Shown here: positions 1-64,000 of the stretch, one piece after another | Numbering within the stretch: the first letter of the stretch is position 1 | How the letters are laid out: each line of letters starts with the position of its first letter | NCBI GenBank assembly: GCA_041663005.1 | Contig: JBAZRK010000002.1 | Location: 128,740-192,739 of the forward strand | Source of the DNA: Minisyncoccota bacterium | GTDB lineage: Bacteria; Patescibacteriota; Minisyncoccia; Phycocordibacterales; UBA9973 | DNA: 64,000 nucleotides | Direction of reading: 5' to 3' | Notes under the pieces: generated by a model | Database searches by the model: none | What the model was told of the DNA's origin: nothing | The model's input: only the letters and a program-made list of their open reading frames with translations | Translations under genes and position numbers: made by a program

Positions 1-132
1 CCGTCATATCACAAGGGCTAGGGCGTTGTGGTATTAACTCTGTACAGCTAGGAACTGAGGAAGTGGTAGAAGTTCTTTATAAAGTTTTTAACCCCGGAGA
101 GTTGGAAGGTAAAATTAAAGTAGCATAACATT

Positions 133-1977
133 ATGTCATTTTTTGATAAATTATTAGGAAAAAAGGAATCTAAGGGCGAAGAAGAAACAGCTGCTTCGAC
201 ATTGGCAGTCTTGCCAGAGCAAATTTATGAATCGGGAAATTTGGAACTCCAGGACATAATTGCTCCTTCCGCGCTAAAGATAGAGCCAAAGGCCTTAAAC
301 CTTGGGGAGAAAATTGCCCGCACATTTTTTATAATTTCTTATCCGCGATTCTTGTCTGACAACTGGTTTTCGCCCATTATAAACCTCGATAAGGTTTTTG
401 ACATTTCAATTTTTATACACCCGATAGATACCTCCCTTGCCCTGCGTCAATTTCAGAAAAAGGTTGCCGAAGTGCAAAGCCAGATAAGCGTCCGCGAAGG
501 GAAAGGCATGGTGCGTGATCCTATGCTCGACACAGCGTATCAAGATCTCGAAAGTTTACGTGACAGCTTAATCCAGGCCCAAGAAAAGATGTTTGATATC
601 GGTGTGTACATAACCATTTATGCCGACAACGAGCTTGAGCTGTTCAAGGTAGAAAGTGAAGTAAAGTCTATTCTAGAATCCAAGCTTATTTACATCAAGC
701 CTGCGTTATTCCAACAAGTGGAGGGTTTCAAAAGTGTAATCCCGATAAATACCGACCTTTTGGGGATTACCCAGAAACTCAATTCTGAACCCTTGTCGAG
801 TATCTTTCCCTTTATATCTTTTGACCTAACTTCAGATAAAGGAATTCTCTACGGAATTAACCGACATAACTCCAGTATGGTTATTTTCGATCGTTTTTCT
901 CTGGAAAACTATAACTCAGTCACTTTCGCCAAATCCGGTTCGGGTAAATCTTACGCCACCAAGCTAGAAATCCTTCGGTCGCTTATGTTCGATACGGATG
1001 TTATTGTTATCGATCCCGAAAGAGAGTATGAATTCCTTTCAGAAACAGTGGGTGGAAGATATTTCAATATCTCTCTTTCTTCCGATCACCACATAAATCC
1101 TTTCGACCTGCCTATCCCGCGTGAAGACGAAACCGCAGAAGATGTTTTGCGTTCCAACATCATAAACCTGGTGGGATTGTTCCGCTTGATGTTAGGCGGG
1201 CTTTCGCCGGAAGAAGACTCAATGGTAGACCGTGCAATTTCGGAAACTTACGCAATGAAAGACATAACGCCGGAGTCAGACTTCTCGAATATCGACCCCC
1301 CGCTTCTTTCGGACTTTGAAATGGTACTCTCGGGTATGGACGGCAGCGACTCTGTGGTGCAGAGATTGGTGAAGTACACCCGCGGCTCCTGGGCCACGTT
1401 TCTAAATCGACCCTCAAACGTAGACATAAATAAAAAGTTCGTCGTTTTCTCCGTGCGAGATATGGAAGACGAGCTTAAGCCTATCGCAATGTATATCATT
1501 ATGCATTATATTTGGAACACTATCAGGAAAAATTTGAAGAAGCGCATCTTGGTAGTCGACGAGGCTTGGTGGATGATGAAGTCCGAAGATACCGCCTCTT
1601 TCCTTTACTCTATCGCTAAACGAGGGAGAAAATATTACTTGGGCCTTTCGACAATAACTCAAGACGCCGCCGACTTTATGAAATCTCCTTATGGGGTGCC
1701 CATAATCACAAACTCCTCCATCCAGCTCTTACTTAAACAATCCCCAACAACCATCGACATTCTCCAGCAAACCTTTAACCTAACCGACGAGGAAAAATAC
1801 CTCCTACTTGAGTCCAATGTAGGGGAGGGAATATTCTTCGCCGGGTTAAAGCATGTGGCTATAAAAATAGTGGCCTCTTATACCGAAGACCAAATCATCA
1901 CTTCTGACCCTTCGCAAATCCTTTCTAACAAAAAAGCGAAACAGGACGAGGAGAAAGCGGAATTGGCTAAGAAGTAA
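133..1977 (+). CDS. VirB4/TrbE/TraC-family conjugative-type (T4SS-like) ATPase
   Basis: 614-aa ORF. Walker A FAKSGSGKSYATK. Walker B embedded in ILVVDEAWWMM (the DEAW motif typical of VirB4/TraC). Size is small for VirB4 but the fold signature is consistent. tataat-like promoter context upstream. Confidence 0.6.
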   Translation: MSFFDKLLGKKESKGEEETAASTLAVLPEQIYESGNLELQDIIAPSALKIEPKALNLGEKIARTFFIISYPRFLSDNWFSPIINLDKVFDISIFIHPIDTSLALRQFQKKVAEVQSQISVREGKGMVRDPMLDTAYQDLESLRDSLIQAQEKMFDIGVYITIYADNELELFKVESEVKSILESKLIYIKPALFQQVEGFKSVIPINTDLLGITQKLNSEPLSSIFPFISFDLTSDKGILYGINRHNSSMVIFDRFSLENYNSVTFAKSGSGKSYATKLEILRSLMFDTDVIVIDPEREYEFLSETVGGRYFNISLSSDHHINPFDLPIPREDETAEDVLRSNIINLVGLFRLMLGGLSPEEDSMVDRAISETYAMKDITPESDFSNIDPPLLSDFEMVLSGMDGSDSVVQRLVKYTRGSWATFLNRPSNVDINKKFVVFSVRDMEDELKPIAMYIIMHYIWNTIRKNLKKRILVVDEAWWMMKSEDTASFLYSIAKRGRKYYLGLSTITQDAADFMKSPYGVPIITNSSIQLLLKQSPTTIDILQQTFNLTDEEKYLLLESNVGEGIFFAGLKHVAIKIVASYTEDQIITSDPSQILSNKKAKQDEEKAELAKK

Positions 1978-2031
1978 GTAGGCTATTAGGCCCTAGGCAA
2001 CTAGGCATTAGCTTTGGTATAATACTTTATA

Positions 2032-2997
2032 ATGAGATTAAGGATCTTTTTTCTGCTTCTAATATTTTTGCTCCCTATGACGGCTGGAGCGATCTCCCCG
2101 TCAAGTATTTTAGTAAACGTCTCTCCAGAAAATCCTGCGCCGGATGAAAGTGTTTATATTTCTTTAAACAGCTATGCTGCCAACCTTGACAGTGTGGCCA
2201 TATCTTGGCTCGTAAATGGAAAAACTGTGTCTTCGGGCATTGGTAAAAAGTCCCTCACGGTAACGGCGCCTGGCGCTGGGCAAGAAATGCGCATTTCTAC
2301 TAGCATCGCCTTCGCTGATGGCAAAGTGGATAAAAATATAGTTTTGCGTCCGGCGGTTATGGCCCTTATCTGGCAAGCCAATGATGCCTACGTCCCCCCT
2401 TTCTATAAAGGCAAGGCGCTCCCTACAACAGGGAGCGATATAAAGATTGTGGCTATGCCTGAGCTAAAGAGCGGTTCGCAGCCCGTAAATATCAAAAATA
2501 TGGTTTATGCTTGGAAGAAAGATTACAACAATGACCAAGGAGCCTCAGGTTATGGTAAAAATTTCTATATTTTCACCAATGACTACCTCGAGGACTCCAA
2601 TGTAGTGAGCGTCGTTGCTTCCACCACAGACCAGAAGTACTCTTCCGCAGGGGAGATAACTGTCGGTATCTTCGAACCTAAAATTTTATTTTACAAAAAT
2701 GATGCTTCGCTCGGGACCCTCTGGGAACACGCCCTCGCTGACGGTCACCGCATAAACGGCGAAGAAATTCTCGAGGCAGCTCCTTACTATATCTCGCCTG
2801 AAGATATCCGCCTTCCTTCCCTTACCTGGGACTGGTCCATAAATGGTACTTATGTTGGCGTTTCAAGCTTAAAGAAAAATGCGCTTCCGGTTAAAGCTAA
2901 CCCTGGCGCATCTGGCACCTCGCGCATAAAAGTGGAAATAAATAATAAATACAAATTATTCACTTCGGCCGAAAAGGAGCTCGACGTGCAATTTTAA
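2032..2997 (+). CDS. secreted hypothetical protein (N-terminal signal peptide, beta-rich)
   Basis: 321-aa ORF starting MRLRIFFLLLIFLLPMTAGA (signal peptide). No recognizable catalytic motif. Tightly linked between the VirB4-like gene and the lysozyme-like membrane protein. Confidence 0.5.
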   Translation: MRLRIFFLLLIFLLPMTAGAISPSSILVNVSPENPAPDESVYISLNSYAANLDSVAISWLVNGKTVSSGIGKKSLTVTAPGAGQEMRISTSIAFADGKVDKNIVLRPAVMALIWQANDAYVPPFYKGKALPTTGSDIKIVAMPELKSGSQPVNIKNMVYAWKKDYNNDQGASGYGKNFYIFTNDYLEDSNVVSVVASTTDQKYSSAGEITVGIFEPKILFYKNDASLGTLWEHALADGHRINGEEILEAAPYYISPEDIRLPSLTWDWSINGTYVGVSSLKKNALPVKANPGASGTSRIKVEINNKYKLFTSAEKELDVQF

Positions 2998-2999
2998 TT

Positions 3000-4001
3000 A
3001 TGAAAAAAATTTTATTTTACATTTTAATACTTACCACTTTAACCTTTTCTGTCTCGTCAAACATTTTCGCAGCTACTGTGTGCCAAGAAGGAACGGTCCC
3101 TTCCCCAGACGGCAACTCCTGTGTCCCAGCGCCCACCCCTGTCTCTCCCACAACATATCAGCTTTTATCTCCACTACCTTGCCCAGATGGCGCTGCGGGT
3201 TGTTCGGGAACTAAACTTGAAAGTTTTGATACTGCCTTAGATAAAAACGCGGGTTTGGCGCCATATTTAAACACGATGATAAAGATCTTCATCGGCATTT
3301 GCGCCGTGTTGGCTGTGGTGATGATAGTAATAGGTGGCTTGGAATATATGACTAGCGAGCTCCCCAGCAACAAAGAAGGTGGTAAAAATAGAATCACTCA
3401 AGCTGTGTTCGGCCTTATTCTCGCACTTGTCGCCTGGCTAATACTCTACACCATCAACCCAGCTCTCCTCGATGCGGATTTGAAAAACGTGGGGACTGCC
3501 ACGGTGACGGTCACTTTAGACGAAAAGATTAAAATATATTCTGGTGGAGGAACCTGTGAACCTATCACAACGGGTCTATGTAGCCCGGAAAATTTAGCTG
3601 GAGCTGGTTTTGCGAATGGCACACAGGCTTCGTCTATATGTAAAGGGGAAAGTAATGGGAACGCTAGTTTGCAAAGCGAGGTAGATAAATGTAAAGACGG
3701 AAACTCTTTTTCTTTTGGTTTATTTCAAGTAAATGTCATCGCCCATGCAAATGAAATTCCTGGTGGGGTGTGTAGTGGTATATTTGAAGTAAGCGGCGGA
3801 GGGACTCAAGGTGCCTGTATGCCGGGAAAAAGCAAGAATGGTATATGTTTTGAACGAGACTGTAGTGTAAAAAACCCCACCAAATACCAATCGTGCATAA
3901 ATTACATAAACAACCCTGCCAACAACATAGCTTATGCAAAAAATTTGCAAGCGGCGCGAGGGTGGGGGCAGTGGGGCGCCAATGCCTCATGTCATTTTTA
4001 A
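3000..4001 (+). CDS. membrane-anchored Cys-rich lysozyme/lytic-transglycosylase-like protein (signal peptide + two-TM hairpin + VirB1/SLT-like C-terminal domain)
   Basis: Signal peptide MKKILFYILILTTLTFSVSS. Two hydrophobic helices (IKIFIGICAVLAVVMIVIGG and AVFGLILALVAWLILYTI) arranged like a TrbC/VirB2 hairpin. C-terminal domain has about 14 Cys, a CKGES-Xn-S-X-GLFQVN arrangement and a terminal AYAKNLQAARGWGQW, reminiscent of SLT (E-S ... GLMQ ... AYNAG) and i-type lysozyme signatures. Starts 3 nt after the previous stop, so probably co-transcribed. Confidence 0.4.
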   Translation: MKKILFYILILTTLTFSVSSNIFAATVCQEGTVPSPDGNSCVPAPTPVSPTTYQLLSPLPCPDGAAGCSGTKLESFDTALDKNAGLAPYLNTMIKIFIGICAVLAVVMIVIGGLEYMTSELPSNKEGGKNRITQAVFGLILALVAWLILYTINPALLDADLKNVGTATVTVTLDEKIKIYSGGGTCEPITTGLCSPENLAGAGFANGTQASSICKGESNGNASLQSEVDKCKDGNSFSFGLFQVNVIAHANEIPGGVCSGIFEVSGGGTQGACMPGKSKNGICFERDCSVKNPTKYQSCINYINNPANNIAYAKNLQAARGWGQWGANASCHF

Positions 4002-4008
4002 TTATTTT

Positions 4009-5343
4009 ATGTCAAAAAGAAATTTTACACTTCTAATAATCGTCCTGGTAATCGTTGTTGCGGTACTTTTCGGATTTTTATTTTATAAAAACGCGCCAGT
4101 CGCTCCCGGGGAAGAACCGGGGGGCACAAACTTTTTCTCACAATTTAATCCTTTCAGTAATAACGACAGCACTACGCCTGACGTCACTCCTCCGCCTACC
4201 GACATTTCAGATTACGTGCCTCCAGAAGAAGAAACCAACTTATCACTTCTTAAGGTCTCCAGTATGCCTGTGGCAGGGTACACAGTCTTCCAGAAAGAAA
4301 GATTTAAGGAGGTGCCTGTAGTAGCTCCTAGCGCAATGGAAGGGGAAGGAGCTCTCCCTGCCCCTGTTCCAACAAAACCAACCCCGCCACAGACAGAATT
4401 TGTGCCCGCGCTTAGATATGTGGACCGCGCTACCGGGAATATTTATCAAACTTTCGCAGATAAAATTGAGGAGCGTAAATTCTCAGTCACAGTAATTCCT
4501 AAAGTGTATGAGGCAGTGTTCGGAAACGGGGGAGAGGCTGTAGTAATGAGATATGTTAAAGGCGATGGAAAAAGTATAGAAACTTTCTTCGGCAAACTGC
4601 CAAAGGAAATTCTTGGTGGGGACAGCACGGGAGAGAACGAAGTGCGAGGAACTTTCCTCCCCGCTAATATTACCGACCTCAGCCTCACCGCCGATGGTAA
4701 AAATTTGTTTTATCTTTTTGATTCCGGAGAAACAACCATAGGCACAACCCTTGACCTCACTACGGAGAAAAAAGCTCAGATTTTTGACTCCGCTTTCAAT
4801 GAATGGCTCCCTCTTTGGCCTAATAGCAAACTCATAACACTTACAACCAAGCCTTCATACCTAGCCCCAGGATATATGTATAAGTTAGATACGGGCACCA
4901 AGGGCTTTAGCCAGATTTTGGCAGACATAACTGGACTTACGACACTTACTAGCCCTGATGGAAAAAAGGTTTTGTATGCGAACAATACTCTAGCCTTAAA
5001 TATTTACCACACGGACACCAAAGTTTCCGAATCTCTCGGCGTCAGAACCCTGCCTGAGAAATGTGTCTGGGGTAAAGATAGTCTTGTTATTTATTGTGCT
5101 GCGCCGAAAATGGTAACAGGAGCAAACTATCCAGACATATGGTATCAGGGAGAAACATCCTTTGATGATCAAATTTGGAAAATAGAAGTAGAGACTGGAA
5201 GTGCCTCTATCCTCCTTGACCCAGCCAGTACTACGGCAGGAGAAAACGTAGACGGCATTAAGCTCTCTCTTGACCAAGGAGAAAAATATTTATTTTTCGT
5301 AAACAAAAAAGACTCTTTCTTGTGGAAATTCGATTTGGAATAG
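4009..5343 (+). CDS. membrane-anchored hypothetical protein (N-terminal TM, Pro/Thr-rich linker, large extracytoplasmic domain)
   Basis: Start chosen at the internal ATG at 4009 (MSKRNFTLLIIVLVIVVAVLF), 8 nt after the previous stop; the longer ORF from 3934 overlaps the upstream gene. A PPPTDISDYVPPEEE linker is followed by a beta-rich domain. Confidence 0.5.
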   Translation: MSKRNFTLLIIVLVIVVAVLFGFLFYKNAPVAPGEEPGGTNFFSQFNPFSNNDSTTPDVTPPPTDISDYVPPEEETNLSLLKVSSMPVAGYTVFQKERFKEVPVVAPSAMEGEGALPAPVPTKPTPPQTEFVPALRYVDRATGNIYQTFADKIEERKFSVTVIPKVYEAVFGNGGEAVVMRYVKGDGKSIETFFGKLPKEILGGDSTGENEVRGTFLPANITDLSLTADGKNLFYLFDSGETTIGTTLDLTTEKKAQIFDSAFNEWLPLWPNSKLITLTTKPSYLAPGYMYKLDTGTKGFSQILADITGLTTLTSPDGKKVLYANNTLALNIYHTDTKVSESLGVRTLPEKCVWGKDSLVIYCAAPKMVTGANYPDIWYQGETSFDDQIWKIEVETGSASILLDPASTTAGENVDGIKLSLDQGEKYLFFVNKKDSFLWKFDLE

Positions 5344-5348
5344 TAAAC

Positions 5349-5831
5349 TTATTTCAGTTCTCCTATATACTTGATTACAACCCGGCGTGAGTTGCCGGTA
5401 CCGATAGATTCTGTTTCGAGGTCTCGCGCTTCGGACAAAAATTCGTGAACAATTCTGCGCTCAAAGGCCGTCATCGGGTCAACTTCTATATTTGATTTAA
5501 AGTATCTTGCTCGCTCGGACATCATATGCGCTACGGCACGAATACTGTCGATGTGTTTCTTTTGGAAACCGTTGATATCTACTAAAATTCCCATTCTCTC
5601 GGGATTCGCTTCCCTCTTGGCATAATTGCGAGCCTCAACAATTCGGTGCACGAGGTGATTTAAGGCGTGGAGCCCTTCCGCATCGCGACCGATGAAGAGA
5701 TGTGGTTCATTTACTTCAACTGAAATCCACACGTTGCCCGGCTTTTCTTCGATAACAGAAATTTCCCGTGGTTCTCCTGCGGTTTTTTCTATCAAGTCCT
5801 TTATTAAATTGCGTATTTCGCTTGTGTCCAT
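5349..5831 (-). CDS. jag: Jag/KhpB-like RNA-binding protein (KH + R3H)
   Basis: 160 aa with a C-terminal R3H-like motif region. Sits in the canonical position immediately downstream of yidC in the rnpA-yidD-yidC-jag operon. Confidence 0.7.
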   Translation of the reverse strand: MDTSEIRNLIKDLIEKTAGEPREISVIEEKPGNVWISVEVNEPHLFIGRDAEGLHALNHLVHRIVEARNYAKREANPERMGILVDINGFQKKHIDSIRAVAHMMSERARYFKSNIEVDPMTAFERRIVHEFLSEARDLETESIGTGNSRRVVIKYIGELK

Positions 5832-5833
5832 TT

Positions 5834-6565
5834 CTAAATATGTTGATCCGGCTTACTAAACTCTTTTCTTTTGACATAAATCTGTTGCCCCGCCATAAAG
5901 ACGTTGCTCGTAATCCAGTAAAGCGCCACGGCTCCGGAAATACTGTAGGCGATGAAAGCTACAATGAAAGGGAAGATATATTTCATCTGCAGGTGCATAC
6001 TCTTGGCAAAGCTGTCAGAGAACGAACCCGAGTTCGAAGAACTGGTAGGGGTGGGTTTAGGCATAAAGTGAGCTTGTAGGTATTGTGAAACTCCCGCTAA
6101 AATGGCAAGAACCACACTTTTGCCAGCAATATCAAGCACCCCTAAAAACATCATATTAGCATGCTCGGGTACTGGGATGAATGAATACAAGTAACCGTTC
6201 TGGAAACTTATTCCTCGAGAAAATACGTAATACAAAGCGAAAATTATAGGGATTTGCACCAGAACCAGGAGACAACCGGAAAATGGGTTAACTTTATGTT
6301 TCTTATATAGTTCAAAGGTAAGCTTGGCCTGCTCTTCCTTAGAAGCTCCGCTAGTCTTTATTTTACTGAGCTCGGGCTGAAGCATATTCATTTCAGCCTG
6401 GCTTTCAATAGAGCGGTGCGAAAGCGGAAGGAGAATGAGCTTTACGATAATGGTTAAGATTATAACCGCAAGACCGACGTCTCCGCCGGGGATAACTGAA
6501 ACCAAGAACGCTAGGGCATTTAATAATGGCTCATACAAAACTGTGTTCCAGATGTTTGAAATCAT
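5834..6565 (-). CDS. yidC: membrane protein insertase YidC (short form)
   Basis: 243-aa polytopic membrane protein. Operon context with rnpA and yidD. Conserved C-terminal basic tail. Confidence 0.85.
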   Translation of the reverse strand: MISNIWNTVLYEPLLNALAFLVSVIPGGDVGLAVIILTIIVKLILLPLSHRSIESQAEMNMLQPELSKIKTSGASKEEQAKLTFELYKKHKVNPFSGCLLVLVQIPIIFALYYVFSRGISFQNGYLYSFIPVPEHANMMFLGVLDIAGKSVVLAILAGVSQYLQAHFMPKPTPTSSSNSGSFSDSFAKSMHLQMKYIFPFIVAFIAYSISGAVALYWITSNVFMAGQQIYVKRKEFSKPDQHI

Positions 6566-6641
6566 AGTCTCATCTTATCTCAAAATCTCAAAAAGTCCAC
6601 CCAGTGGTATATTTTTATCCTTTTTTAGTGCTCTTCTAATT

Positions 6642-6857
6642 CTACCTGAGCGGGTCCATATGGTTTTTCTGCCAGGGGTGACAGCGTAAGATACGGAAAA
6701 ATCCCAGACGGGTTCCTTTGAGTGTCCCATATTTTTCTACGGCTTGTTTGGTGTACTCCGAGCAGGTGGGGTAGAAAACGCAAGCTGGTCGAAAAAGAGG
6801 GGAGATGTACTTCTGGTATAAACTAATTAATTTTACTGAGTATCGTCTCAATTTCAT
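6642..6857 (-). CDS. yidD: membrane protein insertion efficiency factor YidD
   Basis: 71 aa with the YPTCSEY...HPW..GG..DP signature typical of YidD. Confidence 0.8.
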   Translation of the reverse strand: MKLRRYSVKLISLYQKYISPLFRPACVFYPTCSEYTKQAVEKYGTLKGTRLGFFRILRCHPWQKNHMDPLR

Positions 6858-7146
6858 TTTTTAACGTTTCGTTGTTGTCTTGATATTTCTTAAACACGAA
6901 TGCCCCAGTAAGACCCTTTGGGAGCTTTTTCTCCTGCTTGCTTAAGGCCAAATACCCCAACCGGCGCAAGGCATTTCTTTTAACAGCAAGCTTAGCCGTA
7001 CTTTTCGGCACAATAAAAGAAATTCGCGGCTCGCCCCCCGCTACTTTTGTATACTTGAAACTCAAAGAAGGGGAATTTAAGAATCTTCCCTCTTTAAATA
7101 TTCGATCTATGGCCTTTTTGTCGGCCCTATTCTTCTTAGGAAGCAT
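6823..7146 (-). CDS. rnpA: ribonuclease P protein component
   Basis: 107 aa, basic, with an RnpA-like KLAVKRNALRRLGY motif. Overlaps the yidD start and lies downstream of rpmH. Confidence 0.8.
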   Translation of the reverse strand: MLPKKNRADKKAIDRIFKEGRFLNSPSLSFKYTKVAGGEPRISFIVPKSTAKLAVKRNALRRLGYLALSKQEKKLPKGLTGAFVFKKYQDNNETLKNEIETILSKIN

Positions 7147-7158
7147 TAGCTATGAGAG

Positions 7159-7293
7159 CTAGACAGAAAGTCGCGCTCGGCCCTTTCTCCTCCGCTTTAC
7201 CAATACCTTCTTGCCGGTCTTAGTTCGGGAACGCACCAGAAAACCGTGCGATCTTGCCCTTTTCCTCTTTTTGGGTTGATATGTTTGCGACAT
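7159..7293 (-). CDS. rpmH: 50S ribosomal protein L34
   Basis: Hand-translated 44-aa ORF (below the 60-aa cutoff of the ORF track): [44 protein letters not shown]. Classic L34 sequence, in the conserved rpmH-rnpA position. Confidence 0.85.
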
Positions 7294-7341
7294 ATATAAG
7301 AGTGTATAATAAAAAAAGCCGTAAGGCAACTGGTGTGTCTT

Positions 7342-7350
7342 TTATCCACA
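7342..7350 (+). promoter_or_regulatory. consensus DnaA box TTATCCACA in the rpmH-dnaA intergenic region (oriC/dnaA promoter region 7294-7417)
   Basis: Exact 9-mer TTATCCACA at 7342-7350. tataat at 7404-7409 lies just upstream of the dnaA ATG at 7418. Confidence 0.6.
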
Positions 7351-7417
7351 GTTTATTAACACAGTTAATAAGTCGGGAAGAGTGCCGTTTGATTTATAAA
7401 TAGTATAATACTGACCT

Positions 7418-8761
7418 ATGAATACAAAGCAGTTGTGGAAGAATTGCCTGCTCCAGATAGAGGCGAGCATGTCAAAAGCAAATTTCAGCACCTGGTTTAA
7501 AAACACATCTATTGTAAAAGAGGAAACGGGGATAATTTACATTGGCGTACCTAACGAATTTGTCCGCGATTGGTTAATGAACAAATACCATAAGCTCATT
7601 ACTAAGACCATCGCCGACGCTTATGAAAATATGCGTGCGGTTGAGTACACTATAACCAAAATAGAGGTAGAAAAAGAGTCTTCTACGGCCCCAGTGAGTG
7701 AGACCACTGAGAGGGAGCTGCCTTTAAAGGATTTATACATCAATCCGGACGATAATTTGAACCCGAGGTACCATTTTAACTCTTTTATCGTGGGTGCTTT
7801 CAATGAGTTGGCGTATGCGGCATCTCAAGCGATCATTGATTCTCCTGGAACGAAGTATAATCCGTTTTTCATTTACGGAGGCACAGGACTCGGGAAGACT
7901 CATATGATCCAAGCCGTTGGAAACTCCATCAAAGATAAATATCCGAACAAGAAAGTTCACTATATGACCCTGGAGAAATTCGCCACCGACTTCATAAACG
8001 CCCTCCAGAACAACAAAGCGAACTCTTTCAAAGAAAAATATCGAAAATACGACCTTTTGATTATCGACGACATTCAATTTATTGGTAAAATGGAAAAAAT
8101 TCAGGAAGAACTCTTTCACACCTTCAATACTTTCCATGAAAGCAACAAGCAAATAATATTTTCTTCAGACAAACATCCTAATTACATCCCAGAGCTTGCC
8201 GACAGGCTAAAGTCTCGGTTTGCGGCGGGGATGATAGTTGATATTTCTGAACCAGAGTATGAGTCCCGCCTGGCAATCCTAAAAGTTAAACTGCGCGACC
8301 TAAATATTGACCTAGAGCAGGAAGTTGTGGAGTATATAGCTGGGGTTGTTCAAGGTAATATCAGAGAATTAGAGGGGAGCTTAAACCTGGTAGTAATGCA
8401 GTATCGCCTTAAAAACAAGCCTTTAACTGTTATTGAGGTTAAAAACCTACTTAAAAACAACATGCGTCCAAAGAAAAACATCGCCATTAAGGATGTTGTG
8501 AAGATTGTGAGTGATTATTATAAACTTGAGGAGGCTTCTGTTTATGAAAAAACTCGAAAAAAGGAGATTGTGAAGGCGCGCCAGGTGGTTATGTATTTAC
8601 TGAGAGAAGATTTTAATGTTTCCTACCCATTAATAGGACAAAAGTTGGGGGGTAAGGACCATACAACAGTTATTCATTCTTGTTTAAAAATAAAAACAGA
8701 TTTAAAGAGCGACCCACAACTACTTCAAGAGTTGGAACAAATAAGAATTATGTTTAAATAG
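7418..8761 (+). CDS. dnaA: chromosomal replication initiator DnaA
   Basis: 447 aa. AAA+ Walker A GGTGLGKTH, Walker B LLIIDDIQF, and a C-terminal DNA-binding domain (VMYLLRE...SYPLIGQKLGGKDHTTV). Confidence 0.95.
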   Translation: MNTKQLWKNCLLQIEASMSKANFSTWFKNTSIVKEETGIIYIGVPNEFVRDWLMNKYHKLITKTIADAYENMRAVEYTITKIEVEKESSTAPVSETTERELPLKDLYINPDDNLNPRYHFNSFIVGAFNELAYAASQAIIDSPGTKYNPFFIYGGTGLGKTHMIQAVGNSIKDKYPNKKVHYMTLEKFATDFINALQNNKANSFKEKYRKYDLLIIDDIQFIGKMEKIQEELFHTFNTFHESNKQIIFSSDKHPNYIPELADRLKSRFAAGMIVDISEPEYESRLAILKVKLRDLNIDLEQEVVEYIAGVVQGNIRELEGSLNLVVMQYRLKNKPLTVIEVKNLLKNNMRPKKNIAIKDVVKIVSDYYKLEEASVYEKTRKKEIVKARQVVMYLLREDFNVSYPLIGQKLGGKDHTTVIHSCLKIKTDLKSDPQLLQELEQIRIMFK

Positions 8762-8998
8762 CTGTGGGTAAGTTAAGAAAAACATACTAACAACTTTCAT
8801 TTCAATTGTTAATAAAAAATGATAATTAAATTAAGATAATATTAAAAGATAAATATTACTAAAAATTAAAGAAGGTTGTTAGTTAAAAATAAGATTAAAA
8901 TTTTACAAAATAACCATATAAAGTAATATTGAAAAATTTTATCCACTTATAAACACAACTAGTATTACTAATAATTTAAATATATAAAATATAAACAT
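8762..8998. other. extremely AT-rich dnaA-dnaN spacer, candidate DNA unwinding element of oriC
   Basis: About 237 bp, almost entirely A/T. DnaA-box-like 9-mers occur at 8763-8771 (TGTGGGTAA, 1 mismatch, reverse orientation) and 8939-8947 (TTATCCACT, 1 mismatch). Confidence 0.5.
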
Positions 8999-10096
8999 AT
9001 GAAAATTGAATGCTCTGTTGAAAAAATTAAAAATGCAATTTACCAAACCGAAAGGGTTACAGGTAAAAATCTAACCCTGCCAGTTTTAAGTTCTATCCTT
9101 TTAATCGCTTCGGGGAAATCTTTAAAATTACGAGCCACAAATTTAAGTATTGGTATTGAAATAGAAATCCCAGCAAAAATTGAAAAAGAAGGAATTTTAG
9201 CAGTTTCTGGGTCGGTTTTAAATGCGGTCTTCTCTAACTTACCTACTAATGATAATGTTTTCCTGGAGGAAAAGAATGGTAATTTGTCGGTTAAAACAAA
9301 AAAGAGCCAAATAATACTCAAAGGGCAATCCCATGAAGATTTCCCAACTATACCATCTGTATCTGGATCAAATTTTGAAATAGATTCCAAAAAATTTACA
9401 GAAGGAATAAAATCTGTGTATTATAGCTCCTCGGTTTCAGATATAAAGCCAGAAATATCCAGTGTGTTTATGTATACCAATGATGATGGCTTGGTGTTTG
9501 TTTCCACTGATTCGTTCCGCTTAGCAGAGAAAAAAATAAAAGCGAAGGGGATTGAAGAAATACCTGGAATTATAATCCCATTTAAAAATGTAGTTGAAAT
9601 TTTACGAGTATTCGGGGATGCAAGTGGTGTTATTAAGGTGTGTTTTAATAAAAACCAAATATCATTTTCTTCCGATAATATATACCTAACCTCTCGGATT
9701 ATTGATGGAATTTTCCCCGATTATCGACAAATATTACCTAAAGATACTTCTACGGAGATAGTGGTTTTGAAGCAAGACTTGCTTAACGCCCTAAAATTAT
9801 CAAATGTATTTTCTGATAAATTTAATCAAGTAAACTTTTCCGCCGACCCGAAACAGAAAATTCTTGAACTATCCTCTACTAATAATGATGTGGGTGAGAA
9901 CAAAACCCGATTAGACGCAGTGTTGAAAGGGGAAGGGGTGGAACTAGGCTTCAATTATAAATACTTCTTAGATTGCTTCCAATCTATTACAACCGATAGT
10001 GTTTCAATAAAAATGTCCGGCGGCAGCAAGCCAATGGTTATAACCCCGGTTTCTGACACATCCTTCACATACCTCATAATGCCAATGAATAGGTAG
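8999..10096 (+). CDS. dnaN: DNA polymerase III beta sliding clamp
   Basis: 365 aa with three-domain clamp architecture. Sits in the conserved position after dnaA. Confidence 0.9.
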   Translation: MKIECSVEKIKNAIYQTERVTGKNLTLPVLSSILLIASGKSLKLRATNLSIGIEIEIPAKIEKEGILAVSGSVLNAVFSNLPTNDNVFLEEKNGNLSVKTKKSQIILKGQSHEDFPTIPSVSGSNFEIDSKKFTEGIKSVYYSSSVSDIKPEISSVFMYTNDDGLVFVSTDSFRLAEKKIKAKGIEEIPGIIIPFKNVVEILRVFGDASGVIKVCFNKNQISFSSDNIYLTSRIIDGIFPDYRQILPKDTSTEIVVLKQDLLNALKLSNVFSDKFNQVNFSADPKQKILELSSTNNDVGENKTRLDAVLKGEGVELGFNYKYFLDCFQSITTDSVSIKMSGGSKPMVITPVSDTSFTYLIMPMNR

Positions 10097-10116
10097 GGTT
10101 CGAAGAAATTTAAATT

Positions 10117-10377
10117 ATGATAGAGATAAAAAACCTACTCGAAAGATTCTCGAGCATAATTCTCTCCGAAGAGAACAAGAGAGAGTCGGTTCGTAGGGCA
10201 GTTTCGGAAACACTCCACATGGAGATAAAAAGTGAGGATGTAAAAATAAAAAACAGTGTTATTTATTTAAACATAAAACCCATCTACAAAAACGAAGTTT
10301 TAATGAAGCGGGAGCAAATTTTTAAAAGGCTGCAAGAGCTATTTTTAGGGAAAAATCCACCACTTGAAATAAGGTAA
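10117..10377 (+). CDS. small hypothetical protein downstream of dnaN (position typical of DUF721/DciA-like or RNA-binding proteins)
   Basis: 86-aa ORF 20 nt after dnaN. No motif recognized; the assignment rests on position only. Confidence 0.35.
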   Translation: MIEIKNLLERFSSIILSEENKRESVRRAVSETLHMEIKSEDVKIKNSVIYLNIKPIYKNEVLMKREQIFKRLQELFLGKNPPLEIR

Positions 10378-12915
10378 TTACTCGCTAATTTTGAAGGTAG
10401 TTGTGGTTTCTCCTCTATTGTATATTTTGTCGTAGTAAACTATTTTAAGTTCATTCACCACTTGGAGATTTTCTAGGTTTTGTGGGGTGAAAGAGTAGTT
10501 AAATGGTGGAGTAAGGTTATCCATATATATATCATTAATAAACACATCCACCTTCTCAATTGGGTAAGAGCCTAAGTTTTTTAATAAAAGAGATATTTTC
10601 TGATCCTGTGGATACACAGCGTCATTCTTTGGAGAAATTATGGACATTTGAGACCTGCTAACTCCGGTATGAATGTCATCAGCCCCAACTGGTTTATCAG
10701 CCCAGGCGGTTACGGGGTACTTCAATTTGTTCTGTGCCCACCAGTTCTGAACGGCAGTTTCCCAGTTGTTAAATTGATAGTCATTCCCGGGATTCACTGG
10801 AGCCGGGCCGGTTATGTCTTTTCTATCTACCCAGTACAGTATTGAATGGACATTGGTGACAACTCTCTCTTCACGGGTCTCAAGTGGTGTGTCGGCGGTA
10901 GCAAGCTTGCCCGAAATTTTATCAATGAAGAAGCTCTCACCCCCCTGCCAATATCCACGGAGGACGGGCTTGGTGGTGAGAGGGTCTACTTCAAGGTTTG
11001 GTTCTTCAAAGGTTTCGTTCGGCACAACCTTCAGAGCCTCATTCATAAATTTATTCCAAATAGGACCTGCAAGGGCTGCACCACCTTTTCGCATAGGAGT
11101 GTTGTCGTTGTTTCCAGCCCAAACCCCCACTACAACGGAAGGAGTATAGCCTATTGTCCAGGCGTCCTTGTTGTTGTTGGTGGTTCCGGTTTTTACAGCA
11201 ACATCCCTACCTGGTATATTTAAAACCGAGTTAGCCCCAAACGTAGGGATACGTGCAGAGTTATCAGACAATATGTCGGAAATAATTAAAGCGGTATTTT
11301 TCGGCAGGACTTCCCGAGGAGCTGGAGTAAATTCTTCTAAAACTTGCCCTGTCGAATTCTCAACTTTTATAATTCCAGTGTAAGAATTCTTCATTCCGCT
11401 ATTGGCAAATACTCCATAAGCCGTAGTCATGTCGAGGAGGGACACTTCACCGCCTCCGATAACCAATGTCAGACCGTATCTACCAGGGTCACCGAGGGTG
11501 CTGATCCCCATATTCTCGGCAGTGCGCAGGGCGTCTATAGTACCAGCTAAATAAAACAATTTTACTGCGGGAATGTTGATTGACTGAGCTAAGGCGTCTC
11601 GGAGTTTCATTGGGCCTCGAAAAGCGCCGTCATAGTTTTGAGGCATATAACAATCTGATGCACTTCGTCCACCCTTCGGTCGCCCATACGGGTCGCAGGT
11701 TGATTGAAATTCTGTAGGTACATCGAAGAGTACTGTGTCCTCTGTAAAGCCCTTATTGAAGGCCGTAGCGTAAATGAAGGGCTTAAAGGAGGATCCTGGC
11801 TGGCGGGCGGCGGTGGCCACGTTGAAATTGCCATCAATTGCTTTATCGAAATAATCTCTCGAGCCTACCATTGTAAGTATTTGTCCGGTCTTGGGGTCTA
11901 TGGCCACAAGCGCAGCATTTTTACCATTCCAGCTCTTCTCGTTTTCAAGTGCGCCTTCACGCACAAACTCTTCAGCTTTCGCCTGAAGTTCAGCATCAAT
12001 TGTGGTTATTACTTTAAGTCCACCGTTTTCCACCATGTCGGCTCCGTACTTCTCTTCCAGATATTCCCTAATAAAAAATACAAAATGAGGGGCTTTAATT
12101 CCCGCAGTTGCCTGTGGTACAAACGTTACCACCTCACTTTTAGCGGAATTGTATTCTTCCTCGGTTATAAATTTCAACTCAAGCATCCTGCGCAATACCA
12201 AATTTTTCCTAGATTCTAGGCGGTCTTTATGTTTCCCGTAAGGGGAGAGCACTGTCGGAGACTGGGGAATAGAAGCAAGGTAGGCTGCCTCGGCGAGCGT
12301 AAGGTCGAGAGCACCCTTGTTGAAGTAAGTATTCGCGGCGGCCTCGATGCCGTAGATGGTGCCGCCATAAGGAACCTCGTTCAAATAATATTCCAAAATT
12401 TCTTCTTTCGACATTACCCGTTCAATTTTCACTGCGAGAACCCACTCCTTAATCTTGCGTATATACCTGTCGAGACCTTGTTCCGAGCTAAGCAAAGTAT
12501 TTTTTACCAACTGTTGCGTTATCGTCGAGCCACCTCCACCTATCCCTATGTGCGTTAGGTTGGATAGCACCGCACGCATTGTAGAAGTTATGCGGATGCC
12601 GTGGTGGTTGTAAAATTCCGAGTCCTCAATGGCGACAGTGGCGTTCTTGATATTCGGGCTCATTTTGTCGAAAGTCACATTGGTGCGTTTGATGTCTTGG
12701 TGGATGTCATAGAGGAGCACTTGGCCTGTGCGGTCGTATATTTTTGTTGAGTTAGCAATTTTGCGAGCGTCGAAGGAATTAAAGTCGGGAATTTTCATCG
12801 AAAACAAAAACAGAACTACGAGTCCAGATATTAATATTGCCCCGCTCCCCAGAAGAAGGGCGGTATTTTTAAGTAGTTTTTTATTTTTGTGCACTTTTTT
12901 CAGGAATTTAAGCAT
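10378..12915 (-). CDS. mrcA: bifunctional class A penicillin-binding protein (glycosyltransferase + transpeptidase), PBP1A-like
   Basis: 845 aa. N-terminal TM. GT51 motifs (GGGSTITQQLVKN). Transpeptidase motifs SSFKP, SxN region and KTGTT. Long C-terminal extension. Confidence 0.85.
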   Translation of the reverse strand: MLKFLKKVHKNKKLLKNTALLLGSGAILISGLVVLFLFSMKIPDFNSFDARKIANSTKIYDRTGQVLLYDIHQDIKRTNVTFDKMSPNIKNATVAIEDSEFYNHHGIRITSTMRAVLSNLTHIGIGGGGSTITQQLVKNTLLSSEQGLDRYIRKIKEWVLAVKIERVMSKEEILEYYLNEVPYGGTIYGIEAAANTYFNKGALDLTLAEAAYLASIPQSPTVLSPYGKHKDRLESRKNLVLRRMLELKFITEEEYNSAKSEVVTFVPQATAGIKAPHFVFFIREYLEEKYGADMVENGGLKVITTIDAELQAKAEEFVREGALENEKSWNGKNAALVAIDPKTGQILTMVGSRDYFDKAIDGNFNVATAARQPGSSFKPFIYATAFNKGFTEDTVLFDVPTEFQSTCDPYGRPKGGRSASDCYMPQNYDGAFRGPMKLRDALAQSINIPAVKLFYLAGTIDALRTAENMGISTLGDPGRYGLTLVIGGGEVSLLDMTTAYGVFANSGMKNSYTGIIKVENSTGQVLEEFTPAPREVLPKNTALIISDILSDNSARIPTFGANSVLNIPGRDVAVKTGTTNNNKDAWTIGYTPSVVVGVWAGNNDNTPMRKGGAALAGPIWNKFMNEALKVVPNETFEEPNLEVDPLTTKPVLRGYWQGGESFFIDKISGKLATADTPLETREERVVTNVHSILYWVDRKDITGPAPVNPGNDYQFNNWETAVQNWWAQNKLKYPVTAWADKPVGADDIHTGVSRSQMSIISPKNDAVYPQDQKISLLLKNLGSYPIEKVDVFINDIYMDNLTPPFNYSFTPQNLENLQVVNELKIVYYDKIYNRGETTTTFKISE

Positions 12916-12955
12916 ACTTAATCATAGCAGAAAATGTGTTATAATCGAAGACAAT

Positions 12956-14140
12956 ATGAAAGCCGTAGCACAGGGGGACAAAATAACAGAGTTACTTACC
13001 CGTGGAGTAGACAAAATATATCCTTCACGCGAAGCGCTCGAAGAAGCCCTTCGCTCCGGCAAAAAACTCAAGCTCTACCAAGGCTTCGACCCGACAGGCG
13101 ACAAGCTTCACCTCGGGCATATGGTTGGCCTCCGTAAACACAGACAGTGGCAAGATTTAGGCCACGAAGTAATATTCCTCATTGGTGACGGCACCGGGCA
13201 AGCAGGAGACCCCACCGGCAAGAAGAAAACCCGAGAGAAATTTTTCACTCAAGAAGAATTACGCGCGAATGCTAAAGGTTATTTAGAACAAGCTTCTAAA
13301 ATAGTGCGCTTTGGTGGCGAGAACCCGATCAAGATTCTTTATAACGGCGACTGGCTTAACAAGCTTACTCTGCCGGAAATTTTAAATATCCTGGGAAATT
13401 TTTCGGAGCAACAGCTAGTAGAACGGGATATGTTTCAAGAACGTTTAAAAAAACAAGAAGAAATTAATATGCGGGAATTTATGTACCCAGTACTTCAGGC
13501 CTACGATTCTGTGGCGATGGAAGTCGACTTGGAGCTTGGCGGCTCTGATCAGACATTCAATATGCTCGCGGGGCGGACATTAATGAAAAAAATGAAAGGC
13601 AAGGAAAAGTTTGTGATGACTACGCCACTACTTTCTGATTCAAAAGGAGTAAAAATTGGAAAAACAGAAGGTAACGTCATAGGCCTCACCGACGAACCTA
13701 ATGATTTGTTTGGGAAAATTATGTCTTTGGGTGACGACGCAATTATTCCGATGTTTACCTTACTTACTGATGTGCCGACAGAAGAAATAAAAACTTTTAA
13801 TCTAAAAAAGGATGCGATGATGCTCAAAAAGAAGGTAGCAAAGATTCTAGTAGCAACCCTACACTCAGAAAAGGAAGCGCAGGAAGCCGAAGATAGCTTC
13901 AGCAATACTTTTCAGAAAAAAGAAATTCCCGAAGAAGTCGAGGAGATAAAATTAGGTAAAAATTTACTCGACACCCTAGTATCAAGCAAGGTGGCTCTGT
14001 CTACCTCTGCCGCGCGCCGACTTCTCGAAGAAGGGGCAATTACAGATATGACCGACAACAAGAAAATCTCGCTCAAGAGTGAATTAATCCCCGGGCACGT
14101 GTATCGAGTGGGCAAACACAAGTTCATAAAAATAAAATAG
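12956..14140 (+). CDS. tyrS: tyrosine--tRNA ligase
   Basis: HIGH-class motif LHLGH. KMSKS-variant KIGKT. C-terminal S4-like domain. Start set at the ATG at 12956 (MKAVAQ) rather than the long upstream ORF, which would overlap the PBP1A start. Confidence 0.9.
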   Translation: MKAVAQGDKITELLTRGVDKIYPSREALEEALRSGKKLKLYQGFDPTGDKLHLGHMVGLRKHRQWQDLGHEVIFLIGDGTGQAGDPTGKKKTREKFFTQEELRANAKGYLEQASKIVRFGGENPIKILYNGDWLNKLTLPEILNILGNFSEQQLVERDMFQERLKKQEEINMREFMYPVLQAYDSVAMEVDLELGGSDQTFNMLAGRTLMKKMKGKEKFVMTTPLLSDSKGVKIGKTEGNVIGLTDEPNDLFGKIMSLGDDAIIPMFTLLTDVPTEEIKTFNLKKDAMMLKKKVAKILVATLHSEKEAQEAEDSFSNTFQKKEIPEEVEEIKLGKNLLDTLVSSKVALSTSAARRLLEEGAITDMTDNKKISLKSELIPGHVYRVGKHKFIKIK

Positions 14141-14162
14141 CCCCGAGCGGGGCTATTTTATT
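14141..14162. terminator. rho-independent terminator hairpin (bidirectional) after tyrS
   Basis: AGCCCCGAGCGGGGCT hairpin followed by ATTTTA. On the other strand it is followed by a T-rich run and lies after the small acidic ORF. Confidence 0.6.
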
Positions 14163-14292
14163 AATGAAACCTATCGTCCGGATCGTAACTATCTTCGTCC
14201 TCTAACGCGATTCCTGCCTCTAAATCTATATCGGCGTCGTCAGTCATTTCGAAGGTGTCATCGTCCGTGACATTTTCGTCCTCATCGTGCAT
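14161..14292 (-). CDS. small highly acidic peptide ORF (43 aa)
   Basis: Hand translation: MHDEDENVTDDDTFEMTDDADIDLEAGIALEDEDSYDPDDRFH. About 50% Asp/Glu. Flanked by a terminator. No RBS seen, so speculative. Confidence 0.25.
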   Translation of the reverse strand: MHDEDENVTDDDTFEMTDDADIDLEAGIALEDEDSYDPDDRFH

Positions 14293-14401
14293 ATAAAAGC
14301 GATGTTTATATTAGCAAGCTTATAATGCCTACTTTGTATCAAATAAAGAAATACTCTGCAATAGAATATGTGGATAACCCTTCGATAAACAGAGAGCAGG
14401 T

Positions 14402-14908
14402 TTAGCGCAGGTGGGCCAGGCCGGTTATGGCTATGGCGATGGCGTCGAGTTCGTCATCGGACTCCCGCCCGACCGAAAGGTTTCGGCCGTTCGGGCGGGT
14501 TTTAGGAGTAATGTCTACCAGCATTTTTACCATTTTGATTATCTGAGCCTTGTCGGATTTGCCATAACCCGTAGTGGCTATTTTGATTTGCGGAGGAGAG
14601 GCTTCGAAAATTCTAAGCCCAGCCCGAGCCGCCTCGTACATTACCACCCCGCGAGCTTCAGCGACGCGCATTACTGTCTTCTGGTTGGTGGTGAGAAATA
14701 AAGTCTCTATCGCTAGAACCCCAGGCTTGTATTTTTTAATTACCGCGCGGACTTCTTCACCTATCAAATTTAACCTTTCACTGAATTCTAACTTCGCGGA
14801 TGTTTTAAAACATTCGGAAAATAAAACAACCTCCTTACCGCGTGCCGATTTCTCGAGTACAGCAACGCCTAGCCTTTCAAACCCGGGATCAATTCCTAAA
14901 ATTATCAT
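14402..14908 (-). CDS. ruvC: crossover junction endodeoxyribonuclease RuvC
   Basis: 168 aa starting MIILGIDPG with the RuvC catalytic D7. RNase H-like fold signature. Confidence 0.9.
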   Translation of the reverse strand: MIILGIDPGFERLGVAVLEKSARGKEVVLFSECFKTSAKLEFSERLNLIGEEVRAVIKKYKPGVLAIETLFLTTNQKTVMRVAEARGVVMYEAARAGLRIFEASPPQIKIATTGYGKSDKAQIIKMVKMLVDITPKTRPNGRNLSVGRESDDELDAIAIAITGLAHLR

Positions 14909-14993
14909 TCCGTTAGAAGCAGGTCGCGGTCAAACCGTGACTACTTAATATTTTATAATAATAGCGACCGCGGCTTCTAACGGAAATCATAAA

Positions 14994-15530
14994 TTATTCC
15001 GCGTTAGTATAAACATCTTGTACGTCATCATTTTCTTCCAGTTCTTCCACTAATTTATCCAACATTGCCAAATCTTCGTCGGAGAGAGGAATAGTATTCG
15101 TAGGTTTCCAGACTAAACCTTCAGGAGTTATCTCTTTTTGAAACGCCCAAGTCACCGAACCTATTGCGCCCAAGTTGAAACCGTTTTTCGTGAGTGTGTG
15201 CTTAATGTCTTGCACGGTTCTGTTCTTACTGTCGGTTAGAGTTTCAATAATTATTCCAACTCCGCCTGGGCCGTGAGCTTCGTAGTGTATCGCATCCATA
15301 TGCGCACCCGGTTCGCTCGCTTTCTTCACCGCGCGCTCGATGTTGTCTGCCGGCATATTTACTTTTTTCGCTTTTTCAATCGCTGCGCGGAGCCCCGGGC
15401 TATCTTTTCCACCCGAAAGTTTTGCTTCTACAGAAATGAAACGTACCAGCTTGGAGAAAATTTTGCTTTTCTTCGCATCCGTAATTCCCTTTTGTCTTTT
15501 GATTTGTGTCCAGCGATTATGTCCCGACAT
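14994..15530 (-). CDS. yebC: YebC/PmpR-family transcriptional regulator (short form, 178 aa)
   Basis: N-terminal MSGHNRWTQIKRQKG and C-terminal DDVQDVY match the YebC termini. About 70 aa shorter than typical YebC. Confidence 0.85.
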   Translation of the reverse strand: MSGHNRWTQIKRQKGITDAKKSKIFSKLVRFISVEAKLSGGKDSPGLRAAIEKAKKVNMPADNIERAVKKASEPGAHMDAIHYEAHGPGGVGIIIETLTDSKNRTVQDIKHTLTKNGFNLGAIGSVTWAFQKEITPEGLVWKPTNTIPLSDEDLAMLDKLVEELEENDDVQDVYTNAE

Positions 15531-16350
15531 GGTTTATTAAGGTTAGTACTTTTAATGCATCACCCTTTCTTTTTTCATGCTTTAAATAAGGAAGCAGGTT
15601 AGAAATTATTTTACCTAAATCTCTTTTATTATACACGAATACACCATAAACATCCTTATTTGATTTTACACCATTTTTTACGGAACCAGCCGCCCTGACA
15701 AATTGCAAACGTGTTTTTACTCCAATACGTGGCAGTATTTTCGACTGTATTTGCGCCATTGTATGCTTATCTTGGGTTTTTATAGAAAACACAGGTTGAT
15801 TTCGATAATTAATTGAAAATGTTCCCTCAGCATCTACATACCCTGCAAAAAAAGCCAAAGCGGTATTTCTTTTACCTAAAATTTCCTTAGGTACTCCACC
15901 GGCTTTATTTATTAAAAAAGAAAAAGAATTGTTTAAATAACACCTTATATTCACAGCACCTTGTTTATCTGGGCCGATTTCTTTTACGTGGCCGTATTTA
16001 CAAAATAAATCCCTAACAAGACTTAATTGTTCTAATTTGCCACTGTTGGTGCTGGCACGAATGGTTGGGCTATCGGGGTGGGTTTTACTGATATATAAAT
16101 CACCATATCTAAATCCCAAAAGATAAGCTTTTTCTTCAGGTGATCCGCAGAAATCTTTTCGCGGGTATTTAGGGGGAGTTAATGCCTTGCCTTGTTGGAT
16201 TGTTCTGGTAGGAATACGAAAAAGTTTTAGTTTTTTCATTACCAAAGCCTGGCTGCAATTCAACTGCTTGCTTATTTGGTAGGAGCTGAGTTTCTTCTTT
16301 AGATACAAATCGAGTAACACACTTTTTTGGATGTTTATAAAGCTGGGCAC
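15517..16350 (-). CDS. double-motif LAGLIDADG homing endonuclease with N-terminal HTH
   Basis: 277 aa. Motif 1 YLLGFRYGDLYIS and motif 2 AFFAGYVDAEGTFSI. N-terminal helix-turn-helix (SSYQISKQLNCSQALVMKKL). Its 3' end overlaps the yebC start by 14 nt. Confidence 0.7.
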   Translation of the reverse strand: MPSFINIQKSVLLDLYLKKKLSSYQISKQLNCSQALVMKKLKLFRIPTRTIQQGKALTPPKYPRKDFCGSPEEKAYLLGFRYGDLYISKTHPDSPTIRASTNSGKLEQLSLVRDLFCKYGHVKEIGPDKQGAVNIRCYLNNSFSFLINKAGGVPKEILGKRNTALAFFAGYVDAEGTFSINYRNQPVFSIKTQDKHTMAQIQSKILPRIGVKTRLQFVRAAGSVKNGVKSNKDVYGVFVYNKRDLGKIISNLLPYLKHEKRKGDALKVLTLINHVGT

Positions 16351-16439
16351 AAACTAAGTATACCATAAAACTTAACAGGTTACTCTGTGCATAACCCTAC
16401 TTGTTTTTCATTTACATATATTGCACTATTGTCCTTATC

Positions 16440-16869
16440 GAGACTCAGCAGCACAACGAGCTCGATAGGGGCGCTTGCTCCACATTTGGTACCGCTACGG
16501 ATAAAGGACCGTGGCACATTAAGGTCGTCAGTTTTAGGAGACGACCGAGTTCTTTCAAAGAGGCGTGCGACGCGTAGTCGCACATACGATTCACACTTAA
16601 GTTCTTTCCGCACGAAAAGCCAGGCGGTGGCAACACTGGCACTGGCGATCCCTGAGCTAGGAGGCTCTATGAATCGCATTGCCCATCGGTTCAAGACCCC
16701 GTTCTTCATGCTGGCGATGATGCTCGTCGCGGCGCCGGCAGCCACTTCGAAGAAGACGTTCTGATCCACCGGTGCGGAAAAGCGCTGGAGCTTGCTCTCC
16801 AGCTGGCGGTGGGGACCTTCGGGTCCCCACCCACCCAAAATCTTCGGATTTTGGCATTACATCAAAACG
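16440..16869. ncRNA. unassigned GC-rich, hairpin-dense non-coding element adjacent to the LAGLIDADG gene (candidate structured RNA such as an intron/ribozyme core or RNase P-like RNA; identity unresolved)
   Basis: About 430 nt that is much more GC-rich than the flanks. It carries overlapping ORFs on both strands and in several frames, which is typical of structured RNA. Successive perfect hairpins are present, for example CCAAAATC-CGAA-GATTTTGG, GGGGACC-CGAA-GGTCCCC, GCTGGAG-AGCAAG-CTCCAGC and GTGCGAC-GCGTA-GTCGCAC. Weak matches to RNase P P4-like strings on the plus strand (AAAGGACCGUGGCACAUUAAGG; AAAACGGCUUAG). A strong plus-strand terminator follows. Confidence 0.3.
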
Positions 16870-16916
16870 GCTTAGTAATTTTTCTTTTCTAAAGAGAAAT
16901 TGCTAAGCTTTTTTCG
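16870..16916 (+). terminator. rho-independent terminator (hairpin + T6) on the plus strand, downstream of the GC-rich element; could also serve ruvB on the minus strand
   Basis: GCTTAGTAATTT...AAATTGCTAAGC stem followed by TTTTTTCG. Confidence 0.55.
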
Positions 16917-16956
16917 TTCTTATCATTCTTGACGACCAGATAAAAGTGATAAGAAG

Positions 16957-18024
16957 CTATATTAGTTTTTCTTGCCCTTTTTTCAAATCGAACCCGAGAT
17001 GTTCGTATGCTTTATTTGTAGCTACCCGTCCGCGAGGGGAGCGTTCGAGGAGGCCGAGCTGGAGGAGGTAAGGTTCAATGACTTCTTCCACGGTGGCTTC
17101 CTCTTCAGACATTGCCGCCGCGATAGTTTTGAGGCCGACGGGCCCGCCGTTAAACTTTTCAATTAAAACTTCCAAGAATTTTCTATCATTTTGATTAAGG
17201 CCTATCTCATCTACCGCGAGCATATTTAACGCCCCCACAGCAATTTTTTTACTAATTACCATTTTTTTACCTGCCCCGAGCGAAGTCGAGGGGTGTACTT
17301 GCGCGTAGTCGCGAACGCGTTTTAGGAAGTAGTTCGCCGTACGTGGAGTGAATCTACTTCTCTTTGCGATTTCTTCTAGCGCTTCCTTTTCTAATTCTGC
17401 TTCGAGGAGTTTGCTCGAGCGTTCGATAATTTTTGCAATTTCTTCATTGGAATAAAATTCCAAACGGAAAACTCCTCCAGAGAAACGGGAACGAAGAGGG
17501 GAGGAAACTAGAGCAACGCGCGTAGTTGCTGCGATGAGAGTAAACGGCGGCAGGTCGAGCTGGATGGTGCGCGCAGATGGACCCTTGCCTATAATAATGT
17601 CGAGGACTCCGGACTCCATAGCTGGGTAGAGAATTTCCTCCACCATTTTATTCAAGCGGTGGATTTCGTCTATGAAAAGGATGTCGCCGGGGGCAAGGTT
17701 GGTGAGGATTGAGGCTAAATCACCCACTTTTTCAATAGCGGGCCCGGAAGTTATTTTCATCTGCTTGCCAGTTTCCTTGGCTATGAGGTGGGCGAGAGTA
17801 GTTTTCCCTAAGCCCGGAGGCCCGTAGAAAAGTATGTGCTCCGGAATATGCCCGCGCTCTTCGGCGGCGCGGAGGAGGATTTTAACATTGTCTTTTATAT
17901 GTTTTTGACCGATGTAGTCGTCCCAGCGGGTAGGGCGGAGAGTTTGATCGAGAAAAGAGTCCGTATTCCCGTTCGTTTTTGGTGCTTCAGGAGCAGCTGT
18001 TTTGTGGGTTTTAGTACTTGACAT
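16957..18024 (-). CDS. ruvB: Holliday junction branch migration ATPase RuvB
   Basis: 355 aa. Walker A GPPGLGKTTLA. RuvB sensor and winged-helix regions. About 30-aa low-complexity N-terminal extension. Confidence 0.95.
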   Translation of the reverse strand: MSSTKTHKTAAPEAPKTNGNTDSFLDQTLRPTRWDDYIGQKHIKDNVKILLRAAEERGHIPEHILFYGPPGLGKTTLAHLIAKETGKQMKITSGPAIEKVGDLASILTNLAPGDILFIDEIHRLNKMVEEILYPAMESGVLDIIIGKGPSARTIQLDLPPFTLIAATTRVALVSSPLRSRFSGGVFRLEFYSNEEIAKIIERSSKLLEAELEKEALEEIAKRSRFTPRTANYFLKRVRDYAQVHPSTSLGAGKKMVISKKIAVGALNMLAVDEIGLNQNDRKFLEVLIEKFNGGPVGLKTIAAAMSEEEATVEEVIEPYLLQLGLLERSPRGRVATNKAYEHLGFDLKKGQEKLI

Positions 18025-18307
18025 TATATTAAGAATATGCTATACTCTATTTATGTACCTTTATCAACAGGGTATTAACATAGCTATCAACATTATAGCA
18101 TTTGTGCGATTACGCACATAGTATAATTCTTTTAGTGAGTTAGTTTGAAAAGAAGGCATTAATCTCTAAGCGATCAGCCACAGGTTATACAAAATTGCGT
18201 AGGACGTTCTGGTACTATTTATAGTCCACTGGGTCCATCCTATAATATTTTGTTACTTCTGGAACCAAGTTCTGGAAGGATTGTTTAGAGATTAATGCTT
18301 TTTTTAT

Positions 18308-20005
18308 TTACTCCTCATTTAAATCTACGACGCTCTGAACTTCTTCGAGCGAAGTGACGCCGTTTAGAATTTTTACCAAGCCGTCCTGGCGCATAGAGAG
18401 TATGCCTTGCAGCGCGGCAACTTTTTTAATTTCACGTTCGCTTGGATTCTCCGGCATTATTTTTTCAATAGTTTCATCGGTGCGAATAGCTTCAAAAATA
18501 CCCATTCTTCCTTTAAATCCAGTCATGTTGCATTTATCACACCCCACAGAAGTAAAAATTTTAAAAGAAGCATCGGGGTCTATCTTGTAATTAGTAAGGC
18601 TTTTGCCTTCCGCTTTGATGTTAACCATTATTTTTTTTATGAGCGCGTCCTCTTCTGCTGTCAGTGTTTTTTCTTTTTTACAAAATTCGCAGAGCTTGCG
18701 CACCAGACGCTGGGCTATAGAAAGTGACAAGGCCGATACCAGGATTTTTGGGTTGACCCCGAGATCTATCAGACGGGGGATGACACCTGCGGCATTGTTT
18801 GTGTGGAGAGTCGAGAAGACCATATGTCCGGTGAGAGCGGATTGTACCGCTGTTTCTGCGGTTTCGCGGTCGCGGATTTCTCCTACCATCACCACATCTG
18901 GGTCCTGACGCAAAGCGGAGCGCAGACCCTCCACGAAAGTGTAACCGCGCTCTTCGTTTGTCTGTGTTTGAGTTACGCCGGGGAGGTGATACTCCACCGG
19001 GTCTTCAATGGTGATAATTTTTATTTCCGGAGAATATATTTTTCGCAGGAAGGCGTAAAGTGTAGTGGTTTTTCCGGAACCAGTTGGACCGGTGACCAGG
19101 ATGAGGCCGTTAGGCTTGGCGATTTCTTCTTGAATAACGGAAAACAAAAATGGTTCTATTCCCATTTCTTCCAATTTTACCTGTATGGATTTCGGGTCGA
19201 GTATTCGCATAACGATGGACTCGCCGTAAGCACCGGGAATGAGGGAGGCACGGATACTGATTTCCTCTTTTTCTTCCAGGATACTAAAGCGACCATCTTG
19301 AGCCACCGTGGAAGTCAATTTCATACCGGAGAGAAGTTTGATGCGTGAATTGAGCAGGCGATAAACTTCCAAACCAAAAAAGTTTAAATCTTGCAGAACC
19401 CCATCCAGACGAAGTCGAAGCCTGCCACGGTCTCTTTCAGCTTCGATGTGAATATCCGAAGCCTTGATGGCGATAGCGCCAGCCAAGATGATTTCAAGGA
19501 GGTGTGAGATTTTGTGGGTTTTGTTACCCTCTAATGCTTCTGTCACCATTTTTTGAATATCCTGCATTTTCTCTATCTGGTTGGCTGTTTCGCGCAGAAC
19601 TTCACCCGAGATGTCAATGCCGCCGACGATAGAACTTTCGGCCATAGAGATTTCCTTATAGCGTTCCCAGATTTTAGTTAGGCTCGCGGTGGATGCCATA
19701 TAGAAAACCGGCGTTAGATTTTTTCGCCCCATATCCTCTTTTAATTTTCCAAAGAGTGCATCTGACGGCGAATGCACGGCGATATAAATATTTTTGCCGA
19801 AAAGTTTAAATGGGCCTACGGAGAGTTCTCGGGACTCTTTTTCCGTAATGGCGCGGAGAGCTTCGTTGTCTATGCCCAGCCGAGATAGATCAATATAAGG
19901 CAGGCCGTATTTTTCTTCCGCCAGGGTCGCCACAAGCTCTTCCTCTTCCTGCTTGCGCAGGTCGTCAAGACGCTTGTTTTGCTTTTCTTCATCAAAGGGA
20001 GGCAT
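18308..20005 (-). CDS. pilB: type IV pilus assembly / type II secretion ATPase (PilB/GspE family)
   Basis: 565 aa. Walker A LVTGPTGSGKTTTL. His/Asp boxes. C-terminal tetra-Cys motif CDKC...C. Confidence 0.85.
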   Translation of the reverse strand: MPPFDEEKQNKRLDDLRKQEEEELVATLAEEKYGLPYIDLSRLGIDNEALRAITEKESRELSVGPFKLFGKNIYIAVHSPSDALFGKLKEDMGRKNLTPVFYMASTASLTKIWERYKEISMAESSIVGGIDISGEVLRETANQIEKMQDIQKMVTEALEGNKTHKISHLLEIILAGAIAIKASDIHIEAERDRGRLRLRLDGVLQDLNFFGLEVYRLLNSRIKLLSGMKLTSTVAQDGRFSILEEKEEISIRASLIPGAYGESIVMRILDPKSIQVKLEEMGIEPFLFSVIQEEIAKPNGLILVTGPTGSGKTTTLYAFLRKIYSPEIKIITIEDPVEYHLPGVTQTQTNEERGYTFVEGLRSALRQDPDVVMVGEIRDRETAETAVQSALTGHMVFSTLHTNNAAGVIPRLIDLGVNPKILVSALSLSIAQRLVRKLCEFCKKEKTLTAEEDALIKKIMVNIKAEGKSLTNYKIDPDASFKIFTSVGCDKCNMTGFKGRMGIFEAIRTDETIEKIMPENPSEREIKKVAALQGILSMRQDGLVKILNGVTSLEEVQSVVDLNEE

Positions 20006-20052
20006 TGAAATAAATTATACCTCCGCCCCTCTTTTTATGCTAATATTTTTCT

Positions 20053-20526
20053 ATGCGGAAATTATCCCGAAATAAAAAAGAAACAGGAGAAATAGCAAAG
20101 ATATTTCTGGACAAAATTCTAAACAAGAAAGTGCCTAAAGGTGCGCGGGTGGTAGGGCTTTATGGTAATTTGGGTGCGGGGAAAACAGCCTTCGTCAAGG
20201 CTATTGCCAAGCACCTAGCGGTTAAGGAGGTGGTTAACAGCCCGACTTTCGTCATCATCAAGAGATACCCCATACCAGAACGAGTTCGGTACGGGGCAGG
20301 TCCTATAAAAAAAAGTGAGCTGAAAACTCTTTTTCATTTAGACGCGTATCGCCTAAAGAATGAGCATGAGCTCCTTACTCTCGGCTGGGAAGAAATAATT
20401 AAAGATGACGCAAACTTGGTTTTCATTGAATGGCCGGAAAACGTAGAAAAGGTAATGCCTCGCCAGTCGAGCAATGTGCATATTGCTCACGAAAAGGGTA
20501 CTCGCCGAAGCCTCAAATTAAGTTAG
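20053..20526 (+). CDS. tsaE: tRNA t6A37 threonylcarbamoyladenosine biosynthesis protein TsaE
   Basis: 157 aa with P-loop GLYGNLGAGKTAFVK, characteristic of YjeE/TsaE. Confidence 0.8.
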   Translation: MRKLSRNKKETGEIAKIFLDKILNKKVPKGARVVGLYGNLGAGKTAFVKAIAKHLAVKEVVNSPTFVIIKRYPIPERVRYGAGPIKKSELKTLFHLDAYRLKNEHELLTLGWEEIIKDDANLVFIEWPENVEKVMPRQSSNVHIAHEKGTRRSLKLS

Positions 20527-20549
20527 GCTAAAATGCTATAATTAGCTTA

Positions 20550-22994
20550 ATGGCGAAAACAAACAACAATAAAAGGCTGGTACTGCTTGATGCGCACGCA
20601 ATAATCCACCGCGCCTACCACGCCCTGCCCGAATTCACTTCAAGTAGTGGTGAGCCCACTGGAGCCCTCTACGGCCTTTCCAGTATGCTTATTCGTATTA
20701 TTGCCGACCTTAAGCCTGACTATATTGCCGCTTGTTATGACCTACCGCAGAAAACATTTCGCCACGAGGTTTATGATGCCTATAAAGCTGGCCGGGCAAA
20801 GACCGACGAAGCGCTCATTTCTCAACTCAAAGTATCGCGACAAATTTTCGATGCTTTTAACATTCCTATTTATGATGCGCCGGGCTTTGAGGCTGACGAC
20901 GTTTTGGGTACGATAGTTGAGCAATATAAAAAAGATAAAAAATTAGACATCATCATTGCTTCCGGAGATATGGATACAATGCAGTTAGTGGATGACAAGA
21001 AAGTACAAGTTTACACCCTAAAGAAAGGGATTAACGACACGATTCTTTATGATGAAGAAAAAGTTGTAGAACGCTTCGGTTTCAAGCCGGTGCTCTTGCC
21101 GGATTACAAAGGACTCCGAGGGGACCCGTCGGACAATATAATTGGAGTGAAAGGCATAGGAGAGAAAACGGCGCAAACCCTCATCTTGAATTTCGGAACT
21201 GTTGAAGAAATTTATAAAAAAATAAAAAAGGACCCAGAAGCTTTGGCCAAGGCAGGTATAAGCGCCCGGATGATTGAGATACTCAAAGAAAACGAGGAAG
21301 AGGCGCTGTTTTCGAAGACGCTTGCAACCATTCGTACTGATGCACCAATCAAATTTTCCTTACCGGAGAAAACTTTTTGGGAAAGTGCCGACCAGAAGAA
21401 AATAGAAGAAACCTTCACACGGCTAGAATTCAAAAGTCTAGGGGCTCGATTACAGAATTTTTTTAAGAACGGGAATGAGGGCCCCCGGCCAGCAGAATTT
21501 TCTCGGGTCCTTGGGTCGCCCGCGCAAGTTTCTAAAAACGAGCGGGCTCAACCAGACCAGCTCGAAAATTCTCTGGCCGGGAGCCCAGAGATAGATTCCG
21601 AAAAGCTCCAGGAAACGAGCATTGCGCTGTGGCTCATAAATTCCGAAATTTCCGACCCGAAAATAGAAAACATTTTACAATATGCTAAAACCGAAAGCTT
21701 CGAAGAGGCGCGAAGTATAATTTTAAAGAAGCTCAAAGCAGACAAACTGGAAAATGTTTTCGAAGAAATTGAAAAACCGATTATGCCAGTGGTAAAGCAG
21801 ATGGAAGACTATGGGATATTAATCGATAAGAAATATTTTAAAAGTTTATCTGTCGAATACCATAAGGAGCTCGATTTACTTACGAAAAGAATATGGAAAA
21901 CAGCCGGGACAGAATTCAATATTAATTCCCCGAAACAGTTAGGCGAAGTACTTTTCGGCAAGATGGGCATTAAGTCTGGGAAAAAAAGTGCGGGCGGGGC
22001 GCTCTCTACTCGAGTTTCTGTCCTAGAAGAGCTCGAAGAAGAAAACCCGATAATTTCCGACATCCTAGCTTATCGCGAACTTCAGAAGCTCCTTTCTACG
22101 TACATCGACGTTATACCTGATATGGCGGGGGAGGATGGGCGGCTGCACGCCAGGTTCATTCAGAACGGGACGACGACGGGACGCTTTTCTTCCCAAGATC
22201 CAAATTTACAAAATTTACCCATAAAGTCAGAGCTAGGTAGGAGGATTCGCGGCGGCTTCGTAGCCCCGTCTGGGAGCGTCTTGGCAGCATTTGACTACAG
22301 CCAGATTGAACTTCGGGTTGCCGCTATGCTCTCGGGCGACAAGAAAATGACAGCGTTGTTCCGCGAACGTAAGGACATTCACGCCGGAGTGGCGTCTTTT
22401 GTATTCGGGGTGCCTATTGAAAAGGTTGATGCGGAAATGAGACGCAAAGCGAAAGTTATAAACTTCGGCATTATTTACGGGATGGGAGTAAGTGCCTTGC
22501 GGAAAAACTTGGGAGGCACCCGCGACGAAGCGCAGAAATTCTACGACAACTATTTTAATCAGTTTTCTGGGGTGAGGGATTACTTGGAGGAAGTAAAAAG
22601 TTTTGCCAAGAAAAATTCTTATACCGAAACATTGTTCGGCCGCCGAAGATATTTCCCAAACATAAATTCACGCCTGCCATTTCTCCGAAGTATGGCAGAG
22701 CGTACCGCTACCAATGCGTCAATTCAGGGGACAGCTGCGGACATTATTAAGCTTGCCATCAGGTTTACAGAAGAAGACCTCAAAGCGGCAGAGCTTTTAA
22801 AAAAGGTACACCTTGTGCTTCAAGTGCACGATGAGCTGGTTTATGAAATAGAAAAGGATGTGGTAGAAAAAGCTGCCGAAATAATAAAAAAGGCAATGGA
22901 GAGCGCTCTCGTGCGAGCTTACTTGGGCTACAAAACTGACATTCCGCTCTTGGTCCACGAAGGGGCAGGGGCGAACTTAGGGGAAGTCAAATAG
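20550..22994 (+). CDS. polA: DNA polymerase I (5'-3' exonuclease + polymerase domains; no obvious 3'-5' proofreading motifs)
   Basis: 814 aa. N-terminal FEN-like nuclease. Pol motif A DYSQIELR, motif B RRKAKVINFGIIYG, motif C QVHDELV. The inter-domain linker (about 21470-21600) is GC-rich with hairpins. Confidence 0.9.
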   Translation: MAKTNNNKRLVLLDAHAIIHRAYHALPEFTSSSGEPTGALYGLSSMLIRIIADLKPDYIAACYDLPQKTFRHEVYDAYKAGRAKTDEALISQLKVSRQIFDAFNIPIYDAPGFEADDVLGTIVEQYKKDKKLDIIIASGDMDTMQLVDDKKVQVYTLKKGINDTILYDEEKVVERFGFKPVLLPDYKGLRGDPSDNIIGVKGIGEKTAQTLILNFGTVEEIYKKIKKDPEALAKAGISARMIEILKENEEEALFSKTLATIRTDAPIKFSLPEKTFWESADQKKIEETFTRLEFKSLGARLQNFFKNGNEGPRPAEFSRVLGSPAQVSKNERAQPDQLENSLAGSPEIDSEKLQETSIALWLINSEISDPKIENILQYAKTESFEEARSIILKKLKADKLENVFEEIEKPIMPVVKQMEDYGILIDKKYFKSLSVEYHKELDLLTKRIWKTAGTEFNINSPKQLGEVLFGKMGIKSGKKSAGGALSTRVSVLEELEEENPIISDILAYRELQKLLSTYIDVIPDMAGEDGRLHARFIQNGTTTGRFSSQDPNLQNLPIKSELGRRIRGGFVAPSGSVLAAFDYSQIELRVAAMLSGDKKMTALFRERKDIHAGVASFVFGVPIEKVDAEMRRKAKVINFGIIYGMGVSALRKNLGGTRDEAQKFYDNYFNQFSGVRDYLEEVKSFAKKNSYTETLFGRRRYFPNINSRLPFLRSMAERTATNASIQGTAADIIKLAIRFTEEDLKAAELLKKVHLVLQVHDELVYEIEKDVVEKAAEIIKKAMESALVRAYLGYKTDIPLLVHEGAGANLGEVK

Positions 22995-23020
22995 TGAAAT
23001 TTGTGGTAGAATATTAAATT

Positions 23021-23491
23021 ATGTACGGCGGCGGCACAAAAGATCCTAAAAGAGTAAGTGTGCACCGAGTGCTGGTGCGGTCCTACTACACCTCGCTCCT
23101 TTTCTTCCTTATCGGCGTGTGTCTGGATATGATTTTCCGATTGAATATCTTAAAAGGAGTGATGATTGCCCCGGCAGGGTTTATATTTTTAATTGCTGGA
23201 ACATGGCTAATAATTTGGGCTCAGCACACCTCGCGCAACTTTCAAAATGATAACATTACTTCGGAAAGTTTCCGCCGAGGGCCATATAGCTTTACCAGAA
23301 ACCCGACATATTGGGGGCTATACCTTGTATTGTTCGGCTTCGGCTTGGTTATTAATGCAATTTTCGTGCTTGCTTCAACAATTGTTTCTTTCTTTATAAC
23401 CAAATTCTTTTTCTTGAAACAGGAAGAAAAAATACTGGCGGAAAAATACGGTGACGCTTACTTGGAATACAAGAAATCGGTGCACACTTAG
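23021..23491 (+). CDS. membrane methyltransferase-family protein (isoprenylcysteine carboxyl methyltransferase / PEMT-like)
   Basis: 156 aa, four TM segments. TRNPTYWGLYLVLFGFG resembles the ICMT-family signature. Confidence 0.4.
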   Translation: MYGGGTKDPKRVSVHRVLVRSYYTSLLFFLIGVCLDMIFRLNILKGVMIAPAGFIFLIAGTWLIIWAQHTSRNFQNDNITSESFRRGPYSFTRNPTYWGLYLVLFGFGLVINAIFVLASTIVSFFITKFFFLKQEEKILAEKYGDAYLEYKKSVHT

Positions 23492-23503
23492 ACTTGTTGA
23501 TTT

Positions 23504-24151
23504 ATGATTTACCTTTTTGCCGGCGACGACGCTAAGACTAAAATTCTCAATTACGAGAAATTCGCAAAAACTTTTCCTAAATCGGTGGATATTTTCTCTG
23601 TTAGTCGAAACAATTTCGACCCAGCGCAGATAGAGAGTTACTATTCAGGGGAAAGCCTTTTTACTAAAAAGTCCGTCGTGGTTTTCCAGGGCATTCTCGA
23701 ACGAGAAGAAGCACGGGACTTTGCTCTTCTGAAGCTCGGGTTGATGGCAAGTTCTGGCAACGATTTTGTTTTCATTGAAGGAAAACTAAATAAACCTGTT
23801 ATCGATGCCTTCAAGAAAGCTCGCGCCGAAATTAACATTTTTGATCTATCGAAAGAGAAAAAAGAGAAATATGACAATTTTCTAGTCGCTAATGCTTTCG
23901 CCAGCAGAGACAAATTTCATACTTGGTTGTATTTCCGACAAGCCGTGGACTTGGGTGTGGCTCTAGATGAGCTCGCTGGAATTCTTTTCTGGAAGGTGAA
24001 AGATATGTTGGTAAAAAAGAACTTCAGCAAATTTAAAGAAGAGGAGTTAAAAAATTTCGTCGGGAAGCTCTCATATCTTCTCCCAGAAGCCAGACAAAAA
24101 GGCCCTGAGGCCGAGTCCGCCTTCGAGCAATTTTTACTTGAGGCTTTCTAG
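23504..24151 (+). CDS. holA: putative DNA polymerase III delta subunit (HolA-like)
   Basis: 215 aa. N-terminal MIYLFAGDD resembles the delta N-terminus. Weak call. Confidence 0.4.
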   Translation: MIYLFAGDDAKTKILNYEKFAKTFPKSVDIFSVSRNNFDPAQIESYYSGESLFTKKSVVVFQGILEREEARDFALLKLGLMASSGNDFVFIEGKLNKPVIDAFKKARAEINIFDLSKEKKEKYDNFLVANAFASRDKFHTWLYFRQAVDLGVALDELAGILFWKVKDMLVKKNFSKFKEEELKNFVGKLSYLLPEARQKGPEAESAFEQFLLEAF

Positions 24152-24224
24152 TGCGCCCGCTCGGGATCGAACCGAGGACCTTATCCTTAAAAGGGATCTG
24201 CTCTACCAGCTGAGCTACGGGCGC
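24152..24224 (-). tRNA. tRNA-Lys (anticodon UUU)
   Basis: Hand-folded cloverleaf: acceptor GCGCCCG/CGGGCGC, anticodon loop CUUUUAA, T-loop GGTTCGATCC. Starts immediately after the holA stop. Confidence 0.85.
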
Positions 24225-24270
24225 ATACGCTGATACTATAAGAGAAAAGCTTAAAAATCAAGGAGATTAG

Positions 24271-24936
24271 CTATTGCTTCTTCAGCCACTCAATCATTTT
24301 CTTGTATGTAGCTGGGCCTGTTTCTCCGTCAGCAGTGGTGCCGACATCTTTCTGGAAATCAGTAACGGCGGTTTTAAGCCCGGCACCGTAGTCGTTGTCG
24401 ACTTTATTTGAAGTTTTGTTATAAAGATTTAAAAATTTCTGTATTGTACCCACCCGAGTGCCCTTCGAACCAACTTTCATAAATACATTATCAGTAACGA
24501 GCTTCTGCAGTTCGTTTATAAGAGTTTGGTTTTTGTAAGTTATTGTAGTTGGGGCAGGCTTTTCTTCTTCTGGTGCAGGCGCAGGCTCTTCCTTCACTTC
24601 TTCCTTTTCTGCTTCAAGTGTTCCGAGCTGGCTTTTTAAAGCAGCTAATTCTTTTTCAAGCTCGCTATTTTTCTCGGCAAGTTCGCGTTCGTGTTGACGC
24701 GCCGCGTGCAAGTCACCGGGTTCGAGGGTTGTAAATGCCCAGTAGCCCAAGAGGCCTAAGGCGGCAATAACGATAATTGATATCAATCCGAATTTAAAAT
24801 TCTCCACAATGTATATATTGTAGTATAATGATGCTTCTTTGTAAAATAGTGCTAGTATAAAAAAAGATAACACCAGTATGAAACAAGGAATTTTCAAACT
24901 AAAAAGCAAATGGCAGCCTGCCGGGGACCAACCCAA
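24271..24936 (-). CDS. membrane-anchored coiled-coil protein with C-terminal peptidoglycan-binding (PG_binding_1-like) domain
   Basis: TM helix ISIIVIAALGLLGYWAF. Coiled coil AEKNSELEKELAALKSQLGTLEAEKEE. C-terminal ...TADGETGPATYKKM, PG-binding-like. The annotated ATG overlaps the divergent uvrB start; an internal GTG (about 24807) may be the true start. Confidence 0.5.
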   Translation of the reverse strand: MGWSPAGCHLLFSLKIPCFILVLSFFILALFYKEASLYYNIYIVENFKFGLISIIVIAALGLLGYWAFTTLEPGDLHAARQHERELAEKNSELEKELAALKSQLGTLEAEKEEVKEEPAPAPEEEKPAPTTITYKNQTLINELQKLVTDNVFMKVGSKGTRVGTIQKFLNLYNKTSNKVDNDYGAGLKTAVTDFQKDVGTTADGETGPATYKKMIEWLKKQ

Positions 24937-27100
24937 GGCTATTTCTGAGCTTATGTCCGGGCTTAAAAAAGGGTTTCAAAAGCAGACTCTCCTGGGCGCC
25001 ACCGGCACCGGGAAAACTTTCACGATGGCGAACGTCATTGCAGAGTGGGGGAAGCCGGCGCTGGTCATTGCCCACAATAAAACTCTGGCTGCTCAGCTGG
25101 CGCAAGAATTTAAAATGTTTTTCCCTGAAGCGGCCGTTCATTACTTCGTTTCCTATTATGATTACTATCAGCCGGAGGCATATATGCCGGTCTCAGATAC
25201 CTATATCGAAAAAGACGCGCAAATAAACAAAGAGATTGACCGCTTGCGCCACGCTACTACCCAGGCACTCTTAACGAGGAGGGATGTCGTTATTGTCGCT
25301 TCCGTGTCTTGTATCTATGGTCTTGGTAGTCCGGAAGAGTACGAGAAAGTAAATTTAAAATTGGAAATTGGGCAGGCAATGGACCGCACGACCCTGATGA
25401 AACGCTTGATCGAAATACATTTCGAGCGCACCAATGCTGACCTTACCCCTGGCACATTCCGAGTTATGGGTTCGCGAGTGGAATTTATGCCTGTTTCCGA
25501 GACGATTATGTATCAACTGGAACTTGCGGGAGGCGAAATTTCAAAAATCACCAAAGTAGACCCCGTTTCCTCAAGGGTTATCAAAGAAGAAACAAATGTT
25601 TTTATTTTCCCCGCAAAACATTTCATCACAGATGAAGCGCGACTTAAGACAGCTCTGGTTAACATTAAAAAAGAGTTAGCCGCGCAACTCAAGAAGTTCG
25701 AAAAGGAAGGTAAGCTTCTCGAGGCAGAAAGAATAAAACGAAGAACCAATTACGACCTAGCAATGATTAAAGAAGTTGGCTACTGCAACGGGATAGAAAA
25801 CTATTCCCGACATCTGTCAGGAAAAAAAGAAGGCGAGCCGCCGGAAACACTTTTGAGTTACTTTCCAAAAACCACCTCACCTCGCCCCTCGAAAAACTCG
25901 GGGCACCCCTCTCCTTGGCAAGGAGAGGGGTTGGGGGGAGGGGTCCATGTTCCGGACTTCCTTACTATTATCGACGAGTCCCACGTCACCCTCCCACAAC
26001 TCGGCGGAATGTATGCAGGTGATGCTTCTAGGAAAAATACACTTGTTGAATACGGATTTCGTTTACCATCGGCAAAAGATAATCGCCCCCTTAAGTACGC
26101 GGAATTCGAAGAACGCATCGGACCCGTAATATACACCAGCGCCACTCCAAGCGAAGTCGAGAGGAAAACCAGCGAACAGATCGTGGAGCAAATAATTCGC
26201 CCGACGGGTCTAGTAGACCCGGAAGTGCTTGTTAGGCCAGTGTCCGAAAAGGAGAAGTATCTTGGGCAAATTCAAGATTTCATAACCGAAGCGGAAAAGA
26301 CTATTGCCAAAGGTTTCCGGGCGATGGCGACCACGCTTACGAAGAAGATGGCAGAAGACCTGACTGCATATTTAAAAGAAAAAGGTTTTAAGGCTGAGTA
26401 TTTACATTCTGATATAAAAACCATGGACAGAATCAAAATATTAACTCAATTCAGACGAGGAGGAAGGGGAACTCCTGCCCCGTCTGGAGTCGAAGACTCT
26501 CGTTCGGGGTTTGATGTTTTGGTGGGGGTAAACTTGTTGCGAGAAGGTTTGGACCTTCCTGAGGTGGCGCTTATTGGAATTCTCGACGCTGACAAGGAGG
26601 GCTTTCTCCGTTCAGAAACATCGCTCATTCAAATCATTGGCCGTGCGGCGCGTAACTCCGAGGGCAGGGTAATTTTATATGCGGACAGCATTACCGGCTC
26701 TATGGAGAGGGCGATAGGGGAGACCGAGCGCCGCAGAAACATTCAACTCGCATATAACAAGGAGCACGGCATAACGCCGCAAACTATTCTTAAGAAAATT
26801 CACGATATCACCGAAGAGCTAGAAAGTGAGCATGGCAAAATTGTAAATGCAGAGCTTGCCCTGGATGTGGAATTGTTTAAAAAAGTTTTTGCCAAAGAGA
26901 AAAGCAATAAAGGCAGAACCGAGTCCGATACCATTAAAAACATCGGCCTTTCTGACGAAGAACGAAACAAGGTGGTCTATGACAAGATAATTAAAATGAA
27001 AGAAAAAGAAATGAACAAAGCGGTGAAACAGCTCGACTTCGAAACCGCCGCTATATTGCGCGACGAAATTAAAGTTTTGCAAGAAAAATATTTGAGATAA
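24878..27100 (+). CDS. uvrB: excinuclease ABC subunit B
   Basis: 740 aa. Walker A GATGTGKTF. Helicase motifs. VIDESHVTLPQLGGMY. C-terminal UVR domain (FETAAILRDEIKVLQ). Two in-frame GC-rich extra segments relative to canonical UvrB. Confidence 0.95.
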   Translation: MKQGIFKLKSKWQPAGDQPKAISELMSGLKKGFQKQTLLGATGTGKTFTMANVIAEWGKPALVIAHNKTLAAQLAQEFKMFFPEAAVHYFVSYYDYYQPEAYMPVSDTYIEKDAQINKEIDRLRHATTQALLTRRDVVIVASVSCIYGLGSPEEYEKVNLKLEIGQAMDRTTLMKRLIEIHFERTNADLTPGTFRVMGSRVEFMPVSETIMYQLELAGGEISKITKVDPVSSRVIKEETNVFIFPAKHFITDEARLKTALVNIKKELAAQLKKFEKEGKLLEAERIKRRTNYDLAMIKEVGYCNGIENYSRHLSGKKEGEPPETLLSYFPKTTSPRPSKNSGHPSPWQGEGLGGGVHVPDFLTIIDESHVTLPQLGGMYAGDASRKNTLVEYGFRLPSAKDNRPLKYAEFEERIGPVIYTSATPSEVERKTSEQIVEQIIRPTGLVDPEVLVRPVSEKEKYLGQIQDFITEAEKTIAKGFRAMATTLTKKMAEDLTAYLKEKGFKAEYLHSDIKTMDRIKILTQFRRGGRGTPAPSGVEDSRSGFDVLVGVNLLREGLDLPEVALIGILDADKEGFLRSETSLIQIIGRAARNSEGRVILYADSITGSMERAIGETERRRNIQLAYNKEHGITPQTILKKIHDITEELESEHGKIVNAELALDVELFKKVFAKEKSNKGRTESDTIKNIGLSDEERNKVVYDKIIKMKEKEMNKAVKQLDFETAAILRDEIKVLQEKYLR
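25871..25954 (+). repeat. in-frame GC-rich palindromic insertion inside uvrB (encodes TTSPRPSKNSGHPSPWQGEGLGGGVHVP)
   Basis: 84 nt containing the perfect hairpin CCCCTCTCC-TTGGCAA-GGAGAGGGG and a second stem GCCCC...GGGGC. It interrupts the conserved LLxYxPK | DxLxxxDESHV junction of UvrB. Confidence 0.6.
26452..26510 (+). repeat. second in-frame GC-rich palindromic insertion inside uvrB (encodes GGRGTPAPSGVEDSRS)
   Basis: Hairpins CAGACG-AGGAG...CTCCT...-CGTCTG and GAGTC-GAA-GACTC, located between the conserved R/L and GFDVLVG motifs. Confidence 0.5.
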
Positions 27101-27104
27101 AAAA

Positions 27105-27126
27105 AGCCGGGCGTTTCCGTCCGGCT
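27105..27126. terminator. terminator hairpin downstream of uvrB (A-run before, works better for the minus strand)
   Basis: AAAAAAAGCCGGGCGTTTCCGTCCGGCT. Confidence 0.5.
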
Positions 27127-27153
27127 GGGGTCAGGCGCATATCCCCAAAGCGC

Positions 27154-27255
27154 GTAATTCTAACTTCCGACGATGGCGATGTGCCTGACCGACCAATTCT
27201 CCCACAACAATTCCTGAATCTTTTCGCGTTCCAGAATACTTAAATGCTTGTATTG
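27154..27255 (-). pseudogene. 33-aa remnant resembling the N-terminal HTH of IS30-family transposases
   Basis: Hand translation MQYKHLSILEREKIQELLWENWSVRHIAIVGS. Compare IS30 HTH ...LTLSEREEIRAGLSAKMSIRAIA. Terminated after 33 codons. Lies between uvrB and the island. Confidence 0.3.
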
Positions 27256-27449
27256 CATACCTCTATTTTACTAAAAGTGTTGCACTTACTTGTTGAACCT
27301 AGGGGCATGTGTCCGACTGGGGGCACTGGAATGATCGTTACTCAGGGATTTTATAATTGTTATGTTATTTTAGATAAAGGTCTATTGGTTTTGGGAGTTT
27401 TGCTACTAATTGTAGGGCTTATATTTTACACGTTTCAAAAAGCACGCAC

Positions 27450-28757
27450 CTAATTACGTAATATATTACGTAACTTTTCCAATAATTTTATGCTTGAAGT
27501 TAATGCACCTTCGGTTGAGGGATTTTCAAGGTAGTCGCCGCAGAAATACACATGGTTTTTGGAATCATCGGGCCGGTTAAGAAATTTTGTTACTGATTTT
27601 GTAAACCCTGGATAAATAATAGGAGTCGCAGATTCCCACGTTCTCATTTCCAGAATATCTAAATCCTCTATATCTGGGAATTCTTCTTTTAGTAAATACA
27701 AAATATTATCAGAATTAAAATTACCTGTTTTGATCAAAGATTTGTAAGTATTTGCACGCAAAGAAGCAATGAACGTTACTCTACCCGAGGCGTCCTTTTT
27801 TGATCCCACCTTACCCAATGCCGTAAAGTTTGATTTCTCGGCGGGCAGGAATTCTATGACCTTAAATCTAGGAAATAAATCGGTTTTACCCTCACACAAT
27901 ATTTGAACCGTGCTGGCATATCTTATACTTGAGAAAAATGTTTTTTCCTCCGGCGATGGGGTTTTTAGGATGTCGAGAACATAAACTCCAGGTATCGCAA
28001 TTATTGCATTTTTTGCCTCATGCATTTTTATTTGCTTGTTGTTTATTGCAGTGATAAAAACACCATCGCGTGTTTGTTTTACCGACGTTACTTTTGTGTT
28101 TAATTCGACTGGAACTTCCGCTGCCATTTTTTGACACAATTGGCCTACCCCTTCTCTAAAAGTGAAAGTCTTAATCTTTACCAATTTTAACAACACAGAG
28201 TAAAAGGCGAGTCGAGAGAAATCTTTTGTTGGATAAAAAAGAACATTTTGATTAAAAAGCTCTACGACATGGTCATACCCTTCATGCCCAGCAAAATCTC
28301 GAAAATCATCGCGGATGCTTTTGTCGTCCAACTGTAAAGCGTCTTCAAGTTTGTAAAAATCTATTTTTCTATACTGAATCAAACGTACCAGCGTGGCAAA
28401 ACAAAGTTGCAGCTTGGCTTTAAAGGATATACCGTTGTAGAGAAATGCGCCCGCAAATCTTTTTTGACCATCAAAAGGGTAAAGTTTGCCGTTTTTAACT
28501 ATAGCTGCTTGCTTTAGATTTATAGGCACGAGTTCCACCCCTAATTCCTTTGCAAGGGGTAACATATACTTATATAAATTTGCTATGAATTTAGCCCCGA
28601 AATCTACCGGCTGGCCGTTTACAAAATTAGTAGACATCCTACCGCCAAAATAGGATTCCTGTTCTAAAACCAGCACCTTTTTACCTCGCTGTTTAAGCCT
28701 GTAAGCTGTGTGGAGACCGGCTATGCCAGAACCTATGATAATATAATCAAATTGCAT
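27450..28757 (-). CDS. FAD-dependent oxidoreductase of the amine oxidase / phytoene desaturase (CrtI) / protoporphyrinogen oxidase superfamily
   Basis: 435 aa. N-terminal dinucleotide fold IIIGSGIAGLHTAYRL...VLVLE...GGR. C-terminal FCGDY...EGALTSS FAD motif. Confidence 0.6.
   Translation of the reverse strand: MQFDYIIIGSGIAGLHTAYRLKQRGKKVLVLEQESYFGGRMSTNFVNGQPVDFGAKFIANLYKYMLPLAKELGVELVPINLKQAAIVKNGKLYPFDGQKRFAGAFLYNGISFKAKLQLCFATLVRLIQYRKIDFYKLEDALQLDDKSIRDDFRDFAGHEGYDHVVELFNQNVLFYPTKDFSRLAFYSVLLKLVKIKTFTFREGVGQLCQKMAAEVPVELNTKVTSVKQTRDGVFITAINNKQIKMHEAKNAIIAIPGVYVLDILKTPSPEEKTFFSSIRYASTVQILCEGKTDLFPRFKVIEFLPAEKSNFTALGKVGSKKDASGRVTFIASLRANTYKSLIKTGNFNSDNILYLLKEEFPDIEDLDILEMRTWESATPIIYPGFTKSVTKFLNRPDDSKNHVYFCGDYLENPSTEGALTSSIKLLEKLRNILRN
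27454..27473. repeat. perfect palindrome TTACGTAATATATTACGTAA (left copy of an island-flanking 18-bp repeat)
   Basis: Shares the identical 18-nt core TACGTAATATATTACGTA with the palindrome at 31605-31626. Overlaps the stop codon of the CrtI-like gene. Confidence 0.7.
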
Positions 28758-28850
28758 TTTACTCTATTATTTTTCTCTCGACCCTTTTAATGCCGGGCAG
28801 AAAAAGGAATCGGATAATTTTTTGCAGAATTTTTTCCATGACAATATCTA

Positions 28851-29645
28851 TTATGGCAATTTGTGCTCGATACTAAATTCGTATAAAACAACTACACAGG
28901 GGGCACTCAAGATCACTATGAATAAAAATTCTTCCAAAGGAAATGGATAAGGAACGTAACCCATAAACCCTAAATATTTTCCTGGAAAGTCCCAGTGGTG
29001 CAAGAAGTTGCCTGTCATTTCAAACAATAAAAGCAAAAATGCCATGAAGGATGCAGGAATAAGCATACTTTTAGACAGGTATTTGTATTTCCACAAAGCA
29101 ACACCTAGAAACATTATAGCAAACAGACACATGTAGAAATAAGGGTATGCTAAATTTAGGCTAATAACCATTAACAATAAAAGTATGGCCAGAGATAAAA
29201 TTGGTAAGATAAAAAATCTTAACCTTAAACGCACGGGCGATTTGGGTAAAGCTAGCGTGTGATAAAGCATCACTGTTACATAACAATAAAGAAGAACCCA
29301 TATTATATCGTCTACAGGCAGAGATCCGCTCAGTAGTCGGAAAGGGAATATCGTGTTTGGTATATACCAAACTTTGTATATAAAGGCATAATAATCTACA
29401 GGCAAAAGAATTGGCACCATCGCAAATGCAGAAAACAAAAGAGAGGAGGATATGTTTTCAGGGCGACGGAATGATAGTATGAATGCCAAAGGAACAAAAA
29501 ATAAAAGGGTTGATATGAGGTAATTAGCACTCAAAAAAATCGAAACAGTTGCGGCTCCAATAGGGAATAGCAGGAAAACAAAATTCATACTTTCTATATG
29601 ATACAATAACGTAGTGACTAAGCAAAGCTTGGATCTTAAAGACAA
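28851..29645 (-). CDS. lycopene cyclase domain-containing membrane protein (CrtYcd-like)
   Basis: Polytopic membrane protein. The hPLEE motif (YPFPLEEFLF) is typical of lycopene-cyclase-domain proteins. True start is probably the internal ATG at 29588 (MNFVFLLFPIG). Confidence 0.5.
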   Translation of the reverse strand: MSLRSKLCLVTTLLYHIESMNFVFLLFPIGAATVSIFLSANYLISTLLFFVPLAFILSFRRPENISSSLLFSAFAMVPILLPVDYYAFIYKVWYIPNTIFPFRLLSGSLPVDDIIWVLLYCYVTVMLYHTLALPKSPVRLRLRFFILPILSLAILLLLMVISLNLAYPYFYMCLFAIMFLGVALWKYKYLSKSMLIPASFMAFLLLLFEMTGNFLHHWDFPGKYLGFMGYVPYPFPLEEFLFIVILSAPCVVVLYEFSIEHKLP

Positions 29646-29646
29646 A

Positions 29647-30312
29647 ATGATTTATGCCCACAAGGGCTATTTTGACAGGGAGTCGGTAAAACATTACCGC
29701 GAAAATTCAGTAGAGGTTTGTAAAATTGCCAGTACGAAAGATTATATAAAAGCCATAGAAGTTGACGTGCGAAAATCCAGCGACGGCATTTTATATTGCT
29801 ACCATGGTAATTTTTGGCAGTATATTTTCTTACTAAAAATTCCACAAACCTTCACTACGCTCCAGAAAAAATACCATGTCGCAACTCTCAAAGATATTTT
29901 AAGCGTTATTTCTTCAGACAAAATTATCGCGCTCGATATCAAAGATACCAAAATAACTAAGGCAGATATTTTGAATGCTTTTGCGGGCAAAAAATTCAAG
30001 GAAGTAGTCATAATTAATAAATCTACTGCTTATCTGGAGCGTTTTGATAATATGTCCAAAGAGTTTGTAAAAATGTTGAACGTGAATGTGTTTCCCGCTT
30101 TTTGCAATCTGGAAAAACTGAAAGGCGATAACTTTAAGTATTTCGAAATCCTTTTTCCTTTCCTGGCAACCAAAAAGATTTTACAAAAAATAAAAGATAG
30201 CGGCCTGGAATGGACAGGTTTTCCTGCAATTATTTTCACGAGCGAGGAAAGTTATCGAGAATGCGTAGAGAAATATAAAATTCCCTACCTACCCGCCCAC
30301 TTATTTTATTGA
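29647..30312 (+). CDS. glycerophosphodiester phosphodiesterase-family (GDPD/PI-PLC-like) protein
   Basis: AHKG...ENS...IEVDVRKSSDGILYCYHG parallels the GDPD H-R-G / E-N-T / IE-D-V...DG...HD signature. Start set at the internal ATG at 29647 (MIYAHKG) rather than the longer ORF from 29614. Confidence 0.45.
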   Translation: MIYAHKGYFDRESVKHYRENSVEVCKIASTKDYIKAIEVDVRKSSDGILYCYHGNFWQYIFLLKIPQTFTTLQKKYHVATLKDILSVISSDKIIALDIKDTKITKADILNAFAGKKFKEVVIINKSTAYLERFDNMSKEFVKMLNVNVFPAFCNLEKLKGDNFKYFEILFPFLATKKILQKIKDSGLEWTGFPAIIFTSEESYRECVEKYKIPYLPAHLFY

Positions 30313-30315
30313 CCG

Positions 30316-31134
30316 ATGAAGTTAAAAATTTTTACAGCGAACATAGCATTTGGGCTCAAGGGAATGGACAATCTTTTAGTAAATACTATTGGGCATTTGG
30401 TATTTCACGGCTGGTCCATGATAGCTTTATTTTTAAATCCTACCTCTTTTAAAAATCGCAAAAAAACGCTGAACCCCCGAAGAATCTCGTACATAAAAAA
30501 GCACAGTAGCCTTGCGTCGATACTGGAAGTAATAAAAAAAGAAAAACCGGACATTTTGATGTTAAATGAGTTAATAAAGCAAATCCAATGTAGTGAAATC
30601 GAAAAAGAGCTGTCTGCTTTAGGGTATTCTTCAATTTATTTCGGTTATTCGGCACACCATGATGACGCCACGGTTTCTTCTCTCGTTGCATCTAAAATAA
30701 AAGGAGAAAAATTGGCGATAGAATTTACCGAAGGGGCTCATGCGGGTGGCGGGGGAGGTATTGTCGGGCTAAGGCTTGTGCAGTCAAACATAACCGTGGT
30801 AGGAGTACATATGTGTACGCCTAAATTTCCATGGTTATATGACGCGCAAATTGCAGATATAGTAAAATTTTTAGAGACCGAAAAATTACTTGGGCGGGAA
30901 GTTATAATTGCAGGGGATTGGAATGCGTCAACACTTTTTCTTAAAAAATACCCCGCATTTTCAAAACTGAATCTTATAAATAGCGAAGGGGATATGCTTA
31001 CTTGTCCTACGTTTTTACCAAAGCTCGAGCCCCTAGACCATATCTTTGTCCCGCAGAATTTTAAAACTATAAATTCCAAAACGATCGCTTTCGGTTCGGA
31101 CCATTTGGCTGTAAGTGTTGAAGTGGGAAAATAA
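30316..31134 (+). CDS. endonuclease/exonuclease/phosphatase (EEP) family protein
   Basis: IIAGDWNAS and GSDHLAVSVEV motifs typical of EEP/sphingomyelinase-like phosphoesterases. Confidence 0.6.
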   Translation: MKLKIFTANIAFGLKGMDNLLVNTIGHLVFHGWSMIALFLNPTSFKNRKKTLNPRRISYIKKHSSLASILEVIKKEKPDILMLNELIKQIQCSEIEKELSALGYSSIYFGYSAHHDDATVSSLVASKIKGEKLAIEFTEGAHAGGGGGIVGLRLVQSNITVVGVHMCTPKFPWLYDAQIADIVKFLETEKLLGREVIIAGDWNASTLFLKKYPAFSKLNLINSEGDMLTCPTFLPKLEPLDHIFVPQNFKTINSKTIAFGSDHLAVSVEVGK

Positions 31135-31613
31135 TATAATGGAAGACTTACCAATAAAAATAAACAACGACAAATATCAAGTTTTTCTTTTTACTAGCAG
31201 ATGTCCACTGCCCATCCCCTTCGCTTCCCACCTGTGGTTTGTCATAAATAAAAAAGGAGCGCTATATAGATATGAAGTTACTAATCATAAAAATCCGAAA
31301 GGCGTAAAACATTGGGGGCACATAGCTTTAAATTTCCTACCCTTTTTTTTCTGGAATGAGTGTAATTCCTTACTATAAAAAAATTTGTTTCAAGGCGAAA
31401 CTTTTAAGTCAAATCGAAGGCGACGAAAAAAGCATAGCCAGGTTAATGGCGGATTTTATAGAAAATTCTCCGAATACGTATGCCCACCGCGATGTTTATC
31501 ATTTTGTTGGACCCAACAGCAATACTTACGCAGCTTGGGTTCTGCGCAATTTTCCGGAGTTTAAAGCCGCATTGCCCAGGAATGCTTTCGGAAAAAATTA
31601 CAAATGTACGTAA
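31115..31613 (+). CDS. two overlapping small ORFs (87 and 85 aa) of unknown function, possibly one gene split by a frameshift
   Basis: ORFs 31115-31378 and 31356-31613 overlap by 23 nt in different frames. No motif recognized. Confidence 0.25.
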
Positions 31614-31626
31614 TATATTACGTACA
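31605..31626. repeat. perfect 22-nt palindrome TGTACGTAATATATTACGTACA (right copy of the island-flanking repeat)
   Basis: Identical 18-nt core to the 27454-27473 palindrome. Overlaps the stop of the preceding ORF and lies about 45 nt upstream of uvrA. Confidence 0.7.
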
Positions 31627-31713
31627 TTGAAAGAGGACTCAAATGTGATAGAATAGCCCTATACACCCCCTATGGATGAGGCGGGGTGGATTTGTGTTAT
31701 ACGGCACAATTTT

Positions 31714-34380
31714 ATGAAAACCGATAAAAATATAGACCCTCCTTCGCGTAAAGCTACGGACGGGCAAAGCAAAATAATAGTTAAGGGTGCTAGGACGCAC
31801 AACTTAAAGAATATAAGCGTAGAAATGCCTCGCAATAAAATGGTGGTAATTACCGGTGTTTCGGGGTCTGGAAAGTCATCTCTTGCCTTCGACACTATCT
31901 TCGCCGAAGGGCAGAGGAGGTATGTGGAATCCCTCTCTTCTTATGCGCGGCAATTTTTGAACCAAATGCCCAAGCCGGATGTGGACGAAATTTCCGGCCT
32001 GTCGCCCGCGATCTCCATCGACCAAAAATCACGCTCCAACAATCCGCGTTCTACGGTGGCAACCATCACGGAGATTTATGACTACCTCCGCGTCATGTAC
32101 GCCCGCATCGGGCACCCACATTGTCCGCAATGTGGAGAAGAGATTAAAAAACTTTCCAACGAAGAAATTTTAAATTTTGTTATTGGGAAAGTTTTTTCGA
32201 GGTCGGACCTCAAGAATTCCCGAGGTCCGACCTCTAGGCGGAAGGTGATGGGCGTGGAGTGGGACGAGACCGAGATAAGTATTTTCTCTCCGGTGGTGAG
32301 GGGCAGAAAGGGGGAGTACTACCAGCTCCTGTACGATTTACTTGGAAAAGGTTTCGCCGAAATACGCCTCGACGGAGCTGCGAAGAAGCTCCGTGAACAG
32401 ATTACGCTTTCTAAAAACAAGGCCCACAACATCGACATCCTGATAGACCGTTTCGCTGTTCACGAATTTACCGACGACAAAGACGCGAGCCGAATGCGCT
32501 TGGCAGAAGCCATTGAGCGCGCCTTGATAGAGTCAGATAGTTTGGTAACTATTAAAATTGGCGAGGAGGAATTTATTATGTCAGCGAAGTTTGCCTGTAA
32601 GAACGATGGATTTTCTTTCCCCGAAGTTGAGCCCAGGCTTTTCTCCTTCAATTCTCCATACGGAGCCTGCCCGGTATGTAACGGCTTAGGGTCCAAATAT
32701 TTTATGGGTGACGAACCTTGTGACGCTTGTCATGGCGCGCGATTGCGGCCCGAAGCGCTGAATGTTTTCTTGAGGTCGGACCTCAAGAATTCCCGAGGCC
32801 CGACCTCGAAGAGCGGACTAAACATACTTGATATTTCATCACTTTCTATTAAGGACGCCCACGACTTCTTCAAGAATTTGAAACTCTCGGAGCAAGAGAA
32901 AGAAATTTCTGTACCAGTAGTGCGCGAGATAGAAGCGCGGTTACAGTTTATGCTCGATGTGGGCCTCGACTACCTCCAGCTTTCAAGAAAAGCCAATACT
33001 CTCTCGGGCGGAGAAGCACAACGAATAAGGCTTGCTTCCCAGCTGGGCTCACGTCTTGTCGGAGCGTTGTATGTGCTAGATGAACCCACGATTGGTCTCC
33101 ACCAGCGCGACAATGACCGACTGATAAAAACTTTGCAAAATTTGCGCGATCTAGGGAATACCATACTTATAGTGGAACACGACGAGGACACTATTTACGC
33201 CTCGGACTACATTGTCGACATAGGGCCAAAGGCCGGAGTTCACGGGGGCGAAGTAATTGTGTCCGGATATTTAGAAGACTTACTTACCGCAAAGAAGAAT
33301 CCTAATAATTCTCGTACCCTCGCCTACCTCCGCGAGGAAACTCGGATTGAAATTCCTAAAAAGCGCCGCGAGGCTAAAGGGGTACTGCGAATTGCCGGAG
33401 GGAAAATATTTAATATAAAAAATATGAACGTGGAGGTGCCGCTCGGTGTTATGACCTCGATTACCGGCGTGTCTGGGTCTGGTAAAAGTTCTCTTATGTA
33501 CGAGATTCTCTATAAGAACTTGCAGGCGAGGTACGAAAGGAAATATCGCACAGCGAAAATATTTAATGCCACATCTTTTTCGGGTACAGAATACCTCTCC
33601 CGCGCGATATTAATTGATCAGTCGCCCATAGGCAGAACTCCGCGTTCAAACATTGCCACTTATACGGGCTCCTTTACCCACATCCGTGACCTTTTCGCAC
33701 TAACAGAAGAGGCGCGCTTGCGGGGCTGGAAGGCTAACAGATTTTCTTTCAACGTGAAGGGCGGACGCTGCGAAGCTTGTGAAGGCAACGGTGAAATAGC
33801 CGTGGAAATGCATTTCTTGCCGACAGTGTATGTTACCTGTGATGTGTGTAATGGTAAACGTTTCGACAAAGAAACCCTCACCGTAAAATACAAAAAGAAA
33901 AATATTCACGAAGTACTGCGAATGACCGTGGAAGAGGGATTGAAATTTTTCAAAGATATTCCCGCGATTTCCGACAGGTTGCAAACTCTTATGGATGTAG
34001 GGCTTGGATATTTGGAATTGGGACAATCAGCTACAACTCTTTCGGGAGGGGAAGCGCAACGAGTAAAAATTTCGAGCGAACTGTACCGTCCACACTTAGA
34101 GAAAACAATTTATCTTTTGGATGAGCCTACCGTGGGGCTGCATTACGATGACGTCCACAAGCTGCTCGAGGTATTAAGCAAGCTCGTGTCCAAAGGTAAC
34201 ACCGTGGTCCTAATTGAGCACAACCTTGATATTATAAAAAGCTCGGACTACATTATAGACATAGGTCCTGAGGGGGGAGTAAACGGCGGGAACATAGTTG
34301 CTAAAGGTACTCCGGAAGAAGTGGCCAATAATACTAAAAGTTATACCGGTAAATATTTAAAAAAGGTTCTACGAAAATAA
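31714..34380 (+). CDS. uvrA: excinuclease ABC subunit A
   Basis: Two ABC ATPase modules (GVSGSGKSSLA; GVSGSGKSSLMY; LSGGE signatures). Zn-finger Cys clusters. Start set at MKTDKN (31714) rather than the upstream extended ORF. Confidence 0.95.
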   Translation: MKTDKNIDPPSRKATDGQSKIIVKGARTHNLKNISVEMPRNKMVVITGVSGSGKSSLAFDTIFAEGQRRYVESLSSYARQFLNQMPKPDVDEISGLSPAISIDQKSRSNNPRSTVATITEIYDYLRVMYARIGHPHCPQCGEEIKKLSNEEILNFVIGKVFSRSDLKNSRGPTSRRKVMGVEWDETEISIFSPVVRGRKGEYYQLLYDLLGKGFAEIRLDGAAKKLREQITLSKNKAHNIDILIDRFAVHEFTDDKDASRMRLAEAIERALIESDSLVTIKIGEEEFIMSAKFACKNDGFSFPEVEPRLFSFNSPYGACPVCNGLGSKYFMGDEPCDACHGARLRPEALNVFLRSDLKNSRGPTSKSGLNILDISSLSIKDAHDFFKNLKLSEQEKEISVPVVREIEARLQFMLDVGLDYLQLSRKANTLSGGEAQRIRLASQLGSRLVGALYVLDEPTIGLHQRDNDRLIKTLQNLRDLGNTILIVEHDEDTIYASDYIVDIGPKAGVHGGEVIVSGYLEDLLTAKKNPNNSRTLAYLREETRIEIPKKRREAKGVLRIAGGKIFNIKNMNVEVPLGVMTSITGVSGSGKSSLMYEILYKNLQARYERKYRTAKIFNATSFSGTEYLSRAILIDQSPIGRTPRSNIATYTGSFTHIRDLFALTEEARLRGWKANRFSFNVKGGRCEACEGNGEIAVEMHFLPTVYVTCDVCNGKRFDKETLTVKYKKKNIHEVLRMTVEEGLKFFKDIPAISDRLQTLMDVGLGYLELGQSATTLSGGEAQRVKISSELYRPHLEKTIYLLDEPTVGLHYDDVHKLLEVLSKLVSKGNTVVLIEHNLDIIKSSDYIIDIGPEGGVNGGNIVAKGTPEEVANNTKSYTGKYLKKVLRK
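32198..32234 (+). repeat. 36-nt palindromic element (GAGGTCGGACCTC-AAGAATTCCC-GAGGTCCGACCTC) inserted in frame in uvrA, copy 1
   Basis: Inverted 13-nt arms around an EcoRI-containing spacer. Translated as (S)RSDLKNSRGPTS. Confidence 0.7.
32773..32808 (+). repeat. 36-nt palindromic element, copy 2 (1 mismatch), inserted in frame in uvrA
   Basis: GAGGTCGGACCTCAAGAATTCCCGAGGCCCGACCTC. Same reading frame and same peptide (LRSDLKNSRGPTS) as copy 1, about 575 nt downstream. Confidence 0.7.
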
Positions 34381-34404
34381 TGGTTCGATAAGCTCACCAT
34401 AAAA

Positions 34405-35640
34405 ATGGAACTCAAAAATCTAAAAAAATTAAACCCCGAAGGAAAGCAGAATAAAAATATAGCTTCCTACGGGGCAGGACTTCCCAATAGTCCTGGCGTT
34501 TACTTTTTCATGAGAGGTCGGAAGATTTTATATATCGGCAAGGCGACATCCTTACGGGATAGAGTGAGGAGTTACTGGAGCAAGGATTTAATCGAGACGC
34601 GCGGGCCCATTGTGGCAGATATGGTTTTTCAAGCAGACAAGGTGGAGTGGCAGGCTACTGACACCGTTCTCGAAGCGCTTATACTCGAAGCCAATTTAAT
34701 TAAAAAGCACCAACCCCAAGCCAACACTAAGGAGAAGGATAATAAGAGTTTTAATTATGTTTGTATAACCCGAGAGAAATTACCAAGGGTTTTAGTAGTA
34801 AGAGGAAGAGTTTTGGAAAATTACAAAGGAAGTATCTTCGGCCCATACACTAACGGCAGGCAGCTAGGTGAGGCGCTAAAAATTGTGCGTCGAATATTCC
34901 CATTTATCGATGACAGCTCGAGCAAGAAACAGAATTATCAATTTTACAAGCAAATCGGACTTACCCCTGACACCAAGGCACCCAGCGAACTTTATTTAAG
35001 CAACATAAAATACCTTAAACTGTTTTTCGCCGGAAAAAAGAAATCAGTAATGCGAGAAATTAAAAAAGAGATGATGCAGAGGGCTAAAAATCGCGAATTC
35101 GAACAAGCTACCGAATTGAAAAGACAGCTTTTTGCCATACAGCACATTAATGATGTTGCACTTATAAAAGAAGAAAACCTAAACCCCTCGATTTTTAGAA
35201 TTGAGGCGTACGACATAGCGCATATGTCGGGGAAAAGTATGGTGGGTGTGATGACGGTGGTGGACGGACACGAACCGGACAAAAGCCAATATAGGAAATT
35301 TAGAATCCGCACCCAAGAAGGTGCAAACGACACCGGCGCGCTTAAGGAGGTACTCACAAGGCGCCTTGCTCACGAAGAATGGCCTTACCCGAATCTTATT
35401 GTAATGGATGGTTTCACCGCCCAAATAAATTCTGCTAAAAAAGCGCTAGGAGAAGCAGGAATGAACATACCCGTCGTCTCAGTTATTAAAGACGAACGTC
35501 ACCGCCCGAGAGGATTCGGTGGCGACAAAGAACTCGCACACAAATATGAGCGGGAAATACTTCTTGCCAACAGCGAAGCACACCGCTTCGCCATTACTTA
35601 CCATAAAAATTTACGCGGGAAAAAGTTTTTAGGTAAATAA
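34405..35640 (+). CDS. uvrC: excinuclease ABC subunit C (short form lacking the C-terminal HhH region)
   Basis: GIY-YIG domain (GVYFF...ILYIGKA...R..Y). UVR domain (REFEQATELKRQL). RNase H-like endonuclease region starting RIEAYDIAHMSG. Only 411 aa. Confidence 0.8.
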   Translation: MELKNLKKLNPEGKQNKNIASYGAGLPNSPGVYFFMRGRKILYIGKATSLRDRVRSYWSKDLIETRGPIVADMVFQADKVEWQATDTVLEALILEANLIKKHQPQANTKEKDNKSFNYVCITREKLPRVLVVRGRVLENYKGSIFGPYTNGRQLGEALKIVRRIFPFIDDSSSKKQNYQFYKQIGLTPDTKAPSELYLSNIKYLKLFFAGKKKSVMREIKKEMMQRAKNREFEQATELKRQLFAIQHINDVALIKEENLNPSIFRIEAYDIAHMSGKSMVGVMTVVDGHEPDKSQYRKFRIRTQEGANDTGALKEVLTRRLAHEEWPYPNLIVMDGFTAQINSAKKALGEAGMNIPVVSVIKDERHRPRGFGGDKELAHKYEREILLANSEAHRFAITYHKNLRGKKFLGK

Positions 35641-35721
35641 AGTATCCCCGTAGTGAATTTTGGCGACGCGCAAAGCGCAACGAAGTTATCGCCAAAATCT
35701 ACTACAGGGTATAATAAGCAT

Positions 35722-36279
35722 ATGACCAAGCAAGAGGAGCTGGAACACTTAAAGATCGAAATTGAGCAAAATAAAGCTCTGCCGCTCGATACTAATCTCG
35801 TTTTCGGGGAAGGCAATCCGGACTGCGAAATACTTTTTATCGGAGAGGCTCCTGGTATGAATGAGGACCGCGATAGGCGCCCATTCGTGGGCCGTGCTGG
35901 GCAATTATTACGCAAAAATATTCGCGACCTTGGTTGGAAGGAAGAGGATGTATATATCACTAACATAGTTAAACGCCGCCCCCCGGAAAATCGCGATCCT
36001 TTACCTGAAGAAATTGAAAGTTATAAGCCCTACTTGGCGAAGCAAATAGAAATACTCCAGCCTAAAATAATTATTCCCCTCGGGCGATTTTCTATGAACT
36101 ACTTCTTGCCCCTGGCGAAAATCACTCGCGACCAGGGCAAACTTTTCAAGACAGGGAAGTATTTCATCTTGCCGATGCTTCACCCCGCCGCGGCGTTGCG
36201 GGGCAACACGAATATGGCAATGTTCGTGGAAACGTTTAAAAAATTACCTCGAGCACTCGAGAAAGTCAAAAGTTTATGA
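35722..36279 (+). CDS. udg: uracil-DNA glycosylase, family 4
   Basis: GEAPGMNEDRDRRPFVGRAGQLL family-4 UDG motif. Start at the ATG at 35722, preceded by TATAAT. Confidence 0.8.
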   Translation: MTKQEELEHLKIEIEQNKALPLDTNLVFGEGNPDCEILFIGEAPGMNEDRDRRPFVGRAGQLLRKNIRDLGWKEEDVYITNIVKRRPPENRDPLPEEIESYKPYLAKQIEILQPKIIIPLGRFSMNYFLPLAKITRDQGKLFKTGKYFILPMLHPAAALRGNTNMAMFVETFKKLPRALEKVKSL

Positions 36280-36329
36280 AACTCATGAGTTTTACATTTT
36301 AGCTTAACAGTTGTATTATTTAAGCGATT

Positions 36330-36491
36330 ATGACACCAGAGGAACAAGCCAAAAAAATCGAGGAAATATATAATGACGCCATGCAAAAGCTGGAAAAGCT
36401 TGGTGGTGAGCGCAAAGAAATTATTCGTAGCTATATCAAAGAACTCGAAGTTCAAAAAGTTAATGCGATTCGAGCATCGTTGGGATTATAA
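36330..36491 (+). CDS. small helical hypothetical protein (about 53 aa)
   Basis: Hand translation MTPEEQAKKIEEIYNDAMQKLEKLGGERKEIIRSYIKELEVQKVNAIRASLGL. Immediately upstream of the 359-aa unknown protein. Confidence 0.3.
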   Translation: MTPEEQAKKIEEIYNDAMQKLEKLGGERKEIIRSYIKELEVQKVNAIRASLGL

Positions 36492-36509
36492 GATAACTGA
36501 GATATTTTT

Positions 36510-37589
36510 ATGAGCATGGAAGAAGATATCCTTAAGAGAGATTTAAGTAAAGCAGAAACTCCAGAAGCGATTCAGGAGATTAAACAAAGCGCTGAGGATA
36601 TGGGAATAGATATTGAGAAGTTAGTTAATGAAAGACTCGCTGCTATTTCAACTAAAGCAGAAGTAGCAGAAACCACGACGCCTGGACAAGTCGCGCAGGT
36701 TGAAAGTATGGGCGGTTCTATGGACGAAATTGAAAAAAGAACTGAAGGGGTGGATCAAAAAATTGGGGAAGTAAAAGCCGAGGCGAGAGAAAGAATAGAA
36801 AAAGCTCAAGGAGAACAAAGTCCCGTAGAAGTTACTCAACAAAAAGAAAGTCCCGCAGACATTGCTTTGAAGCAAATTAGGGAGAAGTTGGATGCTGACA
36901 AAGATCTAAGGCAAAATAAAGTTGTAATTGACAATAAGCTCGTGGACATAGCAGAAATTACTGCTAATCCAGATTTAGTGAAACAAATAGATTGGACTCG
37001 CCCTGCCTCACTTAAAACAGCAGGGAGTCTTTTAGAGTCGGGAGTTGTTTCTTCTAAAGAAGTTCTTAAGGGTATAGCTAAACTCCAAATTACGGTCTTA
37101 GAAGATATCCCCATGGTTATCCTTAAAAGACTCAAAGAAGAGAATTCTTTGGATTTTACCCAAACCCTAGAGTCTATGATCGAGAAAAATAAAAGTGGTT
37201 TAAACGACTCACTTTTGGCGATAAGTTATGTTGCCAACATAGTTCGTATGCCAGGGTGGGGGGCGGCCACAAGCAAACTTGGTCTAAAAGACAACATTCT
37301 TAAAATTAGAGATAAATTTGTGGAGTCATCAAACAAAGATCCTGAAGCAATGATCAGAACAACAGAAGGGTTGCCGGCTCTTTTTGATGCTAGTGAAAGA
37401 AAGTTAGTAGAACGAGAAGATTTAATGCGTTGGTTAAAAGACGGGATGTCTTCGGAAGACATGAACATGCCAACCTTTCGTCTTTCAGTAAGAAAAATTC
37501 TTGATTTGGAAAGTAGGGGAAAAATTTCCACAGAAGAGGCGGAGGACATTATAAAAAATAACCCAAATTACCAAAAATATTTGGGTTAA
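36510..37589 (+). CDS. hypothetical cytoplasmic protein (359 aa, Glu/Lys-rich N-terminus)
   Basis: No TM segments and no recognizable motif. Confidence 0.45.
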   Translation: MSMEEDILKRDLSKAETPEAIQEIKQSAEDMGIDIEKLVNERLAAISTKAEVAETTTPGQVAQVESMGGSMDEIEKRTEGVDQKIGEVKAEARERIEKAQGEQSPVEVTQQKESPADIALKQIREKLDADKDLRQNKVVIDNKLVDIAEITANPDLVKQIDWTRPASLKTAGSLLESGVVSSKEVLKGIAKLQITVLEDIPMVILKRLKEENSLDFTQTLESMIEKNKSGLNDSLLAISYVANIVRMPGWGAATSKLGLKDNILKIRDKFVESSNKDPEAMIRTTEGLPALFDASERKLVEREDLMRWLKDGMSSEDMNMPTFRLSVRKILDLESRGKISTEEAEDIIKNNPNYQKYLG

Positions 37590-37640
37590 GAATTTCCCCA
37601 AGTAAGACAGAGCATTAATTGCTGAGGTAGCTCATGAGTT

Positions 37641-37832
37641 ATGGCAAGACCTACAAATTCAATTAGAAAAATATCACGGGTGGGGAGGGCGAAGTCTTTT
37701 GCGGTGGTAATACCCGTGGAGGTAATGCGCTCGCTCGGCTGGCGCGAGAGGCAGAGAGTCGTGGTTAAAAGGGTAGCCCGCGGGATTTCTATCACGGATG
37801 CAAAAACTAAAAAGAAGAAAACACTCGCTTAG
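37641..37832 (+). CDS. AbrB/MazE (SpoVT-AbrB) family DNA-binding protein, orphan
   Basis: 63 aa. The SFAVVIPVEVMRSLGWRERQRVVVKRV pattern is typical of the swapped-hairpin AbrB/MazE fold. No toxin partner adjacent. Confidence 0.45.
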   Translation: MARPTNSIRKISRVGRAKSFAVVIPVEVMRSLGWRERQRVVVKRVARGISITDAKTKKKKTLA

Positions 37833-37865
37833 CACTTTTGGACGGCCGTCAAATATGATAAGAGG

Positions 37866-38333
37866 ATGAAAAAAGAAACAGTAGTAATCCTGCATAACAT
37901 TCGAAGCGTGGAGAATGTCGGAGCGATGTTTCGCACGGCTGATGCGGCGGGGGTAGATAAGATTTATCTCGTTGGCTATACTCCGGCCCCCCTTGATAGG
38001 TTTGGCAGGAAAAGAAATGATTTGCATAAATCTGCCCTAGGAGCAGAAGAATTTGTGGCTTGGGAGCAAGCAAAAACTATTTCTTCCCTTATTTCTAAAT
38101 TTAAAAAACAGGGTTTCCAAATTATTGCCATTGAGCAGGATGAAAAATCCGTAGATTACCGAAAAGTTAAAATGAAAAATAAAAATGCATTCATTATGGG
38201 GGCGGAAGTGGAAGGCATACCCAAGAATGTTCTAAAAAAGTGCGACGTCATTGCCGAAATTCCTATGCGAGGTAAGAAAGAATCCCTCAATGTTTCTGTA
38301 GCATTCGGCGTAGTCATGTTCAGGGTTTTGTAG
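37866..38333 (+). CDS. SpoU/TrmH-family (SPOUT) RNA 2'-O-methyltransferase
   Basis: NVGAMFRTADAAG motif 1. C-terminal IPMRGKKESLNVSVAFGVVMF motif. Confidence 0.8.
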   Translation: MKKETVVILHNIRSVENVGAMFRTADAAGVDKIYLVGYTPAPLDRFGRKRNDLHKSALGAEEFVAWEQAKTISSLISKFKKQGFQIIAIEQDEKSVDYRKVKMKNKNAFIMGAEVEGIPKNVLKKCDVIAEIPMRGKKESLNVSVAFGVVMFRVL

Positions 38334-38534
38334 TTTTTAAGTACGGATATTTTTTTACTAAAAAATTCCTCGTGCTCGCGCCGCCGCGCTCGCAAGCCTC
38401 AAAAACTACAAAACTCTTCCCAAAAAAGCCTTAGAACAAAGTTTTTAAGGGGTTTCGAAGCTGACGAGCTGAGAACTTCAGGATTTTTTAAGCTTCAAAA
38501 AATCCGTACCGGCTAAAACTTTTGTTCTCAAGGC
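38334..38534. repeat. 200-bp intergenic region with nested long-range inverted repeats between convergent genes
   Basis: Outer arms GTACGGATATTTTTTT (38341) and AAAAAATCCGTAC (38502). Inner arms AGCCTTAGAACAAAGTTTT and AAAACTTTTGTTCTCAAGGCTTAG. A GC-rich CGCGCCGCCGCGCTCGC core. Confidence 0.4.
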
Positions 38535-39443
38535 TTAGTGTTGGCATTTTGGGCAGAAAATTGTGGTGCGGCTTTGAATTATTATTTTCCTAAGTGGTGT
38601 TTTACAGCGGAAACATTTTTCTCCGCTTTTGCCATAAACCTTATGCTCGCGAGCGTAGTTGCCTTGGCTCATATCGAGGAGACGGTAGGTGGCTACTGAG
38701 GACCCGCCGACTTTTATGGCCTGTTTCATAATTCGGATTATAGCAGTATGCAAAATCGCGGCTTCTTTCTTAGAAATTAAATTTGTCTGGCGCTCTGGAC
38801 GAATGCCGGCTTCAAACAAGCTTTCATCAGCATAAATATTCCCCAGACCAGTTACAATTTTTTGATCCATCAAGACGGCCTTAATCTTACCTTTTTTGTT
38901 TTTTAGAGCTTCGTATAAATATTCTGCAGTAAATTTCTTATCGAAAGGCTCCAAGCCCAAAAGCGCAAAATGATTTTCTTTTTCAAATGCTGCGAGCGTA
39001 GGGTAGTAGAGCACGTAGCCGAACATTCTGGTGTCGTTGTAATAAAGCGTGCCTTTTTCAAGCTCAAAAATAATATGCGTGTGCTTGTTCGGCAATTCCT
39101 TTTCAGAAAGTTCTATCGGATGCCCTCCAATAACACTGTCAAGGGTGCCCCTTGACAGTGTGGGTCTGTAAGCAAACTGCCCGGACATCTTAAGGTGGGT
39201 TAGAATTATTTTATTTTCACTTAATCTAAAAATTAAATTTTTTGCCCGGCGTTCTACAGCAGTAATTCTTGCTCCCTTGAGCCCTAGCGCGAATTCTCGT
39301 GTCTTGCGAGCATCAGCTTTCCGAATTGTGCCCTTGCCAGACACGAGCTTGGGCTTATGGACTTCTATCCGTAACACTTTTTGTCCGACGATTGCTTTCT
39401 CTAAACCCCGCTTTAAATTTTCTACTTCTGGCAATTCCGGCAT
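38535..39443 (-). CDS. mutM: formamidopyrimidine-DNA glycosylase
   Basis: N-terminal MPELPEVE. H2TH region. C-terminal zinc finger CFRC...CPKC. Confidence 0.9.
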   Translation of the reverse strand: MPELPEVENLKRGLEKAIVGQKVLRIEVHKPKLVSGKGTIRKADARKTREFALGLKGARITAVERRAKNLIFRLSENKIILTHLKMSGQFAYRPTLSRGTLDSVIGGHPIELSEKELPNKHTHIIFELEKGTLYYNDTRMFGYVLYYPTLAAFEKENHFALLGLEPFDKKFTAEYLYEALKNKKGKIKAVLMDQKIVTGLGNIYADESLFEAGIRPERQTNLISKKEAAILHTAIIRIMKQAIKVGGSSVATYRLLDMSQGNYAREHKVYGKSGEKCFRCKTPLRKIIIQSRTTIFCPKCQH

Positions 39444-40009
39444 TATTTTCCTCCTAAAATTTTGAGAGCTTCGCGAATTTTAGCGTTAGTGTTGGATTCA
39501 GGAGAAGTTTGTTTCAAAGCTTCACGAGCTTCGTTTTGAGAATAGCCGAGAGATTTCAAAGCTTCCAGCGCATCGAGTTCGTCTTTTAATGAGCCGCCGT
39601 CTTTTTCTTCCCCGATTTTATCCCTCAACTCGATGACAATTTTCTCTGCTGTTTTTCTGCCGATGCCGGAAATTTTCGTAAGGTAGCTCGTGTCTCCAGT
39701 GCCTATGGCGCGACGCAATGTGTCGATGGAAGCAATTCCAAGTATTGCCAAGGCAGAGCGGGGGCCAATACCAGAAACATTCAAAAGCATTTCAAAGAAG
39801 TTCAAATCTTCCAAATTTAAAAATCCATATAAATCTAGTGCATCTTCGCGGACGTGAGTGTGAATAAAGAGAAAAATTTCGCCGTCAGCCTTTGGCGCTT
39901 TGGAAAGCACGTCAGGGGAGACGCTCACCTTATAACCCACCCCGCCGGCCTCTACAATTAAGAATTTATCAGTCTTTAAGACTATTTTCCCCCTTAAGCT
40001 TCCAATCAT
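39443..40009 (-). CDS. ruvA: Holliday junction DNA helicase RuvA
   Basis: MIGSLRGKI N-terminus. HhH motifs (GIGPRSALAIL, GIGRKTAEKIV). Confidence 0.9.
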   Translation of the reverse strand: MIGSLRGKIVLKTDKFLIVEAGGVGYKVSVSPDVLSKAPKADGEIFLFIHTHVREDALDLYGFLNLEDLNFFEMLLNVSGIGPRSALAILGIASIDTLRRAIGTGDTSYLTKISGIGRKTAEKIVIELRDKIGEEKDGGSLKDELDALEALKSLGYSQNEAREALKQTSPESNTNAKIREALKILGGK

Positions 40010-40062
40010 AAGATAATCATATCATATTTGCCTTTTCGCGTCTTTTCTGGTAGATTACACCT

Positions 40063-40314
40063 ATGCCAATAACAAAATCAGCCAAAAAAGCAATCCGAGT
40101 ATCCGGCCGCAAGAAGGCTCAAAACGACCTCCGAAAGAAGGTAATGAAGGAGCTCGTTAAAAAGATAGAGAAATTAGCCAAAACAGACAAGGCGGCAGCA
40201 GCCAAGCTTCTCTCTAGCGCTTTCCAGTCCATAGACAAGAGCGCCAAGAAAGGAGTTATCAAGAAGAACAACGCCGCTCGCAAGAAATCCAGATTGTCTA
40301 AACTAGTTAAATAA
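40063..40314 (+). CDS. rpsT: 30S ribosomal protein S20
   Basis: 83 aa, Lys/Ala-rich (MPITKSAKKAIRVS...). Confidence 0.9.
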   Translation: MPITKSAKKAIRVSGRKKAQNDLRKKVMKELVKKIEKLAKTDKAAAAKLLSSAFQSIDKSAKKGVIKKNNAARKKSRLSKLVK

Positions 40315-40320
40315 AAACAA

Positions 40321-40342
40321 AAAGCCCCTCGCGGGGCTTTTT
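40321..40342. terminator. bidirectional rho-independent terminator between rpsT and cspA
   Basis: AAAGCCCCTCGCGGGGCTTTTT. Confidence 0.7.
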
Positions 40343-40354
40343 GTTTGGTTGAGG

Positions 40355-40552
40355 TTACGCTCGTTGTACGTTCGTAGCATTCAATCCTTTTGGAGATTCC
40401 TCTGTTTCGAAAGAAACAGTATCACCTTCCTTGAGCTCGTCAAAAGTTACGCCAACTAGAGAGTTCGAGTGAAAGAATAAATCTTTCGCAAGGCCTTCTC
40501 CGGTTATGAAGCCGAAACCTTTATCAGTGAGCCTTTTTATAGTACCAGTCAT
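40355..40552 (-). CDS. cspA: cold-shock protein (CspA family)
   Basis: 65 aa with GTIKRLTDKGFGFIT and FFHSN RNP motifs. Confidence 0.9.
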   Translation of the reverse strand: MTGTIKRLTDKGFGFITGEGLAKDLFFHSNSLVGVTFDELKEGDTVSFETEESPKGLNATNVQRA

Positions 40553-40714
40553 TGATTGTTTTGTTTAGATTTTTAAATACAAATAGATACACGCAAGAAA
40601 TCGACTCTAAATTACTCTTCTTCTACCTACTTTGTCTACTAAGTATAGCATATATGATCCTCATTTGTCAAGCGAATTGGCTATTTTGCCTTAAATAAGC
40701 TAATGTAAAACCTA

Positions 40715-42190
40715 ATGGATACAATAGTTAGATTTGATAAAGTCTCATTCGAATGGGGCGTAAATAAGCCTATTTTAGACGAGGTAAGCTTCAGTATTAA
40801 AAGAGGCACCAAGTTTACCTTGATGGGCCAGAATGGGGCTGGGAAAAGCACCATTTTTGGATTGATTTCTGGAACGAGCACCCCAGAGTCTGGGGTTATA
40901 AACGTGGTTAAGGGAGTAAGCATCGCTTCCGCTAGGCAAGTCATTCCGCGCGACGAGCTCGACCTTAGCGTCCGCGAATTTTTCGAAAAATGTTTCCTAA
41001 ATAAAACATCAGAAAAAGTTTATGATATTGATCCGCGGATTGATGAAATTTTAGAAGTTGTAAATTTGAGGGGCCACGAGAAAGTGCACGACAGGAAAAT
41101 TAAAAGTTTTTCTGGCGGACAGCAGGCGCGATTGCTCTTGGCCTCCGCCCTCATCCAAGACCCCGATTTATTACTCCTAGACGAGCCGACCAACAATCTA
41201 GACAAAGCTGGGATTGCACACCTTACGCAATATCTCAAAAATTATAAAAAAACAGTTCTAGTGATTTCTCACGATGCTGAATTCTTGAACGCCTTTACTG
41301 AAGGAGTGCTTTACTTGGATGTTTATACCAAAAAGATAGAACAATATGTTGGCAACTATTTCAACGTGGTGAAGGACATTACTGCCAGAGTTGAGAAAGA
41401 AAATATGAAGAATGCCCAGCTCGAGAAAGAAATTCAGGCCAAGAAAGACCAGGCGAACGTCTTCGCTCACAAGGGAGGACGGCTACGCCTCGTGGCCAGG
41501 CGAATGCGCGAGAAAGCGGAAGAGCTCGAAGGGGAGATTGTGGAAGTGCGCAAAGAAGATAAATCGATTCGGCCTTTCGTGATCCCTGCCCAGCCTGATT
41601 TAATCGGAGAGATTTTAAATATTTCCTCTTTTACTACAATGCAAAAAGGCAAAATAGTAAAACGCAAAGCGAGCGTATCTTTAAATAAAAATAAACACTT
41701 ACTTTTACAGGGCCCTAACGGCATCGGTAAAACTACTTTGCTTGAGAGGCTGGCGAGCGGCCACGCTGAAGGCGAGACGGTCAAAAGTGGCACCCGCATA
41801 GGGTACTACCGGCAGGATTTCTCGACGCTTAACTTTAACCACACGGTGTACGACTCTCTCGCGGAGGCAATGCTTGAAGGAGGGGAGAGACTGGACGAAG
41901 AGCGGATGCGAGCCATAGCAGCAGGATTCTTAATTACGGGAGAATTTATTCGTACTAAAATCGGCAGTCTGTCAGAAGGGCAGAAGGGCCTTGTAGCTTT
42001 CGCGCGACTGGTCCTTCAAAAGCCAGGATTGCTAATCCTGGACGAACCGACCAACCATATCAATTTCCGTCATTTACCGATAATTGCCAAAGCCCTCGAT
42101 GAGTACAAAGGGGCAATGATTTTGGTATCGCACGTACCCGAGTTCGTAAAACAAATTAGGATTGACGAAGTACTTGATCTAGAAAAGTAG
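40715..42190 (+). CDS. ABC-F family ATPase (tandem ABC domains, no TM; ribosome-associated EttA/Uup-like)
   Basis: GQNGAGKST and GPNGIGKTT Walker A motifs. LSGGQQ signature. Inter-domain linker. Confidence 0.85.
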   Translation: MDTIVRFDKVSFEWGVNKPILDEVSFSIKRGTKFTLMGQNGAGKSTIFGLISGTSTPESGVINVVKGVSIASARQVIPRDELDLSVREFFEKCFLNKTSEKVYDIDPRIDEILEVVNLRGHEKVHDRKIKSFSGGQQARLLLASALIQDPDLLLLDEPTNNLDKAGIAHLTQYLKNYKKTVLVISHDAEFLNAFTEGVLYLDVYTKKIEQYVGNYFNVVKDITARVEKENMKNAQLEKEIQAKKDQANVFAHKGGRLRLVARRMREKAEELEGEIVEVRKEDKSIRPFVIPAQPDLIGEILNISSFTTMQKGKIVKRKASVSLNKNKHLLLQGPNGIGKTTLLERLASGHAEGETVKSGTRIGYYRQDFSTLNFNHTVYDSLAEAMLEGGERLDEERMRAIAAGFLITGEFIRTKIGSLSEGQKGLVAFARLVLQKPGLLILDEPTNHINFRHLPIIAKALDEYKGAMILVSHVPEFVKQIRIDEVLDLEK

Positions 42191-42827
42191 ATAATTCTTC
42201 GCCCTTAATTTCTCGTAAGCCTCCGGGCTTTAAGGTTCCAAGTTTGATATTCATTATTCTTTCACGTTTCAAGTCGGCAATTTCTTGGAAGAGCGCGGCG
42301 CACATTCTGCGAATTTGATGCTTCTTGCCTTCGGTAAGAATAATTTTGAAAGTAGAAGGAGCGATGACGTTCACTTTGCACTTTTTCGTAACATAACCCT
42401 CAATGTTCACCCCTTTCTCCATTTTCGCTTTGAAGCTTCCACGCAGCTTTTCTTTGGTTCGAACTACATATTCTTTTTCGTGAAAATATTTTGGATTTAA
42501 GAGTTGGTCAGTGATGCGTCCGTCGTTCGTGAGGATTAACAAACCGTGGGAATTCTTGTCGAGTCTGCCTAGGGGGAAGAGGTCACTCCGCGGAGAGTTG
42601 GTCTCCAGGCCTATCGGTTTATAGTAAGCGAAATAAGAATAGGCGTTGGGCTTCTGGCCTTTAATTTCCACTACGTCTGCTTCTTCTACTTTGCTCCCCA
42701 GTACGGCGAGCTTCTTGTTGATGAACACCTTCTTGTTTTTTATAAGCTCATCAGCCCCTCTCCTAGTTGAAATCTTTTTCAAGGCGAGGTATTTGTTGAT
42801 TCGCATCGGATATGTATTTTCGTCCAT
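42156..42827 (-). CDS. RsuA/RluB-family pseudouridine synthase with N-terminal S4 domain
   Basis: S4 domain (MRINKYLAL...). Catalytic GRLDKNSHGLLILTNDG. Confidence 0.8.
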   Translation of the reverse strand: MDENTYPMRINKYLALKKISTRRGADELIKNKKVFINKKLAVLGSKVEEADVVEIKGQKPNAYSYFAYYKPIGLETNSPRSDLFPLGRLDKNSHGLLILTNDGRITDQLLNPKYFHEKEYVVRTKEKLRGSFKAKMEKGVNIEGYVTKKCKVNVIAPSTFKIILTEGKKHQIRRMCAALFQEIADLKRERIMNIKLGTLKPGGLREIKGEELSTFLDQVLRQS

Positions 42828-42840
42828 AAATTAAATATAC

Positions 42841-42880
42841 CCCCACACCTATTTTTTCCCTAATGGGAATAGGTGTGGGG
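42841..42880 (-). terminator. long near-perfect hairpin downstream of the giant surface-protein gene
   Basis: CCCCACACCTATTTTTTCCC-TAA-TGGGAATAGGTGTGGGG, an 18-bp stem. Confidence 0.6.
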
Positions 42881-42906
42881 GTATACCACAGTTCTGTGTG
42901 TTTTTT

Positions 42907-45204
42907 TTAATGATGCTCTACCGTGGTTACGGTTTTCTTTGTAAATGGGTCGCCTCCGCTGACTAAATGTTTCGCCAAGAGGACAAGAAGCAAGATTAGA
43001 ATGATGAGGAGTAACCATCCGAAGAGACTGCCCGGCCAGAATGCACCGGAGAGGAAGGCCGCTGCTCCCAAAGATGTCCTCGTGTTTACAACTTCCTGAT
43101 CCGTATTCCAAACCTGGGCAGATACATTGGCGCTCACTGTCTGCGGATAACCGGCAGGGTCGATATAAGAAAGGGTTGCCGGGAAGTTGAGTAGAGCTCC
43201 TGGAGGGGCATCGTTACGAACGAGAACCCTTACTGTTACAGTGCCGGAGCCATTAGCTGCGAGTGTCCCCAAGTTAAAGATTAAAGTATTGCCGGAAATT
43301 ACAGGGTTGTTCGGAGTGGAGTATCGATAAACGACTTCGTACGGAAGGTCAAGCCTTAGTACCAAATTCTTTATCGAGCCGGTTCCTATGTTTTGATAAT
43401 TTACGGTGTAAGTTATCTCGTCTCCTGGTCGTGGGCGAGTGTTGTCGAGAGTAGGCACTATCGGCTGGTTGCGGTCGATTGAAGAGTTGATTACAACCAG
43501 TGAAGTTGCAGGTGGAGGCGTAGGACCGCCGGTTGTTGGGCGACGTACGGCTATGGTTACCGAGTCAGTATCGGAACCGAAATTGTTGAAACAAGTGAGT
43601 GTGAAGGTGCGAGAAGAAGAAAGGGAGCCGGTGTAGAACGAACCCGGGCCGATGCTCTTTACTCCCGCCCATCCTGCTGATCCGCCAGAAGCCTGGCAAG
43701 ATGTGGCGCCTACTGCGCTCCAGCGAACGAATGTTGCGCCGTTATAAGCAAGGCTCGTACTGTCTGCGTAAAGGATAACAGTCGGAGCGCTACCTGTAGG
43801 AACAGGTGTGAAATATCGGCAAGGCAGGGAACCGCCGTAGTTTAGCGCGCTAGTGTCGCGACACTCTCTGTTGGTGGTGTTATTGTTGTCGTCTGTTCGG
43901 AAAGATAGAACGCTACCATAGTCCGTGCCATATGCATTTCTAGCTACGGCGCGGAAATAGTAAACAGTGTCTTCTCGGAGTCCGTCAATTTGGTCATCGA
44001 AGTCATCTGTGCCGGAGCCAGTTGATATTTCATCTGTTTCTTCACCGTCACCATCTTCGACGTCGTTCCTGTCTCGTCCGTATTCAAACCAAACTCGAGT
44101 AGAAGAACCATTGCCGTCTACTTCTCCGCGGAGAGTAGCTTCTTCATCGTCAATATCTGTTGCGCTTCGAGTGGTGACGTCAGGCTTTTGATTGTCGCCA
44201 TCGTCGTTGCCACCAACGGTTACAGCTACGGAGTCAGTAGCTGACTGACCGCTGTTGTTGTAGCACCTGATAGTGTAATACTTGTTGACATATAAAGGTC
44301 CGACAACTTGGCTACCGCCGGAAGCGCTGACGCTACCTGACCAGTCGCCCGAAGCAGTACAGGAAGTTGCGTGTGCAACGGTCCATATCAAAGTAGTTAC
44401 GTCCCCGTAATCAATACTTGCATCGCTGGCGCGGAGATCAACGGTAGGGGCATCGTCTTGTGGTTGCCCAGTAACATTTACAGTTACAGAATCGCTTGCA
44501 GAGCCACCGCTACCGGTACAGGTAATGGTATAGCTTTTTGTGCTGGTTAAGCTTCCTGTGCTCTCGCTTCTGTTGCTGCCAGTTGCTTTGCTTCCTGACC
44601 ACGCACCAGATGCGGTACACGAAGTTGCGTTGGTTGAAGTCCATCGTAGAGTTGTGCTCTGTCCGTAGTCGAGGCTAGTATCATCTGCGGTAAGGTTTAC
44701 AGTAGGGGAATATGTTTGAGTGTATCGGCAAGGATAACCGGTGTGGTAATTATTTGCATCAGGGTCCTGACAAGTCTGAGTCGGCGTAGGATAATGACAG
44801 GGATACCCAGTGTGATAGTTGTCTGCGTCTGGGTCCTGACAAGTTTGAGTAACAGCATTTACGTACACTGTTGCTGTTCCTGTGCCGTACCCGCCATCAT
44901 TGTTGCTCATCGTGATGGTGTAAGTAGTTGTCTTGGAAGGGGAAACAGTTTTGCTTCCTGAAGGCGCAACAGAACCTATGCCCGGGCTTATGGAAATGCT
45001 GGTTGCGTTAAAAGAATTCCACTTGATCTGGGTGGATTCACCTTGGTCTATTGTGTCTGGGGTTGCGATTATTGAACCCGACACTAAAGTTTCGGCTCGA
45101 GCTTGCTGTGAGCTAATTCCGACTAATCCTAAAACAACTGCAAACAAGGCGAAAATAGCTAGTTTTGTGAAACTCTTTAGATATGGTGTTTTTTGGCCGT
45201 TCAT
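42907..45204 (-). CDS. large secreted, C-terminally membrane-anchored repeat protein (surface/adhesin-like)
   Basis: 765 aa. Signal peptide. Repeated roughly 90-aa beta domains (…TTLRWTSTNATSCTASGAWSGS…; …CTASGDWSGSV…). Tandem 21-aa Cys motif TQTCQDPDA(D/N)NYHTGYPC(H/R)Y x2 plus a third degenerate copy. DUF11-like domain. C-terminal TM LLLIILILLLVLLA. Confidence 0.7.
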   Translation of the reverse strand: MNGQKTPYLKSFTKLAIFALFAVVLGLVGISSQQARAETLVSGSIIATPDTIDQGESTQIKWNSFNATSISISPGIGSVAPSGSKTVSPSKTTTYTITMSNNDGGYGTGTATVYVNAVTQTCQDPDADNYHTGYPCHYPTPTQTCQDPDANNYHTGYPCRYTQTYSPTVNLTADDTSLDYGQSTTLRWTSTNATSCTASGAWSGSKATGSNRSESTGSLTSTKSYTITCTGSGGSASDSVTVNVTGQPQDDAPTVDLRASDASIDYGDVTTLIWTVAHATSCTASGDWSGSVSASGGSQVVGPLYVNKYYTIRCYNNSGQSATDSVAVTVGGNDDGDNQKPDVTTRSATDIDDEEATLRGEVDGNGSSTRVWFEYGRDRNDVEDGDGEETDEISTGSGTDDFDDQIDGLREDTVYYFRAVARNAYGTDYGSVLSFRTDDNNNTTNRECRDTSALNYGGSLPCRYFTPVPTGSAPTVILYADSTSLAYNGATFVRWSAVGATSCQASGGSAGWAGVKSIGPGSFYTGSLSSSRTFTLTCFNNFGSDTDSVTIAVRRPTTGGPTPPPATSLVVINSSIDRNQPIVPTLDNTRPRPGDEITYTVNYQNIGTGSIKNLVLRLDLPYEVVYRYSTPNNPVISGNTLIFNLGTLAANGSGTVTVRVLVRNDAPPGALLNFPATLSYIDPAGYPQTVSANVSAQVWNTDQEVVNTRTSLGAAAFLSGAFWPGSLFGWLLLIILILLLVLLAKHLVSGGDPFTKKTVTTVEHH

Positions 45205-45462
45205 AATATTTATTGCTACTTATAATTTTCCCAAATAATTAATAAAAATTTTATATGCATATTGTATCATATTATAATTTAATGTCAATACCCTAACCCA
45301 TCTACCGACAAATGCCGTCCAAATCTCAAAACCATTACGTTGAGCTGGACTTTACTATAAAAAATTAAAAAATCAATATAAAAAGATAAAGGGGGGTCAT
45401 CGAGCGAACTCGACAACCCCCAGCGATACTTCCGAAACTACAGAGATGTGAAAGAACAAGTC

Positions 45463-46392
45463 TTACGGGTGCGCTTCCTGCGGCACCTTAACTTCGGCGG
45501 AGAAGCCTCCTTCCCCCGTGACCCGCACCTTTCCGACGCGGGCTGCCCCGTCATTTCCAGCGACGGTGAGCTGCGGCGAACCCGTACCCACACCTGAAGC
45601 ATTCCCGACGATGGCGATCATCCCCGGGGTGAGCGAAGCGGCGGTCCAAGAACATCCTGCGGTGGCCCCAATGACGAGGCTACCGTTGCTCGTGGCCCCC
45701 TTCCACGAGAACTCCGGGGTTTCCGGGGGCACGGAATAGTTGCAGGTCGGCGCCGGGCACGCCGTCTGCGTCACGAGTACCATCTTATTCTCGATGGTGA
45801 TCGAACCGGTGCGGGTCGCACCGGTGGCGTTGTTGGCGACCGTGAACGTCACGGTGCCGTTCGCCGAACCGGTGTGACCCGAGACGATGGTGATCCAGCT
45901 CTCGTGGGACGTTGCCGTCCATGAGCAGCCAGAGTTCGAGCCGACAACGATGCTACCGTTGCCACCGGCGCACTCGAACGCCGGGGTTGAATCCGGCACG
46001 TTGTAGTTACACACCGGCGTCACCGGAGTGACGACGACCGTAACAGAGTCGGCGGTAGAACCGCCGCTACCGGTACAGGTGAGCGTATACGTGCGGGTGG
46101 AAGCGAGAGCGCCAGTGCTCTCACTGCCTGCGGTTGCTTTGACGCCGCTCCAGCCATCGCTGGCCGAGCAGGAGGTCGCGTTGGACGAGGTCCAACGCAA
46201 AACGGTGCTTTCGCCAGCCGCGATGTTGGTCGCGTCGGCGGTCAGGTCGACCGTCGGAGCGGGGGACGGGCATGTGACACAGGGGGGAGGGGTGTCCTTG
46301 CACCCCTTGCATTCCCCGCCGCCACACGCGACGAGGGCGAGAGAGAGGACGATGAGCGCTACCAGCGCCCAGAGAGAAAACGACTTGTTCAT
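45463..46392 (-). CDS. secreted Cys-rich protein with BACON-like beta domains (GC-rich gene)
   Basis: Signal peptide. CGGGECKGCKDTPPPCVTCPSP. One copy of the domain shared with the giant protein (…TVLRWTSSNATSCSASDGWSGV…). Two CSWTA…WITI…GNGTVTFTV…RTG domains. Confidence 0.6.
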   Translation of the reverse strand: MNKSFSLWALVALIVLSLALVACGGGECKGCKDTPPPCVTCPSPAPTVDLTADATNIAAGESTVLRWTSSNATSCSASDGWSGVKATAGSESTGALASTRTYTLTCTGSGGSTADSVTVVVTPVTPVCNYNVPDSTPAFECAGGNGSIVVGSNSGCSWTATSHESWITIVSGHTGSANGTVTFTVANNATGATRTGSITIENKMVLVTQTACPAPTCNYSVPPETPEFSWKGATSNGSLVIGATAGCSWTAASLTPGMIAIVGNASGVGTGSPQLTVAGNDGAARVGKVRVTGEGGFSAEVKVPQEAHP

Positions 46393-47267
46393 GGCTTCTC
46401 CTTGTTCGGCGCCGAAGCGCTTTCGTTGTTGGTTGTTTTCTTGTTGTCAGTGTCGGCGACGACGTTAGCCACGCCGGCAACCGCTGCGCTTGTTGCACCA
46501 CCTACCGCTGCACCGCCAACGACGGTGGTGCAGAGAGCGGGAGTAGCCGCGGCGGTGACACCGCCGGTAGCTACACCGAGGATGACGAGACCTACAACCG
46601 TTCGCGGGCGAAGTCCTGCGCGAAGGAGCACGCGCTCCTTTCCAGGGCATTCCTGCCACACGAACTTTCGAAGAGGGCCGTACGTCTTGATGATTGTACA
46701 CGGTTCTGCCGGGGGGCCTGGTGCTCCCTTGCAGTCAAGGGAATCCCAGACATCGTCACCGTTGATGTCCTCTTCGGGATCGGTTCGGCCGTTCGCGTTG
46801 AGGTCCCAGCAGCTCAACCCCGGAGGTCCAGGCTCTCCCTGTTCTCCGGGGTCGCCTTTCTCGCCCACGATAGGCGGGAACGGGACGAAGCCGTCGAGCT
46901 TGTTGACACACCACCACAAATAATCAAAAGTGTTGGTGCGCCAGTTGTAAGCCATCGGCCTGTCTGTACCGATGCGGACCCACCCCCACCCGTTTTCTGT
47001 CACGCGATCAGGTAACTCCATGTGGACGCAGCCACCTGTGGGGTGGCCACGTTCCACATAGCTGGGCCCCAGCTTGCGGTTCGATTTTAGTGAGGGGTAG
47101 TAAAGCGGCGCATCGTGCGCCGCAATGCACTCCTCCCAGTTGTCCCAGTGGTCTTTCGCCACCGGGGTGTTTTCGTCCGCCCGGGCGTTGCCCTCGCAGA
47201 CGTTGATCGTGACGAGAAAAAACAGAGCGAGCGCGAGATACTGCAGGAACTTCGTCATTTTCCTCAT
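46389..47267 (-). CDS. secreted protein with short collagen-like Gly-X-Y segment and Gly/Ala/Thr-rich C-terminal membrane anchor (GC-rich gene)
   Basis: Signal peptide MTKFLQYLALALFFLV. GEKGDPGEQGEPGPPG. Its stop codon overlaps the downstream ORF's start codon by 4 nt. Confidence 0.55.
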   Translation of the reverse strand: MRKMTKFLQYLALALFFLVTINVCEGNARADENTPVAKDHWDNWEECIAAHDAPLYYPSLKSNRKLGPSYVERGHPTGGCVHMELPDRVTENGWGWVRIGTDRPMAYNWRTNTFDYLWWCVNKLDGFVPFPPIVGEKGDPGEQGEPGPPGLSCWDLNANGRTDPEEDINGDDVWDSLDCKGAPGPPAEPCTIIKTYGPLRKFVWQECPGKERVLLRAGLRPRTVVGLVILGVATGGVTAAATPALCTTVVGGAAVGGATSAAVAGVANVVADTDNKKTTNNESASAPNKEKP

Positions 47268-47548
47268 TCCTTTCCTGTGCGTTAAAACTGATTATTCTGC
47301 TGACAACGATCAAAGACAAACTGCAAACACTCTTCTAGCATAGCCGTAGTTGGGCCACGCTGATTTCCGTCCGTGATTATATCAGGTTTTCTCAAAAAGT
47401 CAAGGTGAGTTATTAACTAAAATTTAATATTCAACAGGGTTAGGGCATTGTGGTCAGGAATAATTTTGTTTTCGTCAAAACAAAATTTTCACGACCCTGC
47501 CTCAGCTGTTTTGTTTCCTAACAAAACATGCTTCCGGCCAGCACAGCT

Positions 47549-47576
47549 AAAAAACCTGCAGTAGTGCAGGTTTTTC
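47549..47576. terminator. bidirectional terminator hairpin
   Basis: AAAAACCTGCAGTAGTGCAGGTTTTT. Confidence 0.65.
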
Positions 47577-47585
47577 TTTACGCTG

Positions 47586-47657
47586 TGCTCCCGGTAGGAA
47601 TCGAACCTACATCACAACCTCCGCAAGGTCGCATCCTATCCATTGAACGACGGGAGC
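47586..47657 (-). tRNA. tRNA-Arg, apparent anticodon GCG (unusual)
   Basis: Cloverleaf: acceptor GCUCCCG/CGGGAGC, T-arm GUAGG-UUCGAUU-CCUAC, anticodon stem CGACC/GGUUG with loop UUGCGGA. The anticodon assignment should be confirmed with tRNAscan-SE. Confidence 0.7.
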
Positions 47658-47696
47658 GGTTCTTTTAGATTAACAGTTTTTATTTAAAAGTCTATT

Positions 47697-48221
47697 TTAA
47701 AACCCGAGCGCTTCCATTATTTTCTCGGAAGGATGCTCCTTCATCTCCACCTCAGCTATTTCCTGGAACGAAAAAATTTCGTGAATTTGTTCCGCGGTTT
47801 CGATGTGAATCGGAATCGAGATGACGGGGATAAAGATACGCTCGGTATGAATGAAGAGCGTAGGGCGAAGGAGGGGCGTCGGGGAGAAATCAGCCTGCAC
47901 CCAGAAAGCCTTGATGCTTTCGTACGGGTAGAGGCGATTTTTAACACGGAGACCCTTGGAGTTAAGTTCATATTCTACGACGTCTGGCTTTTTGACAGCG
48001 AAAAACGCTAGCAGAACACCGGCGAGGATTAGAAGCGCGGCAAAAAAATAATTTTCGAAAATAATTGAAGCTATGGAGCCTGTGACCACAATCACGCCCA
48101 AAGCCCAGAACCAATCACGGCTCCGTTCTTTGTCTTCGTATTCGAGGGCGGACCAGGTTAGGCTTTCAATGGGAGTTTCTCTCTCTTGCATACATAAAGT
48201 ATACCAAGAAATTAAAAGCAA
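47697..48221 (-). CDS. membrane protein, YdbS/bPH_2 (DUF304)-like (two TM + PH-like domain)
   Basis: WFWALGVIVVTGSIASIIF and YFFAALLILAGVLLAFFAV helices followed by a beta-rich domain. Confidence 0.45.
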   Translation of the reverse strand: MLLISWYTLCMQERETPIESLTWSALEYEDKERSRDWFWALGVIVVTGSIASIIFENYFFAALLILAGVLLAFFAVKKPDVVEYELNSKGLRVKNRLYPYESIKAFWVQADFSPTPLLRPTLFIHTERIFIPVISIPIHIETAEQIHEIFSFQEIAEVEMKEHPSEKIMEALGF

Positions 48222-48239
48222 ATACAGTATAAAGGGACT

Positions 48240-49430
48240 TTAGTCTATCGCACCCACTGCATCATCTGCCAAATCTTCCGCATCCTTCGCTAAATCAGCG
48301 GCTTCGTCGTAATTCTCGTCGTCGAATTCATTTTCTGCATCATCCAGTTTGTCATTTGCTTCATCGAGCAAGTCCTCAGCGTCGCTCACGTCCTTGCCGT
48401 CATCATCAGCGTCACTGATTTCATTCTGGGCATCGTCAATAGCATCGCGGGCGTCATCGATAGCTTCTTCGGCGTCGTCTTTCTCGGTGTTATCTCCGAT
48501 AGCATCTACTGCATCATCGGCCAGGTCAGAAGCTTCATCGGCCAGGTCTTCTACGTCTTCATAATTTTCATCATCGAAAGCTTGCTCGGCTTCTTCAAGC
48601 TTGTTCTCAGCTTTCTTGAGTAAAGCTTCAGCTTCTTTCACATCCTCATCGTTATCATCGGCATCCTCAATTTTCTTTTCAGCGGCATCGATATCACGCT
48701 GAGCTTCGTCAATGAAGTCATCGGCTTCAGCCTCAAGTCCTTCACCTCCAGCATCGTCGAAGGCATCTTCAGCATCGTCAAATGCATCATCTGCATAGTC
48801 GAGCGCCTTTACAAAATCCTTTTTACGGAAAAGAGACCTAACCGCATCAATTATATTTTCTTCAGCGTCAGCATAACTGTCATCAGCGGCCGCCTGGTCG
48901 CCCTCGTTGTCATCCATTTGTTCATCCGCCTTGTCCATCATATCGAGCGCTTCCACCAGCCTTTTAATTGCGGCGGTTTCGGCGGCGCTTTTCCCTGAAG
49001 AAGAACTTCTAGCAAGTGCTAGGTCGGCCTTCAGCTGTGCGATTTGGGTATTTAATTGAGCAACCGTAGAACCCGTCGAGGGCGTCCCAGTTTCTGGGGT
49101 TGCAGGCGTGGTCCCGGTGAGAGATAAATATTTCGCTCGAGATTTAGCGCCGAAGTGTCCGTCGGCAGTTAAGCCGCTCGCCGCTTGCCACTTCATCACA
49201 GCTTGCGAGGTAAGTTCTTTGAAGGTATTGGTTTCTTTCCCTTTAGAGCCAGGGCCACTAGAAGAAATGTTGTAGCCGGCACCGTTTAAATATTGCTGGA
49301 GACATCGGACGTCTTCGCCCTCAACATCTTCTTTTAAGTCGCGAGTAAAATTGCAGGTACTAGCACTAGCATTCCAAGCCAAGCAGATTATTGCTAAAAC
49401 GAACAAGCCTTTTAATATATTTTTATTCAT
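48240..49430 (-). CDS. secreted peptidoglycan-binding-domain protein with coiled coil and long acidic tandem repeats
   Basis: Signal peptide. PG_binding_1-like RCLQQYLNGAGYN…ADGHFGAKSRAKYL. About 50-aa acidic repeats (…DDAENEFDDENYDEAADLAKDAEDLADDAVGAID). Confidence 0.7.
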   Translation of the reverse strand: MNKNILKGLFVLAIICLAWNASASTCNFTRDLKEDVEGEDVRCLQQYLNGAGYNISSSGPGSKGKETNTFKELTSQAVMKWQAASGLTADGHFGAKSRAKYLSLTGTTPATPETGTPSTGSTVAQLNTQIAQLKADLALARSSSSGKSAAETAAIKRLVEALDMMDKADEQMDDNEGDQAAADDSYADAEENIIDAVRSLFRKKDFVKALDYADDAFDDAEDAFDDAGGEGLEAEADDFIDEAQRDIDAAEKKIEDADDNDEDVKEAEALLKKAENKLEEAEQAFDDENYEDVEDLADEASDLADDAVDAIGDNTEKDDAEEAIDDARDAIDDAQNEISDADDDGKDVSDAEDLLDEANDKLDDAENEFDDENYDEAADLAKDAEDLADDAVGAID

Positions 49431-49562
49431 ATTATTTATTATTTTAATGACTAATAAAATTAAAACGGAACGTAAAATAGTAAGGAGTGCCTTGCTACAA
49501 ATTTATTATATCACACGGCTCGTACGCTGGCGGAAAAGGGTCATTTTTGGTATAGTTTCCAA

Positions 49563-49799
49563 ATGAGCACATTTGTATATACATTGATTTTAATACTTTT
49601 AACCCTATGGACCATTCCCTGGAAGGTTTATAGTGTTTGGTTAGCGGTAAAAAACGATCATAAGAAATGGTTCATAGTTCTGCTCCTCTTAAACACCGTC
49701 GCGATATTGGAAATTTTCTACATTTTCAAAATCGCGAAAAAGAGCTGGGCGGAAGTGAGCGGAGACTTCGGGCAGGCCTGGAGATCAGCTACGAAATAA
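49563..49799 (+). CDS. small two-TM membrane protein
   Basis: 78 aa. LILILLTLWTIPW and WFIVLLLLNTVAILEIFYIF helices. Confidence 0.4.
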   Translation: MSTFVYTLILILLTLWTIPWKVYSVWLAVKNDHKKWFIVLLLLNTVAILEIFYIFKIAKKSWAEVSGDFGQAWRSATK

Positions 49800-49803
49800 A
49801 CAC

Positions 49804-49891
49804 GGAGGCGTCGCATAGTGGTTTAGTGCACCTGTCTTGAAAACAGGAGTGCCGCAAGGCACCGTGAGTTCGAATCTCACCGCCTCCGCCA
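49804..49891 (+). tRNA. tRNA-Ser (anticodon UGA), type II with long variable arm, CCA encoded
   Basis: GGAGGCG…anticodon loop CUUGAAA…variable arm GUGCCGCAAGGCAC…T-loop GUUCGAAUC…CGCCUCC G CCA. Confidence 0.9.
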
Positions 49892-50292
49892 TGAGATTTT
49901 TAGGAATAGACTACGGCAAGAAACGGATTGGCATTGCCATCTCTGACGAGAATGGAGTTCTTGGTTTTCCGAAAATTATTTTAGACAACGATGAAGGATT
50001 GGGGCGAAAGATTTCCGCTATTATGAAAGATGAAAATATTACCGAGATTGTGATAGGTGAATCGCTCGATTTCGCCGGGAAGCCGAATCAAATATCCGCG
50101 GAGATAGATACTTTCACCCGAGAATTAGAGAAATTTAACTTACCAGTCCACAAGCAGAAAGAATTCCTGACTTCAGTAGAGGCTCGCAAGTTCCATGGCC
50201 CCAAAAGTAGGGCTGACGCTTCGGCAGCAGCCCTAATTCTGCAAAGATTTTTAGACAAGAGAAATATCTCTAGAGAAAAGCCCTCCGAGTGA
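49891..50292 (+). CDS. ruvX: YqgF/RuvX-family Holliday-junction-resolvase-like nuclease (pre-16S rRNA nuclease)
   Basis: MRFLGIDYGKKRIGIAISD N-terminus. The ATG shares its A with the tRNA-Ser CCA end. Confidence 0.8.
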   Translation: MRFLGIDYGKKRIGIAISDENGVLGFPKIILDNDEGLGRKISAIMKDENITEIVIGESLDFAGKPNQISAEIDTFTRELEKFNLPVHKQKEFLTSVEARKFHGPKSRADASAAALILQRFLDKRNISREKPSE

Positions 50293-50329
50293 TAGCGGAG
50301 CGAGCCGGGATGTCGTATAATATTCCTAT

Positions 50330-51421
50330 ATGCTAGGCAACGAACTTAATAGATTTCTGTTCCGATATTTTCCTCCACCTGCATTCCTAATGGCGCCGTC
50401 GTATGGTCTCGATATTTCAGACCAGTCTTTGAAATTTGTGCAGCTTATTCCGACGAAAGACGGGATTAAAGTTGGGCGATACGGAGAGCGGAAGATTCCA
50501 GCAGGGATTATTGAGTCAGGGAAGATTAAAAATTTATCTCGTCTAGAAGAAGTGCTCTTATCTTTGCGGAAAGAGGGGATAAAGTTTGTTCGGGTATCTC
50601 TACCTGAAGAGCAGGTGTATCTCTTCCCTCTACGTCTCGATAAAACCGGACTGAAAAACGTGAGGGAAGGTATAGAGCTTGCACTTGAAGAGCACGTCCC
50701 AATGCCCGCCGCAGAGGCGATATTTGATTATGACTTTGTGCATGAAGACGAGAAAAGTCTCGAAGTTGAGGTGGCAGCAACATCCTCCAACACCATTGAG
50801 AACTATATTTCTGTATTCCGCAATTGTTTTATCTCTGTACAGTCACTAGAGCTTGAAGCGCAGGCCATCGCCCGTGCCGTGGTTAAGAAGGGGGACCCCG
50901 AGACATACATTATCGTGGATTTCGGGCAGACCCGTACCGGAATTTTCATTGTGGCTCGTGGGGTGGTGGTGTTTACCTCTACGCTCGACATTGGCGGAAT
51001 GTCGCTTAATACCGCCATTCAGAAGAGTTTCAATGTGAGTCAACCAGAAGCGGAAAAAATGAAACAAGAGTATGGCCTGGCGCGAAATGCTCTGAATAAA
51101 GAAGTTTTCCCGGTGCTCCTCAACAGCGTGTCCGTTCTTCGAGATGAAATTGTGAAGCACTTCCTATACTGGAACACGCACAAAGACGAAGACGGCAAGC
51201 AACGTCCGCCCATCAAGAAGATAATTCTCTGCGGAGGAGACTCGAACCTGATAGGCTTGGCGGATTATATTTCCCAGAGTATGAAAACTCCAGTGGAGAT
51301 GGCCAATGTTTGGGCGAACATTTCTGACATAGACAAGCATGTCCCCGAAATAAGTATGAGAGAATCGCTCGGTTTTGCCACGGCGCTCGGCTTGGCACTT
51401 GGAGACTTTGACTACGATTAA
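50330..51421 (+). CDS. pilM: type IV pilus assembly protein PilM (actin-like ATPase)
   Basis: GLDISDQSLKFVQL N-terminal motif, ASKHA fold. True start may be the ATG at 50390. Confidence 0.7.
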   Translation: MLGNELNRFLFRYFPPPAFLMAPSYGLDISDQSLKFVQLIPTKDGIKVGRYGERKIPAGIIESGKIKNLSRLEEVLLSLRKEGIKFVRVSLPEEQVYLFPLRLDKTGLKNVREGIELALEEHVPMPAAEAIFDYDFVHEDEKSLEVEVAATSSNTIENYISVFRNCFISVQSLELEAQAIARAVVKKGDPETYIIVDFGQTRTGIFIVARGVVVFTSTLDIGGMSLNTAIQKSFNVSQPEAEKMKQEYGLARNALNKEVFPVLLNSVSVLRDEIVKHFLYWNTHKDEDGKQRPPIKKIILCGGDSNLIGLADYISQSMKTPVEMANVWANISDIDKHVPEISMRESLGFATALGLALGDFDYD

Positions 51422-51423
51422 TT

Positions 51424-51966
51424 ATGATAAATTTAATTCCAAATCACGAAAAGAAAAAGAAAGTAAGGGATTTCTATTTCCGGTTTACTGCGGTGTTGCT
51501 TGCTGTGTTGGGGTTCTGCGGCGTTGCGGGAATCGTTTCTCTATCACCGGCATATTTTCTTTCCGAGATTAAGAAAAATATTGCCAGCACGAGTCTCGAA
51601 ACACAAAAGAATGAACCAGCCACAAACGAAGATAAGAGTTTATCTACCGCTGTGGCTGATTTGAAAAAGAAGCTGACGATAGTAGAGAACTCGAGGAAGG
51701 ACAGATATGAGGTTTCTCGTAAGGTAATCAATGAAGTTACTTTACGCAAAATGCCCGATATAAAAATAACCCACATAATCTATGAAAGGGATACGGACAC
51801 AGGTCCTCAGGTGAATGTCTTAGGCGTGGCTCCTTCTCGCGAACGGCTCCTCCTTTTCCGCAGAGCACTTGAAGACGCGGGGACCTGGAAGGTTGTGGAT
51901 TTGCCGATTTCGAATTTCGTTAAAGGTTCCAATATCGAATTTCACTTAACTCTTACCCCTTCATAA
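51424..51966 (+). CDS. pilN: type IV pilus assembly protein PilN-like (single N-terminal TM)
   Basis: MINLIPNHEKKKK…TAVLLAVLGFCGVAGIVSL. Position after pilM. Confidence 0.6.
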   Translation: MINLIPNHEKKKKVRDFYFRFTAVLLAVLGFCGVAGIVSLSPAYFLSEIKKNIASTSLETQKNEPATNEDKSLSTAVADLKKKLTIVENSRKDRYEVSRKVINEVTLRKMPDIKITHIIYERDTDTGPQVNVLGVAPSRERLLLFRRALEDAGTWKVVDLPISNFVKGSNIEFHLTLTPS

Positions 51967-51967
51967 T

Positions 51968-52498
51968 ATGCAAAATAATCCTAAAAGCTTTAAAAAATTT
52001 AAAAAGGCACCCCTGGTGTTCTCGACCCTCTTTTTGGCTATGGTTGTGCTGGGATTTTGGTTTGTGTCTGGGGAGATTAATCAAAACAAAAAATCAGCCG
52101 AAGTGATGTGGACCGAATGGCAGAAAGAAAATTTACGACGCCACCAAATCCGCGACCTTGAAGTCCTGCTTAGTGAAGCAGAAGCAAAGAGGGCAGAGCT
52201 CGATACGCACTTCGCAGAAAGCTCTAACATTGTGCCGTTTCTCGATACGACCCAAGAATTAGCCAGAAAAGTGGGCGCTGAATCCGAAATAATTTCCGTC
52301 GACAATAGTGCAGAGTCCGGTGGGCTTACGGTAGTTGTGCATGCCACTGGAAGTTTCGAATCGTTGTATAAATTTCTAGAATTGCTCGAACATTCCCCCT
52401 ACGAACTCGAATTTCTTACAGTTGACCTAGGCAGACTTGCGGAAGGCTCCGGGTGGGAGGCGAACTTTAAACTGAGGCTGCTGACCTTTATTCCATAA
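51968..52498 (+). CDS. pilO: PilO-like bitopic protein (TM + coiled coil)
   Basis: TM LVFSTLFLAMVVLGFWFV. Coiled coil. Position in the pilMNO operon. Confidence 0.5.
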   Translation: MQNNPKSFKKFKKAPLVFSTLFLAMVVLGFWFVSGEINQNKKSAEVMWTEWQKENLRRHQIRDLEVLLSEAEAKRAELDTHFAESSNIVPFLDTTQELARKVGAESEIISVDNSAESGGLTVVVHATGSFESLYKFLELLEHSPYELEFLTVDLGRLAEGSGWEANFKLRLLTFIP

Positions 52499-52510
52499 AC
52501 CAAAATAGTT

Positions 52511-52819
52511 ATGAAACTAGAATTATTAAAAAGGAAAAAAATTTTTAAAAAAGGAGGCTTTCATACCAACCCTAACGTGGGCTGGCAGATAATAGTTGTT
52601 GTCGCCGTGGGTATTGTCGCTGCCTTCTTTGCTTCAGGATTTTATCTTTTTATCGAAACTAATAACTCGCTCGAGGCACCAGAATTTGCGGACAAGGAAG
52701 AGGTTAACGTGCGAGAGAGAACAAGACTTGAAAAGGTTATGAATTATTTCTCGGAACAAGAACAGAAATCACTCGAGATAATAAATTCTCCGGCGCAGGT
52801 CGTTGACCCTTCGCGCTAA
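52511..52819 (+). CDS. small single-TM protein at the end of the pilMNO operon (PilP-like?)
   Basis: 102 aa. TM IIVVVAVGIVAAFFASGFYLFI. Confidence 0.35.
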   Translation: MKLELLKRKKIFKKGGFHTNPNVGWQIIVVVAVGIVAAFFASGFYLFIETNNSLEAPEFADKEEVNVRERTRLEKVMNYFSEQEQKSLEIINSPAQVVDPSR

Positions 52820-52825
52820 AAATTC

Positions 52826-52900
52826 TGGTGCCCCCGCGAGGAATCGAACCTCGAATAGCGGCTTAGAAGTCCGCAGTTATATCCATTTAACTACAGGGGC
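52826..52900 (-). tRNA. tRNA-Arg (anticodon UCU), CCA encoded
   Basis: GCCCCUG acceptor. D-arm GUUA/UAAC. Anticodon loop CUUCUAA. T-arm CGAGG-UUCGAUU-CCUCG. One A·G mismatch at the base of the anticodon stem. Confidence 0.8.
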
Positions 52901-52914
52901 ATTGCATAGTAAGG

Positions 52915-52987
52915 TGCGCGCTGAGGGATTCGAACCCCCGACCTTCGCTGTGTAAAAGCGCTGCTCTACCAACTGAGCTAAGCGCGC
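52915..52987 (-). tRNA. tRNA-Val (anticodon UAC)
   Basis: GCGCGCU acceptor. D-arm GCUC-AGUUGGUA-GAGC. Anticodon loop UUUACAC. T-loop GGUUCGAAUCC. Confidence 0.85.
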
Positions 52988-53047
52988 GCGAACACAAAGA
53001 AAGTGTATAGTATTTCGAGCTTTATTTCAATAGCCAAATATTAAACC

Positions 53048-53076
53048 TTGATATAGTATTATACATACGGTATACT
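53048..53076 (+). promoter_or_regulatory. near-consensus sigma70-type promoter (TTGATA-17-TATACT) placed for a leaderless transcript of the 53083 gene
   Basis: -35 at 53048-53053 and -10 at 53071-53076. The ATG at 53083 is 7 nt downstream of the -10. Confidence 0.45.
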
Positions 53077-53082
53077 CTACCT

Positions 53083-53745
53083 ATGAAAGTTATTGAAAAA
53101 GAAGAAGCACGAGTATTGCGTGGGCAGGGTAAGTCCATTAATGAAATAAAAAATATTTTAAAGGTATCGAAAGCTAGCGTGAGTCTATGGGTACGCGATG
53201 TAGTTTTAACAACAAAACAGAAAAATTCTTTATCACAAAATGGTCGCAGTGTTGCATCGGTTGAAAAACGCAGATTAAATAGAATAGCAAGTACAGAAAG
53301 GAAGACAACCTTAACCATTAAACTTGCCAAAAAAGAAATCACAAGCATTCACAAAAATGACCTAAAAATGATAGGAATATCTCTGTATTTGGGAGAAGGT
53401 GGCAAGACAAAGCGGGGAATTGCGCGAATTACGAACAGTGATCCCTGCATTATAAAGATAATGATGAGATTTTTCAGAGAAATATGTTTGGTTCCTGAAA
53501 ATAAATTTCGGGGACATATACATACATTTTCCAAAACAAATATTCGCAACGCTGAAAATTACTGGTCTAAAATATCAGGAATACCAATTAGTCAATTTTA
53601 TAAAACATACATAAAACCGAGCACTGCTGGTAAAAACAAGAGAAATACTTTACCATATGGAACATTAGATGTTTCAGTTAATGATACGCAGTTATTCCTT
53701 AAAATTTTAGGATGGATGGAAAAGTTAAAAGAATTAGCAGTATGA
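53083..53745 (+). CDS. HTH + single-motif LAGLIDADG-like endonuclease-family protein
   Basis: 220 aa. N-terminal HTH (GKSINEIKNILKVSKASVSLWVRD). MIGISLYLGEGGK resembles a LAGLIDADG motif. Adjacent to a tRNA pair. Confidence 0.45.
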   Translation: MKVIEKEEARVLRGQGKSINEIKNILKVSKASVSLWVRDVVLTTKQKNSLSQNGRSVASVEKRRLNRIASTERKTTLTIKLAKKEITSIHKNDLKMIGISLYLGEGGKTKRGIARITNSDPCIIKIMMRFFREICLVPENKFRGHIHTFSKTNIRNAENYWSKISGIPISQFYKTYIKPSTAGKNKRNTLPYGTLDVSVNDTQLFLKILGWMEKLKELAV

Positions 53746-54473
53746 AAATAAAAGTTTTATACGAAGATGCAAATATCTTAGCGATAGACAAGCCGTCAGG
53801 TATTTCCGTGCATTCTGATGGAAAGAGCAAAGATAAAACGATTGCTGATTGGGTGCTGAAAAATTATCCAAAGATGAAAAATGTGGGGGAGAACGAAGTG
53901 TATGAATATAAGAATAAAAAAATAGAAATTAAAAAGCCGGGGATAGTTCACCGGCTGGACCGAGACACTTCTGGAGTTTTGCTTTTGGCGAAAAATGAAA
54001 AAACTTACCAACTTCTTAAAAAGCAGTTTCAGGATAGAGAAGTAAGGAAAATTTATATTGCTATTGTGTCGGGTGACATGAAAGACGAAAGAGGAGTCGT
54101 AAACCGAGCAATCGGCCGCAGCCCTCGAGATTTTCGTAGATATTCGGCCGGCCGCGGCGCACGAGGAGAAATGCGAGAAGCAGTCACCCAGTTTCGAGTA
54201 TTAGCTAGATTTAGCGACAAGAAAGGAAATAAATTTACGTACTTAGAAGTTCATCCGAAGACGGGCCGCACGCACCAAATCAGGGTGCATATGAAATATC
54301 TAAACCATCCTATTGTAGGTGACAATTTGTACAACCCCAGCGGAGCTTGCCCGAAAGAAATAAAAAGAATGGCTCTGCATGCAAAATCAATCGAGTTTAG
54401 AAACTTGAAAGGCGAGATGATAAAAGTAGAATCACTTTTACCGAAGGAGTTTGAGAAAGTAGCCAAACCATAA
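53742..54473 (+). CDS. RluA-family pseudouridine synthase
   Basis: HRLDRDTSGVLLLAKN catalytic motif. Start taken at the internal ATG at 53742 (MKIKVLYED), consistent with the 3' end of the previous gene. Confidence 0.85.
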   Translation: MKIKVLYEDANILAIDKPSGISVHSDGKSKDKTIADWVLKNYPKMKNVGENEVYEYKNKKIEIKKPGIVHRLDRDTSGVLLLAKNEKTYQLLKKQFQDREVRKIYIAIVSGDMKDERGVVNRAIGRSPRDFRRYSAGRGARGEMREAVTQFRVLARFSDKKGNKFTYLEVHPKTGRTHQIRVHMKYLNHPIVGDNLYNPSGACPKEIKRMALHAKSIEFRNLKGEMIKVESLLPKEFEKVAKP

Positions 54474-54514
54474 GATTGCCTTTAAAATCCTTTTATGTTA
54501 AAGTGTTTTTTGTT

Positions 54515-54946
54515 ATGGCAGGAAATAAAATAATGAAAATAAAGTTCAGCCCGGTAGATATTGAAGCTCGAAAGAAGCTTGATTTTAAGGCTGGGGACAC
54601 CGTCAACGTATCTTCCAAGATTCTGGACGAAAAAGGCAAATACCGTTTCCAGGCTTTCGAGGGCATTGTGCTCGCTCGGAAGCACGGAGCCGAAGCTGGT
54701 GCTACATTTACCGTGCGTAAAGTAGCCAGTGGCGTCGGTGTGGAAAGAATTTTCCCATTGTTCTCACCGATGATTGATAAAATTGAAATAACTAAGAGGT
54801 CTCGCGCTCGCAGATCCAAGCTCTACTATATCCGCACCAAAGCGGTTAAAGATGTTCGACGCAAGATGCGTTCAGTGGCCCACCAGGCCGACGTAGAAGA
54901 GGTGGCAGCTTCGGAAGAAGTTGTAGCCGAAAAAGCAGCAGAATAA
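54515..54946 (+). CDS. rplS: 50S ribosomal protein L19 with C-terminal extension
   Basis: GDTVNVSSKILDEKGKYRFQAFEGIVLARK…TFTVRKVASGVGVERIFPLFSP…RRSKLYYIR. Confidence 0.9.
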   Translation: MAGNKIMKIKFSPVDIEARKKLDFKAGDTVNVSSKILDEKGKYRFQAFEGIVLARKHGAEAGATFTVRKVASGVGVERIFPLFSPMIDKIEITKRSRARRSKLYYIRTKAVKDVRRKMRSVAHQADVEEVAASEEVVAEKAAE

Positions 54947-55046
54947 TCTGCTATAATACCGTTGCATTTTGCCCCCGATCGCCTGCTCGTAAACTCGCAT
55001 CGGCGATTCCGAAACGGATTGGGGGCAAATCAAAGCAGTTTGATTT

Positions 55047-55133
55047 GCCCAGGTGGCGAAACTGGTAGACGTACTACCTTGAGGTGGTAGCGCCCGCAAG
55101 GGCATGGGAGTTCAAATCTCCCCCTGGGCACCA
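55047..55133 (+). tRNA. tRNA-Leu (anticodon GAG), type II, CCA encoded
   Basis: GCCCAGG acceptor. Anticodon stem-loop CUACC-UUGAGGU-GGUAG. Long variable arm. T-loop GGGAG-UUCAAAU-CUCCC. Preceded by two hairpins at 54961-55046. Confidence 0.9.
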
Positions 55134-55146
55134 GAGATATTTAACT

Positions 55147-56241
55147 ATGTCCTCTTTCACACTCAAAAACCTGAAAGAACTTTTTGATAAATACGAATCT
55201 CATTTGTCCTCCGCGACCTTGGTGCTCGGATTTATTTTTGATTTTCTGACGCTCAAGCGGGTGGATTATATCTGGGACAACGTACTCATAATGCTATACC
55301 TAGTAGTTGCCGGGGCGAGTATCCTGATTATTAATCTTTATGAGTCTGGGAAATTTCGCAATAAATTTACTTCATCGGTCCACGAATTTTTGCCTTTTAC
55401 TTTGCAGTTTGCCTTCGGAGGTCTTTTCAGCGCCTTTACTATTTTTTATTCCAAGAGCTCGTCTTTCGTTTCGAGCGGGATGTTTGTAACGCTGCTGTTC
55501 TTGCTGATGGTGGGGAACGAATTTTTTAAAAAAAGATATCAAAAACTGGCTTTTCAGCTGGGAATATATTTTATGGCGATTTTCTCATTCTCAATCTACT
55601 TCTTGCCCGTACTCATAAAGCGAATGGGGGTCGATATTTTTATCTGGAGTGGGGGCTTAAGCCTCGTTTTCATTAGCTCCTTCGTCCTCTTGATTGCGTG
55701 GCTCGCACCACTTAGGTATAAAGAGAGTTACAAATATATTTTTCTGACTATCGGTGCTATCTGGGTCTCGGTGAACGCGTTATATTTTCTAAATATTATT
55801 CCGCCCATACCGCTATCTCTAAAAACCAGCAACGTTTACCACGGTATCACAAAGTTGCCTCAAGGCGGTTACCAAGTTACAGGGGAGCCGGAAAATTGGG
55901 TTGAAAAATTAAAAATAAACAAGAAAATTCACTTAGATAAGGGTGAAGGCGTTTATGTTTTCAGTTCGGTTTTTGCGCCTGCGGATTTAAATATAAAAAT
56001 TGTTCACAACTGGCAGTATTTCGACAGCTCCACGAGCGAGTGGGTTAGTGCTAGTCGTATAAGCTTCCCGATAGCTGGTGGCAGGGCGCAGGGTTATAGA
56101 GGATTTTCTAAAAAAGAAAATATTTTCCCAGGAGCATGGCGGGTGGACGTCGAAACCGAACGAGGTCAAGTAATCGGGCGAATCAGGTTCGACATTGAGA
56201 TAGGGGATTTCATTCCACAGTTCGAGACGAAAAATATCTAA
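55147..56241 (+). CDS. polytopic membrane protein with C-terminal soluble domain (unknown function)
   Basis: Start at MSSFTL (55147), right after the tRNA. About 7 TM helices. Confidence 0.5.
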   Translation: MSSFTLKNLKELFDKYESHLSSATLVLGFIFDFLTLKRVDYIWDNVLIMLYLVVAGASILIINLYESGKFRNKFTSSVHEFLPFTLQFAFGGLFSAFTIFYSKSSSFVSSGMFVTLLFLLMVGNEFFKKRYQKLAFQLGIYFMAIFSFSIYFLPVLIKRMGVDIFIWSGGLSLVFISSFVLLIAWLAPLRYKESYKYIFLTIGAIWVSVNALYFLNIIPPIPLSLKTSNVYHGITKLPQGGYQVTGEPENWVEKLKINKKIHLDKGEGVYVFSSVFAPADLNIKIVHNWQYFDSSTSEWVSASRISFPIAGGRAQGYRGFSKKENIFPGAWRVDVETERGQVIGRIRFDIEIGDFIPQFETKNI

Positions 56242-56260
56242 AATAGTGTAAAATAGAGAA

Positions 56261-58876
56261 ATGAAAATAGAAAAACAGGCATGGTCCCTTTCAGCCGCTG
56301 AAATTTTCGATACTCTAGAAACATCCGAGCAAGGGATAAGCGAAAAAGAGGCCGCCCGTAGGCTTTCGGAGTATGGGAAAAATGTTTTTCACACCAAGGG
56401 TAAAACTAACCCTATGCTCCTGCTTCTTAAGCAGTTCTTAAGCCCGCTAATATTTCTCTTGCTAGGCTCGGTAACCCTTACCGCAATCCTTCACGAATGG
56501 TTAGATATGGGAGTGGTATTGTTCGCCCTAGTTTTAAACGCTGTACTTGGGTTTTTCCACGAGTACAATGCCGAAAATACGCTAGACAAGCTCAAGACGT
56601 ACATTAAGGACCGGGCTCGGGTCATCAGGGGTGGCGTAGAGCAAGAAATTGATTCGGAATTTTTAGCAATAGGGGATGTCATTAAGCTTTCTTATGGAGC
56701 CCGTGTTCCGGCAGATGCTCGGATAATTTCAGTTAATAACTTTCGGGTGGACGAAGCAATCCTTACTGGCGAAGCGCTGCCGGTGGAAAAGACAGAAGAA
56801 GTTATGCCAATAGGGGCACTGGTGGCCGACCGGGAGAATATTGCACACGCTGGGACTTTGGTTGTGCAAGGTTATGCGATAGCTGTTGTTTGTGCCGTTG
56901 GTGACGATACTGAAATAGGTAAAATCGCCGGTATAGTTTCCAAAACAAATAAAGTAAAAACCCCCCTCCAGAAAGGTGTGGATCGGTTGGCCTGGTTTAT
57001 CTTCTTTGTGGTGATGGTCATCGTGGTTGGAATTTTAATCCTAGGGATATTACGTGGAGAGTCGTTCATTGAAATGCTGCTACTTTCCTCTGCTGTAGCT
57101 GTAGGGGCAGTGCCGGAGTCCCTACCTATTGCGCTTACTGTAATTTTGGCTATTGGCTCACTTCGTATCGCCCAGAAAAGGGGTGTGGTCAGACAGCTTG
57201 CCGCTTCAGAGACATTGGGCTCTACTACGCTTATTATGACAGACAAGACAGGAACGCTCACCTTGGCTGATATGAAGCTTACAGGTATTTATGGAACGCA
57301 CGAGATATTGAAGTCAGACAGAGTCGAAAAAGAATCCGAGTTTTCCGCTGAGCAAAAATCTTTACTGGAGATGGCTCTATATAACGTGGACGTGTCCATC
57401 GAAAATCCGCACGAAGAAAAAGATAAATGGATTTTCAAAGGCCGGCCGTTCGAGGTAAACATTGTGAAGGCCTGTCGAACGCACGAGATACCACTTCAGT
57501 CCTTATCTTCTTCGATTTCGCACATTGTTTTACCGTTTAACTCCACAAATAAATTTTCTGTAGCGGAAAAAGACCAGACCTATATATTAATGGGGGCGCC
57601 GGACATTCTACTCAAGAAGTCCACCCTTTCGAAAGAAGAATTTTTAAAGATCGAGGATTGGATAGAAAAAGAAAGCCGACTCGGAAAGAGGTTAATTGGA
57701 ATAGGAAAAGTGGGTAAACAGCACAAGAAAAAAGAATTTTTAATTGAAGAGATCGAGAGCATTGAATTCCTGGGAATGTTTTCATTCGTTGATCCTATTC
57801 GCCCTAACGTGCCGGCCGCGATCAAAAATATTGAAGCTCACGGCATCAAAATGGTATTGGTGACCGGAGACTTGGTGGGGACCGCTTTGTCTGTGGCCAA
57901 AGACTTAGATTGGCAAGTGGAGGAAGATCAGGTACTGTCGGGGGGAGATGTGCGCGTCTTGTCAGACAAAGAACTCATTCAAATAATTCCTAAAATTAAA
58001 ATATTTGCTCGCGTTACTCCTGAAGATAAATTGCGGATCGGGCAACTCTACCAGGAATTAGGAGAAGTTGTGGCGATGACCGGGGATGGAGTGAATGACG
58101 CCCCAGCGCTAAAGGCTGCGGACATTGGGATTTCACTCGGGAGCGGAAGCGATGTAGCTAAAAGTGCCGCCGACTTGGTGCTTCTCGATGATAACTTTGA
58201 AACCATAAGCCTCGCCATTGACGAAGGCAGGAAAATTCTAGGGAATATTCGAAAGACCTTCGTGTACCTGATGTCGAACTCTCTTGATGAAGTATTCATC
58301 ATAGGCGGGAGTTTGATTTTTGCTTTGCCATTGCCCCTTACTGCGCTCCAGATTATATGGGTGAATCTTTTTACTGGTTCTTTGCCCGCGCTCGCCTTTG
58401 CCTTCGACGAGGACATTGACGGGGAGAGATTTGCCGGCAAAGAACTCACTTTGATTTTTTCCCGCGAAGTTAAAATTCTAACTTTCGGTATCGGAGTCTT
58501 GAGTTCATTACTACTTTTTATTCTTCACTTCGTGATGTATAAAATCGGAGTAGACCCTATGGTTTCCCGGGCCATCTTCTTTGTTTGTTTCTCTTCTTAC
58601 ATACTTTTTATTGCTTTCTCTTTTCGCAGTCTTCGCCAGCCACTCTTTAGTTATAAATTGTTTTCAAACAGCAAATTAAACCTTAGTATTTTCATTTGGA
58701 TTGCTCTCTTAGTCTTCACGATGACAGTGCCGTTTATGCGAAGTATCTTCCATCTACCGCCGTTGCCACTCTATGCATTGCCGTTTATTCTCTTTTGGAT
58801 TGTTTTAAACATTCTCTTGGTGGAAGGAGCGAAGTTTATTCTTCGCAAACATATCACCAAGCCAATTGGCATTTAA
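56261..58876 (+). CDS. P-type cation-transporting ATPase (type II, Ca2+/Mg2+-like)
   Basis: DKTGTLT phosphorylation motif. TGDGVNDAPALKAADIGISLG hinge. TGE motif. Ten predicted TM helices. Confidence 0.9.
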   Translation: MKIEKQAWSLSAAEIFDTLETSEQGISEKEAARRLSEYGKNVFHTKGKTNPMLLLLKQFLSPLIFLLLGSVTLTAILHEWLDMGVVLFALVLNAVLGFFHEYNAENTLDKLKTYIKDRARVIRGGVEQEIDSEFLAIGDVIKLSYGARVPADARIISVNNFRVDEAILTGEALPVEKTEEVMPIGALVADRENIAHAGTLVVQGYAIAVVCAVGDDTEIGKIAGIVSKTNKVKTPLQKGVDRLAWFIFFVVMVIVVGILILGILRGESFIEMLLLSSAVAVGAVPESLPIALTVILAIGSLRIAQKRGVVRQLAASETLGSTTLIMTDKTGTLTLADMKLTGIYGTHEILKSDRVEKESEFSAEQKSLLEMALYNVDVSIENPHEEKDKWIFKGRPFEVNIVKACRTHEIPLQSLSSSISHIVLPFNSTNKFSVAEKDQTYILMGAPDILLKKSTLSKEEFLKIEDWIEKESRLGKRLIGIGKVGKQHKKKEFLIEEIESIEFLGMFSFVDPIRPNVPAAIKNIEAHGIKMVLVTGDLVGTALSVAKDLDWQVEEDQVLSGGDVRVLSDKELIQIIPKIKIFARVTPEDKLRIGQLYQELGEVVAMTGDGVNDAPALKAADIGISLGSGSDVAKSAADLVLLDDNFETISLAIDEGRKILGNIRKTFVYLMSNSLDEVFIIGGSLIFALPLPLTALQIIWVNLFTGSLPALAFAFDEDIDGERFAGKELTLIFSREVKILTFGIGVLSSLLLFILHFVMYKIGVDPMVSRAIFFVCFSSYILFIAFSFRSLRQPLFSYKLFSNSKLNLSIFIWIALLVFTMTVPFMRSIFHLPPLPLYALPFILFWIVLNILLVEGAKFILRKHITKPIGI

Positions 58877-58904
58877 GTCTTTTTCTGTTAGATTTAAAAG
58901 GTAT

Positions 58905-58977
58905 GGTGCCCATGGTGTAATGGTTAACACAGAGGTTTGTGGAACCTCTAATTCGGGTTCAACTCCCGATGGGCACC
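58905..58977 (+). tRNA. tRNA-His (anticodon GUG) with genome-encoded G-1
   Basis: Extra 5' G pairing with discriminator C. D-arm GUGU/ACAC. Anticodon loop UUGUGGA. T-arm UCGGG-UUCAACU-CCCGA. Confidence 0.85.
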
Positions 58978-58980
58978 CAA

Positions 58981-60267
58981 ATGGTTTACGAAATTTTTAT
59001 AGTCTTAATACTCACTTTACTTAATGGTTTTTTCTCGATGAGCGAAATTGCTCTGGTGACCATTAGGAAAACTCGCGTTGGTGCTTTAGTTAAACAAGGA
59101 AACAAGCGCGCCAAGGTGGTCCAATATCTTCAGAAAAATCCCGAAGACCTTTTTGCCACTATTCAAATTGGTATTTCCGTAATCACCATAGCCGCGTCTG
59201 CTTTCGCGGGCGCAAGTCTTGCGGCTGACCTTGAGATGATACTAGAGAAATCTAATTTCAATTTTATTGTTTCTAATTCTTCAACAATAAGTTTTGGACT
59301 TGTGGTCGCTCTAGTGTCATATGTAAACATAACAATAGGAGAATTAATACCTAAGTCCATAGGGCTCAGGTACGCTGAGTCAGTAGCCCTACTGGCAGCT
59401 TATCCGGTGTGGGGACTCTCTAAACTTAGCAGGGGATTAATAAAAATATTAAATGTAAGTTCGAACCTTTTCTTGAAATTATTTAAGGACTCTACTACAT
59501 TTATGGAAAGCAGGTTGTCTGAGGAAGAGATACGGACGCTTATATCTGAAGGAACCAAAGCTGGAACGATAGAGCCTATGGAGCACAGTCTTATCGAAAA
59601 CGTGTTCAATATGTCTGACACAAGCGTTGATAAGATAATGGTGCCCCGCGCCAGCATTACAGCGCTAAATATTGCCGACTCCGGCGAGTTGATTGTCCAA
59701 AAGGCGGTTGAGTCCGGTTATTCGCGTATCCCCATTTATCAAGGGGATTTGAATAATACTATCGGCATACTCTATACCAAAAAACTTTTGCCGGAGCTTA
59801 GAAAAGAAAATCCCGACATCTCGCTGAAAGAATTTCTCGTTCCGCCGTATTTTGTACCGAGTACTATGAAAACGAGCGAGGTTTTAAAAAGAATGCAACG
59901 CAAAAAGGCACACGTAGCGCTCGTCACCAATGAGCACGGGGAAGTTGAAGGGCTAGTGGCCCTAGAAGATGTTCTTGAGGAAATCGTTGGCGATATCGAT
60001 GATGAAATCGACGAGACTGATGTAAAAATTAAAGAAGACAGCATGGGATTTACAGTTTTAGGCAATACATCCATCGTTGATTTCAATAAATATTTCCAAG
60101 CTGATTTGCCCGAGCACGAGAATTTCAATACTGTGGCTGGATTTATTTTAGAAAAATTGGAACGCTTTCCCAAGCCGGGAGATGTAGTAGAGTTCGGAAA
60201 AATTAAATTCACCGTAAAGGAAGCTACTTCGCGCACCATCACGAGCACAGTAATAGAAAAGTTATAA
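58981..60267 (+). CDS. CNNM/CorC/TlyC-family protein (DUF21 TM domain + CBS pair + CorC_HlyC)
   Basis: Start MVYEIFIV just after the tRNA. Four TM helices, then CBS-like and C-terminal transporter-associated domain. Confidence 0.75.
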   Translation: MVYEIFIVLILTLLNGFFSMSEIALVTIRKTRVGALVKQGNKRAKVVQYLQKNPEDLFATIQIGISVITIAASAFAGASLAADLEMILEKSNFNFIVSNSSTISFGLVVALVSYVNITIGELIPKSIGLRYAESVALLAAYPVWGLSKLSRGLIKILNVSSNLFLKLFKDSTTFMESRLSEEEIRTLISEGTKAGTIEPMEHSLIENVFNMSDTSVDKIMVPRASITALNIADSGELIVQKAVESGYSRIPIYQGDLNNTIGILYTKKLLPELRKENPDISLKEFLVPPYFVPSTMKTSEVLKRMQRKKAHVALVTNEHGEVEGLVALEDVLEEIVGDIDDEIDETDVKIKEDSMGFTVLGNTSIVDFNKYFQADLPEHENFNTVAGFILEKLERFPKPGDVVEFGKIKFTVKEATSRTITSTVIEKL

Positions 60268-60294
60268 ATTCACTAATTGGGGCAGTTGGAGATT

Positions 60295-60681
60295 CTACTT
60301 GTCACCCAATTCCTTTTCAAGATTAGAGATTTTTTGCTCTACGCGGTCTAGCGTTGTCTTGATGTCATCGAGCTCTGTTTCTTCGGTTTCGAGTTCCGCC
60401 TTAGCTTTTTCGCTTATCTTTTCTTCGCCTTCGATGCCGGACATAATAATTTTACTTCCAATAAATTCCGAGACGAATACCCCGGTTATAAGTAAAATGA
60501 CGGAGCCGATAACCATTGAAGCTATGCTCCCCAAGTTAAGCTCGTCGGCGATATGCCAGACTCCTCGCCAGAAGAGAACTACACCAATACCTCCTAAAAC
60601 CGCATATAAAATAGGGTAATGGCTTAATTTCCCTCTTACTTTGTCCTCGAGTTTGTCGAAAAATTTTATTAGGCCTTTCAT
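60295..60681 (-). CDS. small membrane protein with C-terminal coiled coil (hypothetical)
   Basis: Start probably MKGLIKFFDKL (60681). Two TM helices, then an acidic coiled coil. Confidence 0.4.
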   Translation of the reverse strand: MKGLIKFFDKLEDKVRGKLSHYPILYAVLGGIGVVLFWRGVWHIADELNLGSIASMVIGSVILLITGVFVSEFIGSKIIMSGIEGEEKISEKAKAELETEETELDDIKTTLDRVEQKISNLEKELGDK

Positions 60682-60733
60682 TGGTGTGCGTTTGTTTGTA
60701 TAATCATAATACATTAAAAAAATAACTATTTCC

Positions 60734-61294
60734 ATGGTTTGGAACAATTCTAATTTAATAGACGCACTGAAGCGAGGCAAGGTGGCGGTGATGCCCACCG
60801 ATACAATATACGGTATTGTCGGCAGGGCAGAAGACAAGGGTGTTGTCGAACGCATTTACCAAGCAAGGCAGCGCGCGCCGGAGAAGCCTTGCATAATCCT
60901 CATTGGAGACATCGCGGAGCTAGAAAAATTTTCCATTAAACTATCGAAAGAACAAAAAAGCAAACTAAAAGAATTTTGGCCTGGGCCAGTGAGCATAGTT
61001 CTAGATTGTCTGGATGATAAATTTTCATATCTCCATCGAGGTACTAAAGGGCTCGCTTTTCGGTTGCCGAAAGACGAAAATCTCAGGAATTTACTAACTC
61101 ACACAGGGCCACTAGTCGCCCCATCGGCTAATAGAGAGGGAGCCCCCCCAGCGCAAAATATTGCCGAAGCGAAAAATTATTTCGGCGACAAAGTAGAGAT
61201 GTATGCTGACGGGGGAACCATACAAGGGTCTCCATCGCGACTCATAAAATTTAATCCTCAAGGAGGAGTCGTTGTGTTGCGAGGACAGAGCTAG
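60734..61294 (+). CDS. tsaC: L-threonylcarbamoyladenylate synthase TsaC/YrdC
   Basis: KRGKVAVMPTDTIYGIVGRA YrdC signature. 186 aa. Confidence 0.85.
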   Translation: MVWNNSNLIDALKRGKVAVMPTDTIYGIVGRAEDKGVVERIYQARQRAPEKPCIILIGDIAELEKFSIKLSKEQKSKLKEFWPGPVSIVLDCLDDKFSYLHRGTKGLAFRLPKDENLRNLLTHTGPLVAPSANREGAPPAQNIAEAKNYFGDKVEMYADGGTIQGSPSRLIKFNPQGGVVVLRGQS

Positions 61295-62580
61295 AGAGAC
61301 TCTACGAATTTCTTAATTCTTCCCATTCCCTCCACGATGTTTTCTTCGGTTGAAACGTAAGAAAAACGCACGAAGTCTTCCGCGAAATCTCCGAAGACCG
61401 GACCTGCCAATATCAGGACATTTGCTTCACGCATAATTCGCTCTGCTAGTTCGGCGGCGGTGATTCCCAATTTATCCAAGAGCCCCCGGACATTGACCAT
61501 AAGGTAGAAAGCTCCCTTCGGAGAGTGGCACTTCATTCCCGGGATTTCGTTTGCCAATTTGACTATCAAATCGCGTCTCTTTTTATATTCGGCGAGCATT
61601 TTATGAACGTCTTCTTGTGGTCCAGTGATAGCTTCAAGTGCGGCGTATTGTGAAATAGCGGAAGGGCAGGAAGTATCGTTGCAGGCGAATTTTTCTAAAG
61701 CCGCGGCCATCTCCTTGTTCTTGGTGACCCCCCAGCCAATGCGGTAGCCAGTCATGGCGTAAGTTTTCGAGCAGCCGTTCAATATTATAGTTCTCTCAGC
61801 CATTCCGGGGATGCTGGCGATTGAAAAATGTTTGCCGTCGTGAACCATTTCGCTGTAAATTTCGTCCGACAATACCCAGAGGTCATTTTCCTTCGCAATC
61901 TCGGCTATTTCTCTGATTGTTTTTTCACTGAAGACTCCGCCCGTAGGATTCTGGGGTGAGTTTAAAATTATGACTTTTGTTTTTTCAGTTACACTTTTTT
62001 TGAGTGTTTCTATGTCAGGGTTAAAGTCATTTTCTTCGGGGAGTGGAAGAGGAACAATTTTACCTCCTAGATATTCTGTGACCGAACCATAAATAGGAAA
62101 GGCCGGGTTGGGAATTATTACCTCATCACCCTCATCGATGAGCGCGTTTAGCATATAGAAAATCACCGGCTTGGCTCCCGACACTACTACTACATCTTCC
62201 GCCAAATACGAGATACCAACTTCGCGACTCATTTTCTCTGCGACCGCTTTTCTTAACTCTGGAATCCCTGGGGTAGGCGTGTAGTGGGTCTTGTTATTGT
62301 TCACAGCATTAATAGCTGCTTGGTTTATGTTTGCAGGGGTATCAAAGCCTGGTTCGCCAATCTGGAGGTATATCAAATTTTTACCTTGAGGCTTAAGCAC
62401 CTCTTCTTCGAATTTTTTCGCCTTACCTATAACAGAAAATGCGTTTTCTGTTCCCAAGCGCGGCAACCTAATAGAAAAGTTTTTCATTCCATTAATAATC
62501 TTATTAATTAATAATTGCCCGCTAAAGGAATCTAACGGGAGTCTTGCCTGTATTGTACTACAATTATCGAAACGTGCCAC
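61291..62580 (-). CDS. class I/II pyridoxal-phosphate-dependent aminotransferase (aspartate/alanine aminotransferase-like)
   Basis: PLP-lysine context NGCSKTYAMTGYRIGW. Probable true start at the internal MKNFSI. Confidence 0.8.
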   Translation of the reverse strand: MARFDNCSTIQARLPLDSFSGQLLINKIINGMKNFSIRLPRLGTENAFSVIGKAKKFEEEVLKPQGKNLIYLQIGEPGFDTPANINQAAINAVNNNKTHYTPTPGIPELRKAVAEKMSREVGISYLAEDVVVVSGAKPVIFYMLNALIDEGDEVIIPNPAFPIYGSVTEYLGGKIVPLPLPEENDFNPDIETLKKSVTEKTKVIILNSPQNPTGGVFSEKTIREIAEIAKENDLWVLSDEIYSEMVHDGKHFSIASIPGMAERTIILNGCSKTYAMTGYRIGWGVTKNKEMAAALEKFACNDTSCPSAISQYAALEAITGPQEDVHKMLAEYKKRRDLIVKLANEIPGMKCHSPKGAFYLMVNVRGLLDKLGITAAELAERIMREANVLILAGPVFGDFAEDFVRFSYVSTEENIVEGMGRIKKFVESL

Positions 62581-62629
62581 TCGACGTCAAAGCTTGTTTA
62601 TGCTCCGTGTTTATTGCTACAATTAAAGG

Positions 62630-64000
62630 GTGAAAAAAACCATTCTAGAGAAGATTTTTAGCGCACCGGTAGAAATCCTTGAAAAAGGAGTTGAAACTGG
62701 GATAAACATTGAGCACAAAATAGGAGAAGAAAAACAAGTTAAAGCTGTAAAAAACTTTTGGAAAAATTTGGGTCCTGGGCTCACTACTGGAGCGGCTGAT
62801 GATGACCCTTCGGGAATTGCCACTTATTCCCAAATAGGTGCGTCTCAGGGGTTTAGCCTTTTATGGCTCGCACCTTTTTCCCTGCCGATGATGGGAGTTG
62901 TGCAAGAAATGTGCGCTCGTATAGGTCTTGCTACTGGCGTGGGGTTAGCGGCGAACATCAAACGGCACTATTCTAAAAAGATTTTATATTTTTGTACAGC
63001 GCTTCTTTTATTTGCGAACGTTTTTAACATCGGCGCCGACCTGGGGGCAATGGCTAAAGGGGTTCAACTTATTGTGCCGTGGTTGCCATTTGCTGGACTT
63101 GTGCTCGGTTTTGCTATTGTGTCCTTGTTTCTCCAAATTTTCATTTCCTATAAGACATATGCAGAATATTTAAAATATCTAACCTTTGTTTTGTTTGGAT
63201 ACGTCATCACGGCATTTTTCGTAGAGATCGATTGGAGCACAGTAATGCTTCATACTTTTGTGCCAACTTTTTCTTTTTCGAAAGCTATTATAGTACTGAT
63301 TTGCGCCGCGCTTGGGACGACGATTTCTCCCTACTTATTCTTCTGGCAATCTTCACAGGAAGTAGAAGAGCAGGTATTGCATGGTGAAAAAACTGAAGAA
63401 GCCCGAAGGATGACAACATCCGAAGGCGACATTAAAAAAATGCGGATAGATGTATGGTCTGGAGCCTTTGTTTCTAACATTGTAATGTTTTTTATTGTGG
63501 CTGTTTGTGCGGCGACACTATATCAAGCGGGAATTACAAATATTGACTCTGCTTCTGATGCGGCTATTGCCCTTCGTCCTTTCGCGGGTAACTTCGCTTT
63601 TATGTTGTTTGCCATAGGAATTATTGGCACAGGACTTCTAGCTATTCCAGTCTTGGCGGGGTCTGCTTCTTATGCAATTTCTGAATCTTTTGGCTGGAAG
63701 ACGGGGCTATATCGTAAACTAAAACAAGCCACTTCTTTTTATGGGGTTATAATCGTAGCTGTGGTGTTGGGAATCTTCTTAAATTTTATAGGACTTGATC
63801 CAATCAAAACCCTTATTTATTCCGCGGTGCTGAATGGAATTATCTCTCCAGTTATGATATTTTTAATTATCCGACTTTCGAGCAATGGCGAGATAATGGG
63901 AAATTTTAAGAATAAAAAAATGGGGAAAACCTTTGGCTGGTTGACCTTTGTTTTGATTTCTGTCGTTAGTGTCGGGGCAGTGGTTTCAATGTTTATTTAA
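62630..64000 (+). CDS. mntH: Nramp-family divalent metal cation transporter
   Basis: GPGLTTGAADDDPSGIATYSQIGA consensus Nramp motif. Polytopic membrane protein. The stop codon is the last triplet of the window. Confidence 0.8.
   Translation: MKKTILEKIFSAPVEILEKGVETGINIEHKIGEEKQVKAVKNFWKNLGPGLTTGAADDDPSGIATYSQIGASQGFSLLWLAPFSLPMMGVVQEMCARIGLATGVGLAANIKRHYSKKILYFCTALLLFANVFNIGADLGAMAKGVQLIVPWLPFAGLVLGFAIVSLFLQIFISYKTYAEYLKYLTFVLFGYVITAFFVEIDWSTVMLHTFVPTFSFSKAIIVLICAALGTTISPYLFFWQSSQEVEEQVLHGEKTEEARRMTTSEGDIKKMRIDVWSGAFVSNIVMFFIVAVCAATLYQAGITNIDSASDAAIALRPFAGNFAFMLFAIGIIGTGLLAIPVLAGSASYAISESFGWKTGLYRKLKQATSFYGVIIVAVVLGIFLNFIGLDPIKTLIYSAVLNGIISPVMIFLIIRLSSNGEIMGNFKNKKMGKTFGWLTFVLISVVSVGAVVSMFI

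What the first reader, a model, noticed from the sequence alone, without database searches (positions are those of the whole stretch)
27103..31626. 4.1-kb island between uvrB and uvrA flanked by an identical 18-bp palindrome, carrying carotenoid-type and phospholipid-head-group enzymes plus an IS30-like remnant
uvrB and uvrA are normally adjacent or close. Here they are separated by a block bounded by TTACGTAATATATTACGTAA (27454-27473) and TGTACGTAATATATTACGTACA (31605-31626), which share the identical 18-nt core TACGTAATATATTACGTA and each overlap a stop codon. The block encodes a CrtI/amine-oxidase-type flavoprotein, a lycopene-cyclase-domain membrane protein (PLEE motif), a GDPD-like phosphodiesterase, an EEP-family phosphoesterase and a possibly frameshifted small gene. 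Just outside the left boundary is a 33-aa remnant of an IS30-type HTH (27154-27255). Carotenoid-like desaturase and cyclase genes are unexpected in an organism with this otherwise minimal gene set. The identical palindromes could be duplicated target sites of an insertion event or shared operator/terminator sites.
Basis: partly seen in the sequence, partly recalled or inferred. Interest (0 to 1): 0.65.

Follow-up and report, generated by a model that had tools for sequence, protein, structure and literature searches.

The report
Accessory gene insert bounded by operator-like palindromes
A 4.6-kb block of accessory genes sits between the DNA-repair genes uvrB and uvrA of an uncultured Paceibacterota bacterium, and the identical palindromes at its edges look like binding sites for a small AbrB/MazE-type regulator, not insertion scars; the block is an ordinary variable-region insert and does not encode a carotenoid pathway.

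Summary
TACGTAATATATTACGTA occurs only at 27455-27472 and 31607-31624 in 64 kb. The copies are the window's two longest perfect palindromes, 20 and 26 bp.

The block is a real lineage-specific insert. Of 70 relatives with uvrB-uvrA-uvrC, 34 have under 200 bp between uvrB and uvrA. Thirty carry unrelated cargo there, so the site is a hot spot. Block GC is 0.376 against 0.441. Only the EEP gene is shared, with one relative.

The palindromes are not target-site duplications. No relative has the motif, and only P2 lies near an insert junction. Each copy extends its own symmetry.

In at least 18 other Patescibacteria-like contigs the same 18-mer lies 2-45 bp upstream of a 56-62 aa MazE/AbrB-fold gene. 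It forms TTACGTAA boxes at 12-bp spacing, which is an operator layout. In the window, both copies abut the two best outward promoter-like sites, one of them uvrA's. The matching regulator was not found in the 74 kb I could read.

The carotenoid reading is unsupported. The flavoprotein resembles amine oxidases and protoporphyrinogen oxidases, and no crtB or crtE is present. The EEP enzyme leans weakly towards exonuclease III.

Verdict: an ordinary island with an apparently undescribed operator motif.

The parts
24878..27100 (+). uvrB, the left core gene flanking the insert
   Evidence: NF003673 931.7 bits. Relatives are 69-81% identical.
27104..27135 (-). G+C-rich hairpin followed by U7 on the minus strand. 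It looks like an intrinsic terminator for the leftward remnant gene.
   Evidence: Fold energy -13.4 kcal/mol on the minus strand with a UUUUUUU tail. On the plus strand it is -17.8 kcal/mol with no U tract.
27160..27258 (-). 32-aa remnant of an IS30-type HTH (HTH_38) gene
   Evidence: PF13936 E=4e-6, 26.9 bits against a cut-off of 27. ORF. Called with HTH_38 (weak) in L001.
27409..27438 (-). Outward promoter-like site TTGAAA-18-TACAAT, 15 nt from P1, pointing at the HTH remnant
   Evidence: 10 of 12 consensus matches, joint best in the 5-kb scan.
27454..27473 (.). P1: 20-bp perfect palindrome TTACGTAATATATTACGTAA, made of two TTACGTAA boxes 12 bp apart. It encodes the last 7 codons of the flavoprotein.
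   Evidence: Hairpin energy -5.8 or -8.2 kcal/mol depending on strand.
27450..28757 (-). FAD flavoprotein of the amine-oxidase / protoporphyrinogen-oxidase fold; substrate unknown
   Evidence: PF01593 112.9 bits. Homologues at 50-63% identity come only from Paceibacterota-like contigs. AF2 model pLDDT 90.5. Foldseek top hits are 6-hydroxynicotine oxidase, MAO and PPOX, TM 0.72-0.80.
28851..29588 (-). Polytopic membrane protein with two lycopene-cyclase-type domains (LPVDD and FPLEE motifs)
   Evidence: PF18916 17 bits and TIGR03462 24 bits, both below cut-off. 6 of 14 family members hit PF18916, best 2e-9. P-x-EE and the FW that follows are invariant or nearly so.
29647..30312 (+). GDPD-like (PLC-like) phosphodiesterase, first gene of the rightward operon
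   Evidence: PF03009 22.6 bits against a cut-off of 23.6. PDB 1o1z glycerophosphodiester phosphodiesterase E=1e-4.
30316..31134 (+). EEP-superfamily Mg-dependent phosphoesterase or nuclease. This is the only block gene shared with a relative at this site.
   Evidence: PF03372 32.5 bits. L010 homologue 55% identical between uvrB and uvrA. Small family: 142 representatives in 1.84 billion. Catalytic N/E/D/N/D/H columns invariant. Profile nearest to ExoIII at 1e-6 and sphingomyelinase at 2e-6.
31139..31613 (+). DUF3750 gene split by a frameshift in a T-run near 31343-31351
   Evidence: PF12570 55.3 bits on the 3' half. Both halves align to one intact 162-aa gene in L005.
31603..31628 (.). P2: 26-bp perfect palindrome AATGTACGTAATATATTACGTACATT. 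It contains the DUF3750 stop codon and overlaps the -35 of the uvrA promoter-like site by 2 nt.
   Evidence: Hairpin energy -11.7 kcal/mol, z -4.9.
31627..31654 (+). uvrA promoter-like site TTGAAA-16-TG-n-TAGAAT. The extended -10 is ancestral and the -35 lies in inserted DNA.
   Evidence: 10 of 12 matches with TG. The -10 aligns with TGCTATAAT of relatives, and homology to relatives resumes at about 31642-31646.
31655..31713 (+). Conserved uvrA leader ATACACCCCCTAnGA..GGCGGGGTG, ancestral and not part of the insert
   Evidence: Present in 52 of 70 relatives by the stem-pair pattern and in 54 by the 5' half alone. 82% of cells paired but little covariation. No Rfam match.
31714..34380 (+). uvrA, the right core gene. 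The ORF opens at 31672, but the conserved start is MKTDKNI at 31714.
   Evidence: NF001503 1234.6 bits. Alignment of upstream regions.
37641..37832 (+). The only AbrB/MazE-fold gene seen in the accessible DNA (WCT29_02655). It belongs to a paralogous subfamily with its own CTCATGAG-type palindrome upstream.
   Evidence: tblastn 45-49% to the palindrome-linked family. PF04014 22.7 bits. Homologues and their upstream motifs.

Best explanation
The DNA from about 27101 to 31645 is a lineage-specific, low-GC accessory insert in the uvrB-uvrA spacer. That spacer is a recombination hot spot in this Paceibacterota / Nomurabacteria clade.

The insert is a mosaic. It holds a decayed HTH_38 gene, a leftward pair (cyclase-domain membrane protein, then flavoprotein) and a rightward operon (GDPD-like, EEP, frameshifted DUF3750).

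The two palindromes are not insertion scars. They are two copies of a conserved Patescibacteria cis-element made of TTACGTAA boxes in 12-bp register. Elsewhere this element lies between an extended -10 and the start codon of a small MazE/AbrB-fold DNA-binding protein, which is the layout of that protein's operator.

In this window each copy sits at the outer edge of the cargo. Each is at the 3' end of one of the two divergent cargo operons, and each lies directly upstream of an outward-facing promoter-like site. The left site points at the HTH remnant and the right one at uvrA.

Inferred mechanism: a dimeric or tetrameric AbrB-type protein binds each site. This places the outward promoters, including uvrA's newly supplied -35 region, under its control. 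It may also block read-through from the cargo operons.

Shown: the insert, the hot spot, the motif-regulator association in other genomes, and the geometry in this window.

Inferred: binding in this organism, its regulatory effect, and the existence of the cognate regulator in this genome.
For: Insert and hot spot:
- 70 relatives keep uvrB-uvrA-uvrC. The uvrB-uvrA gap is under 200 bp in 34, 270-365 bp in 6 and 559-7201 bp in 30, and the cargo differs between genomes.
- Block GC is 0.376 against 0.441, within the lowest 1.7% of 4.57-kb windows. Block genes have GC3 of 0.35-0.39 against a mean of 0.454.

Motif as operator:
- The exact 18-mer was found in more than 118 metagenome stretches, and the scan was truncated.
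- 18 of 122 instances lie 2-45 bp upstream of a 56-62 aa PF04014 protein (35.8 bits). These proteins fall into 6 clusters at 80% identity and have different neighbours.
- The boxes lie between an extended -10 (TGGTATAAT) and the ATG, and they form arrays of 2-3 at a 12-bp period.
- A second paralogue in L140, not found through the 18-mer, also has three TACGTAA boxes with different spacers.
- A sister subfamily, which includes the window's own gene, carries a different palindrome (CTCATGAG / TGAGTTAACTCA) at the same position. Motif and protein therefore co-vary.

Geometry in the window:
- The two best promoter-like hits in 5 kb are the two that abut the palindromes, and both face outward.
- P2 overlaps the -35 of the uvrA promoter-like site, whose -10 is ancestral.
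- Neither the AbrB-type gene nor the motif is present in the 10-kb flanks of 80 relatives. This fits regulator-type genes and sites being gained together.
Against: - The cognate MPRRK-type regulator was not found in the 74 kb of this genome that could be read. The one AbrB-fold gene present belongs to the subfamily with a different upstream motif.
- In the other genomes the boxes lie downstream of the -10. Here they lie upstream of the -35, so the geometry differs.
- P1 lies inside the flavoprotein's coding tail, at the convergence of two reading frames. That is an odd place for an operator, and its downstream 'gene' is a 32-aa remnant.
- Promoter-like sites are not enriched in the region: 10 found against 15.9 expected.
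- The metagenome search required the exact 18-mer, so the apparent invariance of the motif is partly built in.
- No binding data exist.
Confidence: 0.5

Rival explanations
1. The palindromes are recombination sites or breakpoints that delimit a mobile cassette. The cargo from 27474 to 31602 was inserted into, or between copies of, a palindromic site. Candidates are a site-specific recombinase (Xer/pdif-module-like), an IS30-type transposase that prefers palindromic targets, or breakage at hairpin-prone DNA.
For: - Both cargo operons end exactly in a palindrome, and both terminal ORFs read into it for their stop codon.
- The pair is unique among 17 filled gaps examined.
- An HTH_38 (IS30-type) remnant lies about 200 bp from P1. 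From memory, not tested here, IS30 prefers palindromic hot spots.
- The palindrome-plus-AbrB modules elsewhere sit at borders of variable defence cargo (R-M, RadC, TA genes).
- A second pair of like palindromes (CTCATGAG) brackets another low-GC3 gene at 36279-37638.
Against: - No integrase, Xer or intact transposase is in the 74 kb seen.
- The site is a 26-bp or 20-bp perfect palindrome, not an 11-6-11 dif-like site.
- In 18 other loci the motif occurs as one cluster per AbrB gene, not as pairs flanking cargo.
- The EEP gene occupies the same position in L010 without any palindrome, so the cargo was not acquired as one palindrome-bounded unit.
- P1 is about 350 bp from the left junction.
Confidence: 0.2
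2. The palindromes act at the RNA level, as 3' hairpins of the two divergent cargo operons. They would be weak terminators or stabilisers against 3' exonucleases, in the way REP-like elements work.
For: - Each lies at the 3' end of an operon.
- P2 folds at -11.7 kcal/mol (z -4.9, 0 of 200 shuffles as stable).
- P2 is flagged as terminator-like, but on the minus strand.
Against: - The stems are A+T-rich with at most 3 G-C pairs.
- P1 folds at only -5.8 or -8.2 kcal/mol, z -2.2 or -1.0.
- No U tract follows either hairpin on the sense strand of its operon.
- This genome has a conventional G+C-rich terminator 330 bp away.
- In other genomes the same sequence is in 5' regions in front of genes, in multi-box arrays that make poor single hairpins.
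- Only 2 copies occur in 64 kb, so it is not a generic terminator or REP.
Confidence: 0.15
3. The palindromes are an 18-bp target-site duplication made when a transposable element carrying the whole block inserted between uvrB and uvrA.
For: - There are two identical 18-nt copies, one near each end of the block.
- A transposase-type HTH remnant lies nearby.
Against: - No copy or relic of the sequence exists at the empty sites or anywhere in 1.37 Mb of 80 relatives, although the uvrA promoter and leader are well conserved there.
- The copies are not at the insert junctions. P1 is about 350 bp inside the left one.
- Each copy extends its palindromy with its own flanking bases (T..A for P1, AATG..CATT for P2). 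That is about a 1 in 1000 coincidence under duplication.
- No terminal inverted repeats lie inside the copies.
- 18 bp is far longer than the 2-3 bp duplications of IS30 (established knowledge).
- The same 18-mer recurs in unrelated genomes in a fixed regulatory position.
Confidence: 0.03

Closest known systems
Autoregulatory operators of AbrB/MazE/SpoVT-fold (swapped-hairpin) DNA-binding proteins, such as MazE at the mazEF promoter, AbrB-type VapB antitoxins and MraZ box arrays
   Same: In other genomes a small PF04014 protein gene is preceded, between promoter and start codon, by repeated palindromic boxes at about one helical turn. Paralogous subfamilies carry different boxes.
   Different: No toxin gene follows. 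The genes downstream are R-M, RadC or unrelated genes. I found no paper describing a TTACGTAA box at 12-bp period. In this window the boxes are not next to any AbrB gene, and they sit upstream of -35 elements at the edges of an insert.
Controller (C) proteins and C-boxes of restriction-modification systems
   Same: In other Patescibacteria-like contigs the palindrome plus a small regulator gene lies directly upstream of type I, II and III methylase genes or DpnI.
   Different: C proteins are helix-turn-helix proteins, whereas this regulator has the AbrB/MazE fold. The window has no R-M genes at the site.
Genomic islets at chromosomal integration hot spots between conserved core genes
   Same: There is variable, compositionally deviant cargo between two syntenic core genes. 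Many relatives have empty sites, and different genomes carry different cargo.
   Different: There is no integrase and no adjacent tRNA (the nearest is tRNA-Lys at 24151-24224). No attL/attR-type direct repeats occur in the other filled sites. The content is a mosaic, not a single element.
IS30-family insertion sequences
   Same: An N-terminal HTH_38 remnant is present, with its own promoter-like site and terminator. It lies close to a palindrome; from memory, IS30 prefers such targets.
   Different: Only 32 codons are left. There is no DDE domain, no inverted repeats, and no 2-3-bp duplication.
Carotenoid clusters with CrtI and CrtYc/CrtYd-type lycopene cyclase (C40/C50, bacterioruberin type)
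   Same: An amine-oxidase-superfamily flavoprotein lies next to a membrane protein with two lycopene-cyclase-type domains and the PxEE motif.
   Different: No phytoene synthase, GGPP synthase or UbiA elongase is present. The flavoprotein fails the CrtI family model and is structurally nearer amine oxidases and PPOX. The two genes are not consistently linked in other genomes.
REP / REPIN elements and pdif (Xer) modules
   Same: Short palindromes lie at gene 3' ends and flank a cargo module.
   Different: There are two copies in 64 kb, not dozens. The sequence is conserved across genera in a promoter position. It lacks the 11-6-11 Xer architecture. No RAYT or Xer gene was seen.

Membership tests
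Target-site duplication of a transposable element | One copy of the duplicated sequence is present at the empty site in genomes lacking the element | tested here: not met
   No dyad with up to 2 mismatches lies near uvrA, and none lies in a comparable context anywhere in 1.37 Mb of 80 relatives. The upstream regions of uvrA were aligned.
Target-site duplication of a transposable element | The repeats lie exactly at both junctions of inserted DNA, just outside terminal inverted repeats | tested here: not met
   P1 is about 350 bp inside the left junction and P2 about 18 nt inside the right one. There is no similarity beyond the palindrome on either side.
Operator of an AbrB/MazE/SpoVT-fold regulator | The motif recurs in the promoter region of the regulator gene across genomes (autoregulatory layout) | tested here: met
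   18 contigs in 6 protein clusters have the motif 2-45 bp upstream of the ATG and downstream of an extended -10. The protein scores 35.8 bits on PF04014.
Operator of an AbrB/MazE/SpoVT-fold regulator | The motif varies with the regulator subfamily | tested here: met
   The MPRRK/MPTRK subfamily has TTACGTAA boxes. The MARPxNS subfamily has CTCATGAG / TGAGTTAACTCA.
Operator of an AbrB/MazE/SpoVT-fold regulator | The cognate regulator is encoded in the same genome | tested here: inconclusive
   Only 74 kb of the genome was readable. Only the other subfamily was found, at 37641-37832.
Operator of an AbrB/MazE/SpoVT-fold regulator | The protein binds the site and changes transcription | not testable with these tools
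   This needs gel-shift, footprint or reporter assays. Only adjacency to promoter-like sites is shown.
Intrinsic terminator | A G+C-rich stem followed by a U tract on the sense strand of the upstream gene | tested here: not met
   There are at most 3 G-C pairs and no sense-strand U tract. P2 is flagged only on the minus strand and P1 is not flagged.
Genomic island / hot-spot insert | Absent from related genomes that keep the flanking synteny | tested here: met
   34 of 70 relatives have a gap under 200 bp. None carries the flavoprotein, GDPD-like or DUF3750 genes at the site.
Genomic island / hot-spot insert | Composition deviates from the host | tested here: met
   GC is 0.376 against 0.441. 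GC3 is 0.35-0.39 against 0.454 (sd 0.08).
Genomic island / hot-spot insert | An integrase or other mobility gene, or an adjacent tRNA | tested here: not met
   Only a 32-aa HTH_38 remnant is present. There is no adjacent tRNA, no integrase in the window, and no plasmid or phage DNA match.
Carotenoid biosynthesis cluster (CrtI + lycopene cyclase) | The flavoprotein reaches the phytoene-desaturase family threshold | tested here: not met
   TIGR02734 gives 37 bits against a cut-off of 238, matching residues 6-57 only. PDB profile and Foldseek top hits are amine oxidases and PPOX.
Carotenoid biosynthesis cluster (CrtI + lycopene cyclase) | Phytoene synthase and prenyl-diphosphate synthase are present in the cluster or nearby | tested here: not met
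   None lies in the window plus 10 kb. The rest of the genome was not seen.
Lycopene-cyclase-domain superfamily (PF18916 / TIGR03462) | Domain model score above cut-off and the hPhEE motif | tested here: inconclusive
   This protein scores 17 and 24 bits, both below cut-off. However, 6 of 14 homologues match PF18916 (best 2e-9), and P-x-EE with the FW that follows is invariant or nearly so. This supports membership of the superfamily, not cyclase activity.
IS30-family transposase | An N-terminal HTH_38 plus a DDE (rve) catalytic domain, flanked by inverted repeats | tested here: not met
   Only the HTH_38 is present, at 26.9 bits. The ORF stops after 32 codons. No inverted repeats were found.
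EEP (endonuclease/exonuclease/phosphatase) superfamily | Pfam threshold reached and the catalytic N, E, D, N, D, H residues present | tested here: met
   PF03372 gives 32.5 bits against a cut-off of 24.5. N9, E85, D201, N203, D241 and S261-D262-H263 are invariant. The substrate class is unresolved: ExoIII 1e-6, sphingomyelinase 2e-6.
GDPD family | Pfam threshold reached | tested here: inconclusive
   PF03009 gives 22.6 bits against a cut-off of 23.6, matching the N-terminal 40 residues only. PDB 1o1z gives E=1e-4 over residues 13-130.

The most novel reading that the evidence does not exclude
The TTACGTAA palindromes would be more than operators. They would be the boundary or recombination sites of a cassette system in Patescibacteria, in which AbrB-type 'controller' modules and their palindromes mark and mobilise accessory and defence gene cassettes into hot spots such as uvrB-uvrA.

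The window would then show a cassette caught between two such sites. A second, analogous pair (CTCATGAG) would bracket the gene at 36510-37589.
Probability: 0.1. Interest if true: 0.75.

Novelty: new member of a known kind. Interest (0 to 1): 0.4.

Why it matters
Gene regulation in Candidate Phyla Radiation bacteria is almost unexplored, because none of these lineages is easy to grow. A palindromic box recurs upstream of one small AbrB/MazE-fold protein family across lineages that share under 80% identity, and a sister subfamily carries a different box. Together these give a concrete regulator-operator pair that can be tested in vitro. They also hint that AbrB-fold proteins may do in these organisms what helix-turn-helix C proteins do for R-M systems elsewhere.

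For this locus, the finding suggests that horizontally acquired DNA replaced the upstream half of the uvrA promoter and brought a foreign control site with it.

The island itself is ordinary. It should not be cited as evidence for carotenoid synthesis in a reduced-genome bacterium.

Tried and rejected
- **Chance:** rejected. 0 of 100 shuffles gave 2 or more matches.
- **Assembly artefact:** rejected. The block is identical in two retrieved assemblies.
- **Ancestral uvrA operator (for example an SOS box):** rejected. The motif is absent upstream of uvrA in all 70 relatives, while the -10 and leader are conserved.
- **Longer shared flanks, or inverted repeats of an IS:** none found beyond the palindrome. 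A shared AGCCCTA 7-mer is within chance expectation.
- **Flanking repeats as a general feature of inserts at this hot spot:** none longer than 14 bp in 16 other filled gaps.
- **Conserved operon for the flavoprotein and cyclase-domain protein:** contexts differ. The only trace is a 73-residue cyclase-like fragment beside the flavoprotein, with DUF3750 3 kb away, in L005.
- **Phage or plasmid origin:** no DNA match. One unrelated viral contig carries the 18-mer.
- **Defence-system membership:** no meaningful PADLOC hit.
- **Known RNA family at the palindromes or in the uvrA leader:** none.
- **Literature on TTACGTAA operators, AbrB in Patescibacteria, or lycopene cyclase in CPR:** nothing relevant.
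- **Xer/dif-like site:** considered because the arm TTACGTACATT loosely resembles XerD arms (from memory). Rejected because of the 26-bp perfect symmetry, the multi-box arrays, the promoter position and the absence of a recombinase.
- **Extending the view of the genome:** one look-up on the right side found nothing. The 10 kb gained on the left holds no site and no AbrB gene.
- **RNAalifold on the uvrA leader:** returned no structure. A hand-specified stem is 82% paired with little covariation.

Full report
**Source and observation**

The window comes from a 226-kb metagenome contig of a Candidatus Paceibacterota (CPR / Patescibacteria) bacterium. The block is identical in a second assembly.

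TACGTAATATATTACGTA occurs only at 27455-27472 and 31607-31624. No other site appears with up to 3 mismatches, and 0 of 100 shuffles gave two matches. P1 (27454-27473, 20 bp) and P2 (31603-31628, 26 bp) are the two longest perfect palindromes in 64 kb.

P1 is the coding sequence of the flavoprotein's last seven residues, LRNILRN. This tail is 2-4 residues longer than in homologues. P2 holds the stop codon of DUF3750. Two of the three reading frames of the motif contain TAA, so any ORF that runs into it ends there. The 'overlap with a stop codon' follows from the sequence itself.

**Gene content**

- uvrB and uvrA are certain.
- Leftward pair: a membrane protein with two lycopene-cyclase-type domains. 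Its own scores are below cut-off, but 6 of 14 homologues hit PF18916, and the P-x-EE residues with the following FW are invariant or nearly so. It is followed by an Amino_oxidase flavoprotein.
- Rightward operon: a GDPD-like protein (just below the Pfam cut-off; PDB 1o1z E=1e-4), an EEP enzyme, and DUF3750 split by a frameshift in a T-run. An intact homologue is in L005.
- Left of P1: a 32-aa HTH_38 remnant, with a promoter-like site upstream and a minus-strand terminator downstream.

**Is it an island?**

Yes, but it is an ordinary one at a hot spot. Eighty relatives (UvrB 69-81% identical) were fetched. Seventy show uvrB, uvrA and mostly uvrC in the same order.

| uvrB-uvrA gap | Relatives |
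|---|---|
| under 200 bp | 34 |
| 270-365 bp | 6 |
| 559-7201 bp | 30 |

The cargo in the filled gaps is unrelated between genomes. It includes a true Lycopene_cyc protein in L032 and one recurring ~275-aa family in five relatives.

The three closest genomes all differ. L009 has a 106-aa membrane protein. L010 has only an EEP homologue, 55% identical. The window has five genes. The block is therefore a mosaic, not one imported unit.

Its GC is 0.376 against 0.441, and its genes' GC3 is 0.35-0.39 against 0.454. No integrase, adjacent tRNA, plasmid match or phage match was found.

**Junctions**

Homology to relatives resumes at about 31642-31646. That point lies inside the spacer of the uvrA promoter-like site. 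The extended -10 (TGaTAGAAT) and a conserved leader are ancestral, while the -35 and P2 belong to the insert. P2 is thus about 18 nt from the right junction. P1 is about 350 bp from the left junction.

**Not a target-site duplication**

- The sequence is absent from all empty sites and from 1.37 Mb of relatives.
- The copies do not sit symmetrically at the two junctions.
- There is no similarity beyond the palindrome.
- Each copy completes its own symmetry with different flanking bases: T..A for P1 and AATG..CATT for P2. That is unlikely for a duplicated target and expected for elements selected for symmetry.
- Other filled gaps have no bounding repeats.

**What the palindrome is elsewhere**

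About 25 of these are one repeated gut-associated sequence. Others are scattered singletons.

Eighteen instances, on low-GC contigs, lie 2-45 bp upstream of a 56-62 aa protein of the form MPRRK..IRKITKVGG.SYAVTLPIEIIR. This protein is a MazE/AbrB/SpoVT-domain protein (PF04014, 35.8 bits). The proteins fall into six clusters at 80% identity and have different neighbours.

The motif lies just downstream of an extended -10. It is built from TTACGTAA boxes at a 12-bp period, two to three in a row, and the spacer can vary. A second paralogue in L140, not found through the 18-mer, shows the same layout.

Genes immediately downstream include a type III Mod, an EcoRI-like methylase, HsdM, DpnI and RadC twice.

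This is the layout of an autoregulated repressor and its operator, often at the head of defence cassettes. I found no paper describing it.

**The window's own AbrB-fold gene**

An uncalled ORF at 37641-37832 (WCT29_02655) is 45-49% identical to that family. Its close homologues carry a different palindrome at the same upstream position: TGAGTTAACTCA or ACTCATGAGT.

In the window, CTCATGAG occurs twice. One copy is immediately upstream of this gene. The other is in the 14-bp palindrome at 36279-36292.

This co-variation of protein subfamily and box strengthens the regulator-operator reading in general. It also means that this particular protein is probably not the binder of P1 and P2. No MPRRK-type gene lies in the 74 kb I could read.

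**Geometry in the window**

The two best promoter-like matches in 5 kb (10 of 12 each) are the two that abut the palindromes. Both face outward:
- TTGAAA-18-TACAAT on the minus strand, 15 nt from P1.
- TTGAAA-16-TG-n-TAGAAT on the plus strand, overlapping P2 by 2 nt and leading into uvrA.

The hairpins are weak: -5.8 or -8.2 kcal/mol for P1 and -11.7 kcal/mol for P2. Neither has a sense-strand U tract, and the genome has a conventional G+C-rich terminator nearby. A terminator role is therefore secondary at best.

**Interpretation**

The most likely reading (about 0.5) is that P1 and P2 are binding sites for an AbrB-type regulator that arrived with acquired DNA. They now sit against outward promoters, including uvrA's, and may also block read-through from the cargo operons.

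A recombination-site or cassette-boundary role (about 0.2) is not excluded. The cargo ends exactly in the palindromes, an IS30-type remnant is adjacent, and a second palindrome pair brackets another low-GC3 gene. However, no recombinase is seen, other loci do not show paired sites, and L010 has EEP at this site without palindromes.

**Functions of the cargo**

The carotenoid idea is not supported.
- The flavoprotein matches CrtI-type models only through its FAD-binding N-terminus, at 37 bits against a cut-off of 238.
- Its high-confidence model (pLDDT 90.5) superposes best on 6-hydroxynicotine oxidase, monoamine oxidases, NicA2, putrescine oxidase and protoporphyrinogen / coproporphyrinogen oxidases. 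TM scores are 0.72-0.80 at 15-20% identity, and no CrtI is in the top 50.
- No crtB, crtE or prenyltransferase is nearby in this genome.
- Homologues of both proteins (50-63% identical for the flavoprotein, 27-34% for the cyclase-domain protein) occur in other Paceibacterota-like contigs in unrelated contexts.

The EEP enzyme belongs to a small family, with 142 representatives among 1.84 billion proteins. It has an intact catalytic set. Its profile is marginally nearer exodeoxyribonuclease III than sphingomyelinase. It lies inside a repair cluster (polA, uvrB, uvrA, uvrC, UDG, Fpg, RuvA/B), so a nuclease role is at least as plausible as a lipid role.

**Verdict**

The target-site duplication and carotenoid readings are rejected.

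The palindromes are best read as copies of an apparently undescribed operator motif of AbrB/MazE-fold regulators in Patescibacteria. Their function at this locus is inferred, not shown.

Noticed in passing
window 31655-31713, and upstream of uvrA in L010-L088: A conserved leader lies between the extended -10 and the uvrA start: (TTAATATTGAT)ATACACCCCCTAnGAnnnnGGCGGGGTGt..TGTTAT. The stem-pair pattern (ACCCCC ... GGGG) is present in 52 of 70 relatives and the 5' half alone in 54. It can form an ACACCCC/GGGGTGT stem (82% of cells paired) but shows little covariation. There is no Rfam match. It implies that the true uvrA start is ATG 31714.
   Followed up: partly
window 36279-36292 and 37631-37638, flanking 36510-37589; gene 37641-37832: The only two CTCATGAG sites in 64 kb bracket a low-GC3 (0.319) 359-aa gene with no Pfam family. 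One is the 14-bp palindrome AAACTCATGAGTTT. The other lies directly upstream of an uncalled AbrB/MazE-fold gene. This is a second case of like palindromes flanking atypical DNA.
   Followed up: partly
L102, L103, L124, L141, L161, L168, L206 and other metagenome loci: The module 'TTACGTAA boxes plus a 60-aa AbrB/MazE-fold gene' lies directly upstream of a type III Mod, an EcoRI-like methylase, HsdM, DpnI and RadC. It is often next to AbiE or HigBA-type toxin-antitoxin genes. It may be an AbrB-fold analogue of R-M controller proteins in CPR bacteria.
   Followed up: partly
L212-L215, about 3380-4660 in L212: A small cassette is inserted inside the ribosomal-protein operon between the L5 and S14 genes. 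It holds DUF5678, a retropepsin-like aspartyl protease, an AbrB/MazE-fold gene and two further small genes. The DUF5678 plus protease pair also lies beside the palindrome-linked AbrB gene in L140 and L199.
   Followed up: no
window 45463-47267: Two adjacent minus-strand genes have GC of 0.60-0.65 and GC3 of 0.69-0.77, in a genome averaging 0.44. One has a BACON domain and the other has no family. They may be recent foreign DNA or a mis-join.
   Followed up: partly
L009 12880-13040 and L019 about 4640-4780: In two relatives uvrA seems to have a duplicated, truncated 5' end (MKSDKNIDKIIVKG...). This is followed by a G+C-rich insert of about 130 bp and a new start codon. No Rfam intron match was found in L009; L019 was not scanned.
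   Followed up: partly
L032 12241-15212; L020, L042, L064, L072, L083 gaps: Other cargo occupies the same uvrB-uvrA hot spot. L032 has a bona fide Lycopene_cyc protein (43 bits) plus three further genes, one of which looks like a P-loop kinase by eye. Five relatives carry a recurring ~275-aa secreted family that resembles DUF3298/PdaC by eye; it was not scanned.
   Followed up: partly
window 29355-29372: An 18-bp perfect palindrome, GTTTGGTATATACCAAAC, lies inside the cyclase-domain gene. The simple scan also flags it as terminator-like.
   Followed up: no
L092, L095, L096, L105 and about 20 more loci, including human-gut contigs L147 and L151: About 25 metagenome hits are one near-identical A+T-rich element. 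In it the same 18-mer is embedded between GTAATTAGTAGAAT repeats and (ATAT)n tracts. It is unrelated to the CPR loci and unexplained.
   Followed up: no
L115, L133, L144, L191: In four unrelated contigs (GC up to 0.68) the same 18-mer lies 1-108 bp upstream of proteins that look MarR-like by eye (not scanned). The sequence may serve as an operator for another regulator family too.
   Followed up: no
window 1-10100 and L218: A type IV secretion-like cluster (TraC-like, TraG P-loop, T4SS pilin) lies next to yidC, dnaA and dnaN. The window therefore spans the probable replication origin region.
   Followed up: no
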